A stretch of DNA of 63,003 nucleotides, filler included, from Chrysochromulina tobinii (Eukaryota): NCBI GenBank assembly GCA_001275005.1. It is 4 parts of 4 records of this genome, joined end to end, with 100 filler letters (N's around TTAATTAATTAA, not from the genome) between each part and the next. Parts side by side here need not be neighbours in the genome. Positions count along the whole stretch, not along the records: positions 1 to 22,836 come from JWZX01000815.1; 3 more parts are not named here. One strand, written 5' to 3'. Every line of letters begins with the position of its first letter. Positions within the stretch are counted from its first letter, which is position 1. Position numbers and translations under genes: made by a program. This document shows, piece by piece, positions 1 through 63,003 of the stretch. A model generated the notes under the pieces. The model did not search any database. It was not told where the DNA came from and saw only the letters and a program-made list of their open reading frames with translations.

Positions 1-633
1 GGCGGCAGCCGACGGACCTGCTGCAGGAGCTCGGCCGGCGCCGGCACGAGCGCGGCCACGGCCACGGCCGCGGGTGCGAGTGAGGGTGCAACCGGTGCCG
101 TGCTGGGCGGCGCCGTGTTGGGCGTCGCGGGTGCGAGTGAGGGTGCAACCGGTGGCGCCGCGCCGCGCCGTGTTGGGCGCCGCGCGGCACACGAGACGGG
201 AGCTCGTGAGGAGAGAGTGTCATCGGCCGCCGCGACGGCGCTCGAGCACCTGAGTGCGATGGGCTTTAGCCGTGGGCAGGGGCGGCTCGCGCTGCAGCAG
301 ACGTCGAATGACGTAGAGGCGGCCATCACTTTGCTCGTCGACCCCGCGTTCCAAGCTCAAGCCGGCGCCCAACACGGCGCCACGGCCGCACCTCCGCGAG
401 TGCGCGCCCAACACGACGCCCCGAGTGCGGCGCGTGTGGCAGCACTGCAGATCGCCTCCAGAGGAGATGCGCCGGCCATCACGATTGGCAGCGCAATCAC
501 GATTGGCGGCGCAAGCGCCCGTGGCGGCGCCAGCGCCAGCGGCGACGCCAGCAGCAGCGCCAGCGGCACGGGCAGAGCCAACCCTCCAATCTATGTCATC
601 CCGGGGACGACACGGATCAGTAGGCCGCGGTAA
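1..633 (+). CDS. UBA-domain protein, 3' part (5' end outside window)
   Basis: The frame is open from base 1. ALEHLSAMGFSRGQGRLALQQTSNDVEAAITLL matches the UBA consensus (MGF...AL...NDVE.A...L). Confidence 0.6.
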   Translation, partial: GGSRRTCCRSSAGAGTSAATATAAGASEGATGAVLGGAVLGVAGASEGATGGAAPRRVGRRAAHETGAREERVSSAAATALEHLSAMGFSRGQGRLALQQTSNDVEAAITLLVDPAFQAQAGAQHGATAAPPRVRAQHDAPSAARVAALQIASRGDAPAITIGSAITIGGASARGGASASGDASSSASGTGRANPPIYVIPGTTRISRPR

Positions 634-645
634 GGCTCTAGGCTG

Positions 646-746
646 GGTGAGAGAAGCCCGAGCGCGGTGACGAAGCCGGGAGCGGTTTGACGAAGCCCGA
701 GCGCGGTGACGAAGCCGGGAGCGGGTGAGAGAAGCTCGAGCGCGGA
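646..746. repeat. Short imperfect tandem repeat (GAAGCCCGAGCGCGGTGACGAAGCCGGGAGCGG units)
   Basis: Repeated units are visible just after the UBA gene stop. Confidence 0.6.
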
Positions 747-1014
747 TGGCAGAGGCGGCGGCAGCATCAGACACATGAACCAGACAACGCAATGGACACC
801 TGCGCTGAGTGTACGCGTAGAAACTCAGTACGCGGGTGACGCATCGGACGACCTCGTTGCTCGTAACATGGCGTTCGGTTTTTTTGGCCGCCCCTGTTGA
901 TAAACACTTGGCCCTTTTGAGTGAGTGAGTCCGAGTTTCAATAACTCACTCACTCTCGCCAATTTCCGTTCCCACGGCGAATCAAGCCTCCCCAGGGCCC
1001 CGCGGGGAAGGGGG

Positions 1015-2061
1015 CTAGCGACCAATCTGGCCGCGCAGCTCGGCAAGGGCCTCGACGCGACGCGCCTCCTCGAGCTCGGCCGCGAGATTCTCGAGCTCGG
1101 CGAGCTGCGCCGTCCGTCGCGCGGCCGCCTCGGCCGCCTCGTGCGGCGCGGCGTTCGTCACGTCCTGAGCGAGCGCCGCCACCTCGTCCGACAAGCCACC
1201 GAGCTCGCCGAGCGCCTCGGCACCGCGTAGCAGCCGCTTGGTCACCTTGTGGCGCGTGGCGGCGATACGCTCGCGCAGGTCGGTGAGCAGCGGCGCCGCG
1301 TCGCGCACGACGGCGGCGCCCACGGCGGCGCGGTGGAAGCCGGCGCGGAACAGCAGCATAAGCTTGCCACCCGAGCACAGCCCTAGCGCCTCCACGGTGC
1401 TCTCATCAGAGGCTTCCTTGCCCTTGGAGAGCAGGCGCATGCTCGTGGGCGGGGTGCCGTCGACGAGCCCGCTCGCGAGCGCCTTGAGATCGGCGACGCG
1501 GCTCGTCGGCTCACAGTGCAGCAGCAGCTGGCGCCGGCCTTGCATGACTGTGAGCGTCACGGACCCAGCGCCCGCCTCGGCCGGTGCCGCCGCGGCCGCC
1601 GATGTGGACGGTGCCGCCCCGTCGTCCGGCTTGAGCAATCGGTCGCCCGCAGTCTGCCGCTCGCTGCCGTCAAACTCGATGGTGTAGTAGGGTGCGGTCA
1701 GATCATCCATGTGCACCGCACGCACCGTGGCGTGCTCGAGCGTACCGCCCGCCGCACGGTAGAGCACCTTGGCGCCCACGACGAGCCACGAGGGGCCGGC
1801 CGAGGCTGGCGCGGGAGCGGCGGCCGCCGCCTTCTTCGCGCCGAGCTGCGAGCGCATCAGCATCACCTTGGCGCCATCGGTCAGCCCGAGTGCACCCACG
1901 GTCTCCGCATCGTCCGGCTGCTTGCCTTTGACGAGCAGCTTCATCTGGTCGGCGTCGAGCCCGGCCATGGGCTCGAGCCGCTGCTTCACCACGCGGAGCG
2001 AGTCCTCGGGCGTCACGTCCACGTCGTGCTTGCCGCCGAGGCCACTCACGTGCAGTCGCAT
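1015..2061 (-). CDS. Protein with two ubiquitin-like domains, an SH3/Tudor-like insert and a helical BAG-like C-terminus
   Basis: UBL1 MRLHVSG...MKLLVKGK...LGLTDGAKVMLM and UBL2 ...MRLLSKGK...LGLCSGGKLMLL, followed by a helical C-terminus. ATG at 2061. Confidence 0.75.
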   Translation of the reverse strand: MRLHVSGLGGKHDVDVTPEDSLRVVKQRLEPMAGLDADQMKLLVKGKQPDDAETVGALGLTDGAKVMLMRSQLGAKKAAAAAPAPASAGPSWLVVGAKVLYRAAGGTLEHATVRAVHMDDLTAPYYTIEFDGSERQTAGDRLLKPDDGAAPSTSAAAAAPAEAGAGSVTLTVMQGRRQLLLHCEPTSRVADLKALASGLVDGTPPTSMRLLSKGKEASDESTVEALGLCSGGKLMLLFRAGFHRAAVGAAVVRDAAPLLTDLRERIAATRHKVTKRLLRGAEALGELGGLSDEVAALAQDVTNAAPHEAAEAAARRTAQLAELENLAAELEEARRVEALAELRGQIGR

Positions 2062-2141
2062 TCGATTGTCGCCTCGGCGAGCCAAGATCAAGGGGCTCCC
2101 AGGCCCCTTGCCAAGACGCCGACCGAATGTGCTCGCGTTCG

Positions 2142-2276
2142 CAAGTCAAGGCAAGTCAAGTCAAATCACTTCGCAATCCGTCCCGCGACAACAGTTTATG
2201 AGTGTGTCGGAGAAGCTGCTCCCCCCCAGTCGCGTTTAGCAGGGGCGAACTTGACTTGACTTGTTTTAATTGACTT
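2142..2276. promoter_or_regulatory. Inverted (CAAGT)n/(ACTTG)n arrays in a divergent promoter
   Basis: CAAGTCAAGGCAAGTCAAGTCAA at 2142-2164 and ACTTGACTTGACTTG at 2249-2263, between head-to-head genes. Confidence 0.45.
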
Positions 2277-2376
2277 CGCGCCAAGCCGAGCCAAGACGAG
2301 CGCGCCACCGACAAAAGCGCTCGTGACCAGTATTTTGTCAGTGGTGACCGAGCGCGCCGAGTCCACCGCGGTTCCA

Positions 2377-5300
2377 ATGCAAGCAGCCGCGATAGTTGCG
2401 CCCGAGAAGAAGCGCCTGGACTCCTACGAGGGTGAGTACTGGCAGCCCATGGAAGTTGCGAAGCGCCAGCGCAAGGTGAAGACGATCCCCGACGCGATGT
2501 TGTCGAACGGCAAGGCGGGACTCTACCGCAGTGACTCTGACGCGACCGAAAATGGCGTAGAGCCGAAGTCGGCCTGGCGCAAGACCCCCACCGCCTTGAG
2601 CAAGCACACATACAGCTCCGAGCTCGAAGCGCACGCGCCCGACGACGCCCAAAAGCGCCTCGCCGAGCGCACCGACTCGATGGAGACGGTGGTCTACTCG
2701 CAGAAGAGCGCGCCGCGCGCGGTCTCCGACGAGGAGGTGGACGAGGACGAGGACGAGGAGGAGGAGGTGGTGGACAACGACGAGAACGGCCCGGCCCCGG
2801 AGGACGCCTCGCACGCGCTCTTGATGCTCGCTTTCGCCGGCGCCGCAGAGGCCTCGAGTGCCCCGCCGCCCTCGGCGGGAGATTCGGCTGGAGATCTGCC
2901 GGTGCCGATCTTTGCGAAGCGTCCGACGCCGAAGACGGGCGCGGGCGTGCTCATGGGCATGATCTCCAACCCGTGGGAGCCCGAGGAGGACGACGCCCTC
3001 AAGACAGCGATCGAGAAGCACGGCACGCGCTGGAAGAACGTGGCACGCCACGTGCTCGAGCAGACGGGCGCCGAGCGCACCGTCGCCATGTGCCGCAACC
3101 GGTACCTGCGCATCCAGGCGGGCCTGCGCCAGGCGGCGCTCAACCCGACGACCAACAACCGGTGCACCGCGTGCGGCCAGTTCAAAAAAGGGCACACGTG
3201 CCGCGGCGTCGATGCGTTCCACGCCACCTTCCTCGACAGCGCCAGGGCGGGGTCCATGCTGGGCGGCAGCAGCGGGCGCGCGCTCGCCGAGCTGCGCCGC
3301 GCCGTCGACGACCCCGAGTACGACCTCGCGAGCCTCGCCCCCCTGCGCCCGCTGCCCGAAGAGGGGCTGAGCGTCGTCCCGGGCGCCACCGACCAGAGCG
3401 CCGTCGTGAGCAGCGCGCCGGGAGGGCTGCAGTGCGTGGCCCAGAGCGCCGGCGGCCTCCTCTCGTCCCCCTCGTCCCGCTCCTCCTCCTCCTCGCCCTC
3501 GCCCACGGCGGGCGCGGCCGGCGCCGCCACCAACGCCTCCTCCTCCTCCACCTCGGCGCACCCGAGCGCCGTCCCGAGCGCCGACAACGCGCAGCACGAG
3601 GCGGCCAGCGTCATGCAGGGCATGTCCTCCATGATGCTCGCCGCGGCCGGTGCAGGTGCGCCCGCGCCCACCACGGCGCCCACCGCGGCGCCCACCGAGG
3701 GCAGCCCCCTACCCGCTGCGCTGCCCCGCCACGGAGCCGGTACCTCCCCCGGCGCGACGGCGCCCGGCTCGGCGCCCGGCATCTCGTTGAACCAGCAGCT
3801 CTACTGCCCGTGGGCGTTGAACGAGGACATGGCCCTCAAGGAGGCGATCCGCACCCACGGCACGCGCTGGGCGACCATCGCGGCACGCGTCGCCGAGCTC
3901 ACCGGCATCGAGCGCACCGTCGCCATGTGCCGCAACCGGTACCTGCGCATCCAGGCGGCCGCCCTCAAGGCCGAGAAGAACGCCGAGAAGAGCGCTGAAG
4001 GCCTCTCGCCCGGCGGCAGCCGCGCCCCCCTCACCCAGCGCGGCGCCGGCGCCCAGTACGGCGCGAGTGCCCTCCTCTCGCCCTCCGGTTCGGGCGCGGT
4101 CGGCGCCCAGCACGGCGCGGTCGGCGCCCAGAACGGCGCGGATGGCGCCCAGTACGGCGCGGGCGTGCGCTCGCCCGCCGGCAGCGGCCCGTCGCCTGCG
4201 GGACGACCTTGGGCGTCGCCATGCTCGGGCTCTGACGCATCGGGCGCGCCGGGCGCGTCGGGCGCGCCGGGCGCGTCGGGCGCGCCCGCGCCGGACGCGC
4301 CGTGCGCGCCGTGCGCCGACGAGGACTCGGACGACGCCCAGGACGACGCCCAGGACGACGCCCAGGACGGCGCCCAGGACGGCGCCCCAGGACGGCGCCG
4401 GCACGCCGCATGAGAGCTCGTCGGTCTCGACCCGCTCAGCGCCCTCGCCCAAGACGACGCCCTCGCCGCTCGCGTCGCCGCTGCCGCCGGCGATGGGCTC
4501 GGCGATGGGCACGCCCGATGAGGCGATGGCCCATCCCGGCGGCTTCCTACTCGCAGCCGCGCGGCACGAGGCGCACGTCGCCTCCCTCCGCGAGCTCCAC
4601 TCGCGCGAGCGCCGTGATGAGCGCCGGGACGAGCGCCGTGACGAGCGCGGGTCGCCGGCCGCCGGCGCCGTGTCGGGCGCTGGGAGCGTCGACGGGTCCG
4701 CCGCGCCCTACCCTTCACAGGCCGATCGCCCTTCACAGACGCGGCTGGGAATGCCGCCGCCCGTACGGGCGACCGACGCGGCCGAAGGGTCGCGGGCGAG
4801 CAAGGCGGCGCGGCAGGGGAACGTGCCCTCACCCTCATCGGTGCTCGCCCCGCTCGAGCATGCCACGCCCCTCGAGATGATTTCACACCTGGCTGCTTCA
4901 CACCTGGCCGCGCAGCATGCAATGGCCGACGCGCATGCGAGAGCAACGGGTGGCGCCGCCGCGCCCGCGAAGCGCGTGCCATCGACGACCACGCTCCCGC
5001 CGTGCCCGCTGTGCCACCGCACGTTCCTGCACAACAACTCGTCGGCGCGCAACAGCCACGTGGCCCGCTGTGCGAACGCCGCGAGCCTACCGGGCCAGAC
5101 GCCCAACGCAGCGCTTCCCGAGAACGACCCGGTCCATGCGCGCGGCGCCTTCCGGTGCGGAGAGGCCGACTGTGTGCACGTGTACGCCAACATCGACGGC
5201 CTGCGCCGGCACGCGCGCAAGACGGGGCACGCCTTCGAGCGCTTCCCGGAGCGCACCGTGAAGGCCCCCAGCCAGGAGCGCCCGGCACAGCGCCCGTTGG

Positions 5301-5953
5301 CGCCCGATCGGCGCTTGACGAACCCCTGGCTCGCGACGACGCCGGGCGCTGTGCCGAGCGCGGCCGACGCGGCGGTGCTCGCGGCCCAGGCGCTCGCGAC
5401 CGCGTCGGCGGCGGCGGCGATCGAGGGCGGCACAGCGCCCATGCAGTGCCTGCTCTCGCCAGAGTGCACGCGCGGCTACCGACACGGCGGGCTGTGCAAC
5501 CTCGCCGCGGCCCGCAAGGCGGCGGCACAGGCGAAGCGCAAGGCAGAGCTCGACGCGCGCGATGCGTCTCTCTCACGCCTCGTCGAGCCGCGCACCACCG
5601 AGCCCGGCGCGCCCGCTATGCCGACTTGGCAACAACCCACGCCGCCCGCTGCGCCGCCACGCGTGCTCACCACGGCGCCACGCGTGCTCTCGGCGACGCC
5701 GGGCGCGCCGGCGGAGGAGGGCGAGGCCGGCGAGGCCGGTGGGGAGGGGGAGGAGGGCGCGGAGGAGCTTGACGAAACCATGGACGACGAGATTCCGTTG
5801 TATGATTCGGCGCCCAACGCGGCGCCCCTCCACCGCGCGGCCTCTCGCGCGGGCAGTGCCTTCTCGCAGGTAGGTACCTTCCGCTTCTCGGCCGACGGCA
5901 TCGTCGACGTGTCGTGCGTCGGGCGGCTCGTGCCCCGCGCCGCGCCGTCGTGA
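2377..5953 (+). CDS. Myb/SANT transcription factor with two Myb domains and several zinc fingers (apparent +1 frameshift near 4385)
   Basis: Two W..EED.AL..AI..HG.RW..A......RT.AMCRNRY domains, a CxxCGQxKKGHxC knuckle and C2H2/C2HC fingers in the downstream frame. One 12-nt repeat unit has an extra C (GGCGCCCCAG); removing it fuses the two ORFs. Confidence 0.75.
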
Positions 5954-7442
5954 GCGCACGTCGAAGTGCGTCGCATGGCGGCGCTCGAGGCGGCGCGTCC
6001 CTCGAGGCGCACGCGCTGTCATGGGCGTTCGCTGTCCGAGGGAGTCGGCAAGGTCGGGCGGGACAGGGGAGCGAGGGACAGGGGAGAGGCCATCGGGGAG
6101 CAGCGTGGCCCGTCTATGCAGCGCATCAAGGGAGCATGGTGGGCGGGGTGCAGTATGGCGTGCAAGCCCCGGCGACACGGCGGCCTGCCAAGCCGATGAA
6201 GAGCGCCGACCGGGGGCACGATGGCTGCACTGGCGAGGCCACTTCCTCATGCCACTGGCGAGGCCATTGCCTCAGGCCACTGGCGAGGCCTCAGGCAGCA
6301 AGGGAGGGCAGTGGGCAGAGGGCAGGAAGGCCTACCGGAGCGCAGCAGCACGGTCTGGCGAACGTATGAACGTACGGCAACCCATGCAAGGTATGTGAAC
6401 ATCTCAGCGTGTGTGACGTGGCTGCGGGGCGAGGAACTGTGTGTGCCCGGCTGCGAGGAAAACAGTGGGAGAAGGGCGGCGGGGGCTCCCGCCTCACGGG
6501 GGCTGATATGAAACGTGTGCGCGTGGTGCGATGCCCGGAGCCCGCGCCACCGGAGACACTCGAGCGCGTGGCGGTGTGCAGACGTGCTGTCGACAGTTTG
6601 AAAAACAAGAAAGCAATCGAAATACACGTCCCGGCGGCGCCCGGCTCCAACGTGGTGAGTCGCTGCACGCCTTCGATGCACGCCTGCGCGCATGGTCGCT
6701 GGACACAACACCGGATTTACCGGTACGTCGAGTTCTTCACGACGAAGCGGCACCCCGCGTTACCGCCCCCCTGCTCTGCAGTGCGCGTGTCGGGGGGCGC
6801 CCTCGTCGCGTCTCTCACAAAAACGGGCCACCACACTAACGTCAACGCCCCTTCTTGACTTACAGACATGTTCACACCTTTCGCCGTTCCGCGCTTGGTG
6901 CACTGTCAATCATCGAGTCCTTCGCTCAACGTGCGTCGGTGCGATCGCTGCACGCGCACACCGCACTGCCTTCGCACACGGAATATATCGAGTCCGCTCA
7001 GGTAGGTACTTTCTTCCACGGTGCCCGCGGGCACACTTTTGTATCTCAGGGAGCACACATGCCCTTACCCCTATGCCTCCCTTTGTCTCACTCGCGACCG
7101 TGGGCTTTTTCGCGTGCCTTTCCGCAGTCGCGCGCCGCCGCCGACAAGTCGGCCTCCCTCCTCTCCGCCCCCGCGCGTTTCACCGCCCAGGTGACTGCCC
7201 AATCCTGAGACCCCGAGCTGGGCTGCCTCTCACAAGGGCATGCGACTCTCCGTTCGCCATGAGCTTCGGAGCCACACTCCGCACGCGATTCCCCTCATCC
7301 TCGCGGCACGCTGTTGGCTGTTGCTGTCTGCGTCGAGATCCTTCAAGCGCCCTTCGAGCTTTCAGCCGCTTGTGGTCCGATATCTCCATGCTGCCGAATA
7401 CACACGCCGCCTAAGCCTCTCTTCTTCTCTCTTGTTCGCAGG

Positions 7443-8905
7443 ATGATTGCGATGCTCATCAACTTTGTAGCGGAGAAGACCAACGCGAGTGCTATAAACT
7501 CGGTCGCCTTATCCCCGGACGGGACGAAAATTGTCTCGGGGTCGGACGACGGGACGATCAATGTCTGGGATTCGGGTGCGCTTTTGCCCTCAAATCGCCC
7601 ATCCTTGGCCACCATTGACACCTGCTGGCTTGTCTGGCAGGCGCGCTGGGGCTGTTGAGCGAGAAGACGAATGCGCATGCTTCTGGCATCATGGGCTCCA
7701 TTTCCTGCGTCCAGTTTTCCCCAGATGGATCGAAGATCGTAAGTTGCGGCATTACCGACAAGACGATCAAAGTCTGGGATTCGGGTTCGCCGCGAGCTCA
7801 AAATCGCCCCTCCTTGGCCAAAACTGACGCCTGCTGGCTTGTCTGGCTGGCAAGCTGGAGATGCTGAGCGAGAAGACGAACGCCCACAGCAGCTACGTCA
7901 TGTCGGTGGCGTTTTCCCCGGACGGGACCAAGATTGTGTCGGGATCTTACGACCAGACGATCAAAGTCTGGGATACAGGTGCGCCGCGAGCCCTCAAAAT
8001 CGCCCCTCCTTGGCCAAGACTGACGCCTGCTGGCTTGCCTGGCAGACAAACTGGAGCTACTGAGCGAGAAGACGAACGCCCACAGCGACCACATCAGGTC
8101 GGTGGCGTTTTCCCCGGACGGGACCAAGATCGTGTCGGGATCGACTGACAAGACGATCAAAGTCTGGGATACGGGTGCGCCGCCAGCTCAAAATCGCCCC
8201 TCCTTGGCCAAAACTAACGCTTGTTGGCTTGTCTGGCAGACAAACTGGAGCTGTTGAGCGAGAAGACGAACGCCCACAGCAGCAGCATCTTGTCGGTGGC
8301 GTTTTCTCCAGACGGGACCAAGATTGTGTCGGGATCGTGGGACAAGACGATCAAAGTCTGGGATTCAGGTGCGCCGGAGCCTCGAATCCCCCCTCCTTGG
8401 CCAAAACTGACGCTTGCTGGCTTGTCTGGCAGGCAAGCTGGAGATGCTGAGCGAGAAGACGGATGCGCACAGCAGCGGAATCACGTCAGTGGCCTTTTCC
8501 CCGGACGGGGCCAAGATCCTGTCGGGATCATTCGACAAGACGATCAAAGTCTGGGATTCTGGTTCGCTGTGCGAGCTCAAAATCGCCCCTCCTTGGCCAA
8601 AACTGATGCCTGCTGTGGCTTGTCTGCCAGGCGCGCTGGGGCTGCTGAGCGAGAAGACGAATGCCCACAGCCTCTGGATCCAGTCGGTCGCGTTTTCCCC
8701 GGATGGGACCAAGATTGTGTCCGGATCGCACGACAAGACGATCAAAGTCTGGGGCATGGTCAAGTGGTCTCGCAAAGATCATTTGTTGTTCAATGATACC
8801 ACCCAGCAATTCGTCTTGCTGCTGCTGTGGCTGAACAAATACAGCATGAAGTTCCCTGATGATGTGCTTGATCTACTCATCGAAGCTTGCTTGCAAAGCA
8901 AATAA
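7443..8905 (+). CDS. Seven-repeat WD40 protein, one repeat per exon; exons 7443-7575, 7641-7784, 7850-7978, 8046-8174, 8240-8368, 8433-8561, 8631-8905
   Basis: Each exon encodes AH....[22 protein letters not shown]. Six homologous 64-69 nt phase-1 introns separate them (five GT-AG, one with TG at the acceptor). Further 5' exons are possible. Confidence 0.85.
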
Positions 8906-9070
8906 GAGGTGGGGTGATGGCGGCTGGTAGGCGGCTGGATGTGTATCTGATCCACACGGCGCGCGCAGTGTCTAGAGAGTCAACGAGCAGTCGTATAGAT
9001 CGGCGCATGTACTAGTTTGTGGGGCGCAAGATCGCGACCGGCACAACGCGCGCGAAGGGTTCACATTGTA

Positions 9071-10529
9071 ATGGAGGGTCGTGAGAATTCTTGGGCAGCT
9101 TTACTGTCCGCGGCGGCCGTCTCGGGTGGGCTTCGTGCCATCGGGCTGTACGCCGCTTCGGACGCGCTGGTGCTGACCGAGGTACCGCTCGCCGTCTTCT
9201 TGACCTTCACGCTGGCCGCCTCCGCGGCGGTCTCGGCGGTGCTGCAAGGGCGGTCTCCTCAAGCAACCAAGGGACGCCGGGATGACCAGAGCCGCCGCGT
9301 GACCCTGCACGCCGTGGTGCTCGCCAGCGCAATGTGGCTCTTCTGCTACGGCTTGAAGCATTGCGGTCCTATACGCGCGATCCTCGTCGAGGCGTCACAG
9401 GTGGCGCTCATCACCGCGATCGCCTTGCCTCTGCGTGGGGCGGCAAGAAAGCGCGGGCGCGGTTCATGGCGTGGCGGGCTCGCGCTCGTGCTCGTCGCGC
9501 TCGTGCTGTTGCTCGGTACGCACGGTGCCCACCCGCACCGCGCGCGCCGCCTCAGCGAGGAGGGCGGGCCGGCTGCGGTCGCGCTGCCTTCGGAGGAAGC
9601 AGCGGGCGGGAATTTTGGACAGGTGCTGCTGCGGACTGAGCCGCTGCGGACTGAGCCGCCGGGTGCCTCCAAAATCAGCGCCCATTGGCCACGTCCGTTG
9701 GCCACGGATGAAGACGAGGTGGACGACGACGACGACGACGACGACGAGGACGAGCCCTCGGACGCGTCGCCGTGGGCGTGGTGGCCCACGCACATCCTGG
9801 GAGAGATGGCGCTCCTCATCGCGTCGCTCTTAATGGCCGTGCACCAGCGCGCGGCCCGCCCGCTCGCACGCGACATGGGTGGGCCGCTCCGCCTGTTTTG
9901 CGCCACGTCGGCGCGGGCGGCGCTCGTGTGTGCGGTGCCGGCGCTCTGGCAGCTTGCTCTCGCCCGCTACGGCGCCCGAAACGTAACCGTCGCCTCTTTA
10001 GGGTGGCGCTCGGATGGCGCCGTCTCGGGCGCCTCCGCCTCCGAGGGCGCCGTCTCGGGCGCCACTGCCGTCGCGGGCGCCGTCGCAGGCGCCACCGCTG
10101 TCTCGGGCGCCTCCTCCTTGGCGTGGCGTTCTCTTATCTTTGCGGTCCTCGGCCTCGCGGGCAGCCACTGGGCGCAGCTCGCGACCATCGCCCTGTCCGC
10201 CTCGCGCGCGGCCGTCGCCGCCCTCGCGACCTCATTCCTCACGGCCTGCACGCTCGACTGGTGGCGAGGGGAGCATGCAGCGCGGCCGCACACGTGGGTC
10301 GCGGCCCTGTGCTTGCTCGAGGGCACACGACGGCTGCTCGCCCTCGCGGAGCTCCTCGCCAAGAAGGACGACCTGCACCTCTTGCCGTACAGTGCCGTCC
10401 AGCTGCCGGTGCGCGGCTCGAGGAGTGCTCATCACGGCGCTTCGGACGACGCGGGCACGCCGAGGATTGCGGCCGATGTCTGCGGGGCGGTTGACGAGGG
10501 GACCGAGGACGAGGCTGAGGGCGATGGCA

Positions 10530-10578
<49 letters not shown>

Positions 10579-12013
10579 AGAGGAGGAGGTGGAGAAGGAG
10601 GATGGCCAGGGTGCTCATCTGTTGGGCGAGCGGCGACGCCAGAGCGGGCGGCGACGCCGAAGCGGGCGCAGGGACGGGCGCGGTGGGCTGATGGCCGGCT
10701 GCGTCGCTCTCTGGCGTGCTGCCACCGCCACCCGCTCCTCTCTCCAGTTGTCTGCGTATCTGTGCCTCACGCTGGTCTTCATGGGGATCGAGGCGACGGT
10801 TGGGCTCCTCTCGGGCTCCCTCACGCTCACGACCGACGCGGCGCACATGCTCATTGACTGCCTGGCGCTGCTGGTCGGGCTGTGGGGAGAAACGGCCGCG
10901 CACCGCCCCCCGAGCCGCTCACATCCCTTTGGGTACGGGCGGTATGAGACGCTCTGTGGGATGATCAACGCCGTGCTCCTGCTCCTGGTCGCCACGTCGG
11001 TGGCTTGCGAGGCCCTCCATCGACTCTGTGGAATGCTCCACGCCGATCTCTCTCATGAGGCCCTTCATCGGCTCGCTCCGCCGCCGCTGCTCACCGACAC
11101 GAGGTTGCTCCCCGTCGCCATCGGAGGGTTGGCCATCAACATCTTGGGGCTCGCCTACTTCCATGAGCACCTGCACGCTGCGCACAGTGGCGCCGATGCG
11201 TGTGGGCTCGACTGCGGCGGCGGCTGCGCCTTCGACAGCGGCTGGGTCGGTATCGGCAGTGCGGGCGGGCGCGCGAGCGGCAGACGGGCCGCCGGCCGCG
11301 GCGGTGGCGGGCGCCGTGCCGGGCTCTTCCCGGCGCGAAACGGCAGTACTGAATGGACTTCCAATGGCGGCGGCAAAGGCGGCGACGACGGCAAGGGCGG
11401 CGGCGATGGCGGCGGCAATGGCGGCAGCGGCGGCAGTCGTGGCGCCCGAAACGGCGCCGGCTGGATGAGTCGACTACTCGGCAGCAGCAGCAGCGGCGGC
11501 GGGAACGATAACATGCGGGGCGTCTTCCTGCACGTCCTCGCCGATACGATGGGCTCCGTCGCCGCCATCGCCTCCTCCTTCCTTGAGAGTCGGCTGCACT
11601 GGCACTGGGCTGATCCACTGTGCTCGCTCTTGGTGGCCGCATGCATCCTGGCGGTGGCGCTTCCATTGCTGCGGGACTCGTCCACGCTCCTGCTGCTGCG
11701 CCTGCCCGAAGAGCTTCGAGGCAGTGGGCTACGCCGCTGCCTCGCCGCCGTACGCGCCCTGCCTCATGTGCGCGAAGTGACCCATTGTCGCGTCTGGAGC
11801 CATACTCGTTCACGTGCCCTCGGCACGGTGTGCGTGCGCGCGGACGCCGGTGCGAGCGAGCTGCTCATCACGGCGCGCGTCTCGAGTACGATGCGAAGCT
11901 TTGGCGTGCATGCCACCGCCGTCGAGGTGCAGCTGGAGGACGCGGATGCTCCGGAAGCGCGTCAGGATGAGAGTTCGTTGGAGGACGTCCTCGCAGCTGC
12001 ATCTACCTCGTAG
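9071..12013 (+). CDS. CDF family zinc transporter, ZnT5/ZnT7(MSC2)-like, with N-terminal multi-TM extension
   Basis: Motifs DAAHMLIDC, HPFGYGRYE and NMRGVFLHVLADTMGSV, plus many hydrophobic segments. Confidence 0.9.
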
Positions 12014-12270
12014 GGTAGCACGAGCAGTCCTGATCACGAGCTGCTCGGCTCCGATGTCCGAATTCGCGACGATGCCCAACTTTAGGACGTGCGACGCAAA
12101 CGAAAACGCGCTATCGAATAATCGGAAAGCGAAAGGTCGCTTATATTATTAGCCATAGTATCTTACCCCCAGTAACGGTATAGATATTTTTAAGTGTCAT
12201 TTTTCGCGGTTTTGGTATGCGTGCTGGGCGGTACGCGTATAGGTCGCGCGACGCGGGCGACCGTGTATCC

Positions 12271-13547
12271 TCAGAGCTGCCTCCCTGTAGAGACCCACGC
12301 CGGTAACGTAGGCGGCCGCTCGCGCCTCTCCTTGGCGACGAGGTACTCGAGGTCCTCCCGCTCCTCCGCCGTGACCACGAGCTCCTCCGCCTTCGCCCAC
12401 TCGCCCGTCTGCAAGTAGTACTGGAGCCACTCCTTGCGTGCAGCCTCCTCCTCCTCCTCGGAGAGCTCGGACTCGGACGCGTCGGCACCACCCAGGCTCG
12501 CGCCCGCCGCGCCCATGCCCTCGCCCGCGCCCGCCGTCTCGCGAGCTGTTCGAGGCGCATCGTGCGGCGCCACCCGATCTGCTCGATACGACGCGTTACC
12601 GATGCGAGATTGCGCCGCCGCTACCCATCCCGACCCCCGCCGAGGCTCCCCCTCGCGAGCCCCCCCCACCCCCGGATGCTCCGGGGACGAGGTCGGTACA
12701 CCTACGTGATCCGACGCTGGGCCGTAGGGCTCTCGATCGGAGTGCATGCTGCGTGCCTCTCTCCGTGCAGGCTGATGGCCTCCCTCATCAGGGCCGTGGC
12801 CGTCGGGCTCGGCGCGGCGTGGCGATGGCTTCTCCTCTGGCTGCTCGGGCTCAGCGCGGCCGCTCATCGGGTCGATCCGGGCTCCGGGCATCGGCTTACG
12901 CCGCCCGTACTCGTCGAGCACCTGAGGAGGGAGGCAAGCAGCACGCCATCAGAGATGCAACCAGCATGTGATCGGCGATGCCATCAGCATGCCATCAGAG
13001 CGCCGACCCGTCTCACCTTCAGATCTGGCTTGCGGTTGAACTCGATGTCGATCAGCCGTTCCTTGGTCATCTGGATGCGGTTGTAGTTGAGGCCGCCATA
13101 GATGACCTCAAAGACGAGGCGCTCCGGGTAAAGCACCCCGTTCAGCAACTTCTTGAGCAGCGGCGGATCCACCTTCTTGAGGCACTCGATCGACTGCTCG
13201 TAGTACGCCTTGGCCGCCTCGAACTCACCCATGCAGTGCAGGCAGAAGCCGATGTTGTGCACAAAGGTGCCGCGCGTGCCCGGGTCGGCGCACGACTTGG
13301 TCTTCTCCGACACGGCCAGCGCGTTCGTGAACAGGTTCAGCGCCTCCTCCCAGTTCTGCGCATAGCACTCCTTGCTCGCCTCCTTGAGCAGCTTCGCCTC
13401 GAGCGCCGTGAGCTCGCTCATGGCGACGTTGGCGCCAATCTGCGCGTGGTACTGCTGCACGCTGTCGAAGATCTTGGCCGACACCCGCTGAACGCCAACC
13501 TCCTCGTGCCACTCCTCGCGCGAGGAGGTTGGCGCGGCGGAGTACAT
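12271..13547 (-). CDS. TPR-containing protein; exons 13547-13017 and 12921-12271
   Basis: TPR-like helices (EEALNLFTNALAV, HNIGFCLHCMGEFEAAKAYYEQSI). A phase-0 GT-AG intron at 13016-12922 joins the two ORFs. Confidence 0.75.
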
Positions 13548-13728
13548 ATTGGACGCCTTAGCGCCCTCCCACCGCGACGCGATCGCTTTCCTCCACAAGT
13601 TCCTCCACATGAGAATCCGACAAGCGCTGTCTCTTTTTCGCGCGAACGTTCGGCGCGTCGTAATGTTTCGCGAGGCGTTCTCGCGAGCGCGCTTTGGCGC
13701 GCGCTCTTGCCGATCTTGGCGCGTCCGA

Positions 13729-16700
13729 ATGGACATTACGAAGTTCTTCACCAAGAAGCCGGCCGCCGCGGCGGCGAAGCCAGCCGCGGACGGCATCGAG
13801 CCTGTTGCGGGCGCGTCGGCCAAGGTCAAGCGCAAAGCCGAAGACGACGTTGCCAGCGCCAGCGCTGGCGATGCTGCCGCCGCCGCCGAGGCCGCCGAGG
13901 TCAAGAAGAAGGCGCTGCCCAGTGCAAATGGCCACACTCCCGTACCGCCCGTGCGCCAAAAAGTCGACCCTGCATCCTTCTTCGCCATGGGCAGCAGCGC
14001 GGCCAAGCCAATGCCCTCGTCCTCTGCCAAGGTTGAGCAGTCCGCAGCGCCGCCGCCCAAGGCTCCGGTGGCGGAGCCGAAGGCAGCGCCGAGCGAGCCG
14101 GAGCGCGTGAAGCGGCATCGTGATGATGACGAGAACGCCGGCCAGGCCGACGGTGCGGCGGCGGCCAAGCGGCCCGAGCACACCACCGCAGGCACGAGCA
14201 AGCAGAAAGGGCCGTCGGATAAGCGGCCGACGCCGCCGCCCGCGCGCGCAGCCCTCGACGCATCGTCCAGCCCGGCCGGAGACGGCAGTAGCCCGATCGC
14301 GCCGCTGAGCGCCGACTTCGCGCCGCCGCCGCCGAGCAAGTGGTACCCGGGCAAGAAGGACATCGCGCCGCCCAATAAGGGCAACAAGCGGGTGCCCATG
14401 GCGGCGCCCCAGTGCCTCGCAGGCCTCACGTTCGTGATCACGGGTACGATTGCCTCTGATGGCCTCTGATGGCCTCTGATGGCCTCTGATGGCCTCTGAG
14501 TGTGCCCTTCTTGAATGGCATGCTGATTGCCTCTAATGGCCTCTCTCCTCCTCAGGCACGTTGGACTCTCTCGAGCGTGAGGAAGCCGCCGCTCTCATTG
14601 AGCGCTTAGGTGGGCGCGTGACAGGCTCGGTGAGCAGCTACCTGCCTACGATTGCCTCTGATTGCCTCTGATTGCCTCTGATTGCCTCTGATTTCCTCTG
14701 ACGACAGGCTCGGTGGGCAGCCACCTGCTCCTGATTGCCTAGGATTGCCTAGGATTGCCTAGGATTGCCTCTGATGACAGGCTCGGTCAGCAGCAAGACG
14801 AGCTACCTGCCCCGTGGCTGCGACGAGCATGGCTCTGAGTGCATGCTAATGGCCTCCCTCATCAGTGACGAGCATGGCTCTGAGTGCATGCTAATGGCCT
14901 CCCTCATCAGTGACGAGCATGGCTCTGAGTGCATGCTAATGGCCTCCCTCATCAGGTGAGCAGCAAGACGAACTACCTGCTCCGTGGCTGTGACGAGAAT
15001 GGCCAACCAATGGAGTCGAGTAAAGTGACCAAGGCGCGCGAGCAAAAGGGATGCAAGGTGAGCGACGAGGAGGGCCTCTGATAACCTCTCTGAGTGCATG
15101 CTGATTGCCTCCCTCATTAGGTTAGCGACGAGGAGGGCCTCTGATAACCTCTCTGAGTGCATGCTGATTGCCTCCCTCATCAGGCCCGCCTCTCTGAGTG
15201 CCTCTTTGAGTGCATGCTGATTGGCTCCCTTATCAGGTGATCGATGAGGATGAGCTCTTCGACATCCTTCGCAAGACGGCGCCGCAGCCGCCAGAGTCCC
15301 CTGAGCCCGTGGAGGAGGAGGAGGAGGCGGAGGAGGTCGCGGCGCCACCTGCCGAGGTGCCGAGGCCCATGGGTGTGAACATGGGTGTGAAGCGCGAGGG
15401 CGGCGCCCTCTCCTCCACCTCCACCTCCACGGGCTCGGCGGCCGGTGCAGGCAGCAGAAGCGGCGCCGGCGCCGGCGCAAGCTCGAGCGCAAGCAGCAGC
15501 AAGGCGCCGGGAGGGCCAGTGCCCGCGCGCATGCCTCGCGAAGCCACGGGCGATGAAGCACCGCCCCTCTGGGCCGAAAAGTATCGGCCAACGGCCAAGA
15601 CGCACCTTGTGGGGAATGCCGATCAGGCGAGGCGACCCGCTGGCCTCTCTGATGGCATGCTGATTGGCTCGCTCATCAGGCGAAGCTATCTGCTGGCCTC
15701 TCTGAGGGCATGCTGATTGGCTCGCTCATCAGGCGAAGCTACCTGCTGGCCTCTCTAATGGCATGCTGATGGCCTCCCTCATCAGGCGAAGCTATCTGCT
15801 GGCCTCTCTGATGGCATGCTGATGGCCTCCCTCATCAGGCGAAGCTACCTGCTGGCCTCTCTGAGGGCATGCTGATGGCCTCCCTCATCAGGTGAAGCGA
15901 CTCGAAGCGTGGCTGGGCTCATGGCACCGTGAGAACGCAGCGCTCGAGGCGGCGGCGGCGGCGAGGGAGAAGGCGCCCAAGGGGCAAGCGGCATCGACCT
16001 TCCACAAGGCCGCCCTCCTCTCAGGTGACCCCGCCCTGCATGCAAGTGCCCACCACGGCGCCGTTGGGCGTGTGCGTACGCTCACCACGGCGCTCACCCT
16101 CTTCCCCACAGGCCCCCCCGGGGTGGGCAAGACCTCAACGGCAAAGGTGCTCCTCCAGGCGCTCAACTACGACGTGGTCGAGCTCAACGCGTCCGACACG
16201 CGCTCGCAGAAGCAGCTGCAGGCCTTCGCCGGCGACATGGTGGGCAACACGTCGATTGCGGACTTTGCCGACGGCAAGGTGGGAGGCCAGCAGAGGAAGC
16301 TCGCCCTCATCATGTGGCTGCTCACCCTGATGACCTCTGATTGCCTCCCTCATCAGGTGGGAGGCAAGCAAAGGAAGCTCGCCCTCATCATGGACGAGTG
16401 CGATGGCATGAGCGCGGGCGACCGCGGCGGCATGATGGCGCTCCTTGGCGTCATCAAGGCCTCGAAGATGCCCATCATCTGCATCTGCAACGATCGGCAG
16501 TCTGCAAAGGTCAACACCCTCGATCTGATGACCTTTGATGACATCTGATGACCTCTGATGACCTCTGATGACCTCTGATGACCTCTGATGACCGCTGATG
16601 ACCTCATCAGGTCAAATCTCTCGCCAATCACGCTCTCGATCTGCGCTTCCGCCGCCCGGCGGCACTCGAAATCAAGGCCGCGCTCCGTCGCGTCGTCGCG

Positions 16701-18360
16701 AACGAAGGGTACAAGCTCGGCGAGGAGACGCTCGATGACCTCTGATGACCTCTGATGACGTCTGATTGCCTCCTTCATCAGGTACAAGCTCGGCGAGGAG
16801 ACGCTCGATAAGATCGCTGAGGCATGCAATGCGGTGAGTCTCTCTGATGGCCTCTGATGGCCTCTGATGGCCTCTGATGACCTCTGATGGCCTCTGATGG
16901 CCTCTGATGACCTCTGACTGCACTCGAAAAGATCGCTGAGGCATGCAAAGCGGTGGGTCCTGTTTTCGATCGATTGGGTTCTCCTGTGGGTCCAGCATGC
17001 AAGCGCTCAACACGGCGCCCGTGCCCCCTCTCCCCACACAGGACATTCGTCAGATGCTCAATCTCCTCCAGATCTGGCGCCCGGCGGCCGGCGCGCCCGG
17101 CGCGGGCATGTCGGCGGGCGACGTGACGAAGAACATGCAGAGCGCCTTCAAGGATGTCGACGTCGGCCCTTTCGACGTCGCCGACAAGTTCTTCCGCGAG
17201 CCGAATGCGGACTTCGACCGACGGCTGCGCCACTATTTCGTGGATACCTCGATGACGCCACTGCTCGTGTACGAGAACTACCTGTCCGTCTCGCCGCCGC
17301 CGCCGCCCGGCCTGCCGCCCGCACAGCTGCAGGCCTGGCTGCTGCACCGCGCGACGCTCGCCTCGGATTTCATTGCATGCTCGGATGTGGTCGGTGCTCG
17401 CATTCTGAAAGAGCAGCAGTGGGGCCTCGCGCCGCTGCACGGCGCGCTCTCGTGCTTGGCGCCCGGCTACATGATGCAGGGCAACCTCGGCCGCCTCCAA
17501 TTCCCACAGTGGCTCGGAAGGAACTCGACCGGTAACTCGAAGCGCCAACGGACCCTTCGCGCGCTCGGCGCATGCAAGTTGTGCTCACCACGGCGCCGGA
17601 CGCCCTCCCCACAGGTACGAAGCGCCAACGGCTCCTTCGCGAGCTGACAGGCCACCTGTCCGCGCACGTCTCGGGCTCGAAGGAAGAGGTGGGCTGATGC
17701 CGTTGATTGCCGCTGATTGCCTTTGATTGCCTTTGATTGCACGTCTCGGGCTCGAAGGAAGAGGTGGGCTGAGTGCTTTTGCGGGCCACTGATTGCCTTT
17801 GATTGCCTCTGATGCACTCTGATGGCTGAGCGCTCTTGAGTGCCGCTGATTACCGTTGATTGCCATTGATTGCCATGGATTGATGTGCACTGCAGGTGCG
17901 CAATAGCTACGTGCCCGCACTGCGCCCGCGGCTGCTGCGCCCGCTCGCCGAGCGCGGTACCGACGGTGTGGAAGAGGTGCTCGAGTCTCTGGATGCGTAT
18001 GGGATCACCAAGGACGACTTCGACACGATCTTCGAGCTTGAGCTCTTGGTGGGGGGGGCGGCGAAGCCGGCGCTCGCGCAGATCCCCACAGCCGCCAAGT
18101 CCGCCTTGACGCGCAAGTATAACCAGTCGCACCAGCAGTTTGAGAAGAAGAAGGGGGGGGGCGGCGCTGGCGGCGCTGGCGGTCTGATGCGTTTCACCGA
18201 CGATGGCGTCGAGGATGAAGCGGTGGAGGATGAGGGCGGCGACGCCGAAGAGGGCGGCGAGGAGGGCGACGAGGACGAGGACGTGAAGCCGGTGGCCGCC
18301 AAAAAGGGCGCCGCCTCGGCGGCCTCTGCCAAAGGCAAAGGCAAGGCCAAGGCCAAGTGA
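13729..18360 (+). CDS. RFC1: Replication factor C subunit 1; 12 exons, introns 14444-14555, 14630-14955, 15058-15236, 15627-15891 (GC donor), 16025-16111, 16279-16356, 16510-16610, 16709-16781, 16834-17041, 17532-17614, 17689-17895
   Basis: BRCT (CLAGLTFVITGTLDSLER), WAEKYRP, Walker A GPPGVGKT, ELNASDTRS, LIMDECDGM, ICICNDR, DIRQ and C-terminal FPQWLG. The frame is restored by the listed introns. Confidence 0.95.
14444..17895 (+). repeat. Cluster of repeat-built introns ((CTGATGRCCT)n ... CTCCCTCATCAG) containing duplicated exon fragments
   Basis: Decamer arrays and exon copies are visible in most RFC1 introns. Confidence 0.85.
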
Positions 18361-18375
18361 GATGAGGCCTGCGTG

Positions 18376-18510
18376 ACGTCGTCAGGCACGGGGGCATCAT
18401 TCGCGGCGTCGTCAGGCGCGGCGTCGTCAGGCGCGGCGTCGTCAGGCGCGGCGTCGTCAGGCACGGCGTCATCAGGCACGGCGTCGTCAGGCACGGCGTC
18501 GTCAGGCGCG
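18376..18510. repeat. 15-nt minisatellite (GGCGTCGTCAGGCRC), about 8-9 units
   Basis: Tandem units immediately after the RFC1 stop. Confidence 0.85.
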
Positions 18511-19328
18511 GTTCGTCCGGCGCGGAGGCGCAGGCGCCGTGATGGGCGCGCGGGGCGTGGCTGTGAGGCGCCTCCGAGGACGACAAGAGGATTCCAATCT
18601 GCCTTCCCCACAAGGGGGGGCAGCATGCGGCGGCGGCGGCTGAGATGGTGGGGGGCTTTTGCCGATGGCGACGGCCGTGCGCTACAAGTACGGAGGGCGC
18701 TCTGGACAGGCGGGTGAGAGCCACGTGGCGGGCGAGAGCCACGTGGCGGGTGATCTGTGCACAGTCGAGTGGTGCGTCCGGCGGGCGTGGGGGCAGACAT
18801 CGAATATCTTCCTGTGTATCGTGACGTGTTGGTGTGGACGTCGGATGGTTGGGATGCTTGTTCGTTCTTCGAGCGCGCCGGTGGTTCGTCATGGTACCGT
18901 CCGGTCGTGGCTTCGCCGTCTCGTTGTGGAACACCAGGTACTAGGCAGGCTGGGCCGCCCGACCCGCCCGAGCGGCGTCGGCCGCACGCCAGCGGTACAG
19001 TGAGTCGAACCGCACAAACGTGTCCGGGGACGGGGTGTTATGAAGATGTCGCCCGGTCCGCCCGCAGCCGCGCATCCTCGCCTCGACCTCACCTCACCGC
19101 CACCCGCCGCAGCGTGCCGGCTGCCGCGGCGCCGCGTCGCATCGATGGCCGGGTCTCGTCTCTCGTGTCTCGAGACGACTAGACCGTCCATGTTCGGACT
19201 GATCAGAAAAGGATCGCAACAGAGAATAGAAAGATGTTTACGGGGCTTTAGCACGCTCAACGACCGCTCGACGATCCTCATCGCTCATGACGCACGAGAC
19301 GACACACGTATATTCTTAGTGAGTCGGT

Positions 19329-20053
19329 CTACTTCGATTTGCGGATGGCCGAGCGCTTTGACTTGGCTACCTGGATCTGGAAGCGCTCGAAGTCGTTCGT
19401 CGACGCACGCATCGCGCGGACCTTGCGCTTCTTGCCCTGGCTCGTCTCCTCCCATTTGGCCATGATGCCATCCGATGTCCAGACCGCCTTCAGCTCCCTG
19501 CGCACACGCGCGACGGCGCACGGAAGCGCGTGAGTACCAGCGAGGTGCGATGCGTTGGTGCGTCGCTGCATCTGTCTGCGACCAAGCATCGACTTGAAGA
19601 TGCTGCTGATGCTGCTCCCGTTGCCTCCGCCTGCCGCTGTTGCCCCCGCCGAGGATACCGGTACTGCATGCTGCCGCCGCCGCCGCGGACGCTCGTCAGC
19701 AGCGCCGTGATCGCTGCCAACCTCTGAGTGCCCGCGCCTGGCGCTGCATGGGCATGGGCCCACGGCGATGGCGGCAGAAACAGCGCGCCGCCTCGAGACG
19801 GCGCGGCGTGCGTTCGAGCCCTGGCTGCTGCTCACTTCTCCGAGGCATTGAGCTTGCACTTGACCTTGAGGTCCGTCAGCTGCAGGCGGCCGATGTTGAT
19901 CGCGTGGCGGTGGACGCCAGTCACCGGCTCCGGGCCATCGACGAGCACGCGGTTGTTGTCAATCACGTTGACAACAGTGCAGAGCTTGTCCATGTCGGGA
20001 CCGAACGAGATGAGGCACACACGACCGATCTCCACGTGCCGCTTGAACGACAT
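19329..20053 (-). CDS. RPL14: 60S ribosomal protein L14 (eL14); exons 20053-19836 and 19497-19329
   Basis: MSFKRHVEIGRVCLISFGP...VIDNNRVLVDGP and TNDFERF motifs, with a phase-2 GT-AG intron. Confidence 0.95.
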
Positions 20054-20247
20054 GACTGCTGCTTCCTGCACGGGAGTCGGCCATACGGGTCGTCAGATCA
20101 GGCGGGCCGTCGGCCAGGCACTTAAGGACGCGCAGCCACAGCAAAGAGACGAGGAGCAGAAGAGGGCCTTGCCTGAGCACGTGGAAAGACGAAAAGTTCA
20201 ACACGGCGCTTCGTTCACATTCACATCCAACCTTTTACAAAAGTAAG

Positions 20248-20295
20248 GTCAAGTCAAGTCAAAGTCAGTTGTTTATGAAGTGACTTGACTTGACT
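20248..20295. promoter_or_regulatory. Inverted (CAAGT)n/(ACTTG)n arrays between divergent RPL14 and TPI
   Basis: GTCAAGTCAAGTCAA ... TGACTTGACTTGAC. Confidence 0.45.
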
Positions 20296-20575
20296 ACCAG
20301 CAGGAGACAGCAGCTCGCCCCTTGGAGCGCTCGCCAGCACGACAGGCGATTGGACATAGGCGCCTACACCGCGGGTGGCCCTGTCGTGCCCCGTCCCGCA
20401 ATTTCCGTCCCGCATCACCCAGGCGATTCGGCATGAATCTTGACAAATCACCATGAATCACCGACGCATCCGTCGGCACGACCTCGGGTCGCGATCCGTC
20501 AGCCACGCGACGCCCTCAAAGGGCGCGCTCCTCGCTCGCTCTCGCTCCCCACGCCCCAAAGCAACTCCACCACCA

Positions 20576-21643
20576 ATGGGCTGCGCGCAATCGCAGATGG
20601 CAGGCGCCGACAGCGGCATGAAGGTAGTCAACGTCGACAAGGTGAAGAGCGGCTCCAAGATGCTGCCCCGTGGCGGAGCAGGAAGTGCTCGTTACAAGCT
20701 TCGGCGGTGCAACTGCTGCTCGTTCTCGTACTTTGCGCTTTGCAAAACCTGCCCTCGGTGCAACGACGCGGCTCCTGTCGTCCGCAAGCCGATTGTCGGA
20801 GGCAACTGGAAGTGCAACCCGTCGAAGGTGTCTGAGCTCAAGGAGCTCGTGGCCAACATCGACGCCTGTGACACCTCTGGGTGCGACGTGTACGTTTGCC
20901 CGTCCACGTTGCACATCGGCATCGTGTACAAGAGCTTCAAGAACGGTGCGAAAGTGGCGCCCCAGAACTGCAACTACAAGGGATGTGGCGCTTACACGGG
21001 AGAAATGTCGGCCGATCAGATGGTCGACATGGGCCTGGAGTGGTGTCTGATCGGCCATTCGGAGCGGCGTGGAGAGTTTGGCCTCCCCACGCCGCCCGAG
21101 TCGAACTCGCTGCTGGCCATGAAGTGCAAGTACTTGCTCGAGAAGGGCATGAAAGTCATCTTCGCCATCGGCGAGCCCCTTCCGGTGCGCGAGAAGGGTC
21201 TGAAGGCTGTGATGGAGACGCTCATCCCGCAGCTCCTCGAGATCAAGGGCATGCTGGATCCTGCGCGTGTGGTGCTCGCGTACGAGCCCGTGTGGAGTAT
21301 CGGCACCGGCGTGACTGCCTCGCCCGCCCAGGCCCAGGAGACGCACCGAGCGATTCGGCAATGGATCGCAAAGGAAGTCTCGCCATCAGTGGCGGCCGAG
21401 ATCCGTATCCAGTACGGCGGCTCCGCGAACGCCAAGAATGCGCCCGACCTCTCCAAGTGCCCCGACGTCGACGGCTTCCTCGTGGGCGGAGCCTCCCTCA
21501 AGCCCGAGATCGCCGAGATCGTCGCCGCCGTCGCCAAGGAGAAGTGCTGGCGTGACTTGGGGAACGCGGACCTCTTTCCTGCGGCCGTGTACGAGAAGAG
21601 CGGCCTGAGGAAGACGGGAGCAGTCACGTGGGTAAAGGCCTGA
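20576..21643 (+). CDS. TPI: Triosephosphate isomerase with N-terminal MGC acylation motif and Cys-rich zinc-ribbon-like extension
   Basis: Motifs GGNWKCN, IGHSERR, AYEPVWSIGTG, YGGS and DGFLVGGASLK. Confidence 0.95.
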   Translation: MGCAQSQMAGADSGMKVVNVDKVKSGSKMLPRGGAGSARYKLRRCNCCSFSYFALCKTCPRCNDAAPVVRKPIVGGNWKCNPSKVSELKELVANIDACDTSGCDVYVCPSTLHIGIVYKSFKNGAKVAPQNCNYKGCGAYTGEMSADQMVDMGLEWCLIGHSERRGEFGLPTPPESNSLLAMKCKYLLEKGMKVIFAIGEPLPVREKGLKAVMETLIPQLLEIKGMLDPARVVLAYEPVWSIGTGVTASPAQAQETHRAIRQWIAKEVSPSVAAEIRIQYGGSANAKNAPDLSKCPDVDGFLVGGASLKPEIAEIVAAVAKEKCWRDLGNADLFPAAVYEKSGLRKTGAVTWVKA

Positions 21644-22516
21644 CGGAATGCTGACGAGTCGAGCTTGGCGATAGCAGAGACTGCGAGCTCGAGCCGTGAT
21701 GCCGCCGGTGCCGATGAGACACGTGGCGATGGGGGCGCCTCGTGCTCGCTGCTCTGATTGCATGCTGATGGCATGTTGATTGCATGCTGACGTCCTCACA
21801 TGGCGGAAGGCATGAGCATGAGGGAGAGGCGGCCGATGCGAGCCGCGCGACCGTCGACGCGAAAATCAAGCTGGTCAGATGGGGGGAAAGAAGGAGGAGA
21901 GGAGAGCAGCAGGTGCGAGAGATTGCGAGAGATTCACATGCTCATGTCTTCGCATGTGCAGCATGTCAAGATCGGTCATCATGCGTCATCGCGAGATGAA
22001 AATGTATTAACGAACGGAAAAGGTCGCACGCCCCGTGCGGGTGCGCAGGGGCGATCATATTTTAATCATATTTTTTATCATCCTCCCGTAGCCGTAGCCC
22101 GTACACACACGGACACGCCCGCAAAATCGAAAATGACAATGTCATGCGCGTGTACGCGGTCGGGGGCCGGCCGGCCAGTTGCGCCTCCTTTGCAGTAACT
22201 GTTCGGTTCTCGCGGGGGCCGCGGTACAGCGTAACTATAACGCCCGCCCTGCTGGCGAATATTGGCATGGCTCTCGGCTCCATCCGTCATATCAATCGAA
22301 CCTCGCCGGCGTGTCCGCACTGCCCCCCCACTGCCCGGCCTGAGCCTTGAGTGTATGCTCGAGCTGGGCACGCCATTCACAGCTGGAAAGTGTGCGGACC
22401 ACTGCAACTTGGCCGGTGACCGTACAAGTCCGAGGGGGTTGCGAAGGTAGCCGACAGCCGCGCTGCACTAGCCAGCTGCACGAGGTGCGGCTCGATCACT
22501 CAACCAGGCGAACGGG

Positions 22517-22632
22517 GAGCGCCCGAGCGTCGTCCTGAGCGCCCGAGCGTCGTCCTGAGCGCCCGAGCGTCGTCCTGAGCGCACGAGCGTCGTCCTGAGC
22601 GCACGAGCGTCGTCCTGAGCGCACGAGCGTCG
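22517..22632. repeat. 20-nt minisatellite GAGCGC(C/A)CGAGCGTCGTCCT, about 6 units
   Basis: Direct tandem units. Confidence 0.9.
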
Positions 22633-22777
22633 CTATGGCAACGGACGCTATCCCTCGACTTCCATGAGGCGCACATCTAGCGACTCGCCGTCTTCACTCA
22701 ATGCCCCTTCTTCAGGCACCCACCCCTTTGCCGCCGCCGCTGCCGCTTCTGCTTCTGCTTCTGCTGCTGCTGCTGCC

Positions 22778-22808
<31 letters not shown>

Positions 22809-22836
22809 ATGCTCCCGCGGCCGCCTCCGGCACCCC

Positions 22837-22936
22837 NNNNNNNNNNNNNNNNNNNNNNNNNNNNNNNNNNNNNNNNNNNNTTAATTAATTAANNNNNNNN
22901 NNNNNNNNNNNNNNNNNNNNNNNNNNNNNNNNNNNN
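22837..22936. other. Artificial contig spacer (N run with TTAATTAATTAA)
   Basis: 100-nt N block containing a six-frame stop linker. Confidence 0.97.
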
Positions 22937-23036
22937 GGCCTCGAGCATGCTCTGCGAAGGGGTTGCGCGCCTCGATGATGGCAGAGCCGCGTCCCCCGTT
23001 TTCCGGCCGCTGTCTTGGGTGGTTTAGCGCCAGCGC

Positions 23037-23097
23037 CAAGGCAAGTCAAGTCAAGTCAAGTCTACCAGCGCCAAGGCAAGTCAAGTCAAGTCAAGTC
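23037..23097 (+). promoter_or_regulatory. (CAAGT)n arrays, duplicated, upstream of the flippase gene
   Basis: Two copies of CAAGGCAAGTCAAGTCAAGTCAAGTC about 100-170 nt upstream of the ATG. Confidence 0.45.
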
Positions 23098-23201
23098 TAC
23101 CAGCGCCAGAGGTGACGGCGTTTCCTGCAATCGCCAATCGCTCGAGCACTGCTCGCGAGCGCGCTCGTGTGTAGGGAGCGAGGCCGACTCGTCCGTCAGA
23201 A

Positions 23202-26200
23202 ATGAGTGCGCCCGACTACAGTCTCATCGGCGAGGGCTCCACGCCGTATATTGCCTACGAGGAGCCGGTCGTGCCGCCGCCTCGGCGGCCGCCGCCTCCC
23301 TCGTGCTGGCGTGCGTGCTGGCGCGCGCTGTGTGGCTGCTGCGGCCAGCGCGCGCCCGAGTGGCGCACCATCTTTCTCAACGCAAGCCCGCCGACGCACG
23401 GCTGGTACCCGCACAACCGCGTCGAGAACACCAAGTACGGTCTGCTCTCGTTCGTGCCGAAGGTGCTCCTCGAACAGTTCCGCTACTTTTTCAACTTGTA
23501 CTTTCTGCTGGTGGCGCTCTCGCAGTTCGTGCCGGTCTTCGAAATTGGGCTCCGCTTCACGTACATCGCGCCGCTCGTCTTCGTGCTCGCAGTCACCATG
23601 GCCAAGGAGGGCTACGACGACGTGCAGCGCTGGCGCACCGACACGCTGATCAACAATGAGGCGTACGAGCGACTGCAACCAGGCGGCGGCTCAATGGCCG
23701 TGCCGGCCAAGGACTTGCGTGTGGGCGATGTGGTACGCGTGAGCACTAACCAGCGCATCCCGGCCGACCTCGTGCTGCTGCGCACCTCGAGCGAGAGTGG
23801 GGTCGTCTTTGTGCGCACCGACCAGCTCGACGGTGAGACCGATTGGAAGCTGCGCGTGGCCGTGGCGTCCACCCAGCGACTGGCATCGGAGGCGGCGCTC
23901 TCGGCGGCGGTGGTCACTCTGCATGCGGCGCCGCCCACCAAGGACATCTACGAGTTCGTGGGCGACCTCACCCTATACGACGACGCGCTCGAGGGCGGGT
24001 GCGTGCAGGAGCCCCTCGCGCTCGAGAACACCCTCTGGGCCAACACGGTCCTCGCCTCGTGCGCGTGTCATGGCGTGGTCGTCCACACCGGACGCGAGAC
24101 CCGCTCGTCGATGAACGTGGCAGGCGCGCCGCCGAGCAAGATGGCGACTCTCGACCTGCAGGTGAACTTCATGACCAAGCTCCTTTTCGTGCTGGTCAAC
24201 CTGTCGGCCCTGCTCATGGTCGCGGTCCCGTTTGGGCAGGTGATGACCACTGATGACCTCTGATGACCCCTGATTGCCTCCGTTTGGCCTCTAATTGAGG
24301 TCCCGTTTGGGCATGTTTGGTCCCGTTTGGGCAGGCCTCGGCAGCGGCGTGGCGGGATGGGCAGAGCTCGGAGGGATGGTGGGACGGCGGCTGGGAGAAC
24401 TCCGCACGCAAGCTCTCGGATCGGCTCTCGGAGAGCCTCTCGCGCCTGGTGCAGGCGCTCCTCGACTATGTGTGCTTCATGCTCCTCTTCTCGCAAATCA
24501 TCCCGATCTCGTTGCGAGTGGCTCTGGACATGGCGAAGCTCGTGTACAAGCTCCAGATGACCTCGGACGAGCGGCTGCCGGGGCTGCAGGTGCGTCGCCG
24601 CTGATGGCCTCCCTCATTGCATGCAGGTGCGACTGGACAGCCCTTGACGGCCGCTGATGGCCACTGATGGCCACTGATGGCCTCCCTCATGGCATGCAGG
24701 TGCTCTCGTCGACGCTGCCTGAGGAGCTTGGCGGCATCGAGTACCTGCTCACGGACAAGACCGGCACCCTCACGCGAAACGAGATGACCTTCCGAAAGCT
24801 GCATCTGGGCGCTGCGTGTCTGGACGAGGCGATGGTGCCGGAGCTGCGCGCCAACCTCGCACAAGTGCTCCGTGAACAGCCTCTCGCCTCCCTCGCTCCG
24901 CCCGTGCCCGAGGCCCTCGGAGTGCCGCGGAGTGCCTCGGACCCCCTCGGAGTGCCGCGCTCGGCGTGCGGCGCACCGCTTCGGCAGAGCTCGCTGACAA
25001 GCAGGCTCACGGCGGGGGGGCGAGTCGGGAGCTTGTTGGTACAGCCGCCAGCGGCGCCGTCCCGCCGCTCGGCGGCGCCGCCCGACAGTTCGCTGACGAC
25101 TCCGCTGCTCTCGGCCGAAGACGCGACGGACGGCGACGGCAGCTCGTCGATGACCTTGTTCGCACGTCCAAGTGCCGCGCACAGTGCCACGCGCGAGGCG
25201 AGTGTGCCTCGCATCGAGAGCAGGACGAGCCGCACCCCGGGCAGCGGCGCCCACCACGGCGCCATCCCATCACAGCGGGCGCGTGGCGCGTGGCGGGGAT
25301 TGCGGCGGGCGGGCGGCGCCGACGAGGGAGGCAGAGACGAGGGAGGCAGAGACGAGGGAGGCAGAGACGAGGGAGGCAGTGGCGAGGAGGGCGGCAGCAG
25401 CGCCGAGGGCGGCGGCGAGGGCGACGGCGAGGGCGAGAGGATTGCTTTCGTGCAAGCCCTCCTCGCGATTGCGCTCTGTCACAACGTCTCTCCGGTGGGC
25501 GACACCTTCGACGAGGGCAGTACCGGCTGGGCACGCGAGGGCAGCGCGGAGCCGCCGCGAAAGCGCTGGGGATCGCGTGACGAGGGCGAGCACGACGCCG
25601 AACGGGGCGGCGGCGCGGGCGTCTTGCCGGGCGACTTTCAAGGGGCGTCGCCCGATGAGCTTGCGCTCGTGCGCTTTGCGGCGCGTTGCGGCCTTGTGCT
25701 CGTAGGGCGCACGTCGTCGCTGGTGACGCTGCAGGAGCCGTCGGGCCAACTGCGCGTGTACGAGGTGCTCCACGAGAAGCTCTCATGACCTCTGATGACC
25801 ACTGATGTCCACTGATGACCACTGATTGCCTCCCTCATCAGGTGCTCCACGAGATGCCGTTCACCTCCGAGTCGAAGCGGATGGGCATCTTGCTCCGGCA
25901 CGTGCCCTCGGGAGATCTCCTCTTCTATGTCAAGGGGGCGGACGCCGTCATGTCGGAGCGCGTCGTCGGCGCCGACTGGCTGGAGGAGGAGACCGGTAAC
26001 ATCCGAGTGCATCCGAGTGCTTCTGAGTGTGCAGCTGAGTGCATCCGAGTGCATCCGAGTGCATACGAGTGCTTCTGAGTGCGCATCTGGCCGACTGGCT
26101 CCATCAGGAGACGGGTAGCCTCGTACCAAGGGGCACCTCGGAGTGCCTCTGAATGCGACTGATCCGTCGCGGCGTGTGATTGCAGGTAACCTCGCACGCG

Positions 26201-27582
26201 AGGGGCTGCGCACACTTGTGGTTGCATGCCGCCCGCTGAGCGAGGCACAGTATGCCGCCTTTGCGGCGGATCTCGCCAAGGCACGCCTCGCCAAGACGGC
26301 GCGCCACGCGGCGGTGCGCGCGGCCTTCGCAGTGCTCGAAGAGGACATGACGTGCGTCTGCGTGACCGGAGTCGAGGACCGTCTGCAGGCGCACGTGCGT
26401 ACCACGCTCGAGAAGCTGCGGAATGCGAACGTGCGCACGTGGATGCTTACGGGCGATAAGCTCGAGACGGCGCTCATCGTGGCGCAGAACGCGTCCCTCG
26501 TCGCGCGCCATCAGCACGTGTACACGGTGAGTGCGCGCTCGGCGGCTGAGGCGCGTCAGCTGCTGCATGGGTACCCACAGGGTTCGATCAACGCGCCGTG
26601 CCTGATGCTCGATGGGCCTTCGCTCGACGTGTGTGTCGAATTCCACACGGAGCTCTTCATTGAGGTCGCGTGCGCCGCGCCCACGGTCGTCATCTACCGC
26701 TGCTCGCCCACCCAGAAGGCGGCCACCGTCCGGCTGCTGCGCACTCACACGTCCAAGATCATCGCGGCCATCGGCGACGGCGGCAACGACGTTGGCATGA
26801 TCCGTGCGGCACACGTGGGCATTGGGGTCGAGGGACGCGAAGGCAAGCAGGCGGCCCTCGCCGCTGACTTTTCGATCACGCAGTTCAGTCATGTGGCGCG
26901 CCTGGTGCTCTGGCACGGGCGCAACTGCTACCTGCGCTCAGCCACGCTCTCCCAGTTCGTCATTCATCGCGGCCTGATCATCTCGTTCATCCAGCTCGTC
27001 TTCTCGGCCCTCTTCTACTTCCGCCCTATCCCCCTGTACTCGGGCGTGCTCGTGCTTGGGTACGCGACCATCTTCACCACCGGCCCCGTCTTCTCCCTGG
27101 TGCTCGACGAGGACGTCTCCGAGACGAACGCGATGAAATTCCCCGAGCTCTACCACGAGCTTCAGAAGCGGCGCTACCTCTCGCTCAAGACGTTTCTGCT
27201 CTGGGCGTGGAAGGCGCTCTACCAGGGTGGCGTCATCATGCTCGGCGGCGTCGTCCTCTTCGAGCAGCGCTTCGTGCACGTCGTGGGCATCACCTTCACC
27301 GCGCTCATCCTCACTGAGAACCTGATGGTCGTCGTCGAGGTGAAGCGATGGCATCCGCTCATGCTTCTCGCGCAGGTACTCACACTCATCGTGTACGTGG
27401 GCGCCATCATCGCTCTCTCCTCGCCCACACTCGTCGAGGGTGATCTCGACATCAACTTCATCATGAGTGTCGGCTTCGCCTGGCGCGTCGCCCTCATCAC
27501 CATGGCCGCGACGGTGCCCATCTGGGCCGTCAAGGGGTGCGCGCACCTGTGCTCGCCGCGGGTGGCCACCAAGCTGAGCTGA
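23202..27582 (+). CDS. P4-ATPase phospholipid flippase, NEO1/ATP9 class; introns 24240-24334, 24590-24699, 25765-25841, 25996-26185
   Basis: Motifs DQLDGETDWK, IPISLRV, DKTGTLT, SPDE, KGAD, EGLRTL, LTGDK and IGDGGND. DGETDWK and PISLRV are typical of ATP9/NEO1. Confidence 0.93.
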
Positions 27583-27859
27583 GGTCACAGGAGCGCCCGA
27601 CACCTTACGAACACGGTACAAGACGAGAAGCGAGGCATTGAAGGGTGTCGTCGAGAGTGTGCGGCACAGCCCGTAGTACGGAAAGATTTCGCTTCTTAGG
27701 GTTACGGCGGCCGACGTCGCACCTCTTTTACGGTTAACTGGACAGTAACTGTTCAACATGTGAAGTTGCATGGCCTCGTACTATCGGAACCTCAGAAGAC
27801 CTTTAGGATTCGATAGGTGAAAAACACTATAGACAAATGTCTGAGCTGCGCCGGGAGCT

Positions 27860-28537
27860 CTACTGCGCCATCGTGGCCATGGCCAGCGCAAGGTCCCGCC
27901 CAGCGAGGGCGCCCAGGATATGCCACATTCCGTGCAGCACCATGTATGCCCTCGGCCCCTTGACGCAGATGGCGCCGCCAAAGAAGGCGCACGCGGCGAT
28001 CGCCTTGATCACCGCGCTCAATGGCAAGGCGCTGCCGAGCTGCATTGCGTACAGGATGCCAAAGAAGAAGGTGGGCAGAGCCAGCGCGTAGTCGATGAGC
28101 AACAGGGATTGCACGACGGGTCGGTTCGTGCCGCCGTACTTGACCTGCGCCCAGTGATATCCAATGGAGGCGGTGCCTGCGAGCTCCGCCAGGAGGCCGA
28201 GCGCTGGATTGCCAGCCGACTCTATGCACGCGCCGGCGACAAAGAAGGCGACATTCGTACCGAGAAAGATCAAGGACTCGATTGAATTCTCCCTGAGCGG
28301 TCTCACGTTCGCGTAAGTAAACCCCCATGGGTTGCGCTTGATGAGCGGCCGCGGCGCGCTCAGGGCCTGGCGGAGGACAGGGGTGCTCACGCCCTGCATG
28401 TGCGTCGTGCGAGCTGCGGCTTTGTGATCAGCTCGCGGCGGCCGCAGCGTGGACTGATCGGTGGGCATGTGGAGGGAGACCTCAAAGCCGAGCGCGGAGT
28501 GCAGGAGCACGGTACACATCACTGATAGGCACCGCAT
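27860..28537 (-). CDS. Multi-pass membrane protein, CREST/hemolysin-III-like, with N-terminal signal peptide
   Basis: SxxxH (SIGYH), a conserved D and HxxxH (HGMWH) within hydrophobic helices. Confidence 0.65.
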   Translation of the reverse strand: MRCLSVMCTVLLHSALGFEVSLHMPTDQSTLRPPRADHKAAARTTHMQGVSTPVLRQALSAPRPLIKRNPWGFTYANVRPLRENSIESLIFLGTNVAFFVAGACIESAGNPALGLLAELAGTASIGYHWAQVKYGGTNRPVVQSLLLIDYALALPTFFFGILYAMQLGSALPLSAVIKAIAACAFFGGAICVKGPRAYMVLHGMWHILGALAGRDLALAMATMAQ

Positions 28538-28802
28538 GGTGTTGATGAACTCTTGGAAGTTCGCTGTCAGTGATCAGTCGAGACGGAGGGCACGGACTGC
28601 CCAATCGATCCACGAGGGAGAGTCGAGGGAGTTGCATCTTGGACTGGATGATTCCCTATGCAGATTCCCTTTTGAAGAGTGCGCTGAAGAGCGCTGCGCG
28701 CCGCGCGCATTCTTCAAGACTTCGGCGCACCCTTCAAGAACGGAGAGGGGTTGTCCTGAAAGCTATTCATAGGCGCTTTCACGAAGTCCGCGCGTACAAA
28801 AG

Positions 28803-31800
28803 ATGGCGGAGTCGCCGTCGAGCTGGTGGACGCGCGTCGAGGGCCTCTTCGGACGCTCGCCCGACTCGGGTCTCCCCGACAAGCCAGTCTTGCGCGGCGG
28901 CGGCGGGCGCGTGGGCAACGGCTCCGATGCGGCCCTCCTTCAAGCGTGCACCGTGGGCAGCAAGGAGGGTGTCGAGCAGCTCCTGCTCGAGGGCGCCAGC
29001 CCCAACCACCGCGGCGAATTCGGCGCCACGCCGCTCACCATCGCGGCGGAGTTGGGTTCCGCCGCCATCGTGGCGCTGCTGCTGGCCGCCGGCGCTGAGG
29101 TCGACACGATTGACGACAATGGCGACAGCGCGCTGCTGTGTGCGTGCCGCGTGGGCCAAGTCGACGCGGTGCGCATGCTCCTGAACGCCAAGGCCGACCC
29201 CGCGCTCACCAACTCGCAGCAGAAGAATGCGCTCGATGCGGCCATCGAGGCGCGCAACTATTACAACCGTCCGGAGGTGTCCGAGCTGCTGCTGGCGCAC
29301 CAACGCGACGACGCCGATGTGGACACGGACGCGGGCGCCGAGGGCACTGACGAGGCGAGCGACTCGGCGCCCAAGCCGGGCGCGCCCGCGACCGCCGGCC
29401 ACCTGTCGAGCCACGCGGCGCGCGGCCGGCCGACGGACGCGCTCGAGCATGTGCTGCGCCACGGGAGCGGCGCGAGCCATCGGAGCCATCGCACTGCCAG
29501 CCCTGTGGCGCCCGTGCTGCGCCTGCGCAAGGAAGAGTGGGCCCTCGACCGCAACTACCCGCAGTGCCACCTGTGCAAGGCGACCTTCACTCTCATCAAC
29601 CGGCGCCACCACTGCCGCATCTGCGCCCTGATCTTTTGCGAAGCGTGCACGGCCAACACCGTGGCCACGGCGGGCGCGCGCACGGTGCGCACTGCCACCG
29701 GAAGCACCCGCGGGGGCCTCCGACCTGCCCGCACCACCGCCCGTGTCCAGCTCCGTGGCCACGGCGACCCCCGACCCTTGCGCGCGCGCACCACCATGCG
29801 CGTTGCCGCCCCGCTCGCCTCTCCCTTCTCGCGCGCCCCTGTCAGCCCTCCCCACTCGCCCTATCCTCCGCCTGCCCTGTCCTCCCGCCTGCCCTGTCCC
29901 CGCCCATGTTAGGCAGCCCATGTTTGGCAGTCCATGTTAGGCAGTCCCCGCGGCGTCGTCCCTATACCCCTGTGGCCACCCCTCTGAACCCCGATGACGA
30001 CTCTCGCGCCACTGATGACCACTGATGACCACTGATGACCACTGATGACGACTCTCGCGCCACTGCTACAGGAGGACGGGCAGCCGATCGCGCCCGACTC
30101 GGCGCCCGTACGCGTGCGCGTGTGCAACGCGTGCTGGGCCTTGCACGCCGACGCTACCGGCGTCGCCTCGACCGCCGCGGCGGCCGGTGGACCAACGGAG
30201 ACGCGCGAGGTGCACGGCTCGCTCTTTGCCGATCGGATGCGCCGCAACGGGTACGCAACGCTCGCGCACCTCGCGACCGCCGTCTCGCTCGCGCGTGCCG
30301 CCACCTTCGAGGTCGCCCAAGGGGCTGGGGTCGCCTCTACGAAGGCCCCCTCGCCCTCCCCTTCGCCCTCCAAGCCACGCGCCTCGACCCACGCCCACGC
30401 GACTCGGCTCGACCCGGCCAAGTCGCTCACGGCGCCGCGGCTGGGCACGCTGTCGGCGCAACTTGGCGAGCCCAGCACGGCGCCTCAAGTGGCTTCATTG
30501 GACGCGGAGCTCGTGTCCCAAATTAGGGACGCGGAGCTCGTGGACTCGACGAGGGCGATGAGCACCGCGACGGACGTACTCTCCGAGCACGACGATAGGC
30601 CTGAGGCGAAGCCGCTGCCCGCCGCTGACTCGGCGCAGACGCGCGCCCCACTCGTGGCGATGCTTGGCGACAGGGACGCCGCCGACGCCGGCGCACGCGG
30701 CGGGAGCGAGGGCGGCGGCGGCGGCGGCGAGGGCGGCGGCGGCATCGGCGCGATGGTCCGCGCAAGCGTCCCTAATTTGGCAGGCGTCTCTAATTTGGGC
30801 TCTGATGCGGATCTCGATCATCTCGAAGGGGTTGCGGACCAATCCCAGCTAGGCGACCTCGCCGGCGACCCTACCTCCAAGTTCCCGAAGCACAGGCGCT
30901 CGCCTTCTGTGCCGTCGGCGGCAGAGCGCACGACTGAGCGCGACACCGACGCCTCCGATGGAAAGCCGAGCGCGCCGGGCGGCGGCAAGAAGGAACGTGG
31001 CGTGATCCTCGCGGCGCCACTGGTGCCGCCGCCGGTGGTGCAACCCGACCCACAGGTACGTTGATTGCCACTGATGACCTGCCTTGCATGCAAGTGCTCA
31101 CCACAGCGCGCCTCGCCATCATTCCACAACCCGACCCACAGGGCGATGCGCCGAGCGTGGTGGACGAGCACCGCGCCCGCCTCGGTGCGTGGAGGGACAT
31201 GCGGCTGCGCCATGCGATCTGGAGCCAGCTCTCGCTCAGCCCCGAGCTGCCCACGCAGTGGCAGGGGACCCTGGAGGTGCTTGCGACGCGCGCGGCTGAC
31301 TCACTCCGACCGGTGCGATGGGCCCTGATGACCATTGATTGCCCTTGAGTACCAGTGAGGCCCTGCCTCCGACCCGAACCAGGCGCTCAACTCGTCCATC
31401 AACGCCATCCTCAAGATCAAGACGCTGCCGGGCGGCTCGCGAGCGCACTCGCACTACGTCGACGGGCTCGTGTGTCGGCTCAAGCTCGCGCACAAGTGCA
31501 TGCGCACCGAGCTCGCCTGGCCGCGCATCCTGCTGCTCAAGCCGTCGCTCGAGCATGATTTAGGACCGGGCGTGACGAGCCTCGAGGCCAACATGCGCCA
31601 GGAGGATGAGCACATGGAGATGGTGGTGCACGAGATGGCCAAGCTGCGCGTCGATTTACTCCTCGTCGGGGGGTCCGTCTGCTTCACTGCCAAAGAGAAG
31701 CTACTCAAGCGTGGCATCGCGCTCGCGGTCGGAGTCAAGCCGCAGGTGCTCGAGCGCATCTCGCGCTGTACCAACACGACTGTCCTCCTCTCGCCCGCCC

Positions 31801-34800
31801 AGGTCGCCGGGGCGACCCCGGGTACGTGCGGCCGCTGGCGCGTCGAGTATGTCACAGTCACCGTGCCGCCCGCTGCCGTGCCCTATGCGCCTCCCTCGAC
31901 GAGATTGCATCTGGGCGATCTCGATTCGTCAACGATGGCTTTCGGGATGCCCGGGATGGGCGGCGCGGCCAGTGCGCCCACAAGCGCGCTCGTTCCAGCG
32001 GGATCGGGCGCCGTCCCGGGCGGGCACGCCGCACCGGCCGCGACCAAACGAGTGACCCTCATGTACTTTGAGCGATGCCCACCGGAGTTGCTCGCCACGG
32101 TCGTGCTGCGCGGGGGCGAGCCCGCCGAGATGAAGGCTCTCAAGCAGATGCTCTCCGCGTCCGCATACGTCGCAGCCGACCTGCGAGCGGAGGCGGCGTA
32201 CCTCTTCGAAATGGGCGGCACCACCGCCCTGCCCTCGCCCAATGCGCTCAACACGACGCCCAGTGCGCTCAACACGACGCTCGCTGGCGCCGCCGTTTCG
32301 AGCGTCGGAAGCGCTCGAGACAGCGCTCTTCACGGCGCGGCGCCCAGCCCCTTGGCGCGGCTCCAAGGGGGTGGGGGTGGGGGTGGGGCGTCGCCGCCGA
32401 GCGCTGTCTCGAGCGTGCCCAGCTTGCCCAACCTCGAAGCGAACCACGAAGCCAACTTGGCCATGCGGCCCGGCGACGCGGCGCACGCGCCCAGCGCCGT
32501 CTCGAGCGCACCGGCGGCAGCCGCACCGGCGGCGGCGCTTGCAGGCGCGGCGAGCGGCGCGCGCCCCGTCTCGCCGGCCGCGCCCGGCGCTGGGGTGTGG
32601 ACGCACTCGCGCCTACTCGACCAGCCACGTGGCAAGGCCCTTGGGCAGCCTCGCACGGACATCTCCCGCGCGGAGATCTCGGTCGAGGAGGTCCTAGGCG
32701 CCGTGTCGGGCGCGCCTTCGGGGCACAAGGGGGGCGGGCCGCCGCCCGGCTGGGGCCCCACGCTCCAAGACACCGCGGATGCGATCGCCTCCTTCCTCGG
32801 GGCCGAGGGCAACGCAGCGAGCACGGCCGCCGAGCCCGACACGGCGCTCGAAGTCTCCGCGAGCTGCTCGGGTGGGGCGGCGTCGGTCACGGCCGCGCCC
32901 CTGGCTGCCTCGACGCTCAACACGACGCTCGCAGCCCCCACCGCGCCGCTCGGCATCATCCAATCTGGGCTGCAGCATTTGTTGGGGGTGCAGCCGGCGG
33001 CCGCCGCGCCCGCGCCGCCGCCGATGAGCCATCCGACAGTGGGCACGCGTCCCACTGATGACCCGATGCTCAGCGGGAGCGGCAGCGCCACCTTCATGCT
33101 CGGCGTCACCCCCTTTAGCGAAAACCATACCACCAAAAAGGAGTCCGAGGAGTACTTTCTGTCGGCAGCGCTCGATGTGAGTGAAGGTGATCATCCGCTG
33201 AGCCTTGGCGCAGGATCGCGTGACGGCTTCATCCACCGGCGCGGTTCGAGAGACCTCCTCCTCCACAGCGCCGCCGACGCAGGCGCCGCGGCTCCGAATT
33301 CGGAGCCGGGCGCGATGGCGCCGATGCTGTGCTCCACGTGCGAAGAGCAGCCGGCGGATCGCCTCTGGCACGAAGAGGCGCGCACGCTACGTGTGGCGAC
33401 CTGTTGGAGGCGATGGGATGTGCTTGAGGCCCCGTGCCAGGTACCACGCGAGCGGCTGCTCGACTACAATCTACACAGCTCGAACGGCTCGCATGGCGCT
33501 GGCGGCGCGGAGGAGGGCGGCGTAGACACGCAGACCCTCGGCCAGTTCCTACAGAGCCACTGCTTCAACCTGCGCCGGCAGTGCGCCAACCCAAAGTGCA
33601 AGGGCACGGTGCTTGAGCACGAGCAGTGCTTCTCGCACCACGGCGGCCGCCTCTCGGTGCGCGTGCATCGGCTGCCAGCCGAGGCGACGTTACCCACGGA
33701 CGCTCTGTACGGCTGGTCAGTTTGCCGAAACTTGGCGTGTCGCCCCGGTCGCGCCTCGCCCAAGACGGCGCTCAGCTTGACCACGCTCGGCATGAGCCTC
33801 GGCCGTTTCCTCGAGAGCTGCTTCTACAACACGACCGCCACCTCGCGCGTCCCAGGCTGCCCGCACTCGCTCCACCTGCACCACGAGCGGTACATAGGGT
33901 ACGGCGGGGCTCGTGTGCTCGATGACGTACCAGCGCTGCATCGTCTTCGGCATCACGCCGCCGCTGCCGCAGCGCTTGCTGCCGCTGCCGCTGCCGCTCG
34001 CGAGGGTGCCGCCGCCGCTGCCGCCGGCCATGCCGCCGGCCATGCCGCCGCGCCTGGCGTTGACGGGCGGCGAGAGCGGCGCGCCCACCGGCGCCTCGTC
34101 CGCTACGCTCGCGGCCGACGCGTTCGGGATGGCTTCGATCGCGGTCGCGTTCGCAATCTCGTGCGATCCGTGCGCGGCCGAGGTGGCACGCGGCGTCTTC
34201 GCCGAGATCGGGCGCTTCGGCGGCGGCGGCGAGGGCACCGCGGCCGGCGGCGGCACAGATGGGCTGCCGAGTTCTCACCTTGCACAGCAGTCGAGCGAGA
34301 TCGAGCGAGATCGAGCGAGATCGAGCGAGATCGATCTGCCAAGCTCCGCCGCCGAGATGATGAGCGCGGCTCACGTCGCTGACGCGCGTGCGGACGCGGT
34401 CGTCTCCGAGTTAGGGAACCACGAGCGGCTGTGCTCAATGATGCGCTGGGCGGATGCGCTGCCCGAGGTCAAGCTGCGCTTTGAGGATGAGCTGTCCATG
34501 GGGGCTACGTTTGCCGACTTTTTCAGCGGCGCGGCGCCTGGCTGCTCACCCGGCTCGACGCAGCTGCGCGCGACCATCCTGTACCCTGCGCCCTTTGCCG
34601 CGCTGCGCGAGCGCTTCTGCGAGGGCGGCGACGCGGCCTTCCTGCAGTCGCTCCGACAAGCGAGCGTATGGAACTCGGGTGCGGGCGGCGTATCGCGCTC
34701 GACATTCCTCAAGACGGTCGATGACCGGTACCTCCTCAAGTCCGTACCCAAATCCGAGTTTTGGGCGTTCCATGAGCGCGCGCCCACGTACTTCCAGTTC

Positions 34801-35424
34801 GTGACGAACACGCCCGCGCGCATCCCTTCCGTGCTCGTCAAGATCCTCGCCGCCGTCGTGGTCGAATACAAGACGGCCGACGGCAACAGGCACACGCAGC
34901 ACTTCCTCGTGCAAGAGAACCTCTTCTACGGACGAACGGTCTCTCGAATGTTCGATCTCAAGGGCGCACGGCGCAACCGCGGCGCGGGCGCCGACGGCGA
35001 GGGCGAGGACGGCACCGTGCTCGATGAGAATCTTTTCCGCTTCAACAACGGGTATCCCCTGCTCCTCTCCGAGCTCGCCAAGCAACGGCTCACGCGCGCC
35101 CTCTGGAACGACACGCTCTTCCTCGCCTCGATCAACGTGATGGACTACTCTCTCCTCGTCGGCATGGTGCAGACCAGCAGCGCCTCCGACGCGGGCGCCG
35201 AGGGGGGGACGGGCGGCGGCTCCGCCATCCCCATCGAGTATGCGGGCGAGTCGTGGACGCTGATGGTGGGCGTCATCGACTACTGCCGCCAGTACACATG
35301 GCGCGAGGAGGCCGAATGGCGCATCAAGAATGCGACCGTCACCAAGCCGCAGCACTACAAGCGCCGCTTCCGCGAATCGCTGCACCGCTATTTCATGCCC
35401 TCGATAGAAAAGTACGCAGATTGA
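28803..35424 (+). CDS. FAB1: PI3P 5-kinase PIKfyve/Fab1-like with N-terminal ankyrin repeats; introns ~29685-30071, 31056-31141, 31313-31382; apparent frameshift at GGGG 33906-33909
   Basis: Ankyrin repeats (TPLTIAA, SALLCAC), FYVE (RRHHCRIC...RVCNAC), TCP-like domain (KIKTLPGG), Cys/His region, and kinase motifs DLKG, MDYSLLVG and GVIDY. Confidence 0.88.
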
Positions 35425-35706
35425 GAGGCCTATCATAGCTGCGATTTTATTTCCTTGATCGAGAAGCACGGTCTTGCCCATTTATAGACGGAGGATGTGG
35501 GCGTGCTGCGCGCGCAGGCCTTGAGACTCAAGTCACTGATTGACGAGGCTTAACACGCTCACCCGCTCGATGAGCGTAGTTGTTCACGTATGAAACATTT
35601 CTGAAAACAATCTTGCCGCCGCACGTTTAAGTTTTTTACCATCAACTAGATCTAGAACATACTGACTCTGTACACTGTAGAGATTTTGCATGTTGGTCCG
35701 GCGTCT

Positions 35707-38247
35707 CTATGTCAGAGCTGGCGCACTCTGAGAGTGGTTCAGGAGGTGGCTTTGGGAGGCGGAGGGTGCTGCCGCATAGCCTGCCGTCTGCTCCTTGAAC
35801 GCGTCCTCGAGCGAACCTATTATGGACTCAAAGCTCTGGCGTGTGATGCTGAGGGTACGCAGCTTGCTCGTTGCCTTGACCGTCGCGAAGCGCGCCTCGT
35901 GCTTCAGTAGCGCGAGCTCGCCGAAGCAATCACCTTCGCCCAGAATGGCCAGCGTCTTCTGCTCGCCTGTCTGTTCGTCGAGACGGACCACCTTGGCAGT
36001 CCCGCTCAGCACGGCGTACAAGGTGAAGCCCGAATCGCCTTGCTCGAAGACGTGCTCGCCTGCCTCAAAGGGCGCATACTCCATCCTGTCGAGCAGCTGT
36101 GTCAGCTGATACGGCGCCAAGCGCGCAAAGGCGGGCATCTTGGCGAGCGAAGCGAGAGTGCGCTCGCGCACAGTACGAAGCGCGTTGGCAAAGGTCGACT
36201 CCATTGAGGAGCCACCCATCGAAATATCGACTGCTGTTGCAGGACGCGATCCCGACCCATCCAGGACGAGATCTCGGCCGGACGCGCGACGCTTCATAAA
36301 CTGCGTCGCCCTCTCGGCGGAGATGCTCATTTCTTTGGTGCCCGACGAGTTCATCTCGACGAGCCGTGCAATGTAGGTGAGCAGGTGGTGGACGGAGCGC
36401 CAGGCCGCCTGCCGCGGCCGTTTTGTGAGATCGCCGCGGCGCTCCTGAACGAAGCTGCGGAACTGCGAGGGCGCGTGCACGGCGAGGGCGATCAGGTAGA
36501 CGCCAGCGTCCTCCGCGCCCGTCTCAGCAAGGTCGTCGTCCGTGGGCAGCGCGCACAGCGTCGAGAGACGGATCATCGCCTCTACAAAGTCGTGGAAGAA
36601 GAGGTTGCGTGCGCGCATTACCGATCGGTCCGAGCCGTCGACGACCGCGCGCAAGCGCGACCAGCTGAAGACCAGCTTCCCTTCAAACTTAGTGCACTGG
36701 CCTGACTCGAACAGGCCAAGGTGCGAGAGCATCGCCATCCACTCACCAACGGACATCATATTCGTCGGGTCGAGCACGACCACATCCTTGGAGCCGTCCG
36801 CGAGGTCGGAGTACCGTCCGTACAGGGCCTGCAAGGTGTTCCTGTGCCGTTGGAGCACCGGCTCCATCTGCTCGGTGTAGCAACACTGCGCGCGAAAGTG
36901 GTTCGAGTCCTGAATCGCCTGCACTGGTAGTCGGCCGCGCAGGTCTTCGTGGCAGAGGACTTGGATCGCGTCGCTGATGTCTGCAATTTTCTTCGGCCGC
37001 ACGTACCTCTCCAACGCGATGCGCACGAGGCACTGCAACCACTCCTGCCGGTTGAGCATGCGCCCCCGGTTGTGGCGGTCCTCCTTCTCGAGTGATTCGT
37101 CGTGGGCGTCCACCTGTGAGAAGATGAGCTCGAGCGTCCGCGTAGGGCACTCGGCGGACGCGAGCTTCGCGTCCCGTACGAACATGAGGAAGCCATTGAA
37201 GCACACGTTGTGGATCTCGTGCTCGGCGTCGATGGACGTCGAGTTGGTGGCCGAGATGCCAGAGCACGCGTAGTAGTCGTACGCTGCCCAAATGATGCGG
37301 CTGTGCTCGAGGAGGACGCTGCCCACCTGATCGACCTCATCGTCGATGCCATTTCCGTTATCGTCTGCGCCGGACTGCCACTCGGGTTGCCCGGCCTTGA
37401 CAATGAGCTTCTGGATGAAGCCCTGGCGCGCCCTGCACGCGAGGCTCCATTCCGGCTCGAAGACTTTCTTGAGCGAGCTCGGCGTGTCGTAATAGTCGCG
37501 CGAGTTGCCCGTGGCTGCACGCCCGGCCCACATCGACGTGGCAAGGTTGAACCTGGTTCGCTGGCGCACCTGGACCGGCTTCCTCGCGGTGGGCTGCGAG
37601 GTCACGCCTTTCGTCGACTGCAAGAGCGGGGGCGCATCGCCGACAAAGAGGCGATTGCGACGCACTTCCTCGATGCCCGCGTTGAAGCTGTCGTTCAACC
37701 GTATGGACGACGGATCGTGCGAGAGGCTGGTCATGAGCGCCGCCACTGAGCGGCTGTGCATGCGGTGTCGCACGGTAAATGCGTTCGCTGCTTGGGTTAG
37801 AAGGGCGGGCCGATCGCTGCCAATCTGGTCCGTCATCGTGAGCTCCCCGTCCCCGCTACGCTCCGGCTTGAGGTTGTCCTCGCGGCCATGGTCCTTGCGC
37901 TGTCGAAGGTAAGTCTTCAGTGCTCGACGGCCGCCAGGTGAGGGCGGGAGCTGCGAAGGCATTCGAGCCTCTGGCGTGTGTGGCCGTGCGGCTGATGCGT
38001 AAGAGCGCAATGTGAAGCCCACGCTGGAAATGGAGTTGCTCTGCACGGCCTCGAGGTAAGCTGTGGTGACGGGCCGGGGACGGGTGAGAGCACCGATGGG
38101 CGGCAGCATGAACGTGCCATCAGACGTTGACGCCACACTACAAGGGTTAAATTGATCGATTGGATAAGTGTCGCTTGGGTCGAGCAAGACGCGACCCCTT
38201 GGTCGAAGCAGGCCGAACGCGGGGCAGCTTGCGCTCGCATTCAACAT
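35707..38247 (-). CDS. Large protein with C-terminal cyclic nucleotide-binding domain and EF-hand-like helical region
   Basis: GEHVFEQGDSG...LGEGDCFGELALL...RFATVKA is the cNMP-binding signature; long intact ORF. Confidence 0.8.
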   Translation of the reverse strand: MLNASASCPAFGLLRPRGRVLLDPSDTYPIDQFNPCSVASTSDGTFMLPPIGALTRPRPVTTAYLEAVQSNSISSVGFTLRSYASAARPHTPEARMPSQLPPSPGGRRALKTYLRQRKDHGREDNLKPERSGDGELTMTDQIGSDRPALLTQAANAFTVRHRMHSRSVAALMTSLSHDPSSIRLNDSFNAGIEEVRRNRLFVGDAPPLLQSTKGVTSQPTARKPVQVRQRTRFNLATSMWAGRAATGNSRDYYDTPSSLKKVFEPEWSLACRARQGFIQKLIVKAGQPEWQSGADDNGNGIDDEVDQVGSVLLEHSRIIWAAYDYYACSGISATNSTSIDAEHEIHNVCFNGFLMFVRDAKLASAECPTRTLELIFSQVDAHDESLEKEDRHNRGRMLNRQEWLQCLVRIALERYVRPKKIADISDAIQVLCHEDLRGRLPVQAIQDSNHFRAQCCYTEQMEPVLQRHRNTLQALYGRYSDLADGSKDVVVLDPTNMMSVGEWMAMLSHLGLFESGQCTKFEGKLVFSWSRLRAVVDGSDRSVMRARNLFFHDFVEAMIRLSTLCALPTDDDLAETGAEDAGVYLIALAVHAPSQFRSFVQERRGDLTKRPRQAAWRSVHHLLTYIARLVEMNSSGTKEMSISAERATQFMKRRASGRDLVLDGSGSRPATAVDISMGGSSMESTFANALRTVRERTLASLAKMPAFARLAPYQLTQLLDRMEYAPFEAGEHVFEQGDSGFTLYAVLSGTAKVVRLDEQTGEQKTLAILGEGDCFGELALLKHEARFATVKATSKLRTLSITRQSFESIIGSLEDAFKEQTAGYAAAPSASQSHLLNHSQSAPALT

Positions 38248-38545
38248 TGGAAGTCTGCCGAGATTCAGTCGGGCTTCTGATCTTTGTGCAGCGGCGCTGC
38301 GATCTCGGCAAGACAACCGGGACGCGGCATTGAAACGCGCACTGGGTTTGTTTTTCCAAATCCGGCAAGTTTCATCGGAACCGTTCGGAGAGCTTACTAG
38401 GTCGGCCGGAGGTGTGCCAGATCGGTCGGATGTTTACTTTTTTGTTGATGGTGATGCGCTCAAGAGAGCAGACGGACGCCGCCGCATGCGGACCGCTGCG
38501 GTTGACTAAGCTTGTTCACAGCGCGCGCGCGCACGCGGGAGGGCT

Positions 38546-39997
38546 TCACAGAGTCTTCGTATTATATGTTTGGCCCGCCTCGAGCTCCTCGAGCCACTGG
38601 CGCGCAACCGCGGTCCGGATCCGTGCCGCGCGCACCCAGCCGAGACGCCGCTGGTGCCTTCGCTGCTGAGCTTCAACTCGGCTACCCGCGACGGCAGCCG
38701 CCTCCGCCTCGGCCGCGGCCGCTTCCGAACGATCCGTAGCCACCGCTACCTCAGCGCCCTCGCCAGTGAGGGCATGATGGAGGAGCCAGCGCACGGCGTC
38801 CTCATTGTCCTGCGCCCACTCGAGGCCAGCACTACGCGCCACCGCCACATCCGTCGCGACGCGCGGTGCGCCCATCACGGCGCCATGCGCCTCATGAGCC
38901 TCGAGGACATTGAGCATGACACGTGTGTCGAGCCGACGGCGCAGGTGCGCGTGGAGGGCGCGCTCGGCCGCAGGCATCCCATCCGCCACGAAGCGGCGCA
39001 ACCAGGCGTATGGATCACTCGCAGCCACCGCCGCCGACGCTTCTGGTGGATGCGTCGACGCCATCGGAATCGTCGTCGGTCTCGTCGATCTCGTCAATTC
39101 CGTCGGTCTCGTCGTCGTCGTCGTCGGCGCTGCCGGCGCCGGCCGAGATAGAGAACAGCTTGGGCTCTGCAGGTGGGAACGTGCCCACTGCTCGAGCGCG
39201 GCCGAAGAACGCACGCGCCGTGCAAGCACCGGCGTGAACACAAATCCCGGGAAGTAGTGCGTGACCGCCAGGTACGCCGGCAGTCCTACCTCTTGCAGCT
39301 GCTGCCCGAGCTTCGACCCCCGGGTTACGTCACTTAGGGACGCATCCAGGTGCAGCAGCGAGGGAGGACGGCCAGCAAAGGCGGGCTCCTCGGCCAGCGT
39401 CGCGACGAGCGCGTGCCATCGCGCCAGCTGCGCCTCACGGCCCGTGGACGCCTCTGGCGCCGATGAGTCGTGCACCAGCAGCAATGAGCACCTGCCCGCA
39501 CCCGCCAGGTCGACGTCGAGCGTGGTCGCCGTCGTCTCGCGTGCACCGTGCGGATATATCCAAGTGGGTGCCACGGGTGGGGGCGGCCGCAAACGCGTGA
39601 ACAAGGGCACCGCGCCGCTTAAGTAGGCGTTGCAAAAGCTCGCGAGCCATGCTGTGGCCGCCTCCTCCGCCGCGGGCGCCGGAGCTTGCTGTGCGTCCAC
39701 GAACACGCCGTCAAACGTGAGCACGACCGCAGCTGGCAGGCGATGATACGACAAGCCCAAGTCGGCCGCAGGAAGACCGTCTGCGTACGCAAACGACAAG
39801 CGGCCCTCATATCCAGCGATGGCCGTGGCTGCGGCGAGGGCGGAGTGGGCGGCCTCACCAGCGCAAGGGGGTTGAGGCCCCTGCTGCTGGCGGTGCTGAC
39901 GTTCCGTTAGGCACGTGAGAATTACGACCATCGGTAGTAGCGTGCTGTTGGTAGCCAGGCGTTCAATTGTGGCCGCACGAAGAAGAGGGAGTGCCAT
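38546..39997 (-). CDS. Hypothetical protein with PDI-like (redox-inactive thioredoxin-fold) segments
   Basis: The pattern GRLSFAYADG...LPAAVV...FCNAYLSG resembles PDI b'/x; no canonical thioredoxin CXXC seen. Confidence 0.5.
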   Translation of the reverse strand: MALPLLRAATIERLATNSTLLPMVVILTCLTERQHRQQQGPQPPCAGEAAHSALAAATAIAGYEGRLSFAYADGLPAADLGLSYHRLPAAVVLTFDGVFVDAQQAPAPAAEEAATAWLASFCNAYLSGAVPLFTRLRPPPPVAPTWIYPHGARETTATTLDVDLAGAGRCSLLLVHDSSAPEASTGREAQLARWHALVATLAEEPAFAGRPPSLLHLDASLSDVTRGSKLGQQLQEVGLPAYLAVTHYFPGFVFTPVLARRVRSSAALEQWARSHLQSPSCSLSRPAPAAPTTTTTRPTELTRSTRPTTIPMASTHPPEASAAVAASDPYAWLRRFVADGMPAAERALHAHLRRRLDTRVMLNVLEAHEAHGAVMGAPRVATDVAVARSAGLEWAQDNEDAVRWLLHHALTGEGAEVAVATDRSEAAAAEAEAAAVAGSRVEAQQRRHQRRLGWVRAARIRTAVARQWLEELEAGQTYNTKTL

Positions 39998-40207
39998 GTT
40001 CGGGGTCTCAGACACAATTTCGTTTCAAGGTGTCTTGATGGACTTATCCACACAATAAGTCGCGGACGCGACTCGCGGGTGGGTATTTAAAAGCGCGCTC
40101 GGCGGCAGTTACCGGCGGTTTCGTCTCCGTCGGGCCAGTCCAATGGTTTTTCTTGTCGCGATCTCTCTCGTTGGCATCGTCTCGAATCGCAAGCGCCTCT
40201 GAAGCCG

Positions 40208-41358
40208 ATGCCACGAGCCGCGCAGGAGACCTTCGAGGTTTCTATGCGCCAAAGTGCGATGGAGTTTGACGCGCACGACCTCGACCGCTCGCGCAACCTC
40301 GACTTTGCCGAGCTCTGTGCGCTAGTGCGCGAGCGTGAGATCGGCATCTTCCCAGAGGCGGTGCTGCGCCGGCGCTTCGAAGATATGGACACCGATGGTA
40401 ACGGGCTTGTGAGCATGAAGGAGTACATCATCTGGATGCTGCGCGATGCGCTGCGCCGCTCGGTGGCGCGAGTGCGCGACCTGTTCATGCAGTGGGACGA
40501 CGACAATTCGTCGAGCATCGACAAGCGCGAGTGGCGCAAGGCGATGAAAGTGCTCGGGATCGCGGCGCAAAACGATGAGATGGACGCCGTCTTCGACGAG
40601 TTCGACGAGGACCGAAGCGGCGAGGTCAGCTTTGAGGAGCTCGACCGACAGCTTCGTGTGCGCTACCCGCTGCCCGGGCTCGAGGATGCGGCCGCACGCG
40701 ACGTCGCGCTGAGCGCGCAGAGGATGCACAAGCTGCGCACGGCGCCATCGGGCAAGGTGGGTCGCACCTTCTCGAGCGCCCTCCTCGACACGACGCAAGT
40801 GACCGGTGAGAGTGGCGGCAAGTCGGTCCAAGATCAGCTGCGCGCCGCACTCGCTGCCAACCTGACACGCATCATCGACCTCTTCCGGGACTGGGATGAC
40901 GACGGCAACGGTCTGATCGACAAGAAGGAGTTCCGGCAGGCGATGCGCAGTCTTGGATTTAGTGCACCCAAGACGGAGGTCGATGCCCTCTTCGACTCGT
41001 TCGACAACGACGGCGGGGGCAGCATCGACTACCACGAGCTCAACGCACAGCTGAGACGTCACGCGCAGATTGCGGCGAATCTGAAGGCGGGTGCGAAGGG
41101 CAAGATCGAAACAAAGGCGAAGAATAAGTTTGCAATCGGCAAAGATCGGCAGGCGCGTGTGCGCTCCAAGACCCTCGGGAGCGATGTCCAGCTTTTGGCG
41201 GACAAGCCTCTGGTGCAGCAGCTGTGCGCCGCTCTGAACGCGTCGTGGACCCGGGTCGTCGACCTATTTCGGGAGTGGGACGCGAATGGCGACGGTGAGA
41301 TCTCGCGGATTGAGATGCACCGTGCGATGTTCGTCCTTGGCCTTGGCGCGCCAGTTGG
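40208..41358 (+). CDS. Multi-EF-hand calcium-binding protein (truncated by gap)
   Basis: Loops DLDRSRNLDFAE, DTDGNGLVSMKE, DDDNSSSIDKRE, DEDRSGEVSFEE, DDDGNGLIDKKE, DNDGGGSIDYHE and DANGDGEISRIE. Confidence 0.9.
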
Positions 41359-41458
41359 NNNNNNNNNNNNNNNNNNNNNNNNNNNNNNNNNNNNNNNNNN
41401 NNTTAATTAATTAANNNNNNNNNNNNNNNNNNNNNNNNNNNNNNNNNNNNNNNNNNNN
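41359..41458. other. Artificial contig spacer
   Basis: 100-nt N block with TTAATTAATTAA. Confidence 0.97.
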
Positions 41459-42480
41459 CAACATGCTCGGCGCGCTGCCGACTCGCTGGCGAGCAAGGGG
41501 CGACGGAAAGTGCTGCGCGCCCAACCCCAGCACTGTCGTGCAGACGACGAGGCAGCGGTGGATAGCACAGACCAGGCACGCAAGGTATTCAACGGCTTGT
41601 TCTGGACGGCCTTTTTCTTCCTGATCACGCATCGGCTAGCGGGTTTGCTGTGGTTCATGTGGCCGGCTTGGCGCTGCAACAGTTGCACAGTGTCTGACCC
41701 TGCGTTGGTGAACGGTATGAGCCCGGAGCCATTGATCCCTACGGGCGTCTTGGCGGTCGGGCAGAATGCTGGTCATCAAGTGCTGGTGAAAGTCCTTTGT
41801 GGTTGGCGTGGAACCACCGGTCATTTTGAATGGCAGCAGGCACGACGAGCCACGAGCCGTATTCGCTGGGTCCAACGCGAACAAACTCAACCGGCTTGGA
41901 GCTGCATTCAGCTGCATCGTGTCTGATTCTGCGTTGTGGTCGGCATGCGTACGGCTCCATTGAAGCTTTGCGAGCATCTGGACGCCGAGCTGCATGCCGG
42001 CCATCACTGCGGGTGAAAGTCTTATGCGGTTGGTGTGGAACCACCCGGTCGTCTGAATGGCAGCAGGCACGACAGCCACAAGCCGTATACGCTGGGTCCA
42101 ATGCGAACAAACTCCTGAGGCCTACTTGCCTGGCACTGGCTGCGGCCCTATATCATACGGAGATTGCATACCGGTAGCCCTAATGACGAAACCCTCTGGT
42201 TGCCTAATAAAGAGATGACGAAACCCTGCGAGGTCAGTGACGAAACTTCGACGAACCTTTTCCCGCACTTTCAGTGTCAGACACTCCAGTGTGACCCTTC
42301 GACTCTCAAACCTCGGCCCGGGGGGGTCTCGGATTTTGGTCCAAATACTTTGGTTGACCTCGGAGGTCAGCTTCGAACCTTGGACCAAGGGGGGTGTTTT
42401 CCCGGAAACGATACTGAATTTCCTGGACTCGCTTCAGACCCGACCCGACCCGACCCGACCTCGACCTCGGAGCCCGATTT

Positions 42481-42828
42481 TCATATCCTATCCCCCGACC
42501 CGACCCCCTCCGACCCGACCCCATACTGGAGAGTGGCGACGCGCCGTGTTGGGCGCTTTTCATATCGGATCACTACAGGTTCACGTATGTGGACTATCAG
42601 GGTAACGGATTTCCTCCTGCGTATGCTGCACCTATTGGAGTCACCACCCGTACGTGGATCATCTATCATGATTATTGGTGGAGGTCGACGCGTGGTCAGT
42701 TTCCACGGACGCCTGCGCATTTGCCAAAGGCCCCAAAACAACCACTCTTTGAAGACGTAAAAAGCCGATAATGTGAGCTCAAGTGGCGCATATCGTTTTT
42801 TTGGGTACACACTCGCGCCCGCGCCCAT
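42481..42828 (-). CDS. Orphan ORF (MGAGAS start) directly downstream of the conserved leader element
   Basis: The ATG sits at the same position relative to the repeated element as the ATG at 43349. Confidence 0.3.
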   Translation of the reverse strand: MGAGASVYPKKRYAPLELTLSAFYVFKEWLFWGLWQMRRRPWKLTTRRPPPIIMIDDPRTGGDSNRCSIRRRKSVTLIVHIREPVVIRYEKRPTRRVATLQYGVGSEGVGSGDRI

Positions 42829-42920
42829 GTGGTTTCACAGTAAGTTCAGAAATTACCGGTGTGGCGCGCCGTGTTGGGCGCTTTTGATGACACGCCGTGT
42901 TGGGTGCAACACCCACTCCA

Positions 42921-43349
42921 TCACCCGAAGGGTTGAAATGCAACTCGTTGCCCCCGCTGCGTGCGTAAATATCGTTTACGTTCTGAAACAGTCCAACCCC
43001 TGACCTCCATTGTCAATAAGCGCATCTTCAACACGTTTGGATAAAACCTCCAACTTAGTACATCATTCATCACATACCACATCATTGTTTCCAACTTAAT
43101 GAGTTTTGTCCTAATGTACTTTGCAAAAAGTTCTGTGAGTTTCCACAAACGCTTTTGAGGTAGAGTTTCTACTCTTAACCAGTCACGAAATACCACGGAA
43201 TACCCTGAATCTATGACTCTTCGGCGTTCGGCTATCTCGGGTTGTCGCGTGCGCACTCCCATGGCCAATCTCTGAAATCGATCTCGGACACGAGCCTCGC
43301 GCAGCACCTTTCGAGCACTGCCCCCCCATGACGGTGTCGTTGGCAGCAT
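42921..43349 (-). CDS. Orphan basic protein
   Basis: About 142-codon open frame in AT-richer DNA, with the ATG adjacent to the conserved element. Confidence 0.4.
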   Translation of the reverse strand: MLPTTPSWGGSARKVLREARVRDRFQRLAMGVRTRQPEIAERRRVIDSGYSVVFRDWLRVETLPQKRLWKLTELFAKYIRTKLIKLETMMWYVMNDVLSWRFYPNVLKMRLLTMEVRGWTVSERKRYLRTQRGQRVAFQPFG

Positions 43350-43481
43350 GCTTTTCACAGCTAACTCAGAAATTACCGGAGTGACGCGCCGTGTTGGGCG
43401 CTTTTCGATCTCGGTAGCCCTCGAAATCACGCCTTCCTTAATTGGTACCGGACACTACAAGTTTCCAAACTGGTATCGTCG

Positions 43482-43820
43482 ATGGCGCGCTTGCCAGTAA
43501 GAAGTCGATTCTGGAAGACGATCATAAATCCGCGCAGGCGGCATCGGGTTGAAGGTGGTTTGAGAGAGGGTGGCCGGTACGAGATACATATGAGTGGTCG
43601 AAGACGTCAAGACTTGTTCAATTCTCTACCTGAGAGTGAACAAGAGCAGTTTGATAATCTCGTTCCAATCAGAAGACGCATGAGAGTGAGGTTTAGAAAC
43701 TTTAGGCATTGGTCAGCTACCCATGTTGGGTGGCTTTTAAATGTTCATGACCTGTCTCTAGGAGGGATCGCTGCCATTCCTTTACGAATGATTCGAAAGA
43801 TCTTTTACATGGAAGCCTAG
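43482..43820 (+). CDS. Orphan basic protein (112 aa)
   Basis: ATG-initiated ORF in AT-richer DNA; its stop lies 4 nt before a motif copy. Confidence 0.4.
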   Translation: MARLPVRSRFWKTIINPRRRHRVEGGLREGGRYEIHMSGRRRQDLFNSLPESEQEQFDNLVPIRRRMRVRFRNFRHWSATHVGWLLNVHDLSLGGIAAIPLRMIRKIFYMEA

Positions 43821-44442
43821 CGACGCGCCGTGTTGGGCGCATCAATCCCTAACCCTGAACCCTATAATACGTTGGCGCTACCCATCATAAAAGGGTAAGG
43901 TCTAAAGAAACTAAAAAGAAACATCCTATACTGCTACAGTATTTACACAACCGGAGGGGTTTTTAGATTGCGTACCTGGGAGCTCTTCATCCTCGATCCT
44001 GTACGGCTGTCGAGTCAATTAACAGGATTGATCCCCGGGTGTGATTATGTGTGGGTATTAAAACATCGACCACACAGTACAGCGGCGCTCAGGCAAGCGC
44101 GTGTCCCCGGGTGTGTGCAGTCAAAACAAGACCAACATGGCACCTCACTCTAGTTCTATTCTAGTTGTCGGCTATTTCGTCTGCTCATGCACCTAGAGAC
44201 TGCGCGCAGCATCTCTGTGAAATTTGCGGACGCAAAGTCTCCCACACACCCAGTGCCGTAGCACCTTGTCGCGTCTGTCGTGTTAACGTTCATTTCACAC
44301 CACCCTGCCTCGGGAACCTACCGGTACAGTAGGTTAATACCACAGGACTACAACTCACAGGACTTCGCGCTTCGGCAAACTCAGGGCCCCTTCTTGAAGG
44401 GGTCGACGCAGCGGGCGGCCTATTCCGTGCCCTGCGGGAAGG

Positions 44443-45255
44443 ATGGATGCCACGACCTGCAAGGAGCTCGGAAACGAAGCCATGGGCGCTGGCGATTACG
44501 TGGATGCGCTCAAGTACTACAGCCAGGCGATCGCACTTAATCCTAGGGACGCCGTGCTGCACTCAAACCGGAGCTTCAGTTTCCTCAGGCTCGGCCTCAC
44601 TGCGCGTGCGATCGTCGATGCAGACGAAGCCATCCGGCTGAAGCCGAGCTGGCCCAAGGGACATTTTCGACGCGCTGCAGCACTGTCTCAGGTGGGCCTT
44701 CACGAGCGGGCGTTGGAGTCCTACAGCTTCGCTGCGGCACTGGACCCAAGCGATGAGCATTTGCGTAGCCAGTGCGTCGAGGCCAATCGATGTGCGGCAG
44801 CAGCAAAGCGGACGGACAAGCTGACAGTAGTCGGCGCAGCGGTTGCGGTCGCCGTCGTTCTAGCGCTCATGGCCTTGGACGGCACGGTGGGTGCTGGCTA
44901 CCTTATGATTGCACTATTCTGCGGCGCAACCATCGGCTCAGCCAGCGGTGCAACTTTCGTTCTGTTTCGCCGGCAGCAGCGTGAGAGCTCGGTACTGGCG
45001 CCGCTGCAGTCCAACCACGACTTTGCGGCCATGCAGATGAAGGGCGACACGAGGGGCGCGGGCGAACTCCGCGAAGCGCCTGCACCACCAGTGTCAGGGG
45101 CCGACGGTACGGATGCACCGATGGGGGCAGCAGGAACTGCAGCAGGAGCAGCAGGAGCGCCAGCATCGGCCGCAAAGAGCACTGCGGCACGGCGCTCGAC
45201 GCAGAATGGGCGTGCTGCGGCGCTGCGCGCCAAGAAGGAGGGACGCCTCAATTGA
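44443..45255 (+). CDS. STI1-like TPR protein with two predicted TM segments
   Basis: KELGNEAM...ALKYYSQAI...HSNRS...WPKGHFRRA carboxylate-clamp type TPRs, followed by hydrophobic helices. Confidence 0.85.
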   Translation: MDATTCKELGNEAMGAGDYVDALKYYSQAIALNPRDAVLHSNRSFSFLRLGLTARAIVDADEAIRLKPSWPKGHFRRAAALSQVGLHERALESYSFAAALDPSDEHLRSQCVEANRCAAAAKRTDKLTVVGAAVAVAVVLALMALDGTVGAGYLMIALFCGATIGSASGATFVLFRRQQRESSVLAPLQSNHDFAAMQMKGDTRGAGELREAPAPPVSGADGTDAPMGAAGTAAGAAGAPASAAKSTAARRSTQNGRAAALRAKKEGRLN

Positions 45256-45959
45256 CGCCTCTGAGGACTGAACGCAGAGCGTCGGAGGCCGGTGAGCTGT
45301 GACTCCCCGAGTGTCCTCGACCGCCGAGCCCAGCGCAAATGCGAAATGGAAATGCGCTCAGTCGGGTCAGTCCTCAGCCGCCCACGCGAGTGGCTCGTGG
45401 GGGGGGAGAGCTCGGCACTCGACTGCCTCAGCGTAGTACCCTTCCTTCCCCGGCCCCGCCCCACGCCGGCCCAGGCGGGCGCGCCCTCGCGTCCCTCGTC
45501 CCTCGGCCCCTGAGCCGCCGGTGAGCCTCTTCCAGAGCCTCCTGTGTCGCAGTGCGAGGTTCGCCGGACGCCGCGCGCGGCTCGTTTTGGGGGAAACGCC
45601 ACCTTTGGAGAGCAGGACGGAGAGGGCCCCCCGCGCCCGCGGCCCCGCGCCGTGAAAGCTAAAAGGTTGCGCCAACGGTTGTCCCGGCACTCGATCCCGG
45701 CCCCTGACCATGACATCAGCCTGACGCGCCGACGGCTCGCGTTCCGACAATGATCTCAATATATCCGGTCACACAGTACACAGTACGGTATATACGCGGC
45801 CGGATGATTGCGTCGCCGTCTCCGTTTGGTCCACACACTCACACACGACCCGACCACGCATCACAGGGGGTGTGGCAAAACACATGCTCGCGTCTCAGCG
45901 GAACTTAGTAACCGCATTAGCAGCGATTTTATCATATGTGACCGTCCCTGGCTGCATGT

Positions 45960-46457
45960 TTACGCGATCTGGCCGGAGTCGGCGATCGACACTTTCTTCG
46001 CCGTCTTGCCCGACTGGGAGCCGACGGCCTCGATGGCCTTGACGACCTCCATGCCCTTGGTGACCGAGCCGAAGACGACGTGCTTGCCATCGAGCCAGTC
46101 CGTCTTGACCGTACACAGGAAGAACTGCGAGCCGTTGGTGCCCGGGCCAGCGTTGGCCATCGAGAGGATGCCAGGGCCGGTGTGCTTGAGCTGGAAGTTC
46201 TCGTCGGCGAACTTGGCGCCATAGATGGACTTGCCGCCCGTGCCGTTGCCAGCTGTGAAGTCGCCACCCTGGCACATGAAATTGTTGATCACGCGGTGGA
46301 AATCCGAGCCCTTGTAGCCAAAGCCCTTCTCGCCCGTGCAGAGGGCGCGGAAGTTCTCGGCGGTTTTCGGGACGATGTCGGCGCGCAGGGTCATCTCGAT
46401 GCGGCCGGCCGGCTGACCGCCGATCGTCATGTCGAAGAACACCACAGGGTTGCTCAT
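45960..46457 (-). CDS. Cyclophilin A-type peptidyl-prolyl isomerase
   Basis: Motifs [29 protein letters not shown] and [15 protein letters not shown]. Confidence 0.97.
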
Positions 46458-47092
46458 CTTCTCTGTCTGCGTAAGCGCAAGCACGCAAGGGGGAAGAGAC
46501 GTTAGTCAATACCAATTTGGGAGGAGCGCTGGGGGTGGCAAGGAGCGTTGGAGTCGGCGCTGCGGCCATCGGCCCGTGGCGCAGCGCGCGCGCTTTCCGC
46601 CGCGCGATCGAGAGCGCCCCGCGCCCAGGCGCCGCGCGGCGCGCAGGACACGATGGAGGTCGGCAAATTTGCGCCTCACCTCGGCAAAAGGCACGCGCGA
46701 AGACGTGCTGGCCCGCGCAACTGTGCAGAGATGACGTGGCTTTATCCTACCGGTACATTGTACTTCATATGACGCAACGTTGACCGGGGGAGCCGGGACG
46801 CACACGGGGCACTACAAACAGGAGACACAGATCACACGGTTGTCGCGTGCGTCGCGTTAACGTTCTCATCAGTCATCAAACACAAATTACATCACAAGAG
46901 ACCTCGACCACAGCAGAATGATGTAAATGCGAACTATTTTCATCAAGTTCCCTGCGGCTCGGTCGGTCCTTTTCAGTATTTTTACTTTGTATATTTGTCC
47001 CACATCTGACGCTGTGCACGTAGGAAAGTTTGCTTTTTGGTGACCGGACCACCTCTTACCACCTCGAGTGCACGCACATGCACCCTAGGGCC

Positions 47093-48985
47093 TCAACGTG
47101 GTGACCCGAACGCGATGGGCGCATACTTACAGGTACGCTGTACATGTCTACATGTACATGTACGACACGCACATGCACATACTAGCATCATTAGAACCGA
47201 CAATCCCATGATGTACGGCACGAGCATGCCGCGCGTGGGCGTGGGCGCTGCCATCGAAGCTTCGACCTCGCCCGCTCTCCACGGATGCGCACGGCACCAC
47301 GGACCGATGAGATCGTCCTCGCACAGCTGCATCACGCCGAGTGCGCTCCACATCCTCCTCGTATCTTCCAATTCGGAGGCTGCGCGGCAGATCCCACAGA
47401 GGCCCATGGGGCTCAGCTGCTGTGCCGTGCCGTGCTTGTGGTGACGAGGAATGATCACTCCCTCGCTCACATCGCGCCAGGACCGCAGGTCGGATGAGTG
47501 CAGGGCGCCGAAACCAGAGTCTCCCATGTAGATACAACGCCGCCCCCCCGTCTGACCAAACTGCTGCTGCTCGGAAGTGAGCTCCGCCTCCTTGCCGTCG
47601 ACGAGTCGCAGGCCAGACCGAGGCTCACATGCACCGCTCGCGTTCACGCCGTATGCCATCCCTCCGCGCTCGCGTGCAGCGACCCCAGCGCCATCCCATA
47701 GCAGCACGCAGTCCGACCGATATCCATCGTAGAGTAGCAGCCAGCCGGGCTGCAGACCAGCCACTGGTGGTAGCCCAGCCGCCGGCGCTGGCGCGCGCGA
47801 CCTTGTGTCGCCGGCCGCAGATCGGAGCGGGATGAGGGTCGGCCCTTCGGCGCATGGGCGCGAGATCGCATCTCGCCATACGGGAGCTTGCGCGAGCTCG
47901 ACCTTCTCGTACGGACCAAGCACCGAGGGCGCGCGCATCAGCCGGAGCGCCAAGGTGCATGACGCGTTCCCGAGACTGGCTTGCGATGACACGCTGCTGC
48001 CCCCCTGATGGCCAGCTTGCCACAGGCAGCGCTGGCCGGGCGCGCCGTTGTGCTCCGACTTGTAGATCGCAAACGTCGCAAGGCCGCCGCCGCTGCCCCA
48101 GCCGCCGCCCTTGCGGCTGTTGCTGTCCAACTGAGCCCTCCTCGGTGCCAGCGCGGCGCTCGGCGTCTCCGCCATCTCGGCATACATCTCGGCAGGCGCC
48201 CGGAAGAGGATCGTGTCAATCGCCGACTCGGACGGATCGAAGAGCCGCTGCGGCGGACTCCAAGTCTCAAAATCGGCTGTGCTCATGTATATGGGCTCAT
48301 GACGGGTCGCTCCGGCACTCGGCCCAAAGTCCCAGGGGCAGCTGACGAGGCTGCCCGACGGGGCGAGCGTCGCTGAGAAGACGACGATTGCAATTGCCTC
48401 CTGTAGCTCGACGCTGCTCCGGCGGTCCGCATCGTCGAGCATGTACAGTTCAGGAGCCCACACGTTGCACATCTCCAGCGAGTCTACAACGACTGGCCGC
48501 GCGCCCTCCCAGTGCAGGAGGTCGCGCGAGCGCGCATAACCGAAGCGCGCTGGCAGGTCGCGCCGTCGTTTCCGGCTATCGCAGTGGAAGGCCAAAGTGG
48601 CGAGGCCAGTGCACAGCTCCGTCGTAAAGACAAGGTGAAAGAAGCCTTCGTGCCATGCGAACGAGGGATCGCGGAAGACAGTTGGAGGGCCGCCTGCGTT
48701 CGCCCACGCGATTCCGGTCGCGTCGCGCCCAGGCAGGAACACGAGGGGGTCATGTGCAGGTAAGCGCCACCGACGCCCATCCCACGACCCGTCCACGTCT
48801 GACGCGAGGAGGTGCATGCCCTCGCCGAGAGTTCGACCATCAGAGAAGGTCACCAACACAGTTGGAAGCTGCACGTGATGCCAAACGTCTTTTGCACTAT
48901 GCAATCCGACGACGTTGATGACGACGTTGATGACGACAGCGAGCACCAAGGCCAAAATCAGTAGCAGCACCAACCTGGAAAGCAT
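47093..48985 (-). CDS. Membrane-anchored glycoside hydrolase, GH43-like five-bladed beta-propeller
   Basis: Motifs FRDPS, SRDLLHW, WAPE, AIDT and EGPT, with N- and C-terminal hydrophobic segments. Confidence 0.75.
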   Translation of the reverse strand: MLSRLVLLLILALVLAVVINVVINVVGLHSAKDVWHHVQLPTVLVTFSDGRTLGEGMHLLASDVDGSWDGRRWRLPAHDPLVFLPGRDATGIAWANAGGPPTVFRDPSFAWHEGFFHLVFTTELCTGLATLAFHCDSRKRRRDLPARFGYARSRDLLHWEGARPVVVDSLEMCNVWAPELYMLDDADRRSSVELQEAIAIVVFSATLAPSGSLVSCPWDFGPSAGATRHEPIYMSTADFETWSPPQRLFDPSESAIDTILFRAPAEMYAEMAETPSAALAPRRAQLDSNSRKGGGWGSGGGLATFAIYKSEHNGAPGQRCLWQAGHQGGSSVSSQASLGNASCTLALRLMRAPSVLGPYEKVELAQAPVWRDAISRPCAEGPTLIPLRSAAGDTRSRAPAPAAGLPPVAGLQPGWLLLYDGYRSDCVLLWDGAGVAARERGGMAYGVNASGACEPRSGLRLVDGKEAELTSEQQQFGQTGGRRCIYMGDSGFGALHSSDLRSWRDVSEGVIIPRHHKHGTAQQLSPMGLCGICRAASELEDTRRMWSALGVMQLCEDDLIGPWCRAHPWRAGEVEASMAAPTPTRGMLVPYIMGLSVLMMLVCACACRTCTCRHVQRTCKYAPIAFGSPR

Positions 48986-49013
48986 TGATCACATGCTCTT
49001 CACAGCCCGTTGT

Positions 49014-49068
49014 TATTAGAATTGGGCGATTCGACCCTTCATTAGAATTGGGCGATTCGACCCCTTCA
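49014..49068. repeat. Tandem duplication of ~27 nt (ATTAGAATTGGGCGATTCGACCCTTC) upstream of the GH43 gene
   Basis: Two near-identical adjacent copies. Confidence 0.8.
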
Positions 49069-49228
49069 CACAGAGAACCACGTGCTGTACCTTGATTTGG
49101 GCTTTTCTGGTCTCGATGAAGGATTTATATGTACCGGGATTCACCGTTTGGCGTTGCGGTCGCAACATGAAAATTTCTGTCTCTGAGCATCCTCCTCATC
49201 CACATCTTCGCCTGCCTCGAGCGAGCAA

Positions 49229-52200
49229 TCAGCCTGGGGCCTTTGGACATGAGCGCTTCGTGTGTCCAACCGTGTGGCAGATAGAGCATGTGGGCGCTGC
49301 GCGCTTCTTCGTCGCCTGATCATCACTTCCGGCAACTGCAGCTCCACCCTTGCCCCCGCCTCCGCGGCCGCCACCGCCATGACCACTGCTGCCGCCGCCG
49401 CCACCACCAGCGTAGCCACTGCCACTGCCGCCACAACCGCCGCCGCCCTTGCCTGCGCCGGGATTCGGGCAATTATTCGCCCAATGGCCCGGCAAACCGC
49501 ACTTGTAGCAAGTACCGCCACCGCCGCCGCCGCCGCCGCTGAAGCCCGTCTGCCCTTTGGCGCCAATTGACGCGCCACTGCGGCCCAGATCGCCGCGTCC
49601 GCGCCCGCCACGCCCACGGCCGACGACACCCGTTAGCTGCCCAAAGGCCTGCAATGCGGCGTCCTCATCCTCCGTGCCGTCGTACCCGTCGTCCTCCTCG
49701 TACGCGAGAAGGCGCGGCCCGGCGCGGCTCGCATGGGCAGCTGTGGCAGTGGGCTGCGGCGCCGCCGCGGGCGAGCACAGCAGGTTGGCATCTCGCCGCC
49801 GCTCGGCGCAGTCCTCGTTGCTCCCGCGGATCACCTCAACGAGGTCGCGATCACAGCCAGAGAGGCAGCATGCGTCGTATGAGCGCATGCGAAGGTGAAT
49901 ATCCAGCGTCGATGTCTTGAAGACGCAGCGCAGCTTGACGCCGCCGCACTGGGCGCATACCTCGTCGAGCTTGGACACATCCGCACCGCCGGGCAACCAC
50001 ACCGTGAAGCTGCACCCGCCGCCGCCGCCACCGCCGCCGCCACCGCCGCCCCCACCTCCGCCGCCCCCGCCGCCCCCACTCTTTCCATTCGAGCAAGAGA
50101 AGAATTGTCCGCCGGCGCCACCCTTTTTGGTCTTGATCACGACTGAGCCATCGGCGCACAGCGGGCACGGGCGCAGCCGCACCGCCGTCGCGCCCGCAAG
50201 CGGGCACTGCGCTGCGCACTGGAAGCAGCGTAGATCCGAGAGGGACGTGGCTGGCGCGGGAGCGCTCGCGTCGACACCGAGAGCGACGGCAGGTGGCTTG
50301 CCGAAGCAGTGCGGGCAGATCGTGTGGCTGTTGCCCGTGGCCGAGTTCGTGACGTTGAGAACCTGGAAGCGGCAGAGCGGGCAGCGGTGGGGATGGGACG
50401 AGAGGTCTCCGCTCGCCGGTAGGGAGTGGTCGGCGGCGCAGCGCGGGCAGCGCAGCACGCGCTGCCCACCCCGCGGGCCGCCGACGCCGCCGCCGCCAAA
50501 GCCAAAGGCGCCGCCGCCGCCGCCACCGCCGCCGCCGCCGCCTGGCTGTGGCTGTGGCGGCGGCTGGGCGCGCAGCTCCATGGGTGTGCCGCACGCGCCG
50601 CATGCAGGCTGCGAGCCGTCGGCGAGCGCGGAACGCGGCCAGTTGGTCGTGTCGGTCGGCGCAAATGCGGCCGCTGCCGCCGCGACGAGCACCTGCACCG
50701 AGCGGCTCGCCTTTGCGAAGAGCGGCTTCATGAGCGCCACGATCTCGCCCACAGCGGCCGCGCGTGTGCGCTCGCCACTCGCGACGCGGTTGATGGCGCG
50801 CTCCATCTCGGCACGCAGCTCGGGCTTTCCCAGATCGAAGCCCACATCGACGTAACCTTTCAGCAGCATGCGTCCCACGGTGGTCGGATGGAAATGCTGG
50901 CCGCGCTTCTCGACGTATGAGCGCTTGACGACGGTCTTGATATGCTCGGCGATGGTCGCATCTGTGCCGATCGAGTGCGTCTCCATAAGGTGGATCAGGT
51001 CCGATTCGCTCAGGTAGCTCGGTGGCGTCGTCATGCCCTCTGCCATCTCGAGCCGCGTGGGCACGAAGTGTTCCCCCACATGAAACGTCGGTATCTTCTT
51101 GGCCGTCCAACGGTCGTACTGGTACACGTCGAGGTAGTTGCGCTCGAGCACCATCAGCCCGTGCGCCGAGAACTCCTCGCCCGCCAGCTCCGCACGCACG
51201 ACTGTCTCGTGCCCGAGCGCATCCTTGGAACAGCACGCGAGGAAACGTCTCGCGACGAGTTCGTATAACCTCGCTTCGTCGCCGCTCAGGTCCGTACCGG
51301 ACTTGCACGGGTGGATAGGCGGGTGCGCGTTGTCATCCTTGCCGCCGTGGATCGGCCACTGGAAGTCGCCGTCGAGCAGCCGCTGCGTGTACGCCGCCCA
51401 GCGCTGGTCGGCGAGCTGCGTGCGAATGAGCGTGAGCAGATCGAAGCCCTCCTTAAACGAGTCAGTCTCGGTGCGCGGGTACGACAGGTAGCCGCTCTGA
51501 TAGAGCTTCTCGGCGATGTCCATCGTCTGATCGGAGGCGATGTGCAGCTGCGAAGAGGCCAGCCGCTGGAACTCGACTGTTGAGAGCGGCAAAGGCCGCC
51601 TCTTCGAAGTGGGCTTGGCTGTGACCGAGGTGATGCTCGCGGTGCCTCTCTCGACGCACAGCTCGTACAACACGAGCGCGGCGAGCCGGTCGAAGAGGCG
51701 CGTGCGCGACCACGAAAAGCGCACGTGCAGCTGCTCGCCGTCGTCCGCGCGCCGCGTGTGCTCCATCTCAATCTGCCAGAAACTCTCCGACCGAAAGGCG
51801 GCGATGCGGTCGGCGCGCTGCGCGACGAACCACATCGTCGGGAACTGGCACGGGCCATACGAGAGCATCTGCTCGAGGCCTTCGAACTTGTTCTGCAGCG
51901 CAAGGGTCTGCAGCCGCGTGAATGCAGCGCCGAGCCGCAGGTCGACCTCCTGGCGCGCGAGCACCGCGTCTGACTGTCGCTGATCGGGTGGCACGAGGTG
52001 GGCGAGTGCGTGGTGGATGTCGCGCGGGATGAGCGCTGAGAAGCGCGCGCGCCGCACTCTCAGATGCGGCTGCACGGCCTGGCACACGCCTATGACCTCG
52101 AACCCAATGGCCTCGCCCTCGCGGTCGCAATCGAGCCACAAGATCAGGTCGGTGCACCCTCGAACGTGCTTCTCGAGGTTCTTGCGCACGTCCTGCAGGT

Positions 52201-52480
52201 CCTCACGGGTCGTCTCCGTGATCGGCGCTTCAAAGAGGTCGATCGGGTTGGTAGAGCGCCAGCTCCGGTACGCTTCGGTGAAGTCCATCTCTAGCAGGTG
52301 GCCAACCACTGAGGTCATCTTCATTTTGCATGGAGCGTTGTCGAGTAGTGCTGTGAACTCGTGGACCGGGTTGTACCGCGAGACGCCCGGCGTGTTGTGC
52401 GCGTTGCCGCCGCCAAGGATGCTAGCGAGCTCGCGCGCGACCGACGGCTTCTCGGCCACGTGAAGAGCCGTGCGTACCAT
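49229..52480 (-). CDS. TOP3A: DNA topoisomerase III alpha with zinc ribbons and C-terminal CCHC knuckles
   Basis: Motifs VAEKPS, WLDCDREGE, SYGPCQFPT, catalytic SYPRTET, AHPPIHP and IGTDAT. Confidence 0.93.
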   Translation of the reverse strand: MVRTALHVAEKPSVARELASILGGGNAHNTPGVSRYNPVHEFTALLDNAPCKMKMTSVVGHLLEMDFTEAYRSWRSTNPIDLFEAPITETTREDLQDVRKNLEKHVRGCTDLILWLDCDREGEAIGFEVIGVCQAVQPHLRVRRARFSALIPRDIHHALAHLVPPDQRQSDAVLARQEVDLRLGAAFTRLQTLALQNKFEGLEQMLSYGPCQFPTMWFVAQRADRIAAFRSESFWQIEMEHTRRADDGEQLHVRFSWSRTRLFDRLAALVLYELCVERGTASITSVTAKPTSKRRPLPLSTVEFQRLASSQLHIASDQTMDIAEKLYQSGYLSYPRTETDSFKEGFDLLTLIRTQLADQRWAAYTQRLLDGDFQWPIHGGKDDNAHPPIHPCKSGTDLSGDEARLYELVARRFLACCSKDALGHETVVRAELAGEEFSAHGLMVLERNYLDVYQYDRWTAKKIPTFHVGEHFVPTRLEMAEGMTTPPSYLSESDLIHLMETHSIGTDATIAEHIKTVVKRSYVEKRGQHFHPTTVGRMLLKGYVDVGFDLGKPELRAEMERAINRVASGERTRAAAVGEIVALMKPLFAKASRSVQVLVAAAAAAFAPTDTTNWPRSALADGSQPACGACGTPMELRAQPPPQPQPGGGGGGGGGGGAFGFGGGGVGGPRGGQRVLRCPRCAADHSLPASGDLSSHPHRCPLCRFQVLNVTNSATGNSHTICPHCFGKPPAVALGVDASAPAPATSLSDLRCFQCAAQCPLAGATAVRLRPCPLCADGSVVIKTKKGGAGGQFFSCSNGKSGGGGGGGGGGGGGGGGGGGGGCSFTVWLPGGADVSKLDEVCAQCGGVKLRCVFKTSTLDIHLRMRSYDACCLSGCDRDLVEVIRGSNEDCAERRRDANLLCSPAAAPQPTATAAHASRAGPRLLAYEEDDGYDGTEDEDAALQAFGQLTGVVGRGRGGRGRGDLGRSGASIGAKGQTGFSGGGGGGGGTCYKCGLPGHWANNCPNPGAGKGGGGCGGSGSGYAGGGGGGSSGHGGGGRGGGGKGGAAVAGSDDQATKKRAAPTCSICHTVGHTKRSCPKAPG

Positions 52481-52682
52481 AGCGACGCCTAGCCACGGTC
52501 GCGAGCACCTTGCCGCCCGACGGTCCGGAGCGCGCGAGGAAAGCCGAAAGCGCTCACGATAACGTGCGAAGTTTCCAGGTGTTTGCAGCTTTCGAATCTT
52601 CAATCGTGCTTTTTCTGTTTTCCATCTGTCTGTGAAGTTTGTGCGTGTTGGTGTGTTGTGAATGAAGTTTGTGCGGTGGAAT

Positions 52683-53162
52683 ATGGCTTCCGCGGCTGCC
52701 GACGATGAGTTTTACCTACGCTACTACGTGGGCCACAAGGGCAAGTTCGGCCACGAGTTCCTCGAGTTCGAGTTCCGGCCCGATGGCCGGCTGCGGTACG
52801 CCAACAACTCGCAGTATAAAGGGGGCAGCAACAAGAGCGATTCGACCAATTCGATGATCCGCAAAGAGGTCTACGTGGGTGAGGTCGTGCTCAGCGAGGT
52901 GAAGCGCATCGTCAAGGAGAGCGAGATCGTGCGCGAGGACGACAGTCACTGGCCGGAGCCTGACCGAGATGGGCGGCAAGAGTTCGAGGTGGTCCTCGGC
53001 GACACGCACATATCATTCGCCACCGCCAAAATTGGCTCGCTGCTCGACGTGCAGGAGAGCAAAGACCCAGAGGGCCTGCGCATCTTCTACTACCTCGTAC
53101 AGGATCTCAAATGCCTGGCCTTTTCGCTGATGGGCTTGCATTTCCGCATCAAACCCATCTAG
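52683..53162 (+). CDS. MAGOH: Mago nashi (exon junction complex core)
   Basis: [26 protein letters not shown]...[11 protein letters not shown]...LHFRIKPI. Confidence 0.98.
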
Positions 53163-53541
53163 CAGGCAGTGCACGTTCTCTTAGGGTCATATGCGATATG
53201 TTGGTTGTCTACGAGCCGGTCTGTGGCACTGTGTCTGAGCCAGTGACACACCGGACCCAGAGAGAGATAGAGTGTAGAAAACATTGACCAGTCGGTCGGC
53301 CCGAAAAAACCATGTTTAAAGCACCTGAAAGAGAGTAGCGGTTGGTCAAGCCACGTTAAACGGCCATACGTACGGTACTCGTACCGGAGCACCGGCTATG
53401 TCGCACCGCGCGATTGATAGCCGCCGGACGCCGCATTCGGTAAAACGCACTGCGTCGTACGGCGGTAAACGGTCGTCAGTGTCGAGTCAGGCCCTTCTAG
53501 AAGCGCGCGCGCGCGCGCCGCGGTCGGCGGACCACGACTTT

Positions 53542-54249
53542 TCACAACATGGTGGTGACCGCGCACTCATATTGCAGCGAAGGGGCCACCACGCGGTAGT
53601 CGCTCTCGCCTTCGGGCGCGTCGGCAGTAAGCGCGACGAGCTCGATGGCAAGCTTGGCGACCTCTACGTAGTTGTCGGGCGCGGCAACCACTGCCGCCTT
53701 TAGCTCGCTGAATTTGCGCGCCGCGAGCAGCGAGCGCACAGCAAACTTGAGTGCGGGGTGGAAATTGCCCATTACGATCGACTGCGGCTCGACCCACTGA
53801 GAGGCCTCGTACTCTTTCTCGTCGAGCACGACCTTCTCGAGTTCGGTCTCCTCCAATTGTAAGCTCAGCACAAACTGGCTGTCCGTCGTGCCGTTCGTCT
53901 TCGGGAGTTGCTCGCGCATGCCCCAGGCGAGCGACTGGCAGCAGACAGGCCGCAGGCGAGATACGCTGATTTCGAGGCCGAGCTCACGCTTGAGGAGGCG
54001 CGTGCACGATTCTTTCGGCGTCTCGCCCGGAAACATGCGGCCGCCCACGAACCACCAGTCCGGCTGGGGCTGCACCTTGCGCTTGCCAAGGAAGATGCGC
54101 TCTCCATCAGGTGAGATGAGCAGCATGTCCGAGCACGCCTTGACCAGTGTGTCGAGCGCCTCCCCGTACTCCTTGTCCGCGAGGAACTTGCGGTGCGACA
54201 CGAAGCCGCCTGTGTTGTGGTGCGGGATCCCTGTATTGGACAGGATCAT
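53542..54249 (-). CDS. NUDIX hydrolase (GDP-mannose hydrolase-like variant box)
   Basis: WWFVGGRMFPGETPKESCTRLLKRELG. Confidence 0.8.
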   Translation of the reverse strand: MILSNTGIPHHNTGGFVSHRKFLADKEYGEALDTLVKACSDMLLISPDGERIFLGKRKVQPQPDWWFVGGRMFPGETPKESCTRLLKRELGLEISVSRLRPVCCQSLAWGMREQLPKTNGTTDSQFVLSLQLEETELEKVVLDEKEYEASQWVEPQSIVMGNFHPALKFAVRSLLAARKFSELKAAVVAAPDNYVEVAKLAIELVALTADAPEGESDYRVVAPSLQYECAVTTML

Positions 54250-54517
54250 GACGATGGTCGTCGGCCGAGCGAGGCGGCCCTCGGCTTCGTGAAAGCGCGA
54301 CCGTCGCGCGACCCCTTTTCTACCATGGTAGCGTCTCGAGCGGCCCAATGCTTCCGTTCGTTCGTTCGTTCGTTTCAGGGCCCTCTCGGCCAGACACACA
54401 CCCACAAGCCCCGAAAAGGCGTGCGTGGGAGGCGCTCACTCGAGCGGCCCAATGCACAACTTTTGCTGTGAAAAAGAAACTCAGAGTGGTCTCGACTTTC
54501 CGGTTCAAACGACGAGG

Positions 54518-55888
54518 TCAAACGACCTGAAAGGTGCCCAGCGTAACTAGCCGTTCCTCCACCACGGTGCGGATCCGACTTGCCGCTAGCTCGAGGACAG
54601 GGCGCGAGCACGCGAGGTTGATGCGCTGGTAGCAATCAGACGCGCCGGAGGAGTCGAACTCGCGACCCGGCGACAGCACGAGCCCCGCTCGCTTCAGGCG
54701 CGCAGACGTCTCGTCGGCATCGAGCTGCAGGCACCGCAGATTGAGCCACGCGCAATATGTAGCCTCCAGGTGCTCAACGGTGACCTGGGGCACGTGATGG
54801 TGCAGAAAGCTGCCGAGGTAGCGCACGTTGTCCGCTACATGGGAGCGCGCAGCGTCGAGCCACGCGGCCGCCGCGTCCGAGTACGCTGCGAGCATCGCCG
54901 CCGTTGCGAAGACAGAGCCATAGGTGAGGAACGCGGGCTCGGTGTACTCGAGGTACTTGCGCCGTAGCCGAGCGTCGGGAAGAATGAGGTATGAAGCATG
55001 CAACCCAGCAAGAGAGAAGGATTTGGTCGGCGCACCCAAAGTGATGTACTGGCAGCCGGCGGCCGCGGCAACGTTCGCAAATGGCTCAAACGGCCACTGG
55101 CACGCACTCGGCAGCACCCAGTCCGCCCAGATTTCATCGGAGACGACGAGGATCTGCCGTTTGGCGCACTCGCGAGCGAGCGCCGCCAGCTCGGCGCGAC
55201 GCCACACGCGGCCAGTCGGGTTGTGGGGGTTGCACAGGAGCAATACGCGCACGGACGGTTCGGAGTCAAGGCGCTCGACAAGACGCGTGGTGGCATCCAT
55301 CTGGTATGCCTTGGGTGAGTCTGTGTCACCGAAGGCGCAGCGGTCTCCAAAGGCCAATCGATGCTCGACGAGTCGCCGGCCACAGCCGGTGACCGCGCGC
55401 TGGAGGGGTGCATACAGAGGTGTCATGACGAGCACCGCGTCGCCCTCGCTCGTGAGCGCCCGTAACACGTTGCAAAAGCTGGTCACAACGCTGGCGGAGA
55501 AGATGAACTCCTCGCATGCCGGTGGCATTCGCCAGCCTTGCCGCGCCACGAGCCAGGAGCTGACAGCGTCCCAGATGGCCGCCGGCTGGACAGTGTAGCC
55601 ATAATTCGGATGAGCAGCGCGCTCGTTGATCGCACGTACAATTGAAGGGCAGCACGGCAGCTCCATGTCTGCCACCCACATCTGCAGGCCATGCGGATTC
55701 GAAGTGAGCTCGTGCTTGACTGAATGCGTGCCCGCTCTCTCGATATGAGAAAACAGCGTGGGCGTGTCTGGCACAGCGGTGGATGCAGAGCTGCCACGCA
55801 ATCTATTTTGACGTCTTCGTAGCAGCCACGCTAGCGTGATAAGCGATGCAGACGGAGTCAGGAGCAGCAGCAGGGACTTGGACAACAT
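54518..55888 (-). CDS. PLP-dependent C-S lyase/aminotransferase, MalY/PatB family, with N-terminal hydrophobic anchor
   Basis: Motifs MWVADM, YGY, LCNPHNPTG, SDEIW, APTKSFSLAGL and RINLAC. Confidence 0.88.
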   Translation of the reverse strand: MLSKSLLLLLTPSASLITLAWLLRRRQNRLRGSSASTAVPDTPTLFSHIERAGTHSVKHELTSNPHGLQMWVADMELPCCPSIVRAINERAAHPNYGYTVQPAAIWDAVSSWLVARQGWRMPPACEEFIFSASVVTSFCNVLRALTSEGDAVLVMTPLYAPLQRAVTGCGRRLVEHRLAFGDRCAFGDTDSPKAYQMDATTRLVERLDSEPSVRVLLLCNPHNPTGRVWRRAELAALARECAKRQILVVSDEIWADWVLPSACQWPFEPFANVAAAAGCQYITLGAPTKSFSLAGLHASYLILPDARLRRKYLEYTEPAFLTYGSVFATAAMLAAYSDAAAAWLDAARSHVADNVRYLGSFLHHHVPQVTVEHLEATYCAWLNLRCLQLDADETSARLKRAGLVLSPGREFDSSGASDCYQRINLACSRPVLELAASRIRTVVEERLVTLGTFQVV

Positions 55889-56329
55889 ACAATGGCTTGC
55901 CGACGAGTCGAGCGGGTTGGCGGCCGGCGAACACACAACGAGCTGGGGGTCGTCGTTGGGGCGTCGCCGAGTCCGCACAAAGTCCTCAAGTCCAATAAAT
56001 TCAGATATCGCGCCTTTCTGACAAGCTAGCTTCCTTTCTGACGCAGCCGTGCCCTCTAGTCGTCGCCTCTACTAAGTTACTACTTACTAGGAGCCTTCTA
56101 GTCGTCGCACGCCCTGACCAACGGCAACGCGCAACGATGCCAACGTCCCACCTCGGCGCAATTGCCCTCCGGACCCGGCGTAGACCCGGCGGGCCGGCCC
56201 CGCCGCCGGTTTTTCGGGGCGTCACCGTAATACGCGTTCCAAACTCAATTGATACGGATCTACGCGCTCGTCCGTGCGGCTGCGGGCCCGGGTAGTCGAC
56301 GGCCTCTTGGGAGGCGACGGGGGTGCTCT

Positions 56330-56600
56330 ATAGGGGGGGGGGTCTCGAAACCAGGGGTCTGGGGCGAAAGCCCCAGGCGGGGTCTGGGGCGGCAGCCCCA
56401 GGCCGGGTGCGGGGCGGCAGCCCCGCGAAGAAATTTTTTGTATTTTCCTTTCGTATTTACCTATTTTTATCGGTTTCCTCTCATCCCATCAGATGTTTAG
56501 TCAGATGTATGCTATTAGTAAATTGGAACCTACTGATTATCAAATGGGAACCTATGTTAAATGGGAACCTACTGATTACTAAATGGGAACTCAGGCCTTG
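56330..56600. repeat. Three tandem GC hairpins followed by AAATGGGAACCTA repeats; possible mobile element terminus
   Basis: CTGGGGC-GAAA-GCCCCAG, CTGGGGC-GGCA-GCCCCAG and GCGGGGC-GGCA-GCCCCGC, plus four AAT(G/T)GGAAC units at 56520-56592. Confidence 0.6.
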
Positions 56601-56668
56601 CACAGGCCGAGCACTGGCAGACGATCCAAATAAGCCAACGATAGCGGGGAGCCGCTCACCTCATTGAG

Positions 56669-56768
56669 NNNNNNNNNNNNNNNNNNNNNNNNNNNNNNNN
56701 NNNNNNNNNNNNTTAATTAATTAANNNNNNNNNNNNNNNNNNNNNNNNNNNNNNNNNNNNNNNNNNNN
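56669..56768. other. Artificial contig spacer
   Basis: 100-nt N block with TTAATTAATTAA. Confidence 0.97.
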
Positions 56769-56846
56769 GCGCCGCCGGCGGGCCGCCGCGGCGGCGCAGA
56801 CAAGGGTGACTCCATCACTCTCTCGGGGTTTGCGTGGGCCAATGAG

Positions 56847-59800
56847 GTGCGCCATGTAATCGAGGCACTTGTCGCCGAGCGCTCCCCTTACTTTGACCGC
56901 GCGGGGCTCGAGGAGAATGTGCGCATGCGTGCCAAATTTGGTATCGACGACGAGAAGGAAGTGGTGCTGCACGAGTATGCATGCGCCCTCATGCATGCCG
57001 ACGGGTCGTCCAATGGCAAGATCTACATCACGCGCCAGCTCATCTGCTTCTCGGGCTCCCTGTTCGGGCGCGAGACGCGCGCCATCTTCGGCGTGGCGGA
57101 TATCGTCACCGTGGAGCGAGCGGAGTCGCCGGCGCCCAACACGCTCGTCGTCACCTCGTCCACCACTGAGGAGAAGTTCACCTTTTTGCTCGACTCGACG
57201 CGCGCGCATGCGCTCGCCCTACTCCAGCAGCTCATCGCCATCGTGCACTCCGACCACTCGCTGCTCGCGCCACGCCGGCTGCCCACGCAGGGCCTCGAGC
57301 TACCGCCCGAGCCCATCCTCGAGAAGGCCAAGGCGCCGCTGCAGCCCTTTGCCCAACGCTCCCTCGCACTCTCGCCCTCATGCCTGATCGTCGCGTCTGG
57401 CTGGCGCTACCCGGTGCGTGCCTCCCTGATGACCTCTGATGACCTCTGATGACCTCTGATGACCTCTGATGACCTCCCTCATTAGGTACGTGCCTCGATC
57501 GCCACCGGCAACCCGGCGACGCTGCTGCTGCAGCCGCCGCTCGCGCTGCACAACCTGCTGCCATGCGCTCTTGAGTGGCGCCTCGTGCCGCTGCTCGTCG
57601 ACAAGCGCGAGAGGGTCGAGGAGCGCCTGGGCGGGCATGACTTTTGGGACGAGGGGGACCCGGCGATTGGGTGGGTTAGGGAGCTGCCACCCGAGGGCTG
57701 CCATGACTTCTATGAGCTGCCCTTCTCGGGACGATGGGGTCTGCAGCTGCGCCTCCCCGGCTACGATTGGTCGGCCTCCGTCGCGGTCGACATGACCTCG
57801 AACACCGAGGACACGGAGACGGTGCGCCTTCGCTCGCTCTCGGCCGAATCCAAGGATTTGCGTGTGCAGCTGCGCCATCGTGCGGGAGCGAGCCGGGCGC
57901 GCCACCTGCTCCAAGTGCTCGTCTCGTACTGGCTCGTCAATGGCACCGGGCTCACGCTGCAGTACAAGCGCCGCAAGCAGCTCACGCCCGCGTCCAATGA
58001 CGGCGGCGGTGGCGGCGGCGGCGGCGGGAGCGGCGGCGGCGGCGGCGGGGGCGGCGGCGGCGGCGGGGGGGCCCGCGAGGACAACAGCTCGATCGGTGGT
58101 AACGGCCTCTCGTCGGCGCTCGTGGCGGTGGACAGGGCGCTCGCGACGGCGCGCTCCTCGCACACGGACGACGAGAGCTCGACCTCCGAGATGTCGATCT
58201 CGACCTCCGAGATGTCGATCTCGAGCCCGCTGTCCCGAGCGCGCTCCGGCATGCCCGCGGCCGCGGCCGAGAGAGAGGGCGCGGCCGCCGACAGCTTGCA
58301 GAACACGCTCGACCACGAAGAGATGGGCGCCATGTTGGGCGCCATCGAGGCTGAGGCGGAGGCGGGCCTCGAGGGCGAGCAGTACGCGTCCGACCAGCAG
58401 ACTCTCCTCTACTCGGTGCCCAAGGGTGGCAGGCAAGGACTGCACTGCATTGCCGTGCGCGTGGTGGGCGACACAGCCGGCTTCGTCACAGCCGGCTCCC
58501 GCCAAGCGGAGCGGCAGCCCGAGAAGGCGCAAGGCTGGTCGCCTCCCTTTTCGCTGCTCCTCGGGCCCTTCCAGGCAGAGCGCACCTTCCGTGCCGGCGC
58601 GTACGACCTGGCGGTGGACATCAAGCCCGTGCAGACGGCGGCCCGAGAGCTCACCAAGGTGGTCACCATCGTGCAGCGCTTCTGGCTGTGCAATCAACTG
58701 GATCTCGCTGTCGAAGTGGAGCAGTGGGGCGGGCCGGCTGGCCAACGTCTCGAGCAGCCGCTCATGCCCCTCGCCGTGTCGGAGCGAGCGCCCTTTCATT
58801 GGCCCAATCCCAAGGTGAAGGAGGACGCGAAGCTGCTGCGGCTGCGCGCGGCGCCGGGGCAGGGCGCGGCTGGCTTCTTGCCAACACCCGATCAAGGGTG
58901 GAGCTCGGGCTTCCCGATTGACACGCCGGGCTGCTTCGTGGTCCACTGCGACCAGGGTGTGCCGCCTAGCGAGCCTGGCTGGTGGGCTTCACTGCTGCGC
59001 ATCATGGTCCACGTGCAGCCCATCGGCGCATGCATTGAGATCTCGTTCACACATGCGCCCGTGTCGCCCGCGCCCTACCGGCTGGACAACCGCACACCGT
59101 ACGCCTTCTCAGCACGCCAAAAGGGGGCCGAGCACCTGCTCCCGTTACTGGTGCCGCCTGACAGCCAGGCGCCCTTTGCGTGGCCCGAGTCTTCCCTCGA
59201 GCATGTGCTCTTGTGCTACCTCGCCCCCCCGCCCCCGCCGCACGCCGCCAAGCGGCGCGTTGAGGAGCCCCCTTATGGGCTGCCGCCGCCGGGCGCGTCC
59301 ACGACGGCGTCGCAGCCACGGGGCGCGCGCCCGAGGCCCGAAGTTGAGCCGCTCAAGCCGCGGGAGATGAGGCCGAGATCAGGCCGAGATCAGGCCGAGG
59401 CCAAGCCGACCCTCGTGCGCCTCGATGCGATGATGCGCTCGGTTCCGCTGCCCGTGAGCCCCGCGAGCGCGCTGGCCGAGTGGCTCGGTCTCGAAGACGA
59501 GCAGCCGACGGCGAGCAGCGCACACATTGGCTATTCACACATTGGCGCGGGCGGGCTGGAGCCGCCGCATGTATCTTCGCACGCCAGCACGGTGGCGCCC
59601 GTCATGGCGCCTCGGGCGGCGTGGGTGCATGTTGGGATGCAGGGCGGGCAGCGCGTGCTCACCATCTCGATGGAGCGCATCGAGGCCGAGCTCGCGAGCT
59701 CCGGCGCGGACGAAACCGTCAAGCTCTTTTTGGGCATCTCGCTCCATTCGATCGGCATCTCGATCGTGCACGCCGGGCATGAGGAGCTACTGTACGTGAG

Positions 59801-62161
59801 TGGGCAGCAGCTGAGTGTCGACTACGTGCTCTCGAAGCGCACGGCCACGATCGAGGCGACACTGCTCGCGTTCCAGATCGACAACCAGCAGGCCTCCGCG
59901 ACGCTGCCCGCCGTCCTCTCCCTCACCCCCGGCGCAGGCGCAGGCGCAGGCGCAGGCGCAGGCGCAGGCGCAGGCGCAGGCGCAGGCGCAGGCGCAGGCG
60001 CAAGCGTCGGCGCAGGCGTCGGCGCAGGCGGCGGCGCAGGCGGCGCTGAGGAGTCGCAGCCTCCGGCGGCGCACCTGAGCATCGTAAAGGATCTCCGCAT
60101 GCAAGGCGGCGCGGTGGACTGGTGGGACTACGTCTCCTTCCGCCTCCTCGAGATCGACGTGGCGCTCGAGCCGTTACTGATCCAGTCGGTGCTCGACTTC
60201 ACACTCGCGTCCGAGCTGCTCGGGCTGATCTCGTTAATCTCCGAGCTCACGCCCAAGCAGACGGACGAGGCGCTGCGCGAGCGCGCCGCACGGCGCGTGG
60301 CGCGCCAGGCGCTGCGAACCGAGCTGCTTCGGTATGGGGAGGCGCAGCGGCGGTGGTACTTTGGCAAGCTCGAGCTGCACCCGGTCAAGCTCAACCTCAC
60401 CTTTCGCCAGCCGCAGCCGCACGGCGAGGCCTTCACGGAGGCGTTCACGCTACCGATCCCGAGCGTCGATGGAGCGCCACTCTGCTTGTCGGCGCTCATT
60501 CGCGAGCATCTGTACGGTCTGCCCGATGACCTCATCGTCGCCATCGGCAAGCATTATCTCTTCGCGCTGCTCCGGCAGGTGATGACCTCTTCGTGATGAC
60601 CTCGTGATGACCTCTTCGCGATTACCTCTTGATTACCAATTGGGTCGAAGCGCTGATGACCTCAGATGCTCGCTAATGACCTCGGATGACCTCTGAGTGC
60701 CTCCCTTCATCGGCTGTTACGGCAGGTATACCGCGTCATCCTGCGTGTCGAGCCGACGGGCGCGTCCGACTTTGTGCGCACGCTTGGCACGGGTGTCAAG
60801 GATCTCTTCTACCTGCCCGCGAAGGCCGTCGTGCGCTCCCCACGCGATTTCGGACGCGCCGTCGCAGCGGGGGGCGCTTCGTTCGCACGCGGCGTGATGC
60901 TCGCGCCGGCGCGTCCGGCGGGTAAGATGGCCGCGTCTCTGCTGAGCTCGACAGATCGAGCGCTGCAGGCGATGGCCATGACGTCTTCCGGAGGGGCCCT
61001 GACGGTGAGCGGCGCGGGCGGCGGCCGACCAGAGCAGGAGTACCACTGATGACGACTGATGATTGCATGCTGATTGCCTTTCCCATCAGGTGAGCGGCGC
61101 GGCGGCGGCCTACCAGAGCAGGAGTACCACTGATGACGACTGATGATTGCATGCTGATTGCCTTCCCCATCAGGTGAGCGGCGCGGCGGCGGCCGACCAG
61201 AGCAGGAGCACCACCACTGATGACGACTGATGGCCTCTGAGCTCCACTGATTGCCTTCCGCATCAGGTGAGCGGCGCGGCGGCCGAGCGGAGCGGTGGTC
61301 GCATGCTCTTGCAGGGAGCGACTGGATTCGGCAGGGGGGTGCTCCACGGTGCCGTGGGCCTCGTGCAGGAGCCGTACATGGGAGCGCGCCGTCGCGGTGC
61401 GTGCGGCTTTGCCGTCGGCGTTGGCAAGGGGCTTGCGGGCGCGGTGATCCGGCCGACGGCCGGAGTGCTCCAGCTGACCAATAACATGGCGGGCGCGTGG
61501 GTGGCGATGACTCATGGACTCACGGGCGGCGAAGGCGGCGAAGGCGGCGCCGGCGGCACGCGCGGCCCTGGACGAGTACGCCCGCCACGTATGTTGCACG
61601 ACCAGCTGAGGCGGATTGCGCCCTTTTCGATGGCTGAGGCGCTCGCGCGGCACGTGCTCACGACGGCGGAGGAGGGCCAGTACTTGCAAGAGCCGTTGCT
61701 GCACTGCGACCTGCTCGGCGAGGCAGGCACCACGAGCGCCGTGATCGCCGTGCTCACTGGGATCCGTCTACTCACCGTCGACTCGAGCACATGGCGCGTG
61801 CAGCTCAACGTGCCGTTGCGCAAGCTGGACTGCAGTCGCGTATGGACCGCCGAGTCCGCAGCACGTTCTCTTGCTGCTCCTCGAGCCCAAGCGCGCGGCA
61901 GCCGCCGCGGCGGCGGCTGGGGCGGCAGCGGCGGCCGCCTCGGCCTACGGCGAGTCGCCCTCGACGGCCAAGCTGCCTAATATGGGGTCGGCCGAGTTGC
62001 GCAGCCTCGCGTGCCACTCTGAGGATGCGGCGGCCACGCTGCACGACCACCTCGTGGACGCGCTCGCCTCCCTGCGCGCGCGCCGGCGCATCTGGCACTC
62101 GGCGCGCTCGGGCTCGGGCGTGAGTCAGCGCGAGCACCATCCCATCTCCGCCGCGCTTTGA
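56847..62161 (+). CDS. VPS13: VPS13-family lipid transfer protein, C-terminal part with a GRAM domain; introns 57414-57485, 60579-60725, 61005-61266; apparent frameshift near 61834
   Basis: VAB repeats (PPLALHNLLP, YWLVNGTG, RFWLCNQL, PYRLDNRT), FQIDNQ, LGTGVKDLFYLP, GVGKGLAGAVIRP and RVRPPR. Confidence 0.85.
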
Positions 62162-62843
62162 TGAGCTCTGATGGCACTGTTGTGGTGAGCGGCGGGCCCA
62201 CTCGGAGCTGAGGACTTGACTTTCTAATTGAACTTTGAGGAGCCCAGCGCGCTGGAGAGCGCGGAACTGCCACCGCGTCGCTAACCCAAGCCGCAGTGAA
62301 GTGAGATCATTGGACTCTGAGTGCGTAGACCTATAGATATTAGAACTTGTAGTCCACGCCCGATTGGCAATTGCAATGGTTGCGCAGCCATGCCCGCCCC
62401 CGACGCCCTATCTACTTGTATATCGGAAGGGAGGTCTCGGGTCCGTGCGGGCCACATGCGTCATCAATCCGATCCGGTCACATGCATCCGGTCTCGTGAT
62501 TGGATCATACCTAGAAATACCTAGTAGGAAGGTGCTGAGAAGTCTGAGATTACTGATTCTGTTTCACTCAAAAGGAGGACTGGACGATGAGATCCGGTCC
62601 ATGCATCATGCCATGGTGGGTTCTAGCGCTTGCGCTAGATTGGTTGTCTTCCAGAGTGAACAACGTTAAGGGCGGCAGGCGCAACACCTCGACCCGTACT
62701 GTCGAGCCCGGAGCGCCGGCGGGCGGGTGAAACTACAACATGCGTGCAACGTGCATGCATGCACGCATCCCATGAATATACAGAAGCATACTGTGCTTAC
62801 CAAATCTGGCAAGCGAGATCCGTAATTGTGTGGCCCAGGAACG

Positions 62844-62930
62844 CCTTTCTGGGTCATCAATACTTCTGGGTCAATACTATTGACCCAGAAAGGTCGCCTT
62901 TCTGGGTCAATACTAATGACCCAGAAAGGT
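62844..62930. repeat. Tandem palindromic hairpins (TTCTGGGTCA...TGACCCAGAA)
   Basis: A perfect 13-bp arm palindrome at 62864-62890 and a second 13-bp arm copy at 62897-62929. Confidence 0.8.
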
Positions 62931-63003
62931 CTCCTGAGATTCTCCTGAGACGTCGCCCAAAGCGCGCGCATTCTGATCCTGGTCAGCGGCTCCGCCGCGT
63001 TTG

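What the first reader, a model, noticed from the sequence alone, without database searches (positions are those of the whole stretch)
7443..8905. One-exon-one-blade WD40 gene with hypervariable surface residues: candidate shuffling immune-type receptor
Seen: seven WD40 repeats each occupy their own exon (internal exons 129 nt, one 144 nt; all phase 1-1). The six introns are homologous (AAATCGCCCCTCCTTGGCCAAAACTGACGC...GGCAG), so the ~195-nt exon+intron unit is the duplicated module. The scaffold is nearly invariant, but variation concentrates at a few sites: SAINSV/GSISCV/SYVMSV/DHIRSV/SSILSV/SGITSV/LWIQSV and GS[D,Y,T,W,F,H]D. Established: equivalent top-face positions are diversified in fungal HNWD (HET-E/HET-D) receptors, and one-repeat-per-exon shuffling is described for Ectocarpus LRR-ROCO and NB-ARC-TPR genes. 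Inference: this is a haptophyte diversifying recognition module varied by unequal recombination or exon skipping.
Basis: partly seen in the sequence, partly recalled or inferred. Interest (0 to 1): 0.75.

Follow-up and report, generated by a model that had tools for sequence, protein, structure and literature searches.

The report
Algal sensor genes swap WD40 repeats
This gene is one of dozens in a single-celled alga (likely Chrysochromulina) built from a copied exon-plus-intron unit whose five surface positions vary enormously and whose repeats are traded between genes, including NLR-type receptors, so the family likely forms a fast-changing repertoire for recognising foreign proteins.

Summary
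In detail: seven WD40 repeats, one per exon, with six homologous phase-1 introns. The gene has no NACHT or effector domain. It belongs to a dispersed family of about 40 arrays in one apparent strain. The same unit builds (A) effector-less seven-repeat genes like this one, (B) NACHT-WD40 NLRs, some with a RelA/SpoT-like insert, and (C) one U-box-dynamin-ARM fusion. Five codons are hypervariable (198 combinations in 232 exons), spaced like the selected sites of fungal HNWD repeats. Repeats are traded between loci: 14 exact tracts of 90-232 nt, none at the same position and 6 across classes. At this locus in a divergent strain the last three repeats are different, one being identical to an NLR repeat. 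Positive selection is supported against background synonymous rates but not by two stricter tests. The data point to inter-gene conversion, often inside exons, rather than whole-exon shuffling alone. Ligand, tail function and expression of this copy are not shown. It is a new variant of HNWD-type diversification in a haptophyte.

The parts
6923..7441 (+). Family-shared upstream region (promoter/5' UTR with intron-like segments), non-coding
   Evidence: 79-89% identical in the 14 best of 46 matching loci; many indels between loci and a ragged 5' edge; no Pfam match for the overlapping frame
7443..7575 (+). Exon 1: start codon and WD40 repeat 1
   Evidence: ATG context conserved in class A loci
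7576..7640 (+). Intron 1 (family intron, GT-AG); its 3' part starts a 131-nt tract (7620-7750) identical to locus L072
7641..7784 (+). Exon 2: rare 144-nt marker repeat, also at position 5 of L072 (2 nt different) and position 9 of NLR gene L056 (9 nt different)
7785..7849 (+). Intron 2, GT-TG (non-canonical acceptor); within a 159-nt tract (7788-7946) identical to intron 6/exon 7 of L072
7850..7978 (+). Exon 3: WD40 repeat 3 (129 nt)
7979..8045 (+). Intron 3
8046..8174 (+). Exon 4: WD40 repeat 4
8175..8239 (+). Intron 4
8240..8368 (+). Exon 5: WD40 repeat 5
   Evidence: PF00400 E=8e-14
8369..8432 (+). Intron 5
   Evidence: a GT..AG joint of 64 nt at this place in RNA contigs, of any family member
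8433..8561 (+). Exon 6: WD40 repeat 6
8562..8630 (+). Intron 6
8631..8752 (+). Exon 7, first part: WD40 repeat 7
   Evidence: PF00400 E=1e-10; strands at residues 16-21, 27-32, 37-41 in the model
8753..8907 (+). Exon 7, second part: class-A three-helix C-terminal tail and stop
   Evidence: helices 7-12, 15-32, 36-49, pLDDT 78; pN/pS 0.29 among 21 tails; no family assigned

Best explanation
The gene encodes an effector-less seven-repeat WD40 protein from a dispersed family whose exon-plus-intron repeats are exchanged between loci and with NACHT-WD40 NLR genes, and it likely serves as a variable sensor of foreign or non-self proteins. Shown: the shared unit, five hypervariable codons, identical tracts at different positions of different genes, and replacement of repeats at one locus between strains. 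Inferred: (1) exchange is by ectopic gene conversion, eased by the homologous introns, which keep about 195 nt of continuous similarity and keep any swap in frame; (2) the five sites form the top binding face of a seven-bladed propeller; (3) the ligands are parasite or non-self proteins; (4) since there is no nucleotide-binding or effector domain, the conserved helical tail docks the sensor on a fixed partner, my first guess being a cullin ubiquitin ligase that removes the bound protein (about 30%). This particular copy may be partly crippled by its TG acceptor and would then give a six-repeat product by skipping exon 3.
For: Shared unit with NLRs: NPHP3_N E=2e-29, NACHT and APAF1_C upstream of the same exons. 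Variation: sites 14, 15, 17, 33 and 35 have 2.2-3.9 bits, the other 37 at most 1.6; 198 combinations in 232 exons; first and second codon positions there have 1.1-2.0 bits against 0.65 at fourfold scaffold sites; omega 1.5, 3, 1.5, 3 and 1 against 0.15 for the scaffold. The spacing equals HNWD positions 11, 12, 14, 30 and 32 with a constant offset of 3. Exchange: 14 exact tracts of 90 nt or more among 378 locus pairs, 0 of 14 at the same position, 6 of 14 across classes; this gene shares 159 and 131 nt with L072 but at most 36 nt internally; distance within loci 18.6 and between loci 19.5 per 120 nt; class A/B labels are not clustered on the repeat tree, p=0.11. Strains: 5 of 8 orthologous pairs have replaced repeats; L003/L025 differ at 0 of 295 nt in tail and UTR but 17 of 120 in the adjacent repeat; a repeat at this gene's orthologue L013 is 0 of 120 nt from a repeat of NLR gene L007. 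Function kept: 281 of 284 introns GT-AG, 20 of 23 class A arrays with six introns, tail pN/pS 0.29, spliced family contigs in RNA runs.
Against: No ligand, phenotype or induction is shown; immunity rests on analogy and on sharing repeats with NLR-type genes. With a site-specific synonymous rate only site 15 is significant (p=0.014, 1 of 5), and 25 close exon pairs give a ratio of 1.09 (p=0.47). The tree behind these tests is poorly resolved (3 of 141 nodes supported in a like tree) and recombination can inflate omega. 3 of 8 orthologous pairs keep their repeats, and locus labels still carry some signal (113 changes against 125 shuffled, p=0.001). All data are short-read assemblies, where repeats can be joined wrongly; replicate culture assemblies agree, but the divergent-strain contigs are single. 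Evidence for expression of this copy is one 72-nt exact RNA piece at depth 4. The ubiquitin-ligase step rests only on a recalled F-box/Cul2-box-like motif.
Confidence: 0.62

Rival explanations
1. Class A genes are mainly a reservoir of donor repeats for the NLR genes (as silent cassettes are in antigenic variation), and their own proteins matter little.
For: Exchange crosses the classes. This copy and L072 carry a TG acceptor and L078 has a frameshift.
Against: Repeat number is held at seven in 20 of 23 arrays, the tail is under purifying selection, start context and upstream region are kept, and tail-bearing contigs are in RNA runs. Direction of transfer was not determined.
Confidence: 0.13
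2. The five sites are merely unconstrained surface positions, and gene conversion among repeats is a neutral by-product of a recently amplified family with an ordinary scaffold role.
For: Site-specific and close-pair tests are mostly not significant; synonymous rates at these codons are also raised.
Against: First and second codon positions at these sites are more diverse than fourfold-degenerate scaffold sites; omega is about 3 at two sites against the background; other surface sites stay constrained; the sites coincide in spacing with the selected HNWD sites.
Confidence: 0.15
3. Diversity is made mainly within the cell's life, by exon skipping among same-phase exons or by somatic rearrangement, as proposed for brown algal receptors.
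For: All exons are phase 1-1, so skipping keeps the frame. RNA contigs show joints between non-adjacent exon types, but these may be ordinary joints of paralogues.
Against: Independent culture assemblies give the same array at each locus, differing by 0-1 nt per exon. Introns of 64-69 nt hold no spare exons. A closed propeller tolerates loss of blades poorly (established knowledge).
Confidence: 0.07
4. The cross-locus sharing is an artefact of short-read assembly of repeats.
For: All loci come from short-read metagenome assemblies; the longest tracts (over 200 nt) can exceed a read.
Against: The same arrays recur in separate assemblies (L072/L034, L007/L061, L016/L082, window/L091-L092). A tract must exist at both loci for an assembler to confuse them.
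Confidence: 0.03

Closest known systems
Podospora HNWD/NWD NLR family (het-e, het-d, het-r)
   Same: Highly conserved WD40 repeats with a few hypervariable positions of the same spacing; identical repeats shared between paralogues; ectopic conversion proposed (PMC12222747, passages and Introduction; PMC13449251, passages). Class B genes here have a NACHT-WD40 layout.
   Different: This gene has no HET or NACHT domain and ends in an unassigned helical tail. Each repeat sits in its own exon with a homologous intron (the word 'intron' does not occur in PMC12222747). Repeat number is nearly fixed at seven in class A. About 40 arrays per apparent strain. HNWD positions 10 and 39 are only weakly variable here (0.5 and 1.0 bits).
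Ectocarpus LRR-ROCO and NB-ARC-TPR exon-shuffled candidate receptors
   Same: One repeat per same-phase exon, diversifying selection, intra- and intergenic recombination (PMC3341825, abstract and one Results section; PMC11378527, passages).
   Different: WD40 rather than LRR or TPR repeats; phase 1 rather than phase 2; short homologous introns without spare or inverted exons; shared tracts often end inside exons; this gene has no GTPase or NB-ARC domain; the host is a haptophyte.
Fungal RelA_SpoT-NACHT-WD40 NLRs
   Same: Listed as an architecture in PMC4986451 (Table 2 passage); class B1 genes here combine NACHT, a RelA/SpoT-like region and WD40 repeats.
   Different: Here the RelA/SpoT-like region lies after the NACHT core, inside the helical region, not at the N-terminus. 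This concerns relatives, not the window gene.
WD40 substrate adaptors of cullin ligases (WSB1/2 with SOCS box; F-box-WD40 proteins) (recalled, not read)
   Same: A WD40 propeller plus a short helical module of about 50 aa; C-terminal position as in WSB; a hydrophobic-Pro-x-x-hydrophobic motif in the last helix.
   Different: No profile or fold match to F-box or SOCS box was obtained. Those adaptors are not known to me to shuffle hypervariable repeats.

Membership tests
HNWD/NWD NLRs | N-terminal HET or other effector domain | tested here: not met
   The window protein starts nine codons before the first repeat motif; upstream DNA is non-coding with indels
HNWD/NWD NLRs | Central NACHT domain | tested here: not met
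   Absent from the window gene and from 11 scanned frames around it; present in class B relatives
HNWD/NWD NLRs | WD40 repeats with high internal conservation (80-100% identity) | tested here: met
   Exons 3-7 are 78-88% identical in DNA; exons 1 and 2 are more divergent
HNWD/NWD NLRs | A few hypervariable codons at positions 10-12, 14, 30, 32, 39 | tested here: met
   5 of the 7 positions match by spacing with offset 3; no HET-E sequence was aligned, so the register itself is recalled
HNWD/NWD NLRs | Diversifying selection at those codons | tested here: inconclusive
   4 of 5 significant against background dS, 1 of 5 with site-specific dS; close pairs not significant; entropy test supports
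HNWD/NWD NLRs | Repeat exchange between paralogues | tested here: met
HNWD/NWD NLRs | Ligand-triggered cell death | not testable with these tools
   needs experiments
Brown algal exon-shuffled receptors (ROCO, NB-ARC-TPR) | One repeat per same-phase exon | tested here: met
   232 of 265 distinct internal exons are 129 nt
Brown algal exon-shuffled receptors (ROCO, NB-ARC-TPR) | ROC-COR or NB-ARC signalling domain with LRR/TPR repeats | tested here: not met
   Only WD40 and a tail
Brown algal exon-shuffled receptors (ROCO, NB-ARC-TPR) | Spare or inverted repeat exons inside introns | tested here: not met
   Window introns are 64-69 nt; the 284 family introns parsed (50-100 nt filter) are 59-84 nt
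Brown algal exon-shuffled receptors (ROCO, NB-ARC-TPR) | Alternative splicing of repeat exons | not testable with these tools
   Only short contigs were available; joints cannot be assigned to a gene
Cullin-ligase WD40 adaptors (F-box-WD40, WSB) | F-box or SOCS/BC-box module | tested here: inconclusive
   Three-helix tail with no Pfam, PDB sequence or fold assignment
Cullin-ligase WD40 adaptors (F-box-WD40, WSB) | Binding to Skp1 or Elongin B/C | not testable with these tools

The most novel reading that the evidence does not exclude
A unicellular haptophyte keeps a genome-wide pool of interchangeable WD40 exon-intron cassettes that works as a portable, recombining antigen-binding module. The same repertoire is plugged into several outputs: an NLR with a built-in alarmone synthetase, a second NACHT type, a U-box-dynamin protein, and an effector-less adaptor that sends bound foreign proteins for destruction. 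This would be a heritable, conversion-driven immune repertoire in a protist, with a new class of NBD-less sensors.
Probability: 0.3. Interest if true: 0.85.

Novelty: new variant of a known kind. Interest (0 to 1): 0.68.

Why it matters
Almost nothing is known of how bloom-forming unicellular algae recognise viruses or parasites. This family gives a concrete, countable candidate repertoire (about 40 loci, five variable sites per repeat) that differs between strains and can be tracked in field samples. It extends HNWD-type diversification to a distant eukaryotic lineage. It also offers what fungal repeats lack: introns and synonymous sites that mark the exchanged tracts, so the mechanism that keeps repeats alike yet hypervariable can be mapped directly. 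Effector-less sensors sharing repeats with NLRs would be a new wiring. Gene callers also fragment or fuse these genes: the C. tobinii record KOO20820.1 joins three repeats and the tail to a sugar-nucleotide enzyme.

Tried and rejected
No whole genome was held, so copy number comes from metagenome loci. Tail identity: Pfam, PDB sequences, Atlas, Foldseek on PDB and viral models (best E=1.1), and VIA-align (best Z 5.1, no F-box or SOCS box in the top 50) gave no assignment; absence from these lists does not exclude the folds. A profile search of 1.84 billion representatives found 18 hits, 17 of them tail-bearing (most with adjacent WD40 residues) and one low-complexity hit. No viral contig encodes the tail. 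No full propeller was folded, because the spliced protein is not a contiguous stretch. An in-frame upstream coding extension was rejected because of indels among paralogues. Mobile-element ends or conserved intron structure: no terminal inverted repeats, intron folding z from -0.6 to 1.6. A HET-like N-terminus in L047 looked plausible by eye but got no Pfam or PDB support. The RelA/SpoT-like insert had no Pfam hit. Splicing at the TG acceptor could not be judged from contigs. An IQ-TREE run timed out and FastTree was used instead. Two scripts failed on my own filter error.

Full report
Observation. The intron motif has 5 matches in the window against 0.00 expected, and a profile of the introns finds only these six copies in the 63 kb. 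Two features were missed. Intron 2 ends in TG; no in-frame AG lies within 45 nt downstream and retention meets a stop. Exon 7 adds a tail of about 50 aa after repeat 7. The neighbours are a Myb-domain frame upstream and a cation-efflux gene downstream; none of 11 scanned frames has a NACHT domain.

Organism and family. A Chrysochromulina tobinii protein carries three repeats and the same tail at 88% identity, so the source is that species or a close relative (inference). I treated 78 loci from 21 sources, the window included, as one strain because their shared loci are 99-100% identical. They collapse to 39 distinct arrays, Chao1 about 46; some may be alleles or fragments. Of 284 distinct introns 281 are GT-AG, and 232 of 265 distinct internal exons are 129 nt; 4 were flagged as out of frame, some through parsing error. 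RNA contigs of four runs give 209-936 pieces on the region at 85% likeness, with spliced exon-to-exon ends, so the family is transcribed and spliced. For this copy there is only a 72-nt exact piece over the variable part of exon 7 at depth 4, and DNA carry-over is not excluded.

Three chassis. Class A, including this gene, has a short start, the repeats and the tail; 20 of 23 arrays have six introns and three have four or five. Class B genes put the same exons behind a long exon with NPHP3_N (E=2e-29), NACHT and APAF1_C matches, with 3 to 11 family introns. In the main B type a region after the NACHT core matches the (p)ppApp synthetase Tas1 (E=1.6e-4), and the four motifs that I recall as catalytic are present in all 8 records of that type that span the region; Pfam did not detect it. 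L047 has a different NACHT region (NACHT E=0.0016). In L006, seen in one assembly only, an array is inserted in frame into the ARM repeats of a U-box-dynamin gene.

Variable sites. Among the 232 exons, codons 14, 15, 17, 33 and 35 carry 3.1, 3.9, 3.4, 3.5 and 2.2 bits with 14-19 residues each; the other 37 have at most 1.6 bits. There are 198 distinct five-residue combinations. PMC12222747 (passages) gives the selected HNWD positions as 10, 11, 12, 14, 30, 32 and 39; the five sites match 11, 12, 14, 30 and 32 with a constant offset of 3, while the other two are weakly variable. In a model of exon 7 the strands lie at 16-21, 27-32 and 37-41, which puts the sites just before and at the start of strand a and in the b-c loop, the top face by established WD40 topology. 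Selection is mixed. With a shared synonymous rate omega is 1.5, 3, 1.5, 3 and 1 against 0.15 for the scaffold, 4 of 5 significant; with a free rate per site only codon 15 is (p=0.014). 25 close exon pairs give a ratio of 1.09, p=0.47, on only 11 changes. First and second codon positions at these sites (1.1-2.0 bits) are more diverse than fourfold scaffold sites (0.65). I read this as probable, not proven, diversifying selection.

Exchange. In 148 repeats from 26 loci the mean distance is 18.6 per 120 nt within a locus and 19.5 between loci; 9 pairs differ by 3 nt or less, 8 of them at different positions and 4 across classes. On a poorly supported tree the locus label changes 113 times (minimum 25, shuffled 125, p=0.001), class 37 times (shuffled 40.6, p=0.11) and position 102 (shuffled 100). 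Among 378 pairs of 28 loci there are 14 exact tracts of 90-232 nt in 10 pairs, none at the same position and 6 across classes; 19 of 28 ends counted fall in exons, though an exact tract ends at the first later mutation, so this overstates exonic breakpoints. This gene shares 7788-7946 (159 nt, with the TG acceptor) and 7620-7750 (131 nt) with positions 7 and 5 of L072, but at most 36 nt between its own repeats. Linkage falls from r2 0.15 to 0.02 within 30 nt (permutation p=0.001) and is near baseline among third positions; recurrent mutation may add to this. So the exon-intron unit is the ancestral module, but present diversity comes from patchwork exchange across the family.

Strains. Loci were paired by unique flanks. 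Replicate culture assemblies differ by 0-1 nt per exon. In 5 of 8 pairs involving divergent assemblies (habitat not shown by any search) repeats are replaced, and in 3 they are kept. This gene's orthologue L013 (downstream flank 95.9% over 1569 nt) differs in its last three repeats by 18, 26 and 19 of 120 nt, with 4 of 5 variable residues changed in each; one of them is identical over 120 nt to repeat 5 of the NLR gene L007. L003 and L025 differ at 0 of 295 nt in tail and UTR but at 17 of 120 in the adjacent repeat. L027/L043 (88% flank) may be paralogues. These contigs are single short-read assemblies.

The tail. It is predicted as three helices (pLDDT 78), is under purifying selection (pN/pS 0.29), and occurs in divergent relatives down to 38% identity. 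No library assigned it. Its last helix fits an F-box or Cul2-box-like motif and its middle a LisH-like pattern, both recalled and untested.

Mechanism. Shown: a shared, exchanged, hypervariable repeat pool feeding NLR-type and effector-less genes. Inferred: gene conversion, a top-face binding surface, foreign ligands, and a tail that hands the ligand to a fixed partner, most likely a ubiquitin ligase (about 30%). Overall confidence 0.62; rivals are relaxed constraint (0.15), a donor reservoir (0.13), somatic or splice diversification (0.07) and assembly artefact (0.03).

Comparison with print. The diversification works like that of Podospora HNWD genes (PMC12222747, passages and Introduction; PMC13449251, passages; PMC4986451, passages), and the gene structure like that of brown algal receptors (PMC3341825, abstract and one Results section; PMC11378527, passages). 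The window gene fails membership of both: no NACHT, HET, ROC or NB-ARC domain. Eight literature searches (listings only) showed no description of such a family in haptophytes; the library omits most subscription papers, and no supplements were read. An earlier scan note on a bacterial array shows that the hypervariable pattern is widespread. Verdict: a real, new variant of a known kind, interest 0.68.

Noticed in passing
L007:2200-2560 (+); also L015, L017, L037, L056: Class B NLR genes carry a RelA/SpoT-like nucleotidyltransferase region inside the STAND helical part (Tas1 match E=1.6e-4; motifs intact): a candidate sensor-triggered alarmone synthetase.
   Followed up: partly
L006:432-4310 (+): A U-box + dynamin + ARM gene has an in-frame array of the family's WD40 exons inserted into its ARM repeats; one assembly only.
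   Followed up: partly
L047:3-3785 (+): A second NACHT type precedes the same repeat unit; its N-terminal region looks HET-like by eye but has no Pfam or PDB support.
   Followed up: partly
L035:1923-1988: A partial duplication of the NLR helical region is joined through a copy of the family intron.
   Followed up: no
L058:4046-4360; also L055 and P0007: A 315-nt exon with an insert of about 62 aa inside a repeat recurs in several records.
   Followed up: no
P0011 (KOO20820.1): The C. tobinii gene model fuses three repeats and the tail to a UDP-N-acetylglucosamine diphosphorylase; many class A stops lie in a donor-like sequence, and RNA contigs run unspliced past it, so the fusion is likely a gene-calling error.
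   Followed up: partly
window 8999-12013 (+): Cation-efflux (zinc transporter type) gene directly downstream; its flank identifies the orthologous locus L013.
   Followed up: partly
window 1018-2145 (-), 2260-4413 (+), 12987-14594 (-): Frames with two ubiquitin-like domains, Myb domains and TPR repeats.
   Followed up: no
window 14400-17900 and elsewhere: Many 10-nt tandem repeats of one type, probably intronic.
   Followed up: no

Follow-up and report, generated by a model that had tools for sequence, protein, structure and literature searches.

The origin of new introns is a long-standing question, and outside introners the source of their sequence is usually unknown. Here, we consider 22 introns of the haptophyte Chrysochromulina tobinii, modeled in one stretch of 63,003 nucleotides from assembly GCA_001275005.1 (hereafter the window), most of which are laid out as duplicate, filler, duplicate, where one splice site comes from the duplicate and the other from the filler, the duplicate supplying the donor in some introns and the acceptor in others. 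For Emiliania huxleyi, Read et al. are said to have described in 2013 intronic tandem repeats of 10–11 bp, decamer-scale like ours and likewise concentrated in haptophyte introns, reportedly as a statistic and not tied to exon copies or to intron birth.

Break-repair intron gain, in Daphnia and rarely in Drosophila, places introns at new positions and leaves direct repeats that overlap their splice sites, as is the case here; in the available text of PMC2809761, repeats of about 8–18 bases accompany 7 of 307 novel Drosophila introns, with filler of no known source, whereas copies are present in 18 of our 22 introns, reach 28–59 bases, and enclose a filler that forms a common splice-signal repeat family. 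As in the tandem or segmental duplication gain of Hellsten et al. (PMC3265369, as far as its available part goes), a duplicated exon segment contributes a splice site without altering the mRNA; however, the duplicate here is too short to be an intron, and it is nonlocal filler that contributes the branch point along with the second splice site. With the introners of Micromonas, Aureococcus, and Chrysochromulina sp. (PMC9860276, for the sections accessible), our introns share their number and relatedness, their new, lineage-specific positions, and one splice site drawn from a target duplication, but they lack end-to-end similarity and terminal inverted repeats, and their variable duplications are well above 3–9 bases. 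We note that some published introner families have neither a fixed target duplication nor terminal inverted repeats. Finally, interstitial telomeric insertions also place short repeats at breaks, sometimes with a duplication (PMC2246262), and interstitial TTAGGG is pervasive in Calcidiscus (PMC13518057). The introns of a second haptophyte (L010/L011) likewise hold TTAGGG-type tracts in both polarities, while the window decamers are not telomeric; in the portions of those two papers that are available, the tracts are not tied to intron creation. The introns in the window belong with intron gain by duplication, of which they form a novel type, and not with the introner families. In the literature searched, subscription papers excepted, this intron design is not described, and the supplements of PMC9860276, PMC12480563, and PMC13518057 may bear on its novelty.

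The 22 introns lie in five genes (RFC1 11, TPR 1, flippase 4, PIKfyve 3, and VPS13 3), in good agreement with the earlier note, which had counted about 20 introns of one design in these genes, and decamer-type repeats, with at least two decamer cores, occur in 20 of them. The neighboring ZnT, TOP3A, and TPI genes are indeed intronless, as that note stated, with single frames of 980, 1083, and 355 aa. Intron lengths range from 70 to 387, and G|G is found at all 22 splice sites, with upstream exons ending in AG or GG in 15 cases and in CG in 7. RNA contigs back the junctions of 12 of the 22 introns, and the models of the other 10, including all those of VPS13, were based on frame continuity alone. 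These contigs agree jointly with the model over RFC1 introns 4–9 (offset 609, vs 1421 genomic) and over introns 10–11 (offset 76), and they omit 12922–13016, 24590–24699, 25996–26185, and 31313–31382, such that, where RNA supports the intron, the mRNA is restored exactly, and the frames are open.

The draft was built from short reads and has gaps, with a one-base error at 33906 and another probable in VPS13, and the duplications might in principle be assembly artefacts at repeats. However, the copies have diverged from their exons, DNA unitigs of run X1 span several of them uninterrupted, those of RFC1 introns 9 and 10 are retained in two wild strains (L001 and L002), and RNA omits the duplications exactly. 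We consider this reading to be largely refuted, and give it virtually no credence. Two further sequences (L003 and L004) matched the window over 15,795 bases, L003 with two mismatches and L004 with none, and are probably from the same strain.

A copy of the adjacent exon, forming a direct repeat that overlaps the splice site, was detected in 18 of 22 introns by either of two tests, which bears out the earlier claim that most of these introns copy their neighboring exon. In 12 introns, the copy outscored every one of the control windows, which numbered up to 1000, and the boundary-anchored identity to exon was 151, compared to 82 ± 5.7 for permutations, none of which (0 of 20000) reached 151. 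The copies span about 9 to 59 bases, and both donor-from-exon and acceptor-from-exon designs are present.

The RFC1 gene (13729–18360, plus strand; Pfam RFC1, with homologues) comprises 12 exons, and removal of its 11 introns leaves an open frame of 970 aa. Intron 1 (14444–14555), which was placed by frame only, consists of a decayed start of the downstream exon (anchored identity 7/10), decamers, and an acceptor. Intron 2 (14630–14955; frame and exon-copy tests, without a direct RNA joint) carries several exon copies, one of them 59 nt across the junction (14775–14833), together with decamers and a 45-nt acceptor unit present three times. In intron 3 (15058–15236; frame and anchored identity), a 63-nt unit of exon start and acceptor module occurs twice and is followed by a third acceptor, at which intron 3′ end an RNA piece starts. 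The remaining introns are covered by RNA. Intron 4 (15627–15891) is a GC–AG intron with five copies of a 53-nt unit, all of which end in CATCAG, and intron 5 (16025–16111) holds module II (described below), without decamers or a significant exon copy. Intron 6 (16279–16356) combines a 36-nt downstream-exon copy, supported by the exon-copy tests, with a decamer and the exact stereotyped acceptor, intron 7 (16510–16610) a decayed exon start with eight decamers, and intron 8 (16709–16781) a perfect 28-nt downstream-exon copy, supported by the control-window test, with decamers and an acceptor. Also supported by that test, as well as by strain comparison, intron 9 (16834–17041) consists of decamers, a 31-nt upstream-exon copy (16923–16953), and, as its tail, a module II stretch resembling an older intron. 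Intron 10 (17532–17614), common to both wild strains, joins a 28-nt downstream-exon copy to module II, and intron 11 (17689–17895) carries a decamer-like tract and a 75-nt duplication containing an exon copy (17739–17766).

The other genes vary the same elements. The TPR intron (12922–13016, minus strand), which is omitted in the X12 and X13 RNA contigs, has degenerate decamers and an acceptor without a significant exon copy. On the plus strand, flippase intron 1 (24240–24334; frame and control-window test) takes its donor from decamers and its acceptor from a 16-nt upstream-exon copy; intron 2 (24590–24699; RNA joint in X12 and X13) has decamers and a doubled acceptor; intron 3 (25765–25841; frame and exon-copy tests) has a 13-nt exon copy, decamers, and the exact acceptor; and intron 4 (25996–26185; RNA joint in X13 and control-window test) has GAGTGCATCC decamers and a junction copy. 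PIKfyve, also on the plus strand, has an intron 1 (29685–30071) whose donor position is from the frame only, an intron 2 (31056–31141; frame and control-window test) with decamers, module II, and a 15-nt upstream-exon copy as acceptor, and an intron 3 (31313–31382) with RNA joints in X11, X12, and X14. In VPS13 (plus strand, all by frame), intron 1 (57414–57485; anchored identity) contains an 11-nt exon start, five decamers, and an acceptor, intron 2 (60579–60725; anchored identity) draws its donor from decamers and its acceptor from an upstream-exon copy, and intron 3 (61005–61266; control-window test) carries three copies of a unit that comprises an exon copy, decamers, and an acceptor.

The filler is built from several units, namely GATGRCCTCT, GAGTGCATCC, and module II (GCATGCAAG...CCACAG), a second module family found in 4 of 22 introns, and it includes an acceptor module of 35–45 bases. 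Of the 64 copies of CTGATKRCC, 60 lie inside modeled introns. The stereotyped acceptor described in the earlier note was overstated, as the exact ending CTGATTGCCTCCCTCATCAG closes only 2 of 22 introns; its last 13 bases are matched with up to two mismatches at 9 of 22 intron ends. Filler pieces of variable length from the two module families are common to unlinked genes, with up to 20 identical terminal bases, as in the 20-nt 3′ end that RFC1 intron 6 shares with the flippase intron at 25765. We observed no parent intron matching a child intron across the whole filler, which counts against copying during repair. A pattern search for module II in contig collections returned no parent element, only one chimeric-looking contig (L012) and two bacterial matches (L013, judged to be chance, and L014), and the decamer and acceptor patterns gave 0 matches in viral and genome contigs.

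These properties also bear on whether the modules could be tiny nonautonomous DNA transposons, mobilized by an enzyme whose target duplications vary in length, for example a Replitron (HUH) transposase. According to PMC10288648, C. tobinii has one Replitron locus, and Replitron-1 integrates after RG in a single orientation, leaving fuzzy ends and duplications of no fixed length; the 15 upstream exons ending in AG or GG would suit such a preference. The 7 CG sites, however, would not, and PMC10288648 itself terms this insertion signature possibly noncanonical. Moreover, 0 of 231 intron pairs reach 80% global identity (the best, at 0.78, is repeat-driven), and we found no terminal inverted repeats (the best terminal 10-mer complement being 4–7 of 10), nor any defined fixed 5′ end or short direct terminal repeats (the longest prefix in common across genes is 9 bases), in line with the difference from introners put forward in the earlier note. 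Folding of six intron RNAs likewise gave no common structure or consistent hairpin, with only one of the six better than shuffles (z −2.2). A transposon of this kind is therefore very improbable.

No RFC1 intron position of the window recurs in the RFC1 genes that we examined from other haptophytes (0/11 for L008, 0/6 for L009, and 0/2 for L010), and from these sequence comparisons the introns look like lineage-specific gains rather than old introns at ancestral positions or assembly errors. None of the genomic RFC1 genes compared comes from a close sister. L005 and L006 run uninterrupted over the RFC1 positions that they cover but, being transcript-like, were left out of the intron-free count, as was L007, and P0024, being frameshifted, was excluded from the tree. 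The TPR intron is apparently absent in P0089 (86% identity for its cluster representative), if the P0089 call is unspliced. Introns 9–11 are present in the window and in both wild strains (intron 9 partly covered in L001), with no presence/absence polymorphism seen, and thus no birth caught in the act, which also counts against copying during repair.

The strains do differ within the introns, which invites the reading that these were born earlier by another route, e.g., introner insertion or simple duplication, and that the decamers are a minisatellite spread among introns and the copies neutral tandem duplications over intron edges. Exon-edge duplication is polymorphic between strains and repeat numbers vary (in RFC1 intron 9, L002 differs), such that duplication at intron edges is continuing. 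The 75-nt duplication that holds the copy in RFC1 intron 11 is missing from both wild strains despite the presence of the intron, and is a later tandem duplication within an existing intron; copies are therefore not always birth scars. Intron 9, which resembles decamers and an exon copy placed before a module II intron, probably acquired its copy likewise, and an introner making 4-bp duplications is known from a Chrysochromulina sp. (PMC9860276, in its accessible part). With four introns showing no detectable copy, these two cases weigh against repair copying. However, three introns (RFC1 6, RFC1 8, and flippase 3) start with an exon copy and show no trace of an older donor, such that secondary growth would require a duplication plus an exact deletion in each, and the antisense insert described below sits where the coding strand had no intron. 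As the positions are not common to the haptophytes compared, this reading would still need a route of birth, and we consider it unlikely.

With respect to strand, CTGATGRCCT occurs 34 times on the plus strand of the window and 0 times on the minus strand, against a chance expectation of 0.25. The earlier assertion that the repeats always lie on the transcribed strand fails, however, at 12720–12791 (plus strand), and the minus strand carries just one of the five genes. At 12720–12791, a TPR coding exon contains an in-frame antisense insert of 72 nt (control rate 0.002), composed of a 13-nt duplicate and the acceptor module up to CATCAG, which is kept in RNA contigs and at which homologues are about 21–27 aa or more shorter, this being a single insert in a poorly conserved region. 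Because this module lies within a coding exon in antisense orientation, keeps the frame, and has a duplication at its flank, the strand bias is probably due to selection. In this one case, the end of the insert coincides exactly with the acceptor AG, at a place where selection for splicing is impossible; a free DNA template switch needs no such end, an observation that runs against repair copying.

This exact end at CATCAG is what would be expected if, along the lines of the earlier note, an RNA-templated enzyme wrote the filler at a staggered break, either a retroelement reverse transcriptase primed on AG-ending intron RNA or, where the filler is TTAGGG, telomerase. The order of duplicate, 5′-variable insert, fixed AG end, and duplicate also matches what is generally known of target-primed reverse transcription. 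In the second haptophyte, exon copies occur alongside TTAGGG-type repeats, with the G-strand at donors and the C-strand at acceptors; of six L010 introns tested, three copies were clearly above controls, one weakly, and two not, and apparent decayed copies in L009 introns 1 (p 0.28–0.88) and 2 were not significant. Haptophyte telomerase makes TTAGGG (PMC3622300), and the available part of PMC2246262 argues that in mammals telomerase makes insertions at breaks, in some cases along with a duplication. A three-base overlap of break-end bases with the repeat in RFC1 intron 8 is a single suggestive case. However, the Chrysochromulina decamer differs from TTAGGG, and the window introns lack telomere repeats (exact CCCTAACCCTAA is absent from the window, and its two one-mismatch matches both lie outside modeled introns). 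The filler 3′ end is not fixed in acceptor-from-exon introns, GATGRCCTCT, GAGTGCATCC, and module II would demand several templates, and DNA-level copying can also yield telomere-type arrays. As the earlier note had remarked, no responsible enzyme is apparent, and no template was found either: in 8 frames, out of the 25 listed for the gene-poor region 41400–44400, Pfam gave 0 matches, none reverse transcriptase-like, and Rfam gave 0 matches in the window. We therefore regard such an enzyme, in either variant, as unlikely.

Our preferred reading, to which we assign a probability of roughly one half, is that break repair or template switching copies the splice-signal tracts of other introns into short duplications, with selection keeping those that splice. 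The filler is explained more simply by copying from other introns than from one short template, because it contains the 35–45 base acceptor module and the module II family. The staggered-break model of the earlier note holds as to real, lineage-specific, non-introner introns made from duplication and repeat filler, whereas its iterative short-template synthesis remains conjectural. Under repair copying, we infer that a nascent 3′ end would depart at short microhomology, copy decamers, whose CTGAT fits the branch consensus, plus an acceptor or donor from one of many similar introns, and rejoin 10–60 bases back at a G|G site. Inserts would arrive in either orientation, with selection retaining the ones that are spliced out cleanly or leave the frame intact, and unequal exchange between direct repeats may then alter the unit number (1 to 5). 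Every new intron would be an additional template, allowing the family to spread without a transposase. Such templates appear abundant, in that X1 placed 6,550 contigs on 6.5 kb, concentrated on the repeats, a depth not taken as copy number.

A more speculative and, in our view, rather unlikely extension is a transposon-free intron factory common to haptophytes, in which splice signals would be written into staggered breaks by a polymerase with an RNA template, giving each lineage its own continuous gain of introns; in the L010 lineage this would be telomerase itself, and in Chrysochromulina, at the same low likelihood, a reverse transcriptase with intron ends as its template. If so, the two strands of TTAGGG in the L010 lineage would serve differently, one yielding a donor and the other a CTAAC branch point.

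The source of new intron sequence appears here both visible and common, being, for most introns in the intron-bearing genes studied, an exon duplicate and a reusable splice-signal repeat, in a cultured alga of which wild strains are to hand. The telomere-type version of the design in a second haptophyte makes the break-repair, RNA-templated, and telomerase models testable in existing genomes. The class concerned is one dropped as low complexity by the main introner survey, which removed families rich in short repeats and would likely have dropped these introns (PMC9860276, from its accessible text), and the design explains the difficulty of gene calling and short-read assembly in these algae.

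Once its 11 introns are taken out, RFC1 (13729-18360) reads as an open frame of 970 amino acids, and this model is consistent with haptophyte homologues. One RNA contig runs from 15621 to 17042 in 609 bases, as modelled, across 1421 genomic bases that hold RFC1 introns 4-9; the modelled offset of 76 over RFC1 introns 10-11 is matched by two RNA contigs, two leave out the TPR intron (12922-13016), and RNA joints match the introns at 24590-24699, 25996-26185 and 31313-31382. The introns proposed in the earlier note are real, with RNA support for 12 of the 22 modelled (8 of these 12 via joint offsets only) and frame continuity as the basis for the remaining 10, and the neighbouring ZnT, TPI and TOP3A genes, each one single frame, are intron-free, as it had stated. 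The TPI protein falls in the same 90% cluster as a Chrysochromulina parva protein, which assigns the window to the C. tobinii/parva group of haptophytes; encoded at 20576-21643, TPI has an N-terminal extension that includes a cysteine-rich segment and an MGC start that could be myristoylated. The PIKfyve and VPS13 frames are broken at 33906 and about 61835, probably by one-base assembly errors, and the base at 33906 is missing from an RNA contig of sequencing run X13. Two loci that match 15,795 bases of the window with 2 and 0 mismatches, probably from the same strain (L003 and L004), continue for at least 4.7 kb beyond 22837-22936 with genes absent from the window, pointing to a larger gap or a different scaffold join.

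Exon copies were assessed by a local test, in which each intron was aligned to the 100 bases around its junction and compared with up to 1000 control windows, and by an anchored test of identity at the intron boundaries, splice dinucleotides excluded. Locally, 12 of the 22 introns scored above every control window, and anchored identity was 151 vs 82 ± 5.7, a value matched by 0 of 20000 permutations. The claim that most of these introns carry a copy of the adjacent exon stands for the 18/22 with a positive result in at least one of the two (p of 0.001 locally, or anchored identity of at least 7/10), but not for RFC1 intron 5, the TPR intron, flippase intron 2 and PIKfyve intron 3, which fail both. 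Two designs are seen. In the first, a downstream-exon copy opens the intron and supplies the donor, while the decamer/acceptor tract between the duplicates (the filler) supplies the acceptor, as in RFC1 intron 8, with a copy of 28/28 bases; in the second (flippase intron 1, PIKfyve intron 2), the donor comes from the filler and the AG from an upstream-exon copy. A G lies on both sides of the insertion site in 22/22 introns. The copy-plus-module unit is itself present 2 to 5 times in RFC1 introns 2, 3 and 4 and VPS13 intron 3; for RFC1 intron 4, the RNA offset shows the final acceptor to be the actual 3' end. Multi-unit introns (15627-15891, 14822-14955 and 61005-61266) contain multiple internal acceptors that are almost identical to one another, with GT or GC coming directly after most of them; such introns may be spliced recursively. 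The WD40 gene (7500-8753) is built from roughly five units of 194 bases, each comprising an exon and an intron; the introns differ from unit to unit but are paralogous.

The decamer CTGATGRCCT occurs 34 times on the plus strand of the window and 0 times on the minus strand (0.25 expected), 60 of 64 relaxed copies lie inside modelled introns, and 20/22 introns hold at least two cores, bearing out a decamer design shared across five genes. The exact acceptor ending named in the earlier note fared less well, being terminal in only 2/22 introns; the last 13 bases of the stereotyped acceptor are matched with at most 2 mismatches in 9/22, and the final 20 bases of RFC1 intron 6 and flippase intron 3 are identical. 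In 8/22 introns, the branch-like motif nearest the 3' end is 17 bases away from that end, and the consensus suggests a branch-point role for the CTGAT-type motif. A second module, GCATGCAAG...CCACAG (module II), is present in 4/22. Repeats of 10-11 bases are found in Emiliania introns. In the window, further repeats of 10-11 bases lie in coding exons of flippase, PIKfyve and VPS13 (24918-24974, 34291-34334 and 59364-59409) and past the TPI stop codon (21754-21790). One contig from a viral collection, probably a chimera, has a frame resembling a phage primase/helicase, but its end is haptophyte-like and shows decamers, module II and duplicated flanking sequence (L012:1740-2060).

The rule that repeats are always on the transcribed strand fails at 12720-12791, where 72 bases within a TPR coding exon, antisense and in frame, comprise a 13-base duplicate (12/13 identical, against a control rate of 0.002) and a module with CATCAG at its end. 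The insert is retained in RNA contigs; it starts with GG and is thus non-canonical as an intron of the opposite strand, and ZnT ends 700 bases before it. In this poorly conserved part of TPR, the nine homologues aligned all have less sequence, the closest being about 27 residues short. An intron acceptor module here contributes 24 codons to TPR. This one case, in which selection for splicing cannot have acted, suggests that modules are inserted with duplication in either orientation, the strand bias coming from selection, and its exact stop at AG favours a fixed-end template.

Eleven loci were retrieved for a comparison of positions within haptophytes. Introns are found at 0/11 RFC1 positions in the genomic locus L008, which has a single intron of its own near the gene start, and neither L009 (6 positions covered, 2 introns elsewhere) nor L010 (2 covered, 6 elsewhere) has one in common with the window. 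Proteins called on 13-428 kb contigs are unbroken across 11/11 RFC1 positions (P0015), nine (P0056) and two (P0031), and P0089 across the TPR intron position, a continuity that presumes unspliced gene calls, as read-through and frameshifts in the set suggest. Two further loci (L005, L006) appear transcript-derived, and no close genomic RFC1 sister is among the retrieved loci. The ortholog check proposed earlier finds the RFC1 positions lineage-specific among the haptophytes compared. Intron-rich L010 is sister to intron-poor P0040/L008 (support 100/98), and from these sequences independent gains would be the simplest reading. In L008:1400-3660, the RFC1 first exon stands in two copies about 2.2 kb apart, with unrelated sequence between.

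No empty allele was seen, RFC1 introns 9-11 occurring in all three strains. In the wild strains L001 and L002, intron 11 is present, but without the 75-base duplication that bears its exon copy; intron 9, variable in repeat number, looks like decamers and an exon copy set ahead of an older module II intron. Both argue against a pure birth-scar reading. Secondary growth of introns born earlier is demonstrated at intron 11, but introns opening with an exon copy would require two steps, and as a general account it is rather unlikely.

Exon copies also occur with telomere-type repeats in a second haptophyte, to which L010 and L011 belong by sequence (L010:77-263, 703-825 and 1014-1107; L011:1-141). 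In one such intron, 42 bases that copy the exon junction in its unbroken form separate a TTAGGG-like tract next to the donor from a CCCTAA tract next to the acceptor. Of six L010 introns, three clearly exceed the controls, one exceeds them weakly and two do not exceed them. G-rich tracts lie at donors and C-rich at acceptors, with the branch consensus within CCCTAAC, a pattern we take to be like that of Phaeocystis. In L009 the repeats are 11 bases long and share a related core, and no exon copy there is significant against controls. Haptophyte telomeres are TTAGGG (PMC3622300), interstitial TTAGGG is pervasive in an intron-rich coccolithophore (PMC13518057), and telomerase insertions occur at breaks (PMC2246262). 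RNA-templated synthesis of the filler, including by telomerase, would be consistent with this lineage and with the fixed AG end, but the decamer differs from TTAGGG and the window yielded neither an enzyme nor an RNA; we consider it unlikely. A Replitron-moved element (Replitrons are described in PMC10288648) would account for the variable duplications but not for the absence of defined termini, and is very improbable. The window search identified no responsible enzyme for any reading, in line with the earlier note. The stretch 41460-44400 is gene-poor and lower in GC, with a recurring ACGCGCCGTGTTGGGCGC-like motif and no Pfam match in 8 frames scanned.

Introners are described as similar end to end, with 4-bp duplications in a Chrysochromulina sp. 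family, in a survey that removed families rich in short repeats (PMC9860276); new Drosophila introns have direct repeats at 7/307, with Daphnia break repair cited (PMC2809761); segmental duplication is an intron source (PMC3265369); and haptophyte intron gain and loss is called an open question (PMC8379373). The available text of PMC4580454, PMC12480563, PMC8379373 and bioRxiv 10.1101/2024.05.26.595999 does not describe the design, and a search covering the main text of openly readable papers found no published account.

The design is real, not an artefact, at lineage-specific positions, and by the tests run in the window it is not an introner family, as the earlier note had distinguished. Our best reading, at a probability of about 0.5, is templated insertion, either in break repair or through template switching. 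Sequence from another intron would be copied into a short duplication as it forms, and inserts that splice or remain in frame would be retained by selection. This reading accounts for both designs and the variable filler, for the existence of two families of modules, for the antisense insertion and for the duplications that came later. The introns behave like duplication- and repair-based intron gain, differing from known cases in a reusable splice-signal filler that those are without.

Follow-up and report, generated by a model that had tools for sequence, protein, structure and literature searches.

The segment 16709-16781 was confirmed to be a spliced GT-AG intron of a haptophyte gene for replication factor C subunit 1 (RFC1). 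Its first 28 nt are identical to the first 28 nt of the exon at 16782 (29 nt with the upstream G), while the remaining 45 nt are a repeat module common to the introns of other genes. In the window (the whole stretch of DNA analyzed, 63,003 nucleotides from four contigs, with the N spacers between them included), inserts of this type were found next to duplicated exon sequence in three layouts, one of which is not spliced, and the haptophyte relatives examined contain no intron at the focal site. The best overall explanation, to which we give an even chance, is that the focal intron was gained by insertion of a repeat with a long target duplication of variable length, copied by repair and then filtered by splicing. 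Its two parts differ in strength: gain by insertion with duplication is well favored, whereas for a repair-templated, enzyme-free route belief and doubt are about balanced.

Structure and splicing of the focal intron

The host gene and the parts of the intron are as follows.

13729..18360, plus strand: host gene RFC1, 12 exons and 11 introns
16709..16781, plus strand: focal spliceosomal intron, GT-AG, 73 nt; RNA joint, contig arithmetic, and open 970-aa frame
16708..16736, plus strand: first copy of the direct repeat, 29 nt (last exon G and 28 intronic nt), source of the GT donor
16737..16781, plus strand: inserted module, three 10-mers followed by TGCCTCCTTCATCAG, source of the AG
16781..16809, plus strand: second copy of the direct repeat (G of the AG and the exon's initial 28 nt, which encode YKLGEETLD)

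Removal of the 11 introns from 13729-18360 left one open frame of 970 residues, corresponding to RFC1, and comparison of the protein with homologs revealed no alignment indel attributable to splice junctions. The closest named homolog was that of Prymnesium parvum (55% identity), which places the host organism among the haptophytes. The focal intron is in phase 2 and interrupts the Gly codon of ANE-GYK (amino acid 611); when it is retained, the frame stops at amino acid 622 of 970. In RNA, 16707 was joined to 16781 with a skip of 73 nt (GT..AG), and a single contig of run X13 contained joints that skip 78, 101, 73 (the focal intron), 208, and 83 nt, all GT..AG. Furthermore, distances across this region in the RNA contigs of runs X12 and X13 (607 and 472) were exactly the sums of the spliced exons. 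This support consists of assembled contigs, not reads, with expression levels and rare isoforms outside its view. Assembly collapse is unlikely as the source of the skip: the 29-nt repeat is shorter than the 31-letter words of the contigs (a word length that is itself inferred), and the same contig also skips four neighboring GT-AG introns.

The original prediction of an intron that is spliced at these junctions and begins with a perfect copy of the next exon was thus borne out. The chance of the match was ~4e-15 (26 letters after the GT), and within the 29-nt repeat GT/GC..AG is possible from one cut only. It had also been proposed that the duplicate provides the GT and the insert the branch point and AG: the origins of GT and AG stood, and CTGAT at 16762-16766 in the module is a putative branch point. 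The remainder of the intron consists of three 10-mers and a 15-nt end closing with AG; the 10-mer composition originally given was corrected, the third 10-mer being GACGTCTGAT.

The 20-nt end of the module (with up to 2 mismatches) occurred 20 times in the window versus 0 in 100 shuffles. All 11 introns of RFC1 carried repeat 9-mers also present in introns of other genes, and sense-strand 9-mers common to other genes' introns were found in 22/22 introns of the survey below. In DNA run X1, 7270 contigs were placed on a 6.1-kb stretch, mostly at repeats, where depth does not equal copy number. A pattern scan of viral contigs gave 0 matches, and scans of prokaryote genomes gave 0 and then 17 loci, 15 of which were unlike the repeat family; the other two (L087 and L096), filed in bacterial MAGs, look like contaminating eukaryotic contigs. 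L096 has a radical-SAM-like gene (named by eye) with a pure-repeat intron between AG|GT and without a long copy, and the exon copy can therefore be minimal.

Several observations concern the distribution of the repeats. The repeat vocabulary was also found in sense orientation outside introns, just 3' of two plus-strand coding regions (21754-21790 and 62158-62176). Module-bearing introns were patchy among 11 genes, with 11 in RFC1 and none seen in zinc-transporter-like, TPI-like, and topoisomerase-III-like genes (named by eye); a rough overdispersion test, for which coding lengths were judged by eye, gave p 0.0005. No 10-mer array was seen in the contig at 41459-56668, of which 53001-55999 was covered by scripted scan only. 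A WD40-like gene (7441-8900) contains tandem units of ~194 nt, each with its own intron and without the repeat module.

Layouts of insert and duplicate in the window

The survey set consisted of 22 introns from five repeat-bearing genes (RFC1, 11; P4-ATPase, 4; FAB1-like, 3; VPS13-like, 3; TPR, 1) and is not random; introns of other genes (the WD40 and ribosomal-protein genes among them) lie outside it. Nine introns were supported by RNA (eight of RFC1 and one of TPR), seven by homology and frame, and six by frame continuity alone, and the donor of intron 29685 is one of 20 frame-compatible choices. Intron ends were scored against their own flanking exons, with the first two letters dropped and a threshold of p<0.01 each. 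The members discussed here, together with one unspliced unit, are listed below.

14630..14955, plus strand: compound intron with several next-exon copies; boundaries by homology only
15058..15236, plus strand: compound intron of three units (ends at 63/126/179) with a decayed copy; boundaries by homology only
15627..15891, plus strand: compound intron of five 53-nt units with a GC donor; three units in the strain-like locus L021
16279..16356, plus strand: sister intron, next-exon copy 34/36; RNA joint; identical in L021
16510..16610, plus strand: sister intron, decayed next-exon copy, p 0.069 alone (not significant); RNA joint
17532..17614, plus strand: intron with a second 3' module type (3' end GCATGCAAG..CCCCACAG) and a decayed next-exon copy; RNA joint
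24240..24334, plus strand: mirror intron that starts with the repeat GTGATGACC and ends with a 16-nt previous-exon copy giving the AG
25765..25841, plus strand: intron of the P4-ATPase gene, next-exon copy 13/13
31056..31141, plus strand: mirror intron, 15-nt previous-exon copy; frame continuity only
57414..57485, plus strand: intron of the VPS13-like gene, next-exon copy 10/11; frame continuity only
60579..60725, plus strand: mirror intron, decayed previous-exon copy; frame continuity only
61005..61266, plus strand: compound intron of three units, each opening with a next-exon copy; frame continuity only
12720..12797, plus strand: unspliced unit, antisense in a coding exon of the minus-strand TPR gene; repeat-to-repeat span 78 nt

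A next-exon copy at the intron start was found in 9/22 introns, and the mirror layout, in which a previous-exon copy at the end supplies the AG, in 3/22; the remaining ten had neither, and the two copies never occurred together in one intron. Among the 22 introns, summed scores were 133 for next-exon copies (21 for shuffled pairings; p 1e-5) and 43 for previous-exon copies (15 for shuffled pairings; p 1.4e-4). The exons after all nine next-exon-copy introns start with GT, and all three mirror introns follow CAG and open with a repeat-derived GT. The next-exon copy was present in 8/9 introns with an intact 20-nt end versus 1/13 of the others (p 0.0002). Single-unit duplications were ~10-36 nt, with individual lengths of 11, 13, 15, 16, 28, and 36 nt. 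Recurrence of the focal layout at 16279, 25765, and 57414, as originally described, therefore held. With regard to the decayed forms also proposed, that at 15058 does carry a copy, with its end corrected to 15236 and three units recognized; that at 17532 has a clear copy but a different 3' module; and that at 16510 did not reach significance by itself.

The unit at 12720-12797 has flanking repeats that are 12/13 alike, is in frame, and contains a perfect 20-nt module end; it starts with neither GT nor GC. Two RNA contigs (covering 12717-12918) run through it, and 21-27 residues were absent at this site in all eight aligned homologs (21 were found), although the region is a loose linker. These results suggested that the insert-plus-duplication event needs no splicing, and this unit is the main reason for reading the event as DNA insertion that was later filtered by splicing, although it is possible that the unit is spliced from an overlapping plus-strand transcript. 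Together with the mirror layout (3/22), it indicates that insertion plus duplication is the broader event, of which the insert with a GT-supplying duplicate is just one outcome to survive.

The same unit bears on plain tandem exon duplication (Rogers model; PMC3443670), in which repeat and 3' end would have grown locally by slippage under splicing selection. The model is established, the arrays clearly expand by slippage, and CTCGAT at the end of the copy resembles the 10-mer. However, the duplicate in that model holds both splice sites without a foreign insert, whereas 45 of the 73 nt of the focal intron are shared module with the AG inside it, and the previous-exon half needed for the AG is not there. 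Moreover, the 20-nt end recurs across unrelated genes far above shuffled expectation, and its perfect occurrence in the antisense site is beyond the reach of sense splicing selection. This alternative, largely refuted by the antisense unit, is very improbable.

Other introns in the window showed further structure. A second shared 3' module (GCATGCAAG..CTCACCACGGCGC..CCCCACAG) was present at 16025-16111, 16834-17041, 17532-17614, and 31056-31141, and many contigs of other loci match it. The whole compound intron at 15627-15891 is gone from an X12 contig, whereas record 26 of X13 starts within its last 53-nt unit (15833-15891) and continues into the exon; the intron may be retained in part, or tandem acceptors may be used. 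In intron 25996-26185, a decayed copy spans the spliced junction within a GAGTGCATCC-type 10-mer array. The FAB1-like frame is broken at 33890-33960, near amino acid 1666 of the model, where no intron was assigned, reflecting either an unannotated intron or a sequence error.

Empty sites in relatives and age of the copies

In two haptophyte loci the coding sequence was uninterrupted at every site compared: L022 (haptophyte clade, genomic, with two introns of its own) at 6/6 covered sites including the focal one (54-73% identity) and L003 (13-kb contig) at 11/11 sites (46-57% identity). No intron at amino acid 610 was found in the 11 loci aligning well there, taken from the best-scoring 80 of 490, a selection that favors intron-free copies; one flagged break at this position was a stop codon, not an intron. 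An intron at the exact site in distant orthologs, which would have argued against recent gain, was thus not encountered among the haptophyte relatives compared. At the focal site the codons are GGC TAC in five haptophyte loci and GGG TAC in the window gene, indicating that a change from GGC to GGG in the latter created the GT. The nearest relatives (L001 and L002), identified from a quick tree of 26 rows used for nearest neighbors only, may be transcripts. On the side of L022, its intron at 175-315 is an 11-nt tandem array at a position that is intron-free in the window gene. Emiliania introns are rich in repeats of 10-11 bp, with which this array agrees.

At the strain level, L021 was near-identical (8 differences in 837 exon letters), and the five introns it touches were all shared. 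Lake runs X17-X19 yielded nothing but short fragments of the repeat and two pieces that look strain-like, and none of these reached the focal intron. No empty allele was found at the introns covered by L021 and the lake-run pieces, a cover outside which the focal intron lies.

Alternatively, the introns may be old and only their edges new, one end having been overwritten by boundary duplication (as in amphioxus 'mirage' minisatellites) or by partial conversion with a spliced cDNA. Consistent with this, introns 16834 and 17689 contain internal copies of the end of the previous exon plus the donor (36 and 31 nt), the decayed copy in 25996 spans a spliced junction, the number of compound units differs between strains (5 and 3), introns are common to the strains, and the position of intron 17532 is a single codon away from where fungal-looking loci of other eukaryotes have an intron, which counts against recent gain there. 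On the other hand, L022 and L003 share no intron position with the window gene, and no break at amino acid 610 was found in any of the 11 aligned loci, nor in gene calls retaining other introns (P0021 and P0025) or situated on long contigs (P0015, P0024, and P0059). Furthermore, the copy begins at intron position 1 without an older 5' remnant in nine introns, and the antisense exonic unit offers no intron to edit. The copies also hold older codons than the exon (see below), against recent conversion. We consider this alternative improbable, and insertion with duplication, likely recent in the host lineage in the case of the focal intron, is preferred.

Of the seven introns displayed, three have a decayed copy that still encodes the relatives' residue at a place where the exon has diverged: Gly found in 7/9 relatives (intron 15058), Thr of the two nearest of nine relatives (16510), and Arg found in 6/6 relatives (24590). 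The focal copy reads GYKLGEE, the version found in its own lineage. The copies thus differ in age, and the focal one belongs to the later ones. The age series originally proposed was therefore sustained in part, by the older codons; the accompanying expectation that duplicate identity would track repeat purity failed, since the copy score showed no trend with module purity (rho -0.29, p 0.45; nine introns with intact ends), and mismatches of 0/28 and 2/36 do not distinguish an order (p 0.5).

Mechanism of gain and comparison with known systems

A staggered break or a polymerase template switch, when filled in, would produce a duplication of variable length (~10-36 nt in single-unit cases), with the 3' part of another intron as the probable template for the filler. 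Selection would then retain insertions in which the duplicate starts with GT/GC and the AG of the filler closes the intron (9/22), those in which the duplicate ends with CAG and the GT of the filler opens it (3/22), and an antisense unit whose length is a multiple of three in a loose linker (1 case). Whole units are likely multiplied afterwards through unequal crossing-over of the copy with the exon. Fill-in repair with a copied template is consistent with the duplication's variable length, the raggedness of the filler, the two different 3' modules, and the secondary events that take the same form at donors and within introns. Junction microhomology was 3 nt at the focal site, and a donor match was found in 7/11 events (summed p 0.024); this support is weak, because the other 4/11 had none and one of the two 3-nt matches is probably due to chance. 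Local hopping or templating between neighboring introns was not adopted, their likeness being not significant (p 0.34 overall and 0.07 in one contig).

If the module were a non-autonomous element mobilized by an enzyme, either SINE/Penelope-type through target-primed reverse transcription or an HUH element, the outcome and the splicing filter would be the same. Read antisense, the module opens with a constant sequence (CTGATGAGGGAGGCAATCAG) and its 10-mer tail varies; an enzyme-driven element of this kind, fixed at one end and tailed by a repeat, accounts for the data nearly as well as fill-in repair. The 20-nt end is near-constant in nine introns and the antisense unit, and the variable length of the target duplication is as in SINE or Penelope-like elements. 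Such duplications also flank non-LTR insertions (PMC9977147) and Replitron-1 insertions (PMC10288648); a Replitron protein has been reported from Chrysochromulina tobinii (PMC10288648), and introner families are listed for at least 16 Chrysochromulina MAG rows. However, the other end and the interior of the module vary between copies, mirror-type introns are without the fixed end, an unrelated second 3' module also stands behind a duplicate (17532), and no partner element was seen in the 63-kb window. A search of 14400-18000 in Rfam gave no match at the gathering level and three below the threshold. A MITE reading from CTGATGA/TCATCAG was rejected, the inverted repeat being only 7 bp (-5.4 kcal/mol); neither terminal inverted repeats nor a fixed short duplication was present, duplication lengths being variable. 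We regard the enzyme-driven route as the main, though rather unlikely, alternative to the repair-templated one.

Introners are known that take one of their splice sites from the duplicated target: the donor from a 4-bp TSD in Symbiodinium and the acceptor from a 4-bp TSD in Chrysochromulina (Gozashti et al. 2022, 10.1101/2022.06.06.494994, PMC9860276). Similarly, in the window a repeat makes introns with one site carried and one taken from the target, in both polarities and in a group (haptophytes) included among introner hosts. The focal intron is a precisely spliced insertion-type intron, related sequence exists in many copies in introns of unrelated genes, and the orthologous site is empty in relatives (distant haptophytes only). 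In contrast, window duplications are ~10-36 nt versus 3-9 bp for introners, and the copies are alike at one end only (the 5' ends are site-specific exon copies in 9/22) and of low complexity, the module being largely 10-mer arrays; such features were filtered out in that survey (PMC9860276). The focal intron thus works like a donor-co-opting introner, yet is not one by survey criteria. The accessible part of a 2025 introner survey lists 0 families for C. tobinii, and two module motifs gave 0 matches in part of one supplementary file of the 2022 survey and in 12 of the 14 files of the 2025 survey; introner consensus sequences deposited elsewhere may include a relative of the module.

Introns that Daphnia pulex gained at staggered double-strand breaks (Li et al. 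2014, PMC4202315) share with the focal intron a direct repeat of neighboring exon sequence at the insert's other end (29 nt in the latter), internal repeats, and later growth. The Daphnia repeats are 4-12 bp and their filler is AT-rich and mostly of unknown source, whereas the filler in the window is one recognizable family with a ready 3' splice end. In Rogers tandem duplication (PMC3443670) an exon copy likewise gives a splice site, and the spliced product has the exact original coding sequence, but both sites come from the duplicate, while one comes from foreign filler here. Compound sister introns resemble amphioxus mirages (PMC3087553), being tandem units of intron end and exon start with unstable copy number and unharmed splicing. 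Mirages lie inside an existing intron; in the window, intron position 1 is where the first unit begins, different genes share the module, and the focal intron is a single unit without an older 5' part. Chlamydomonas Replitron-1 and non-LTR insertions (PMC10288648, PMC9977147) share variable target duplications and one ragged end, but have lengths of 0.9-3.6 kb or more, defined termini, and a known enzyme, and the available parts of these papers contain no report of them as intron makers. A figure of 20-40 bp for duplications left by Chlamys Penelope elements was not confirmed in PMC8557442, which gives a 30-40 bp tail. No title or abstract start in our literature search, which lay mostly outside subscription literature, described the repeat family, and no account of such repeats was found in the accessible part of PMC4580454.

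For most gained introns the source sequence is unknown. In this case one 63-kb window contains the source (the shared 3' module), the footprint (the long target copy), and the filter (three layouts, one unspliced). Only tentatively, we propose that intron 3' ends are copied by DNA repair into breaks with doubling of the target and without a transposase, each new intron becoming a further template; if true, this self-feeding route would escape introner surveys and leave dated exon fossils at intron starts. Copies that store older exon codons provide a built-in clock for ordering gains. Because DNA and RNA runs of this organism are public, repair-templated and enzyme-driven gain can be tested against each other directly by counting across the whole genome. 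Published introner screens would miss the long-copy class by design, and intron gain may therefore be undercounted.
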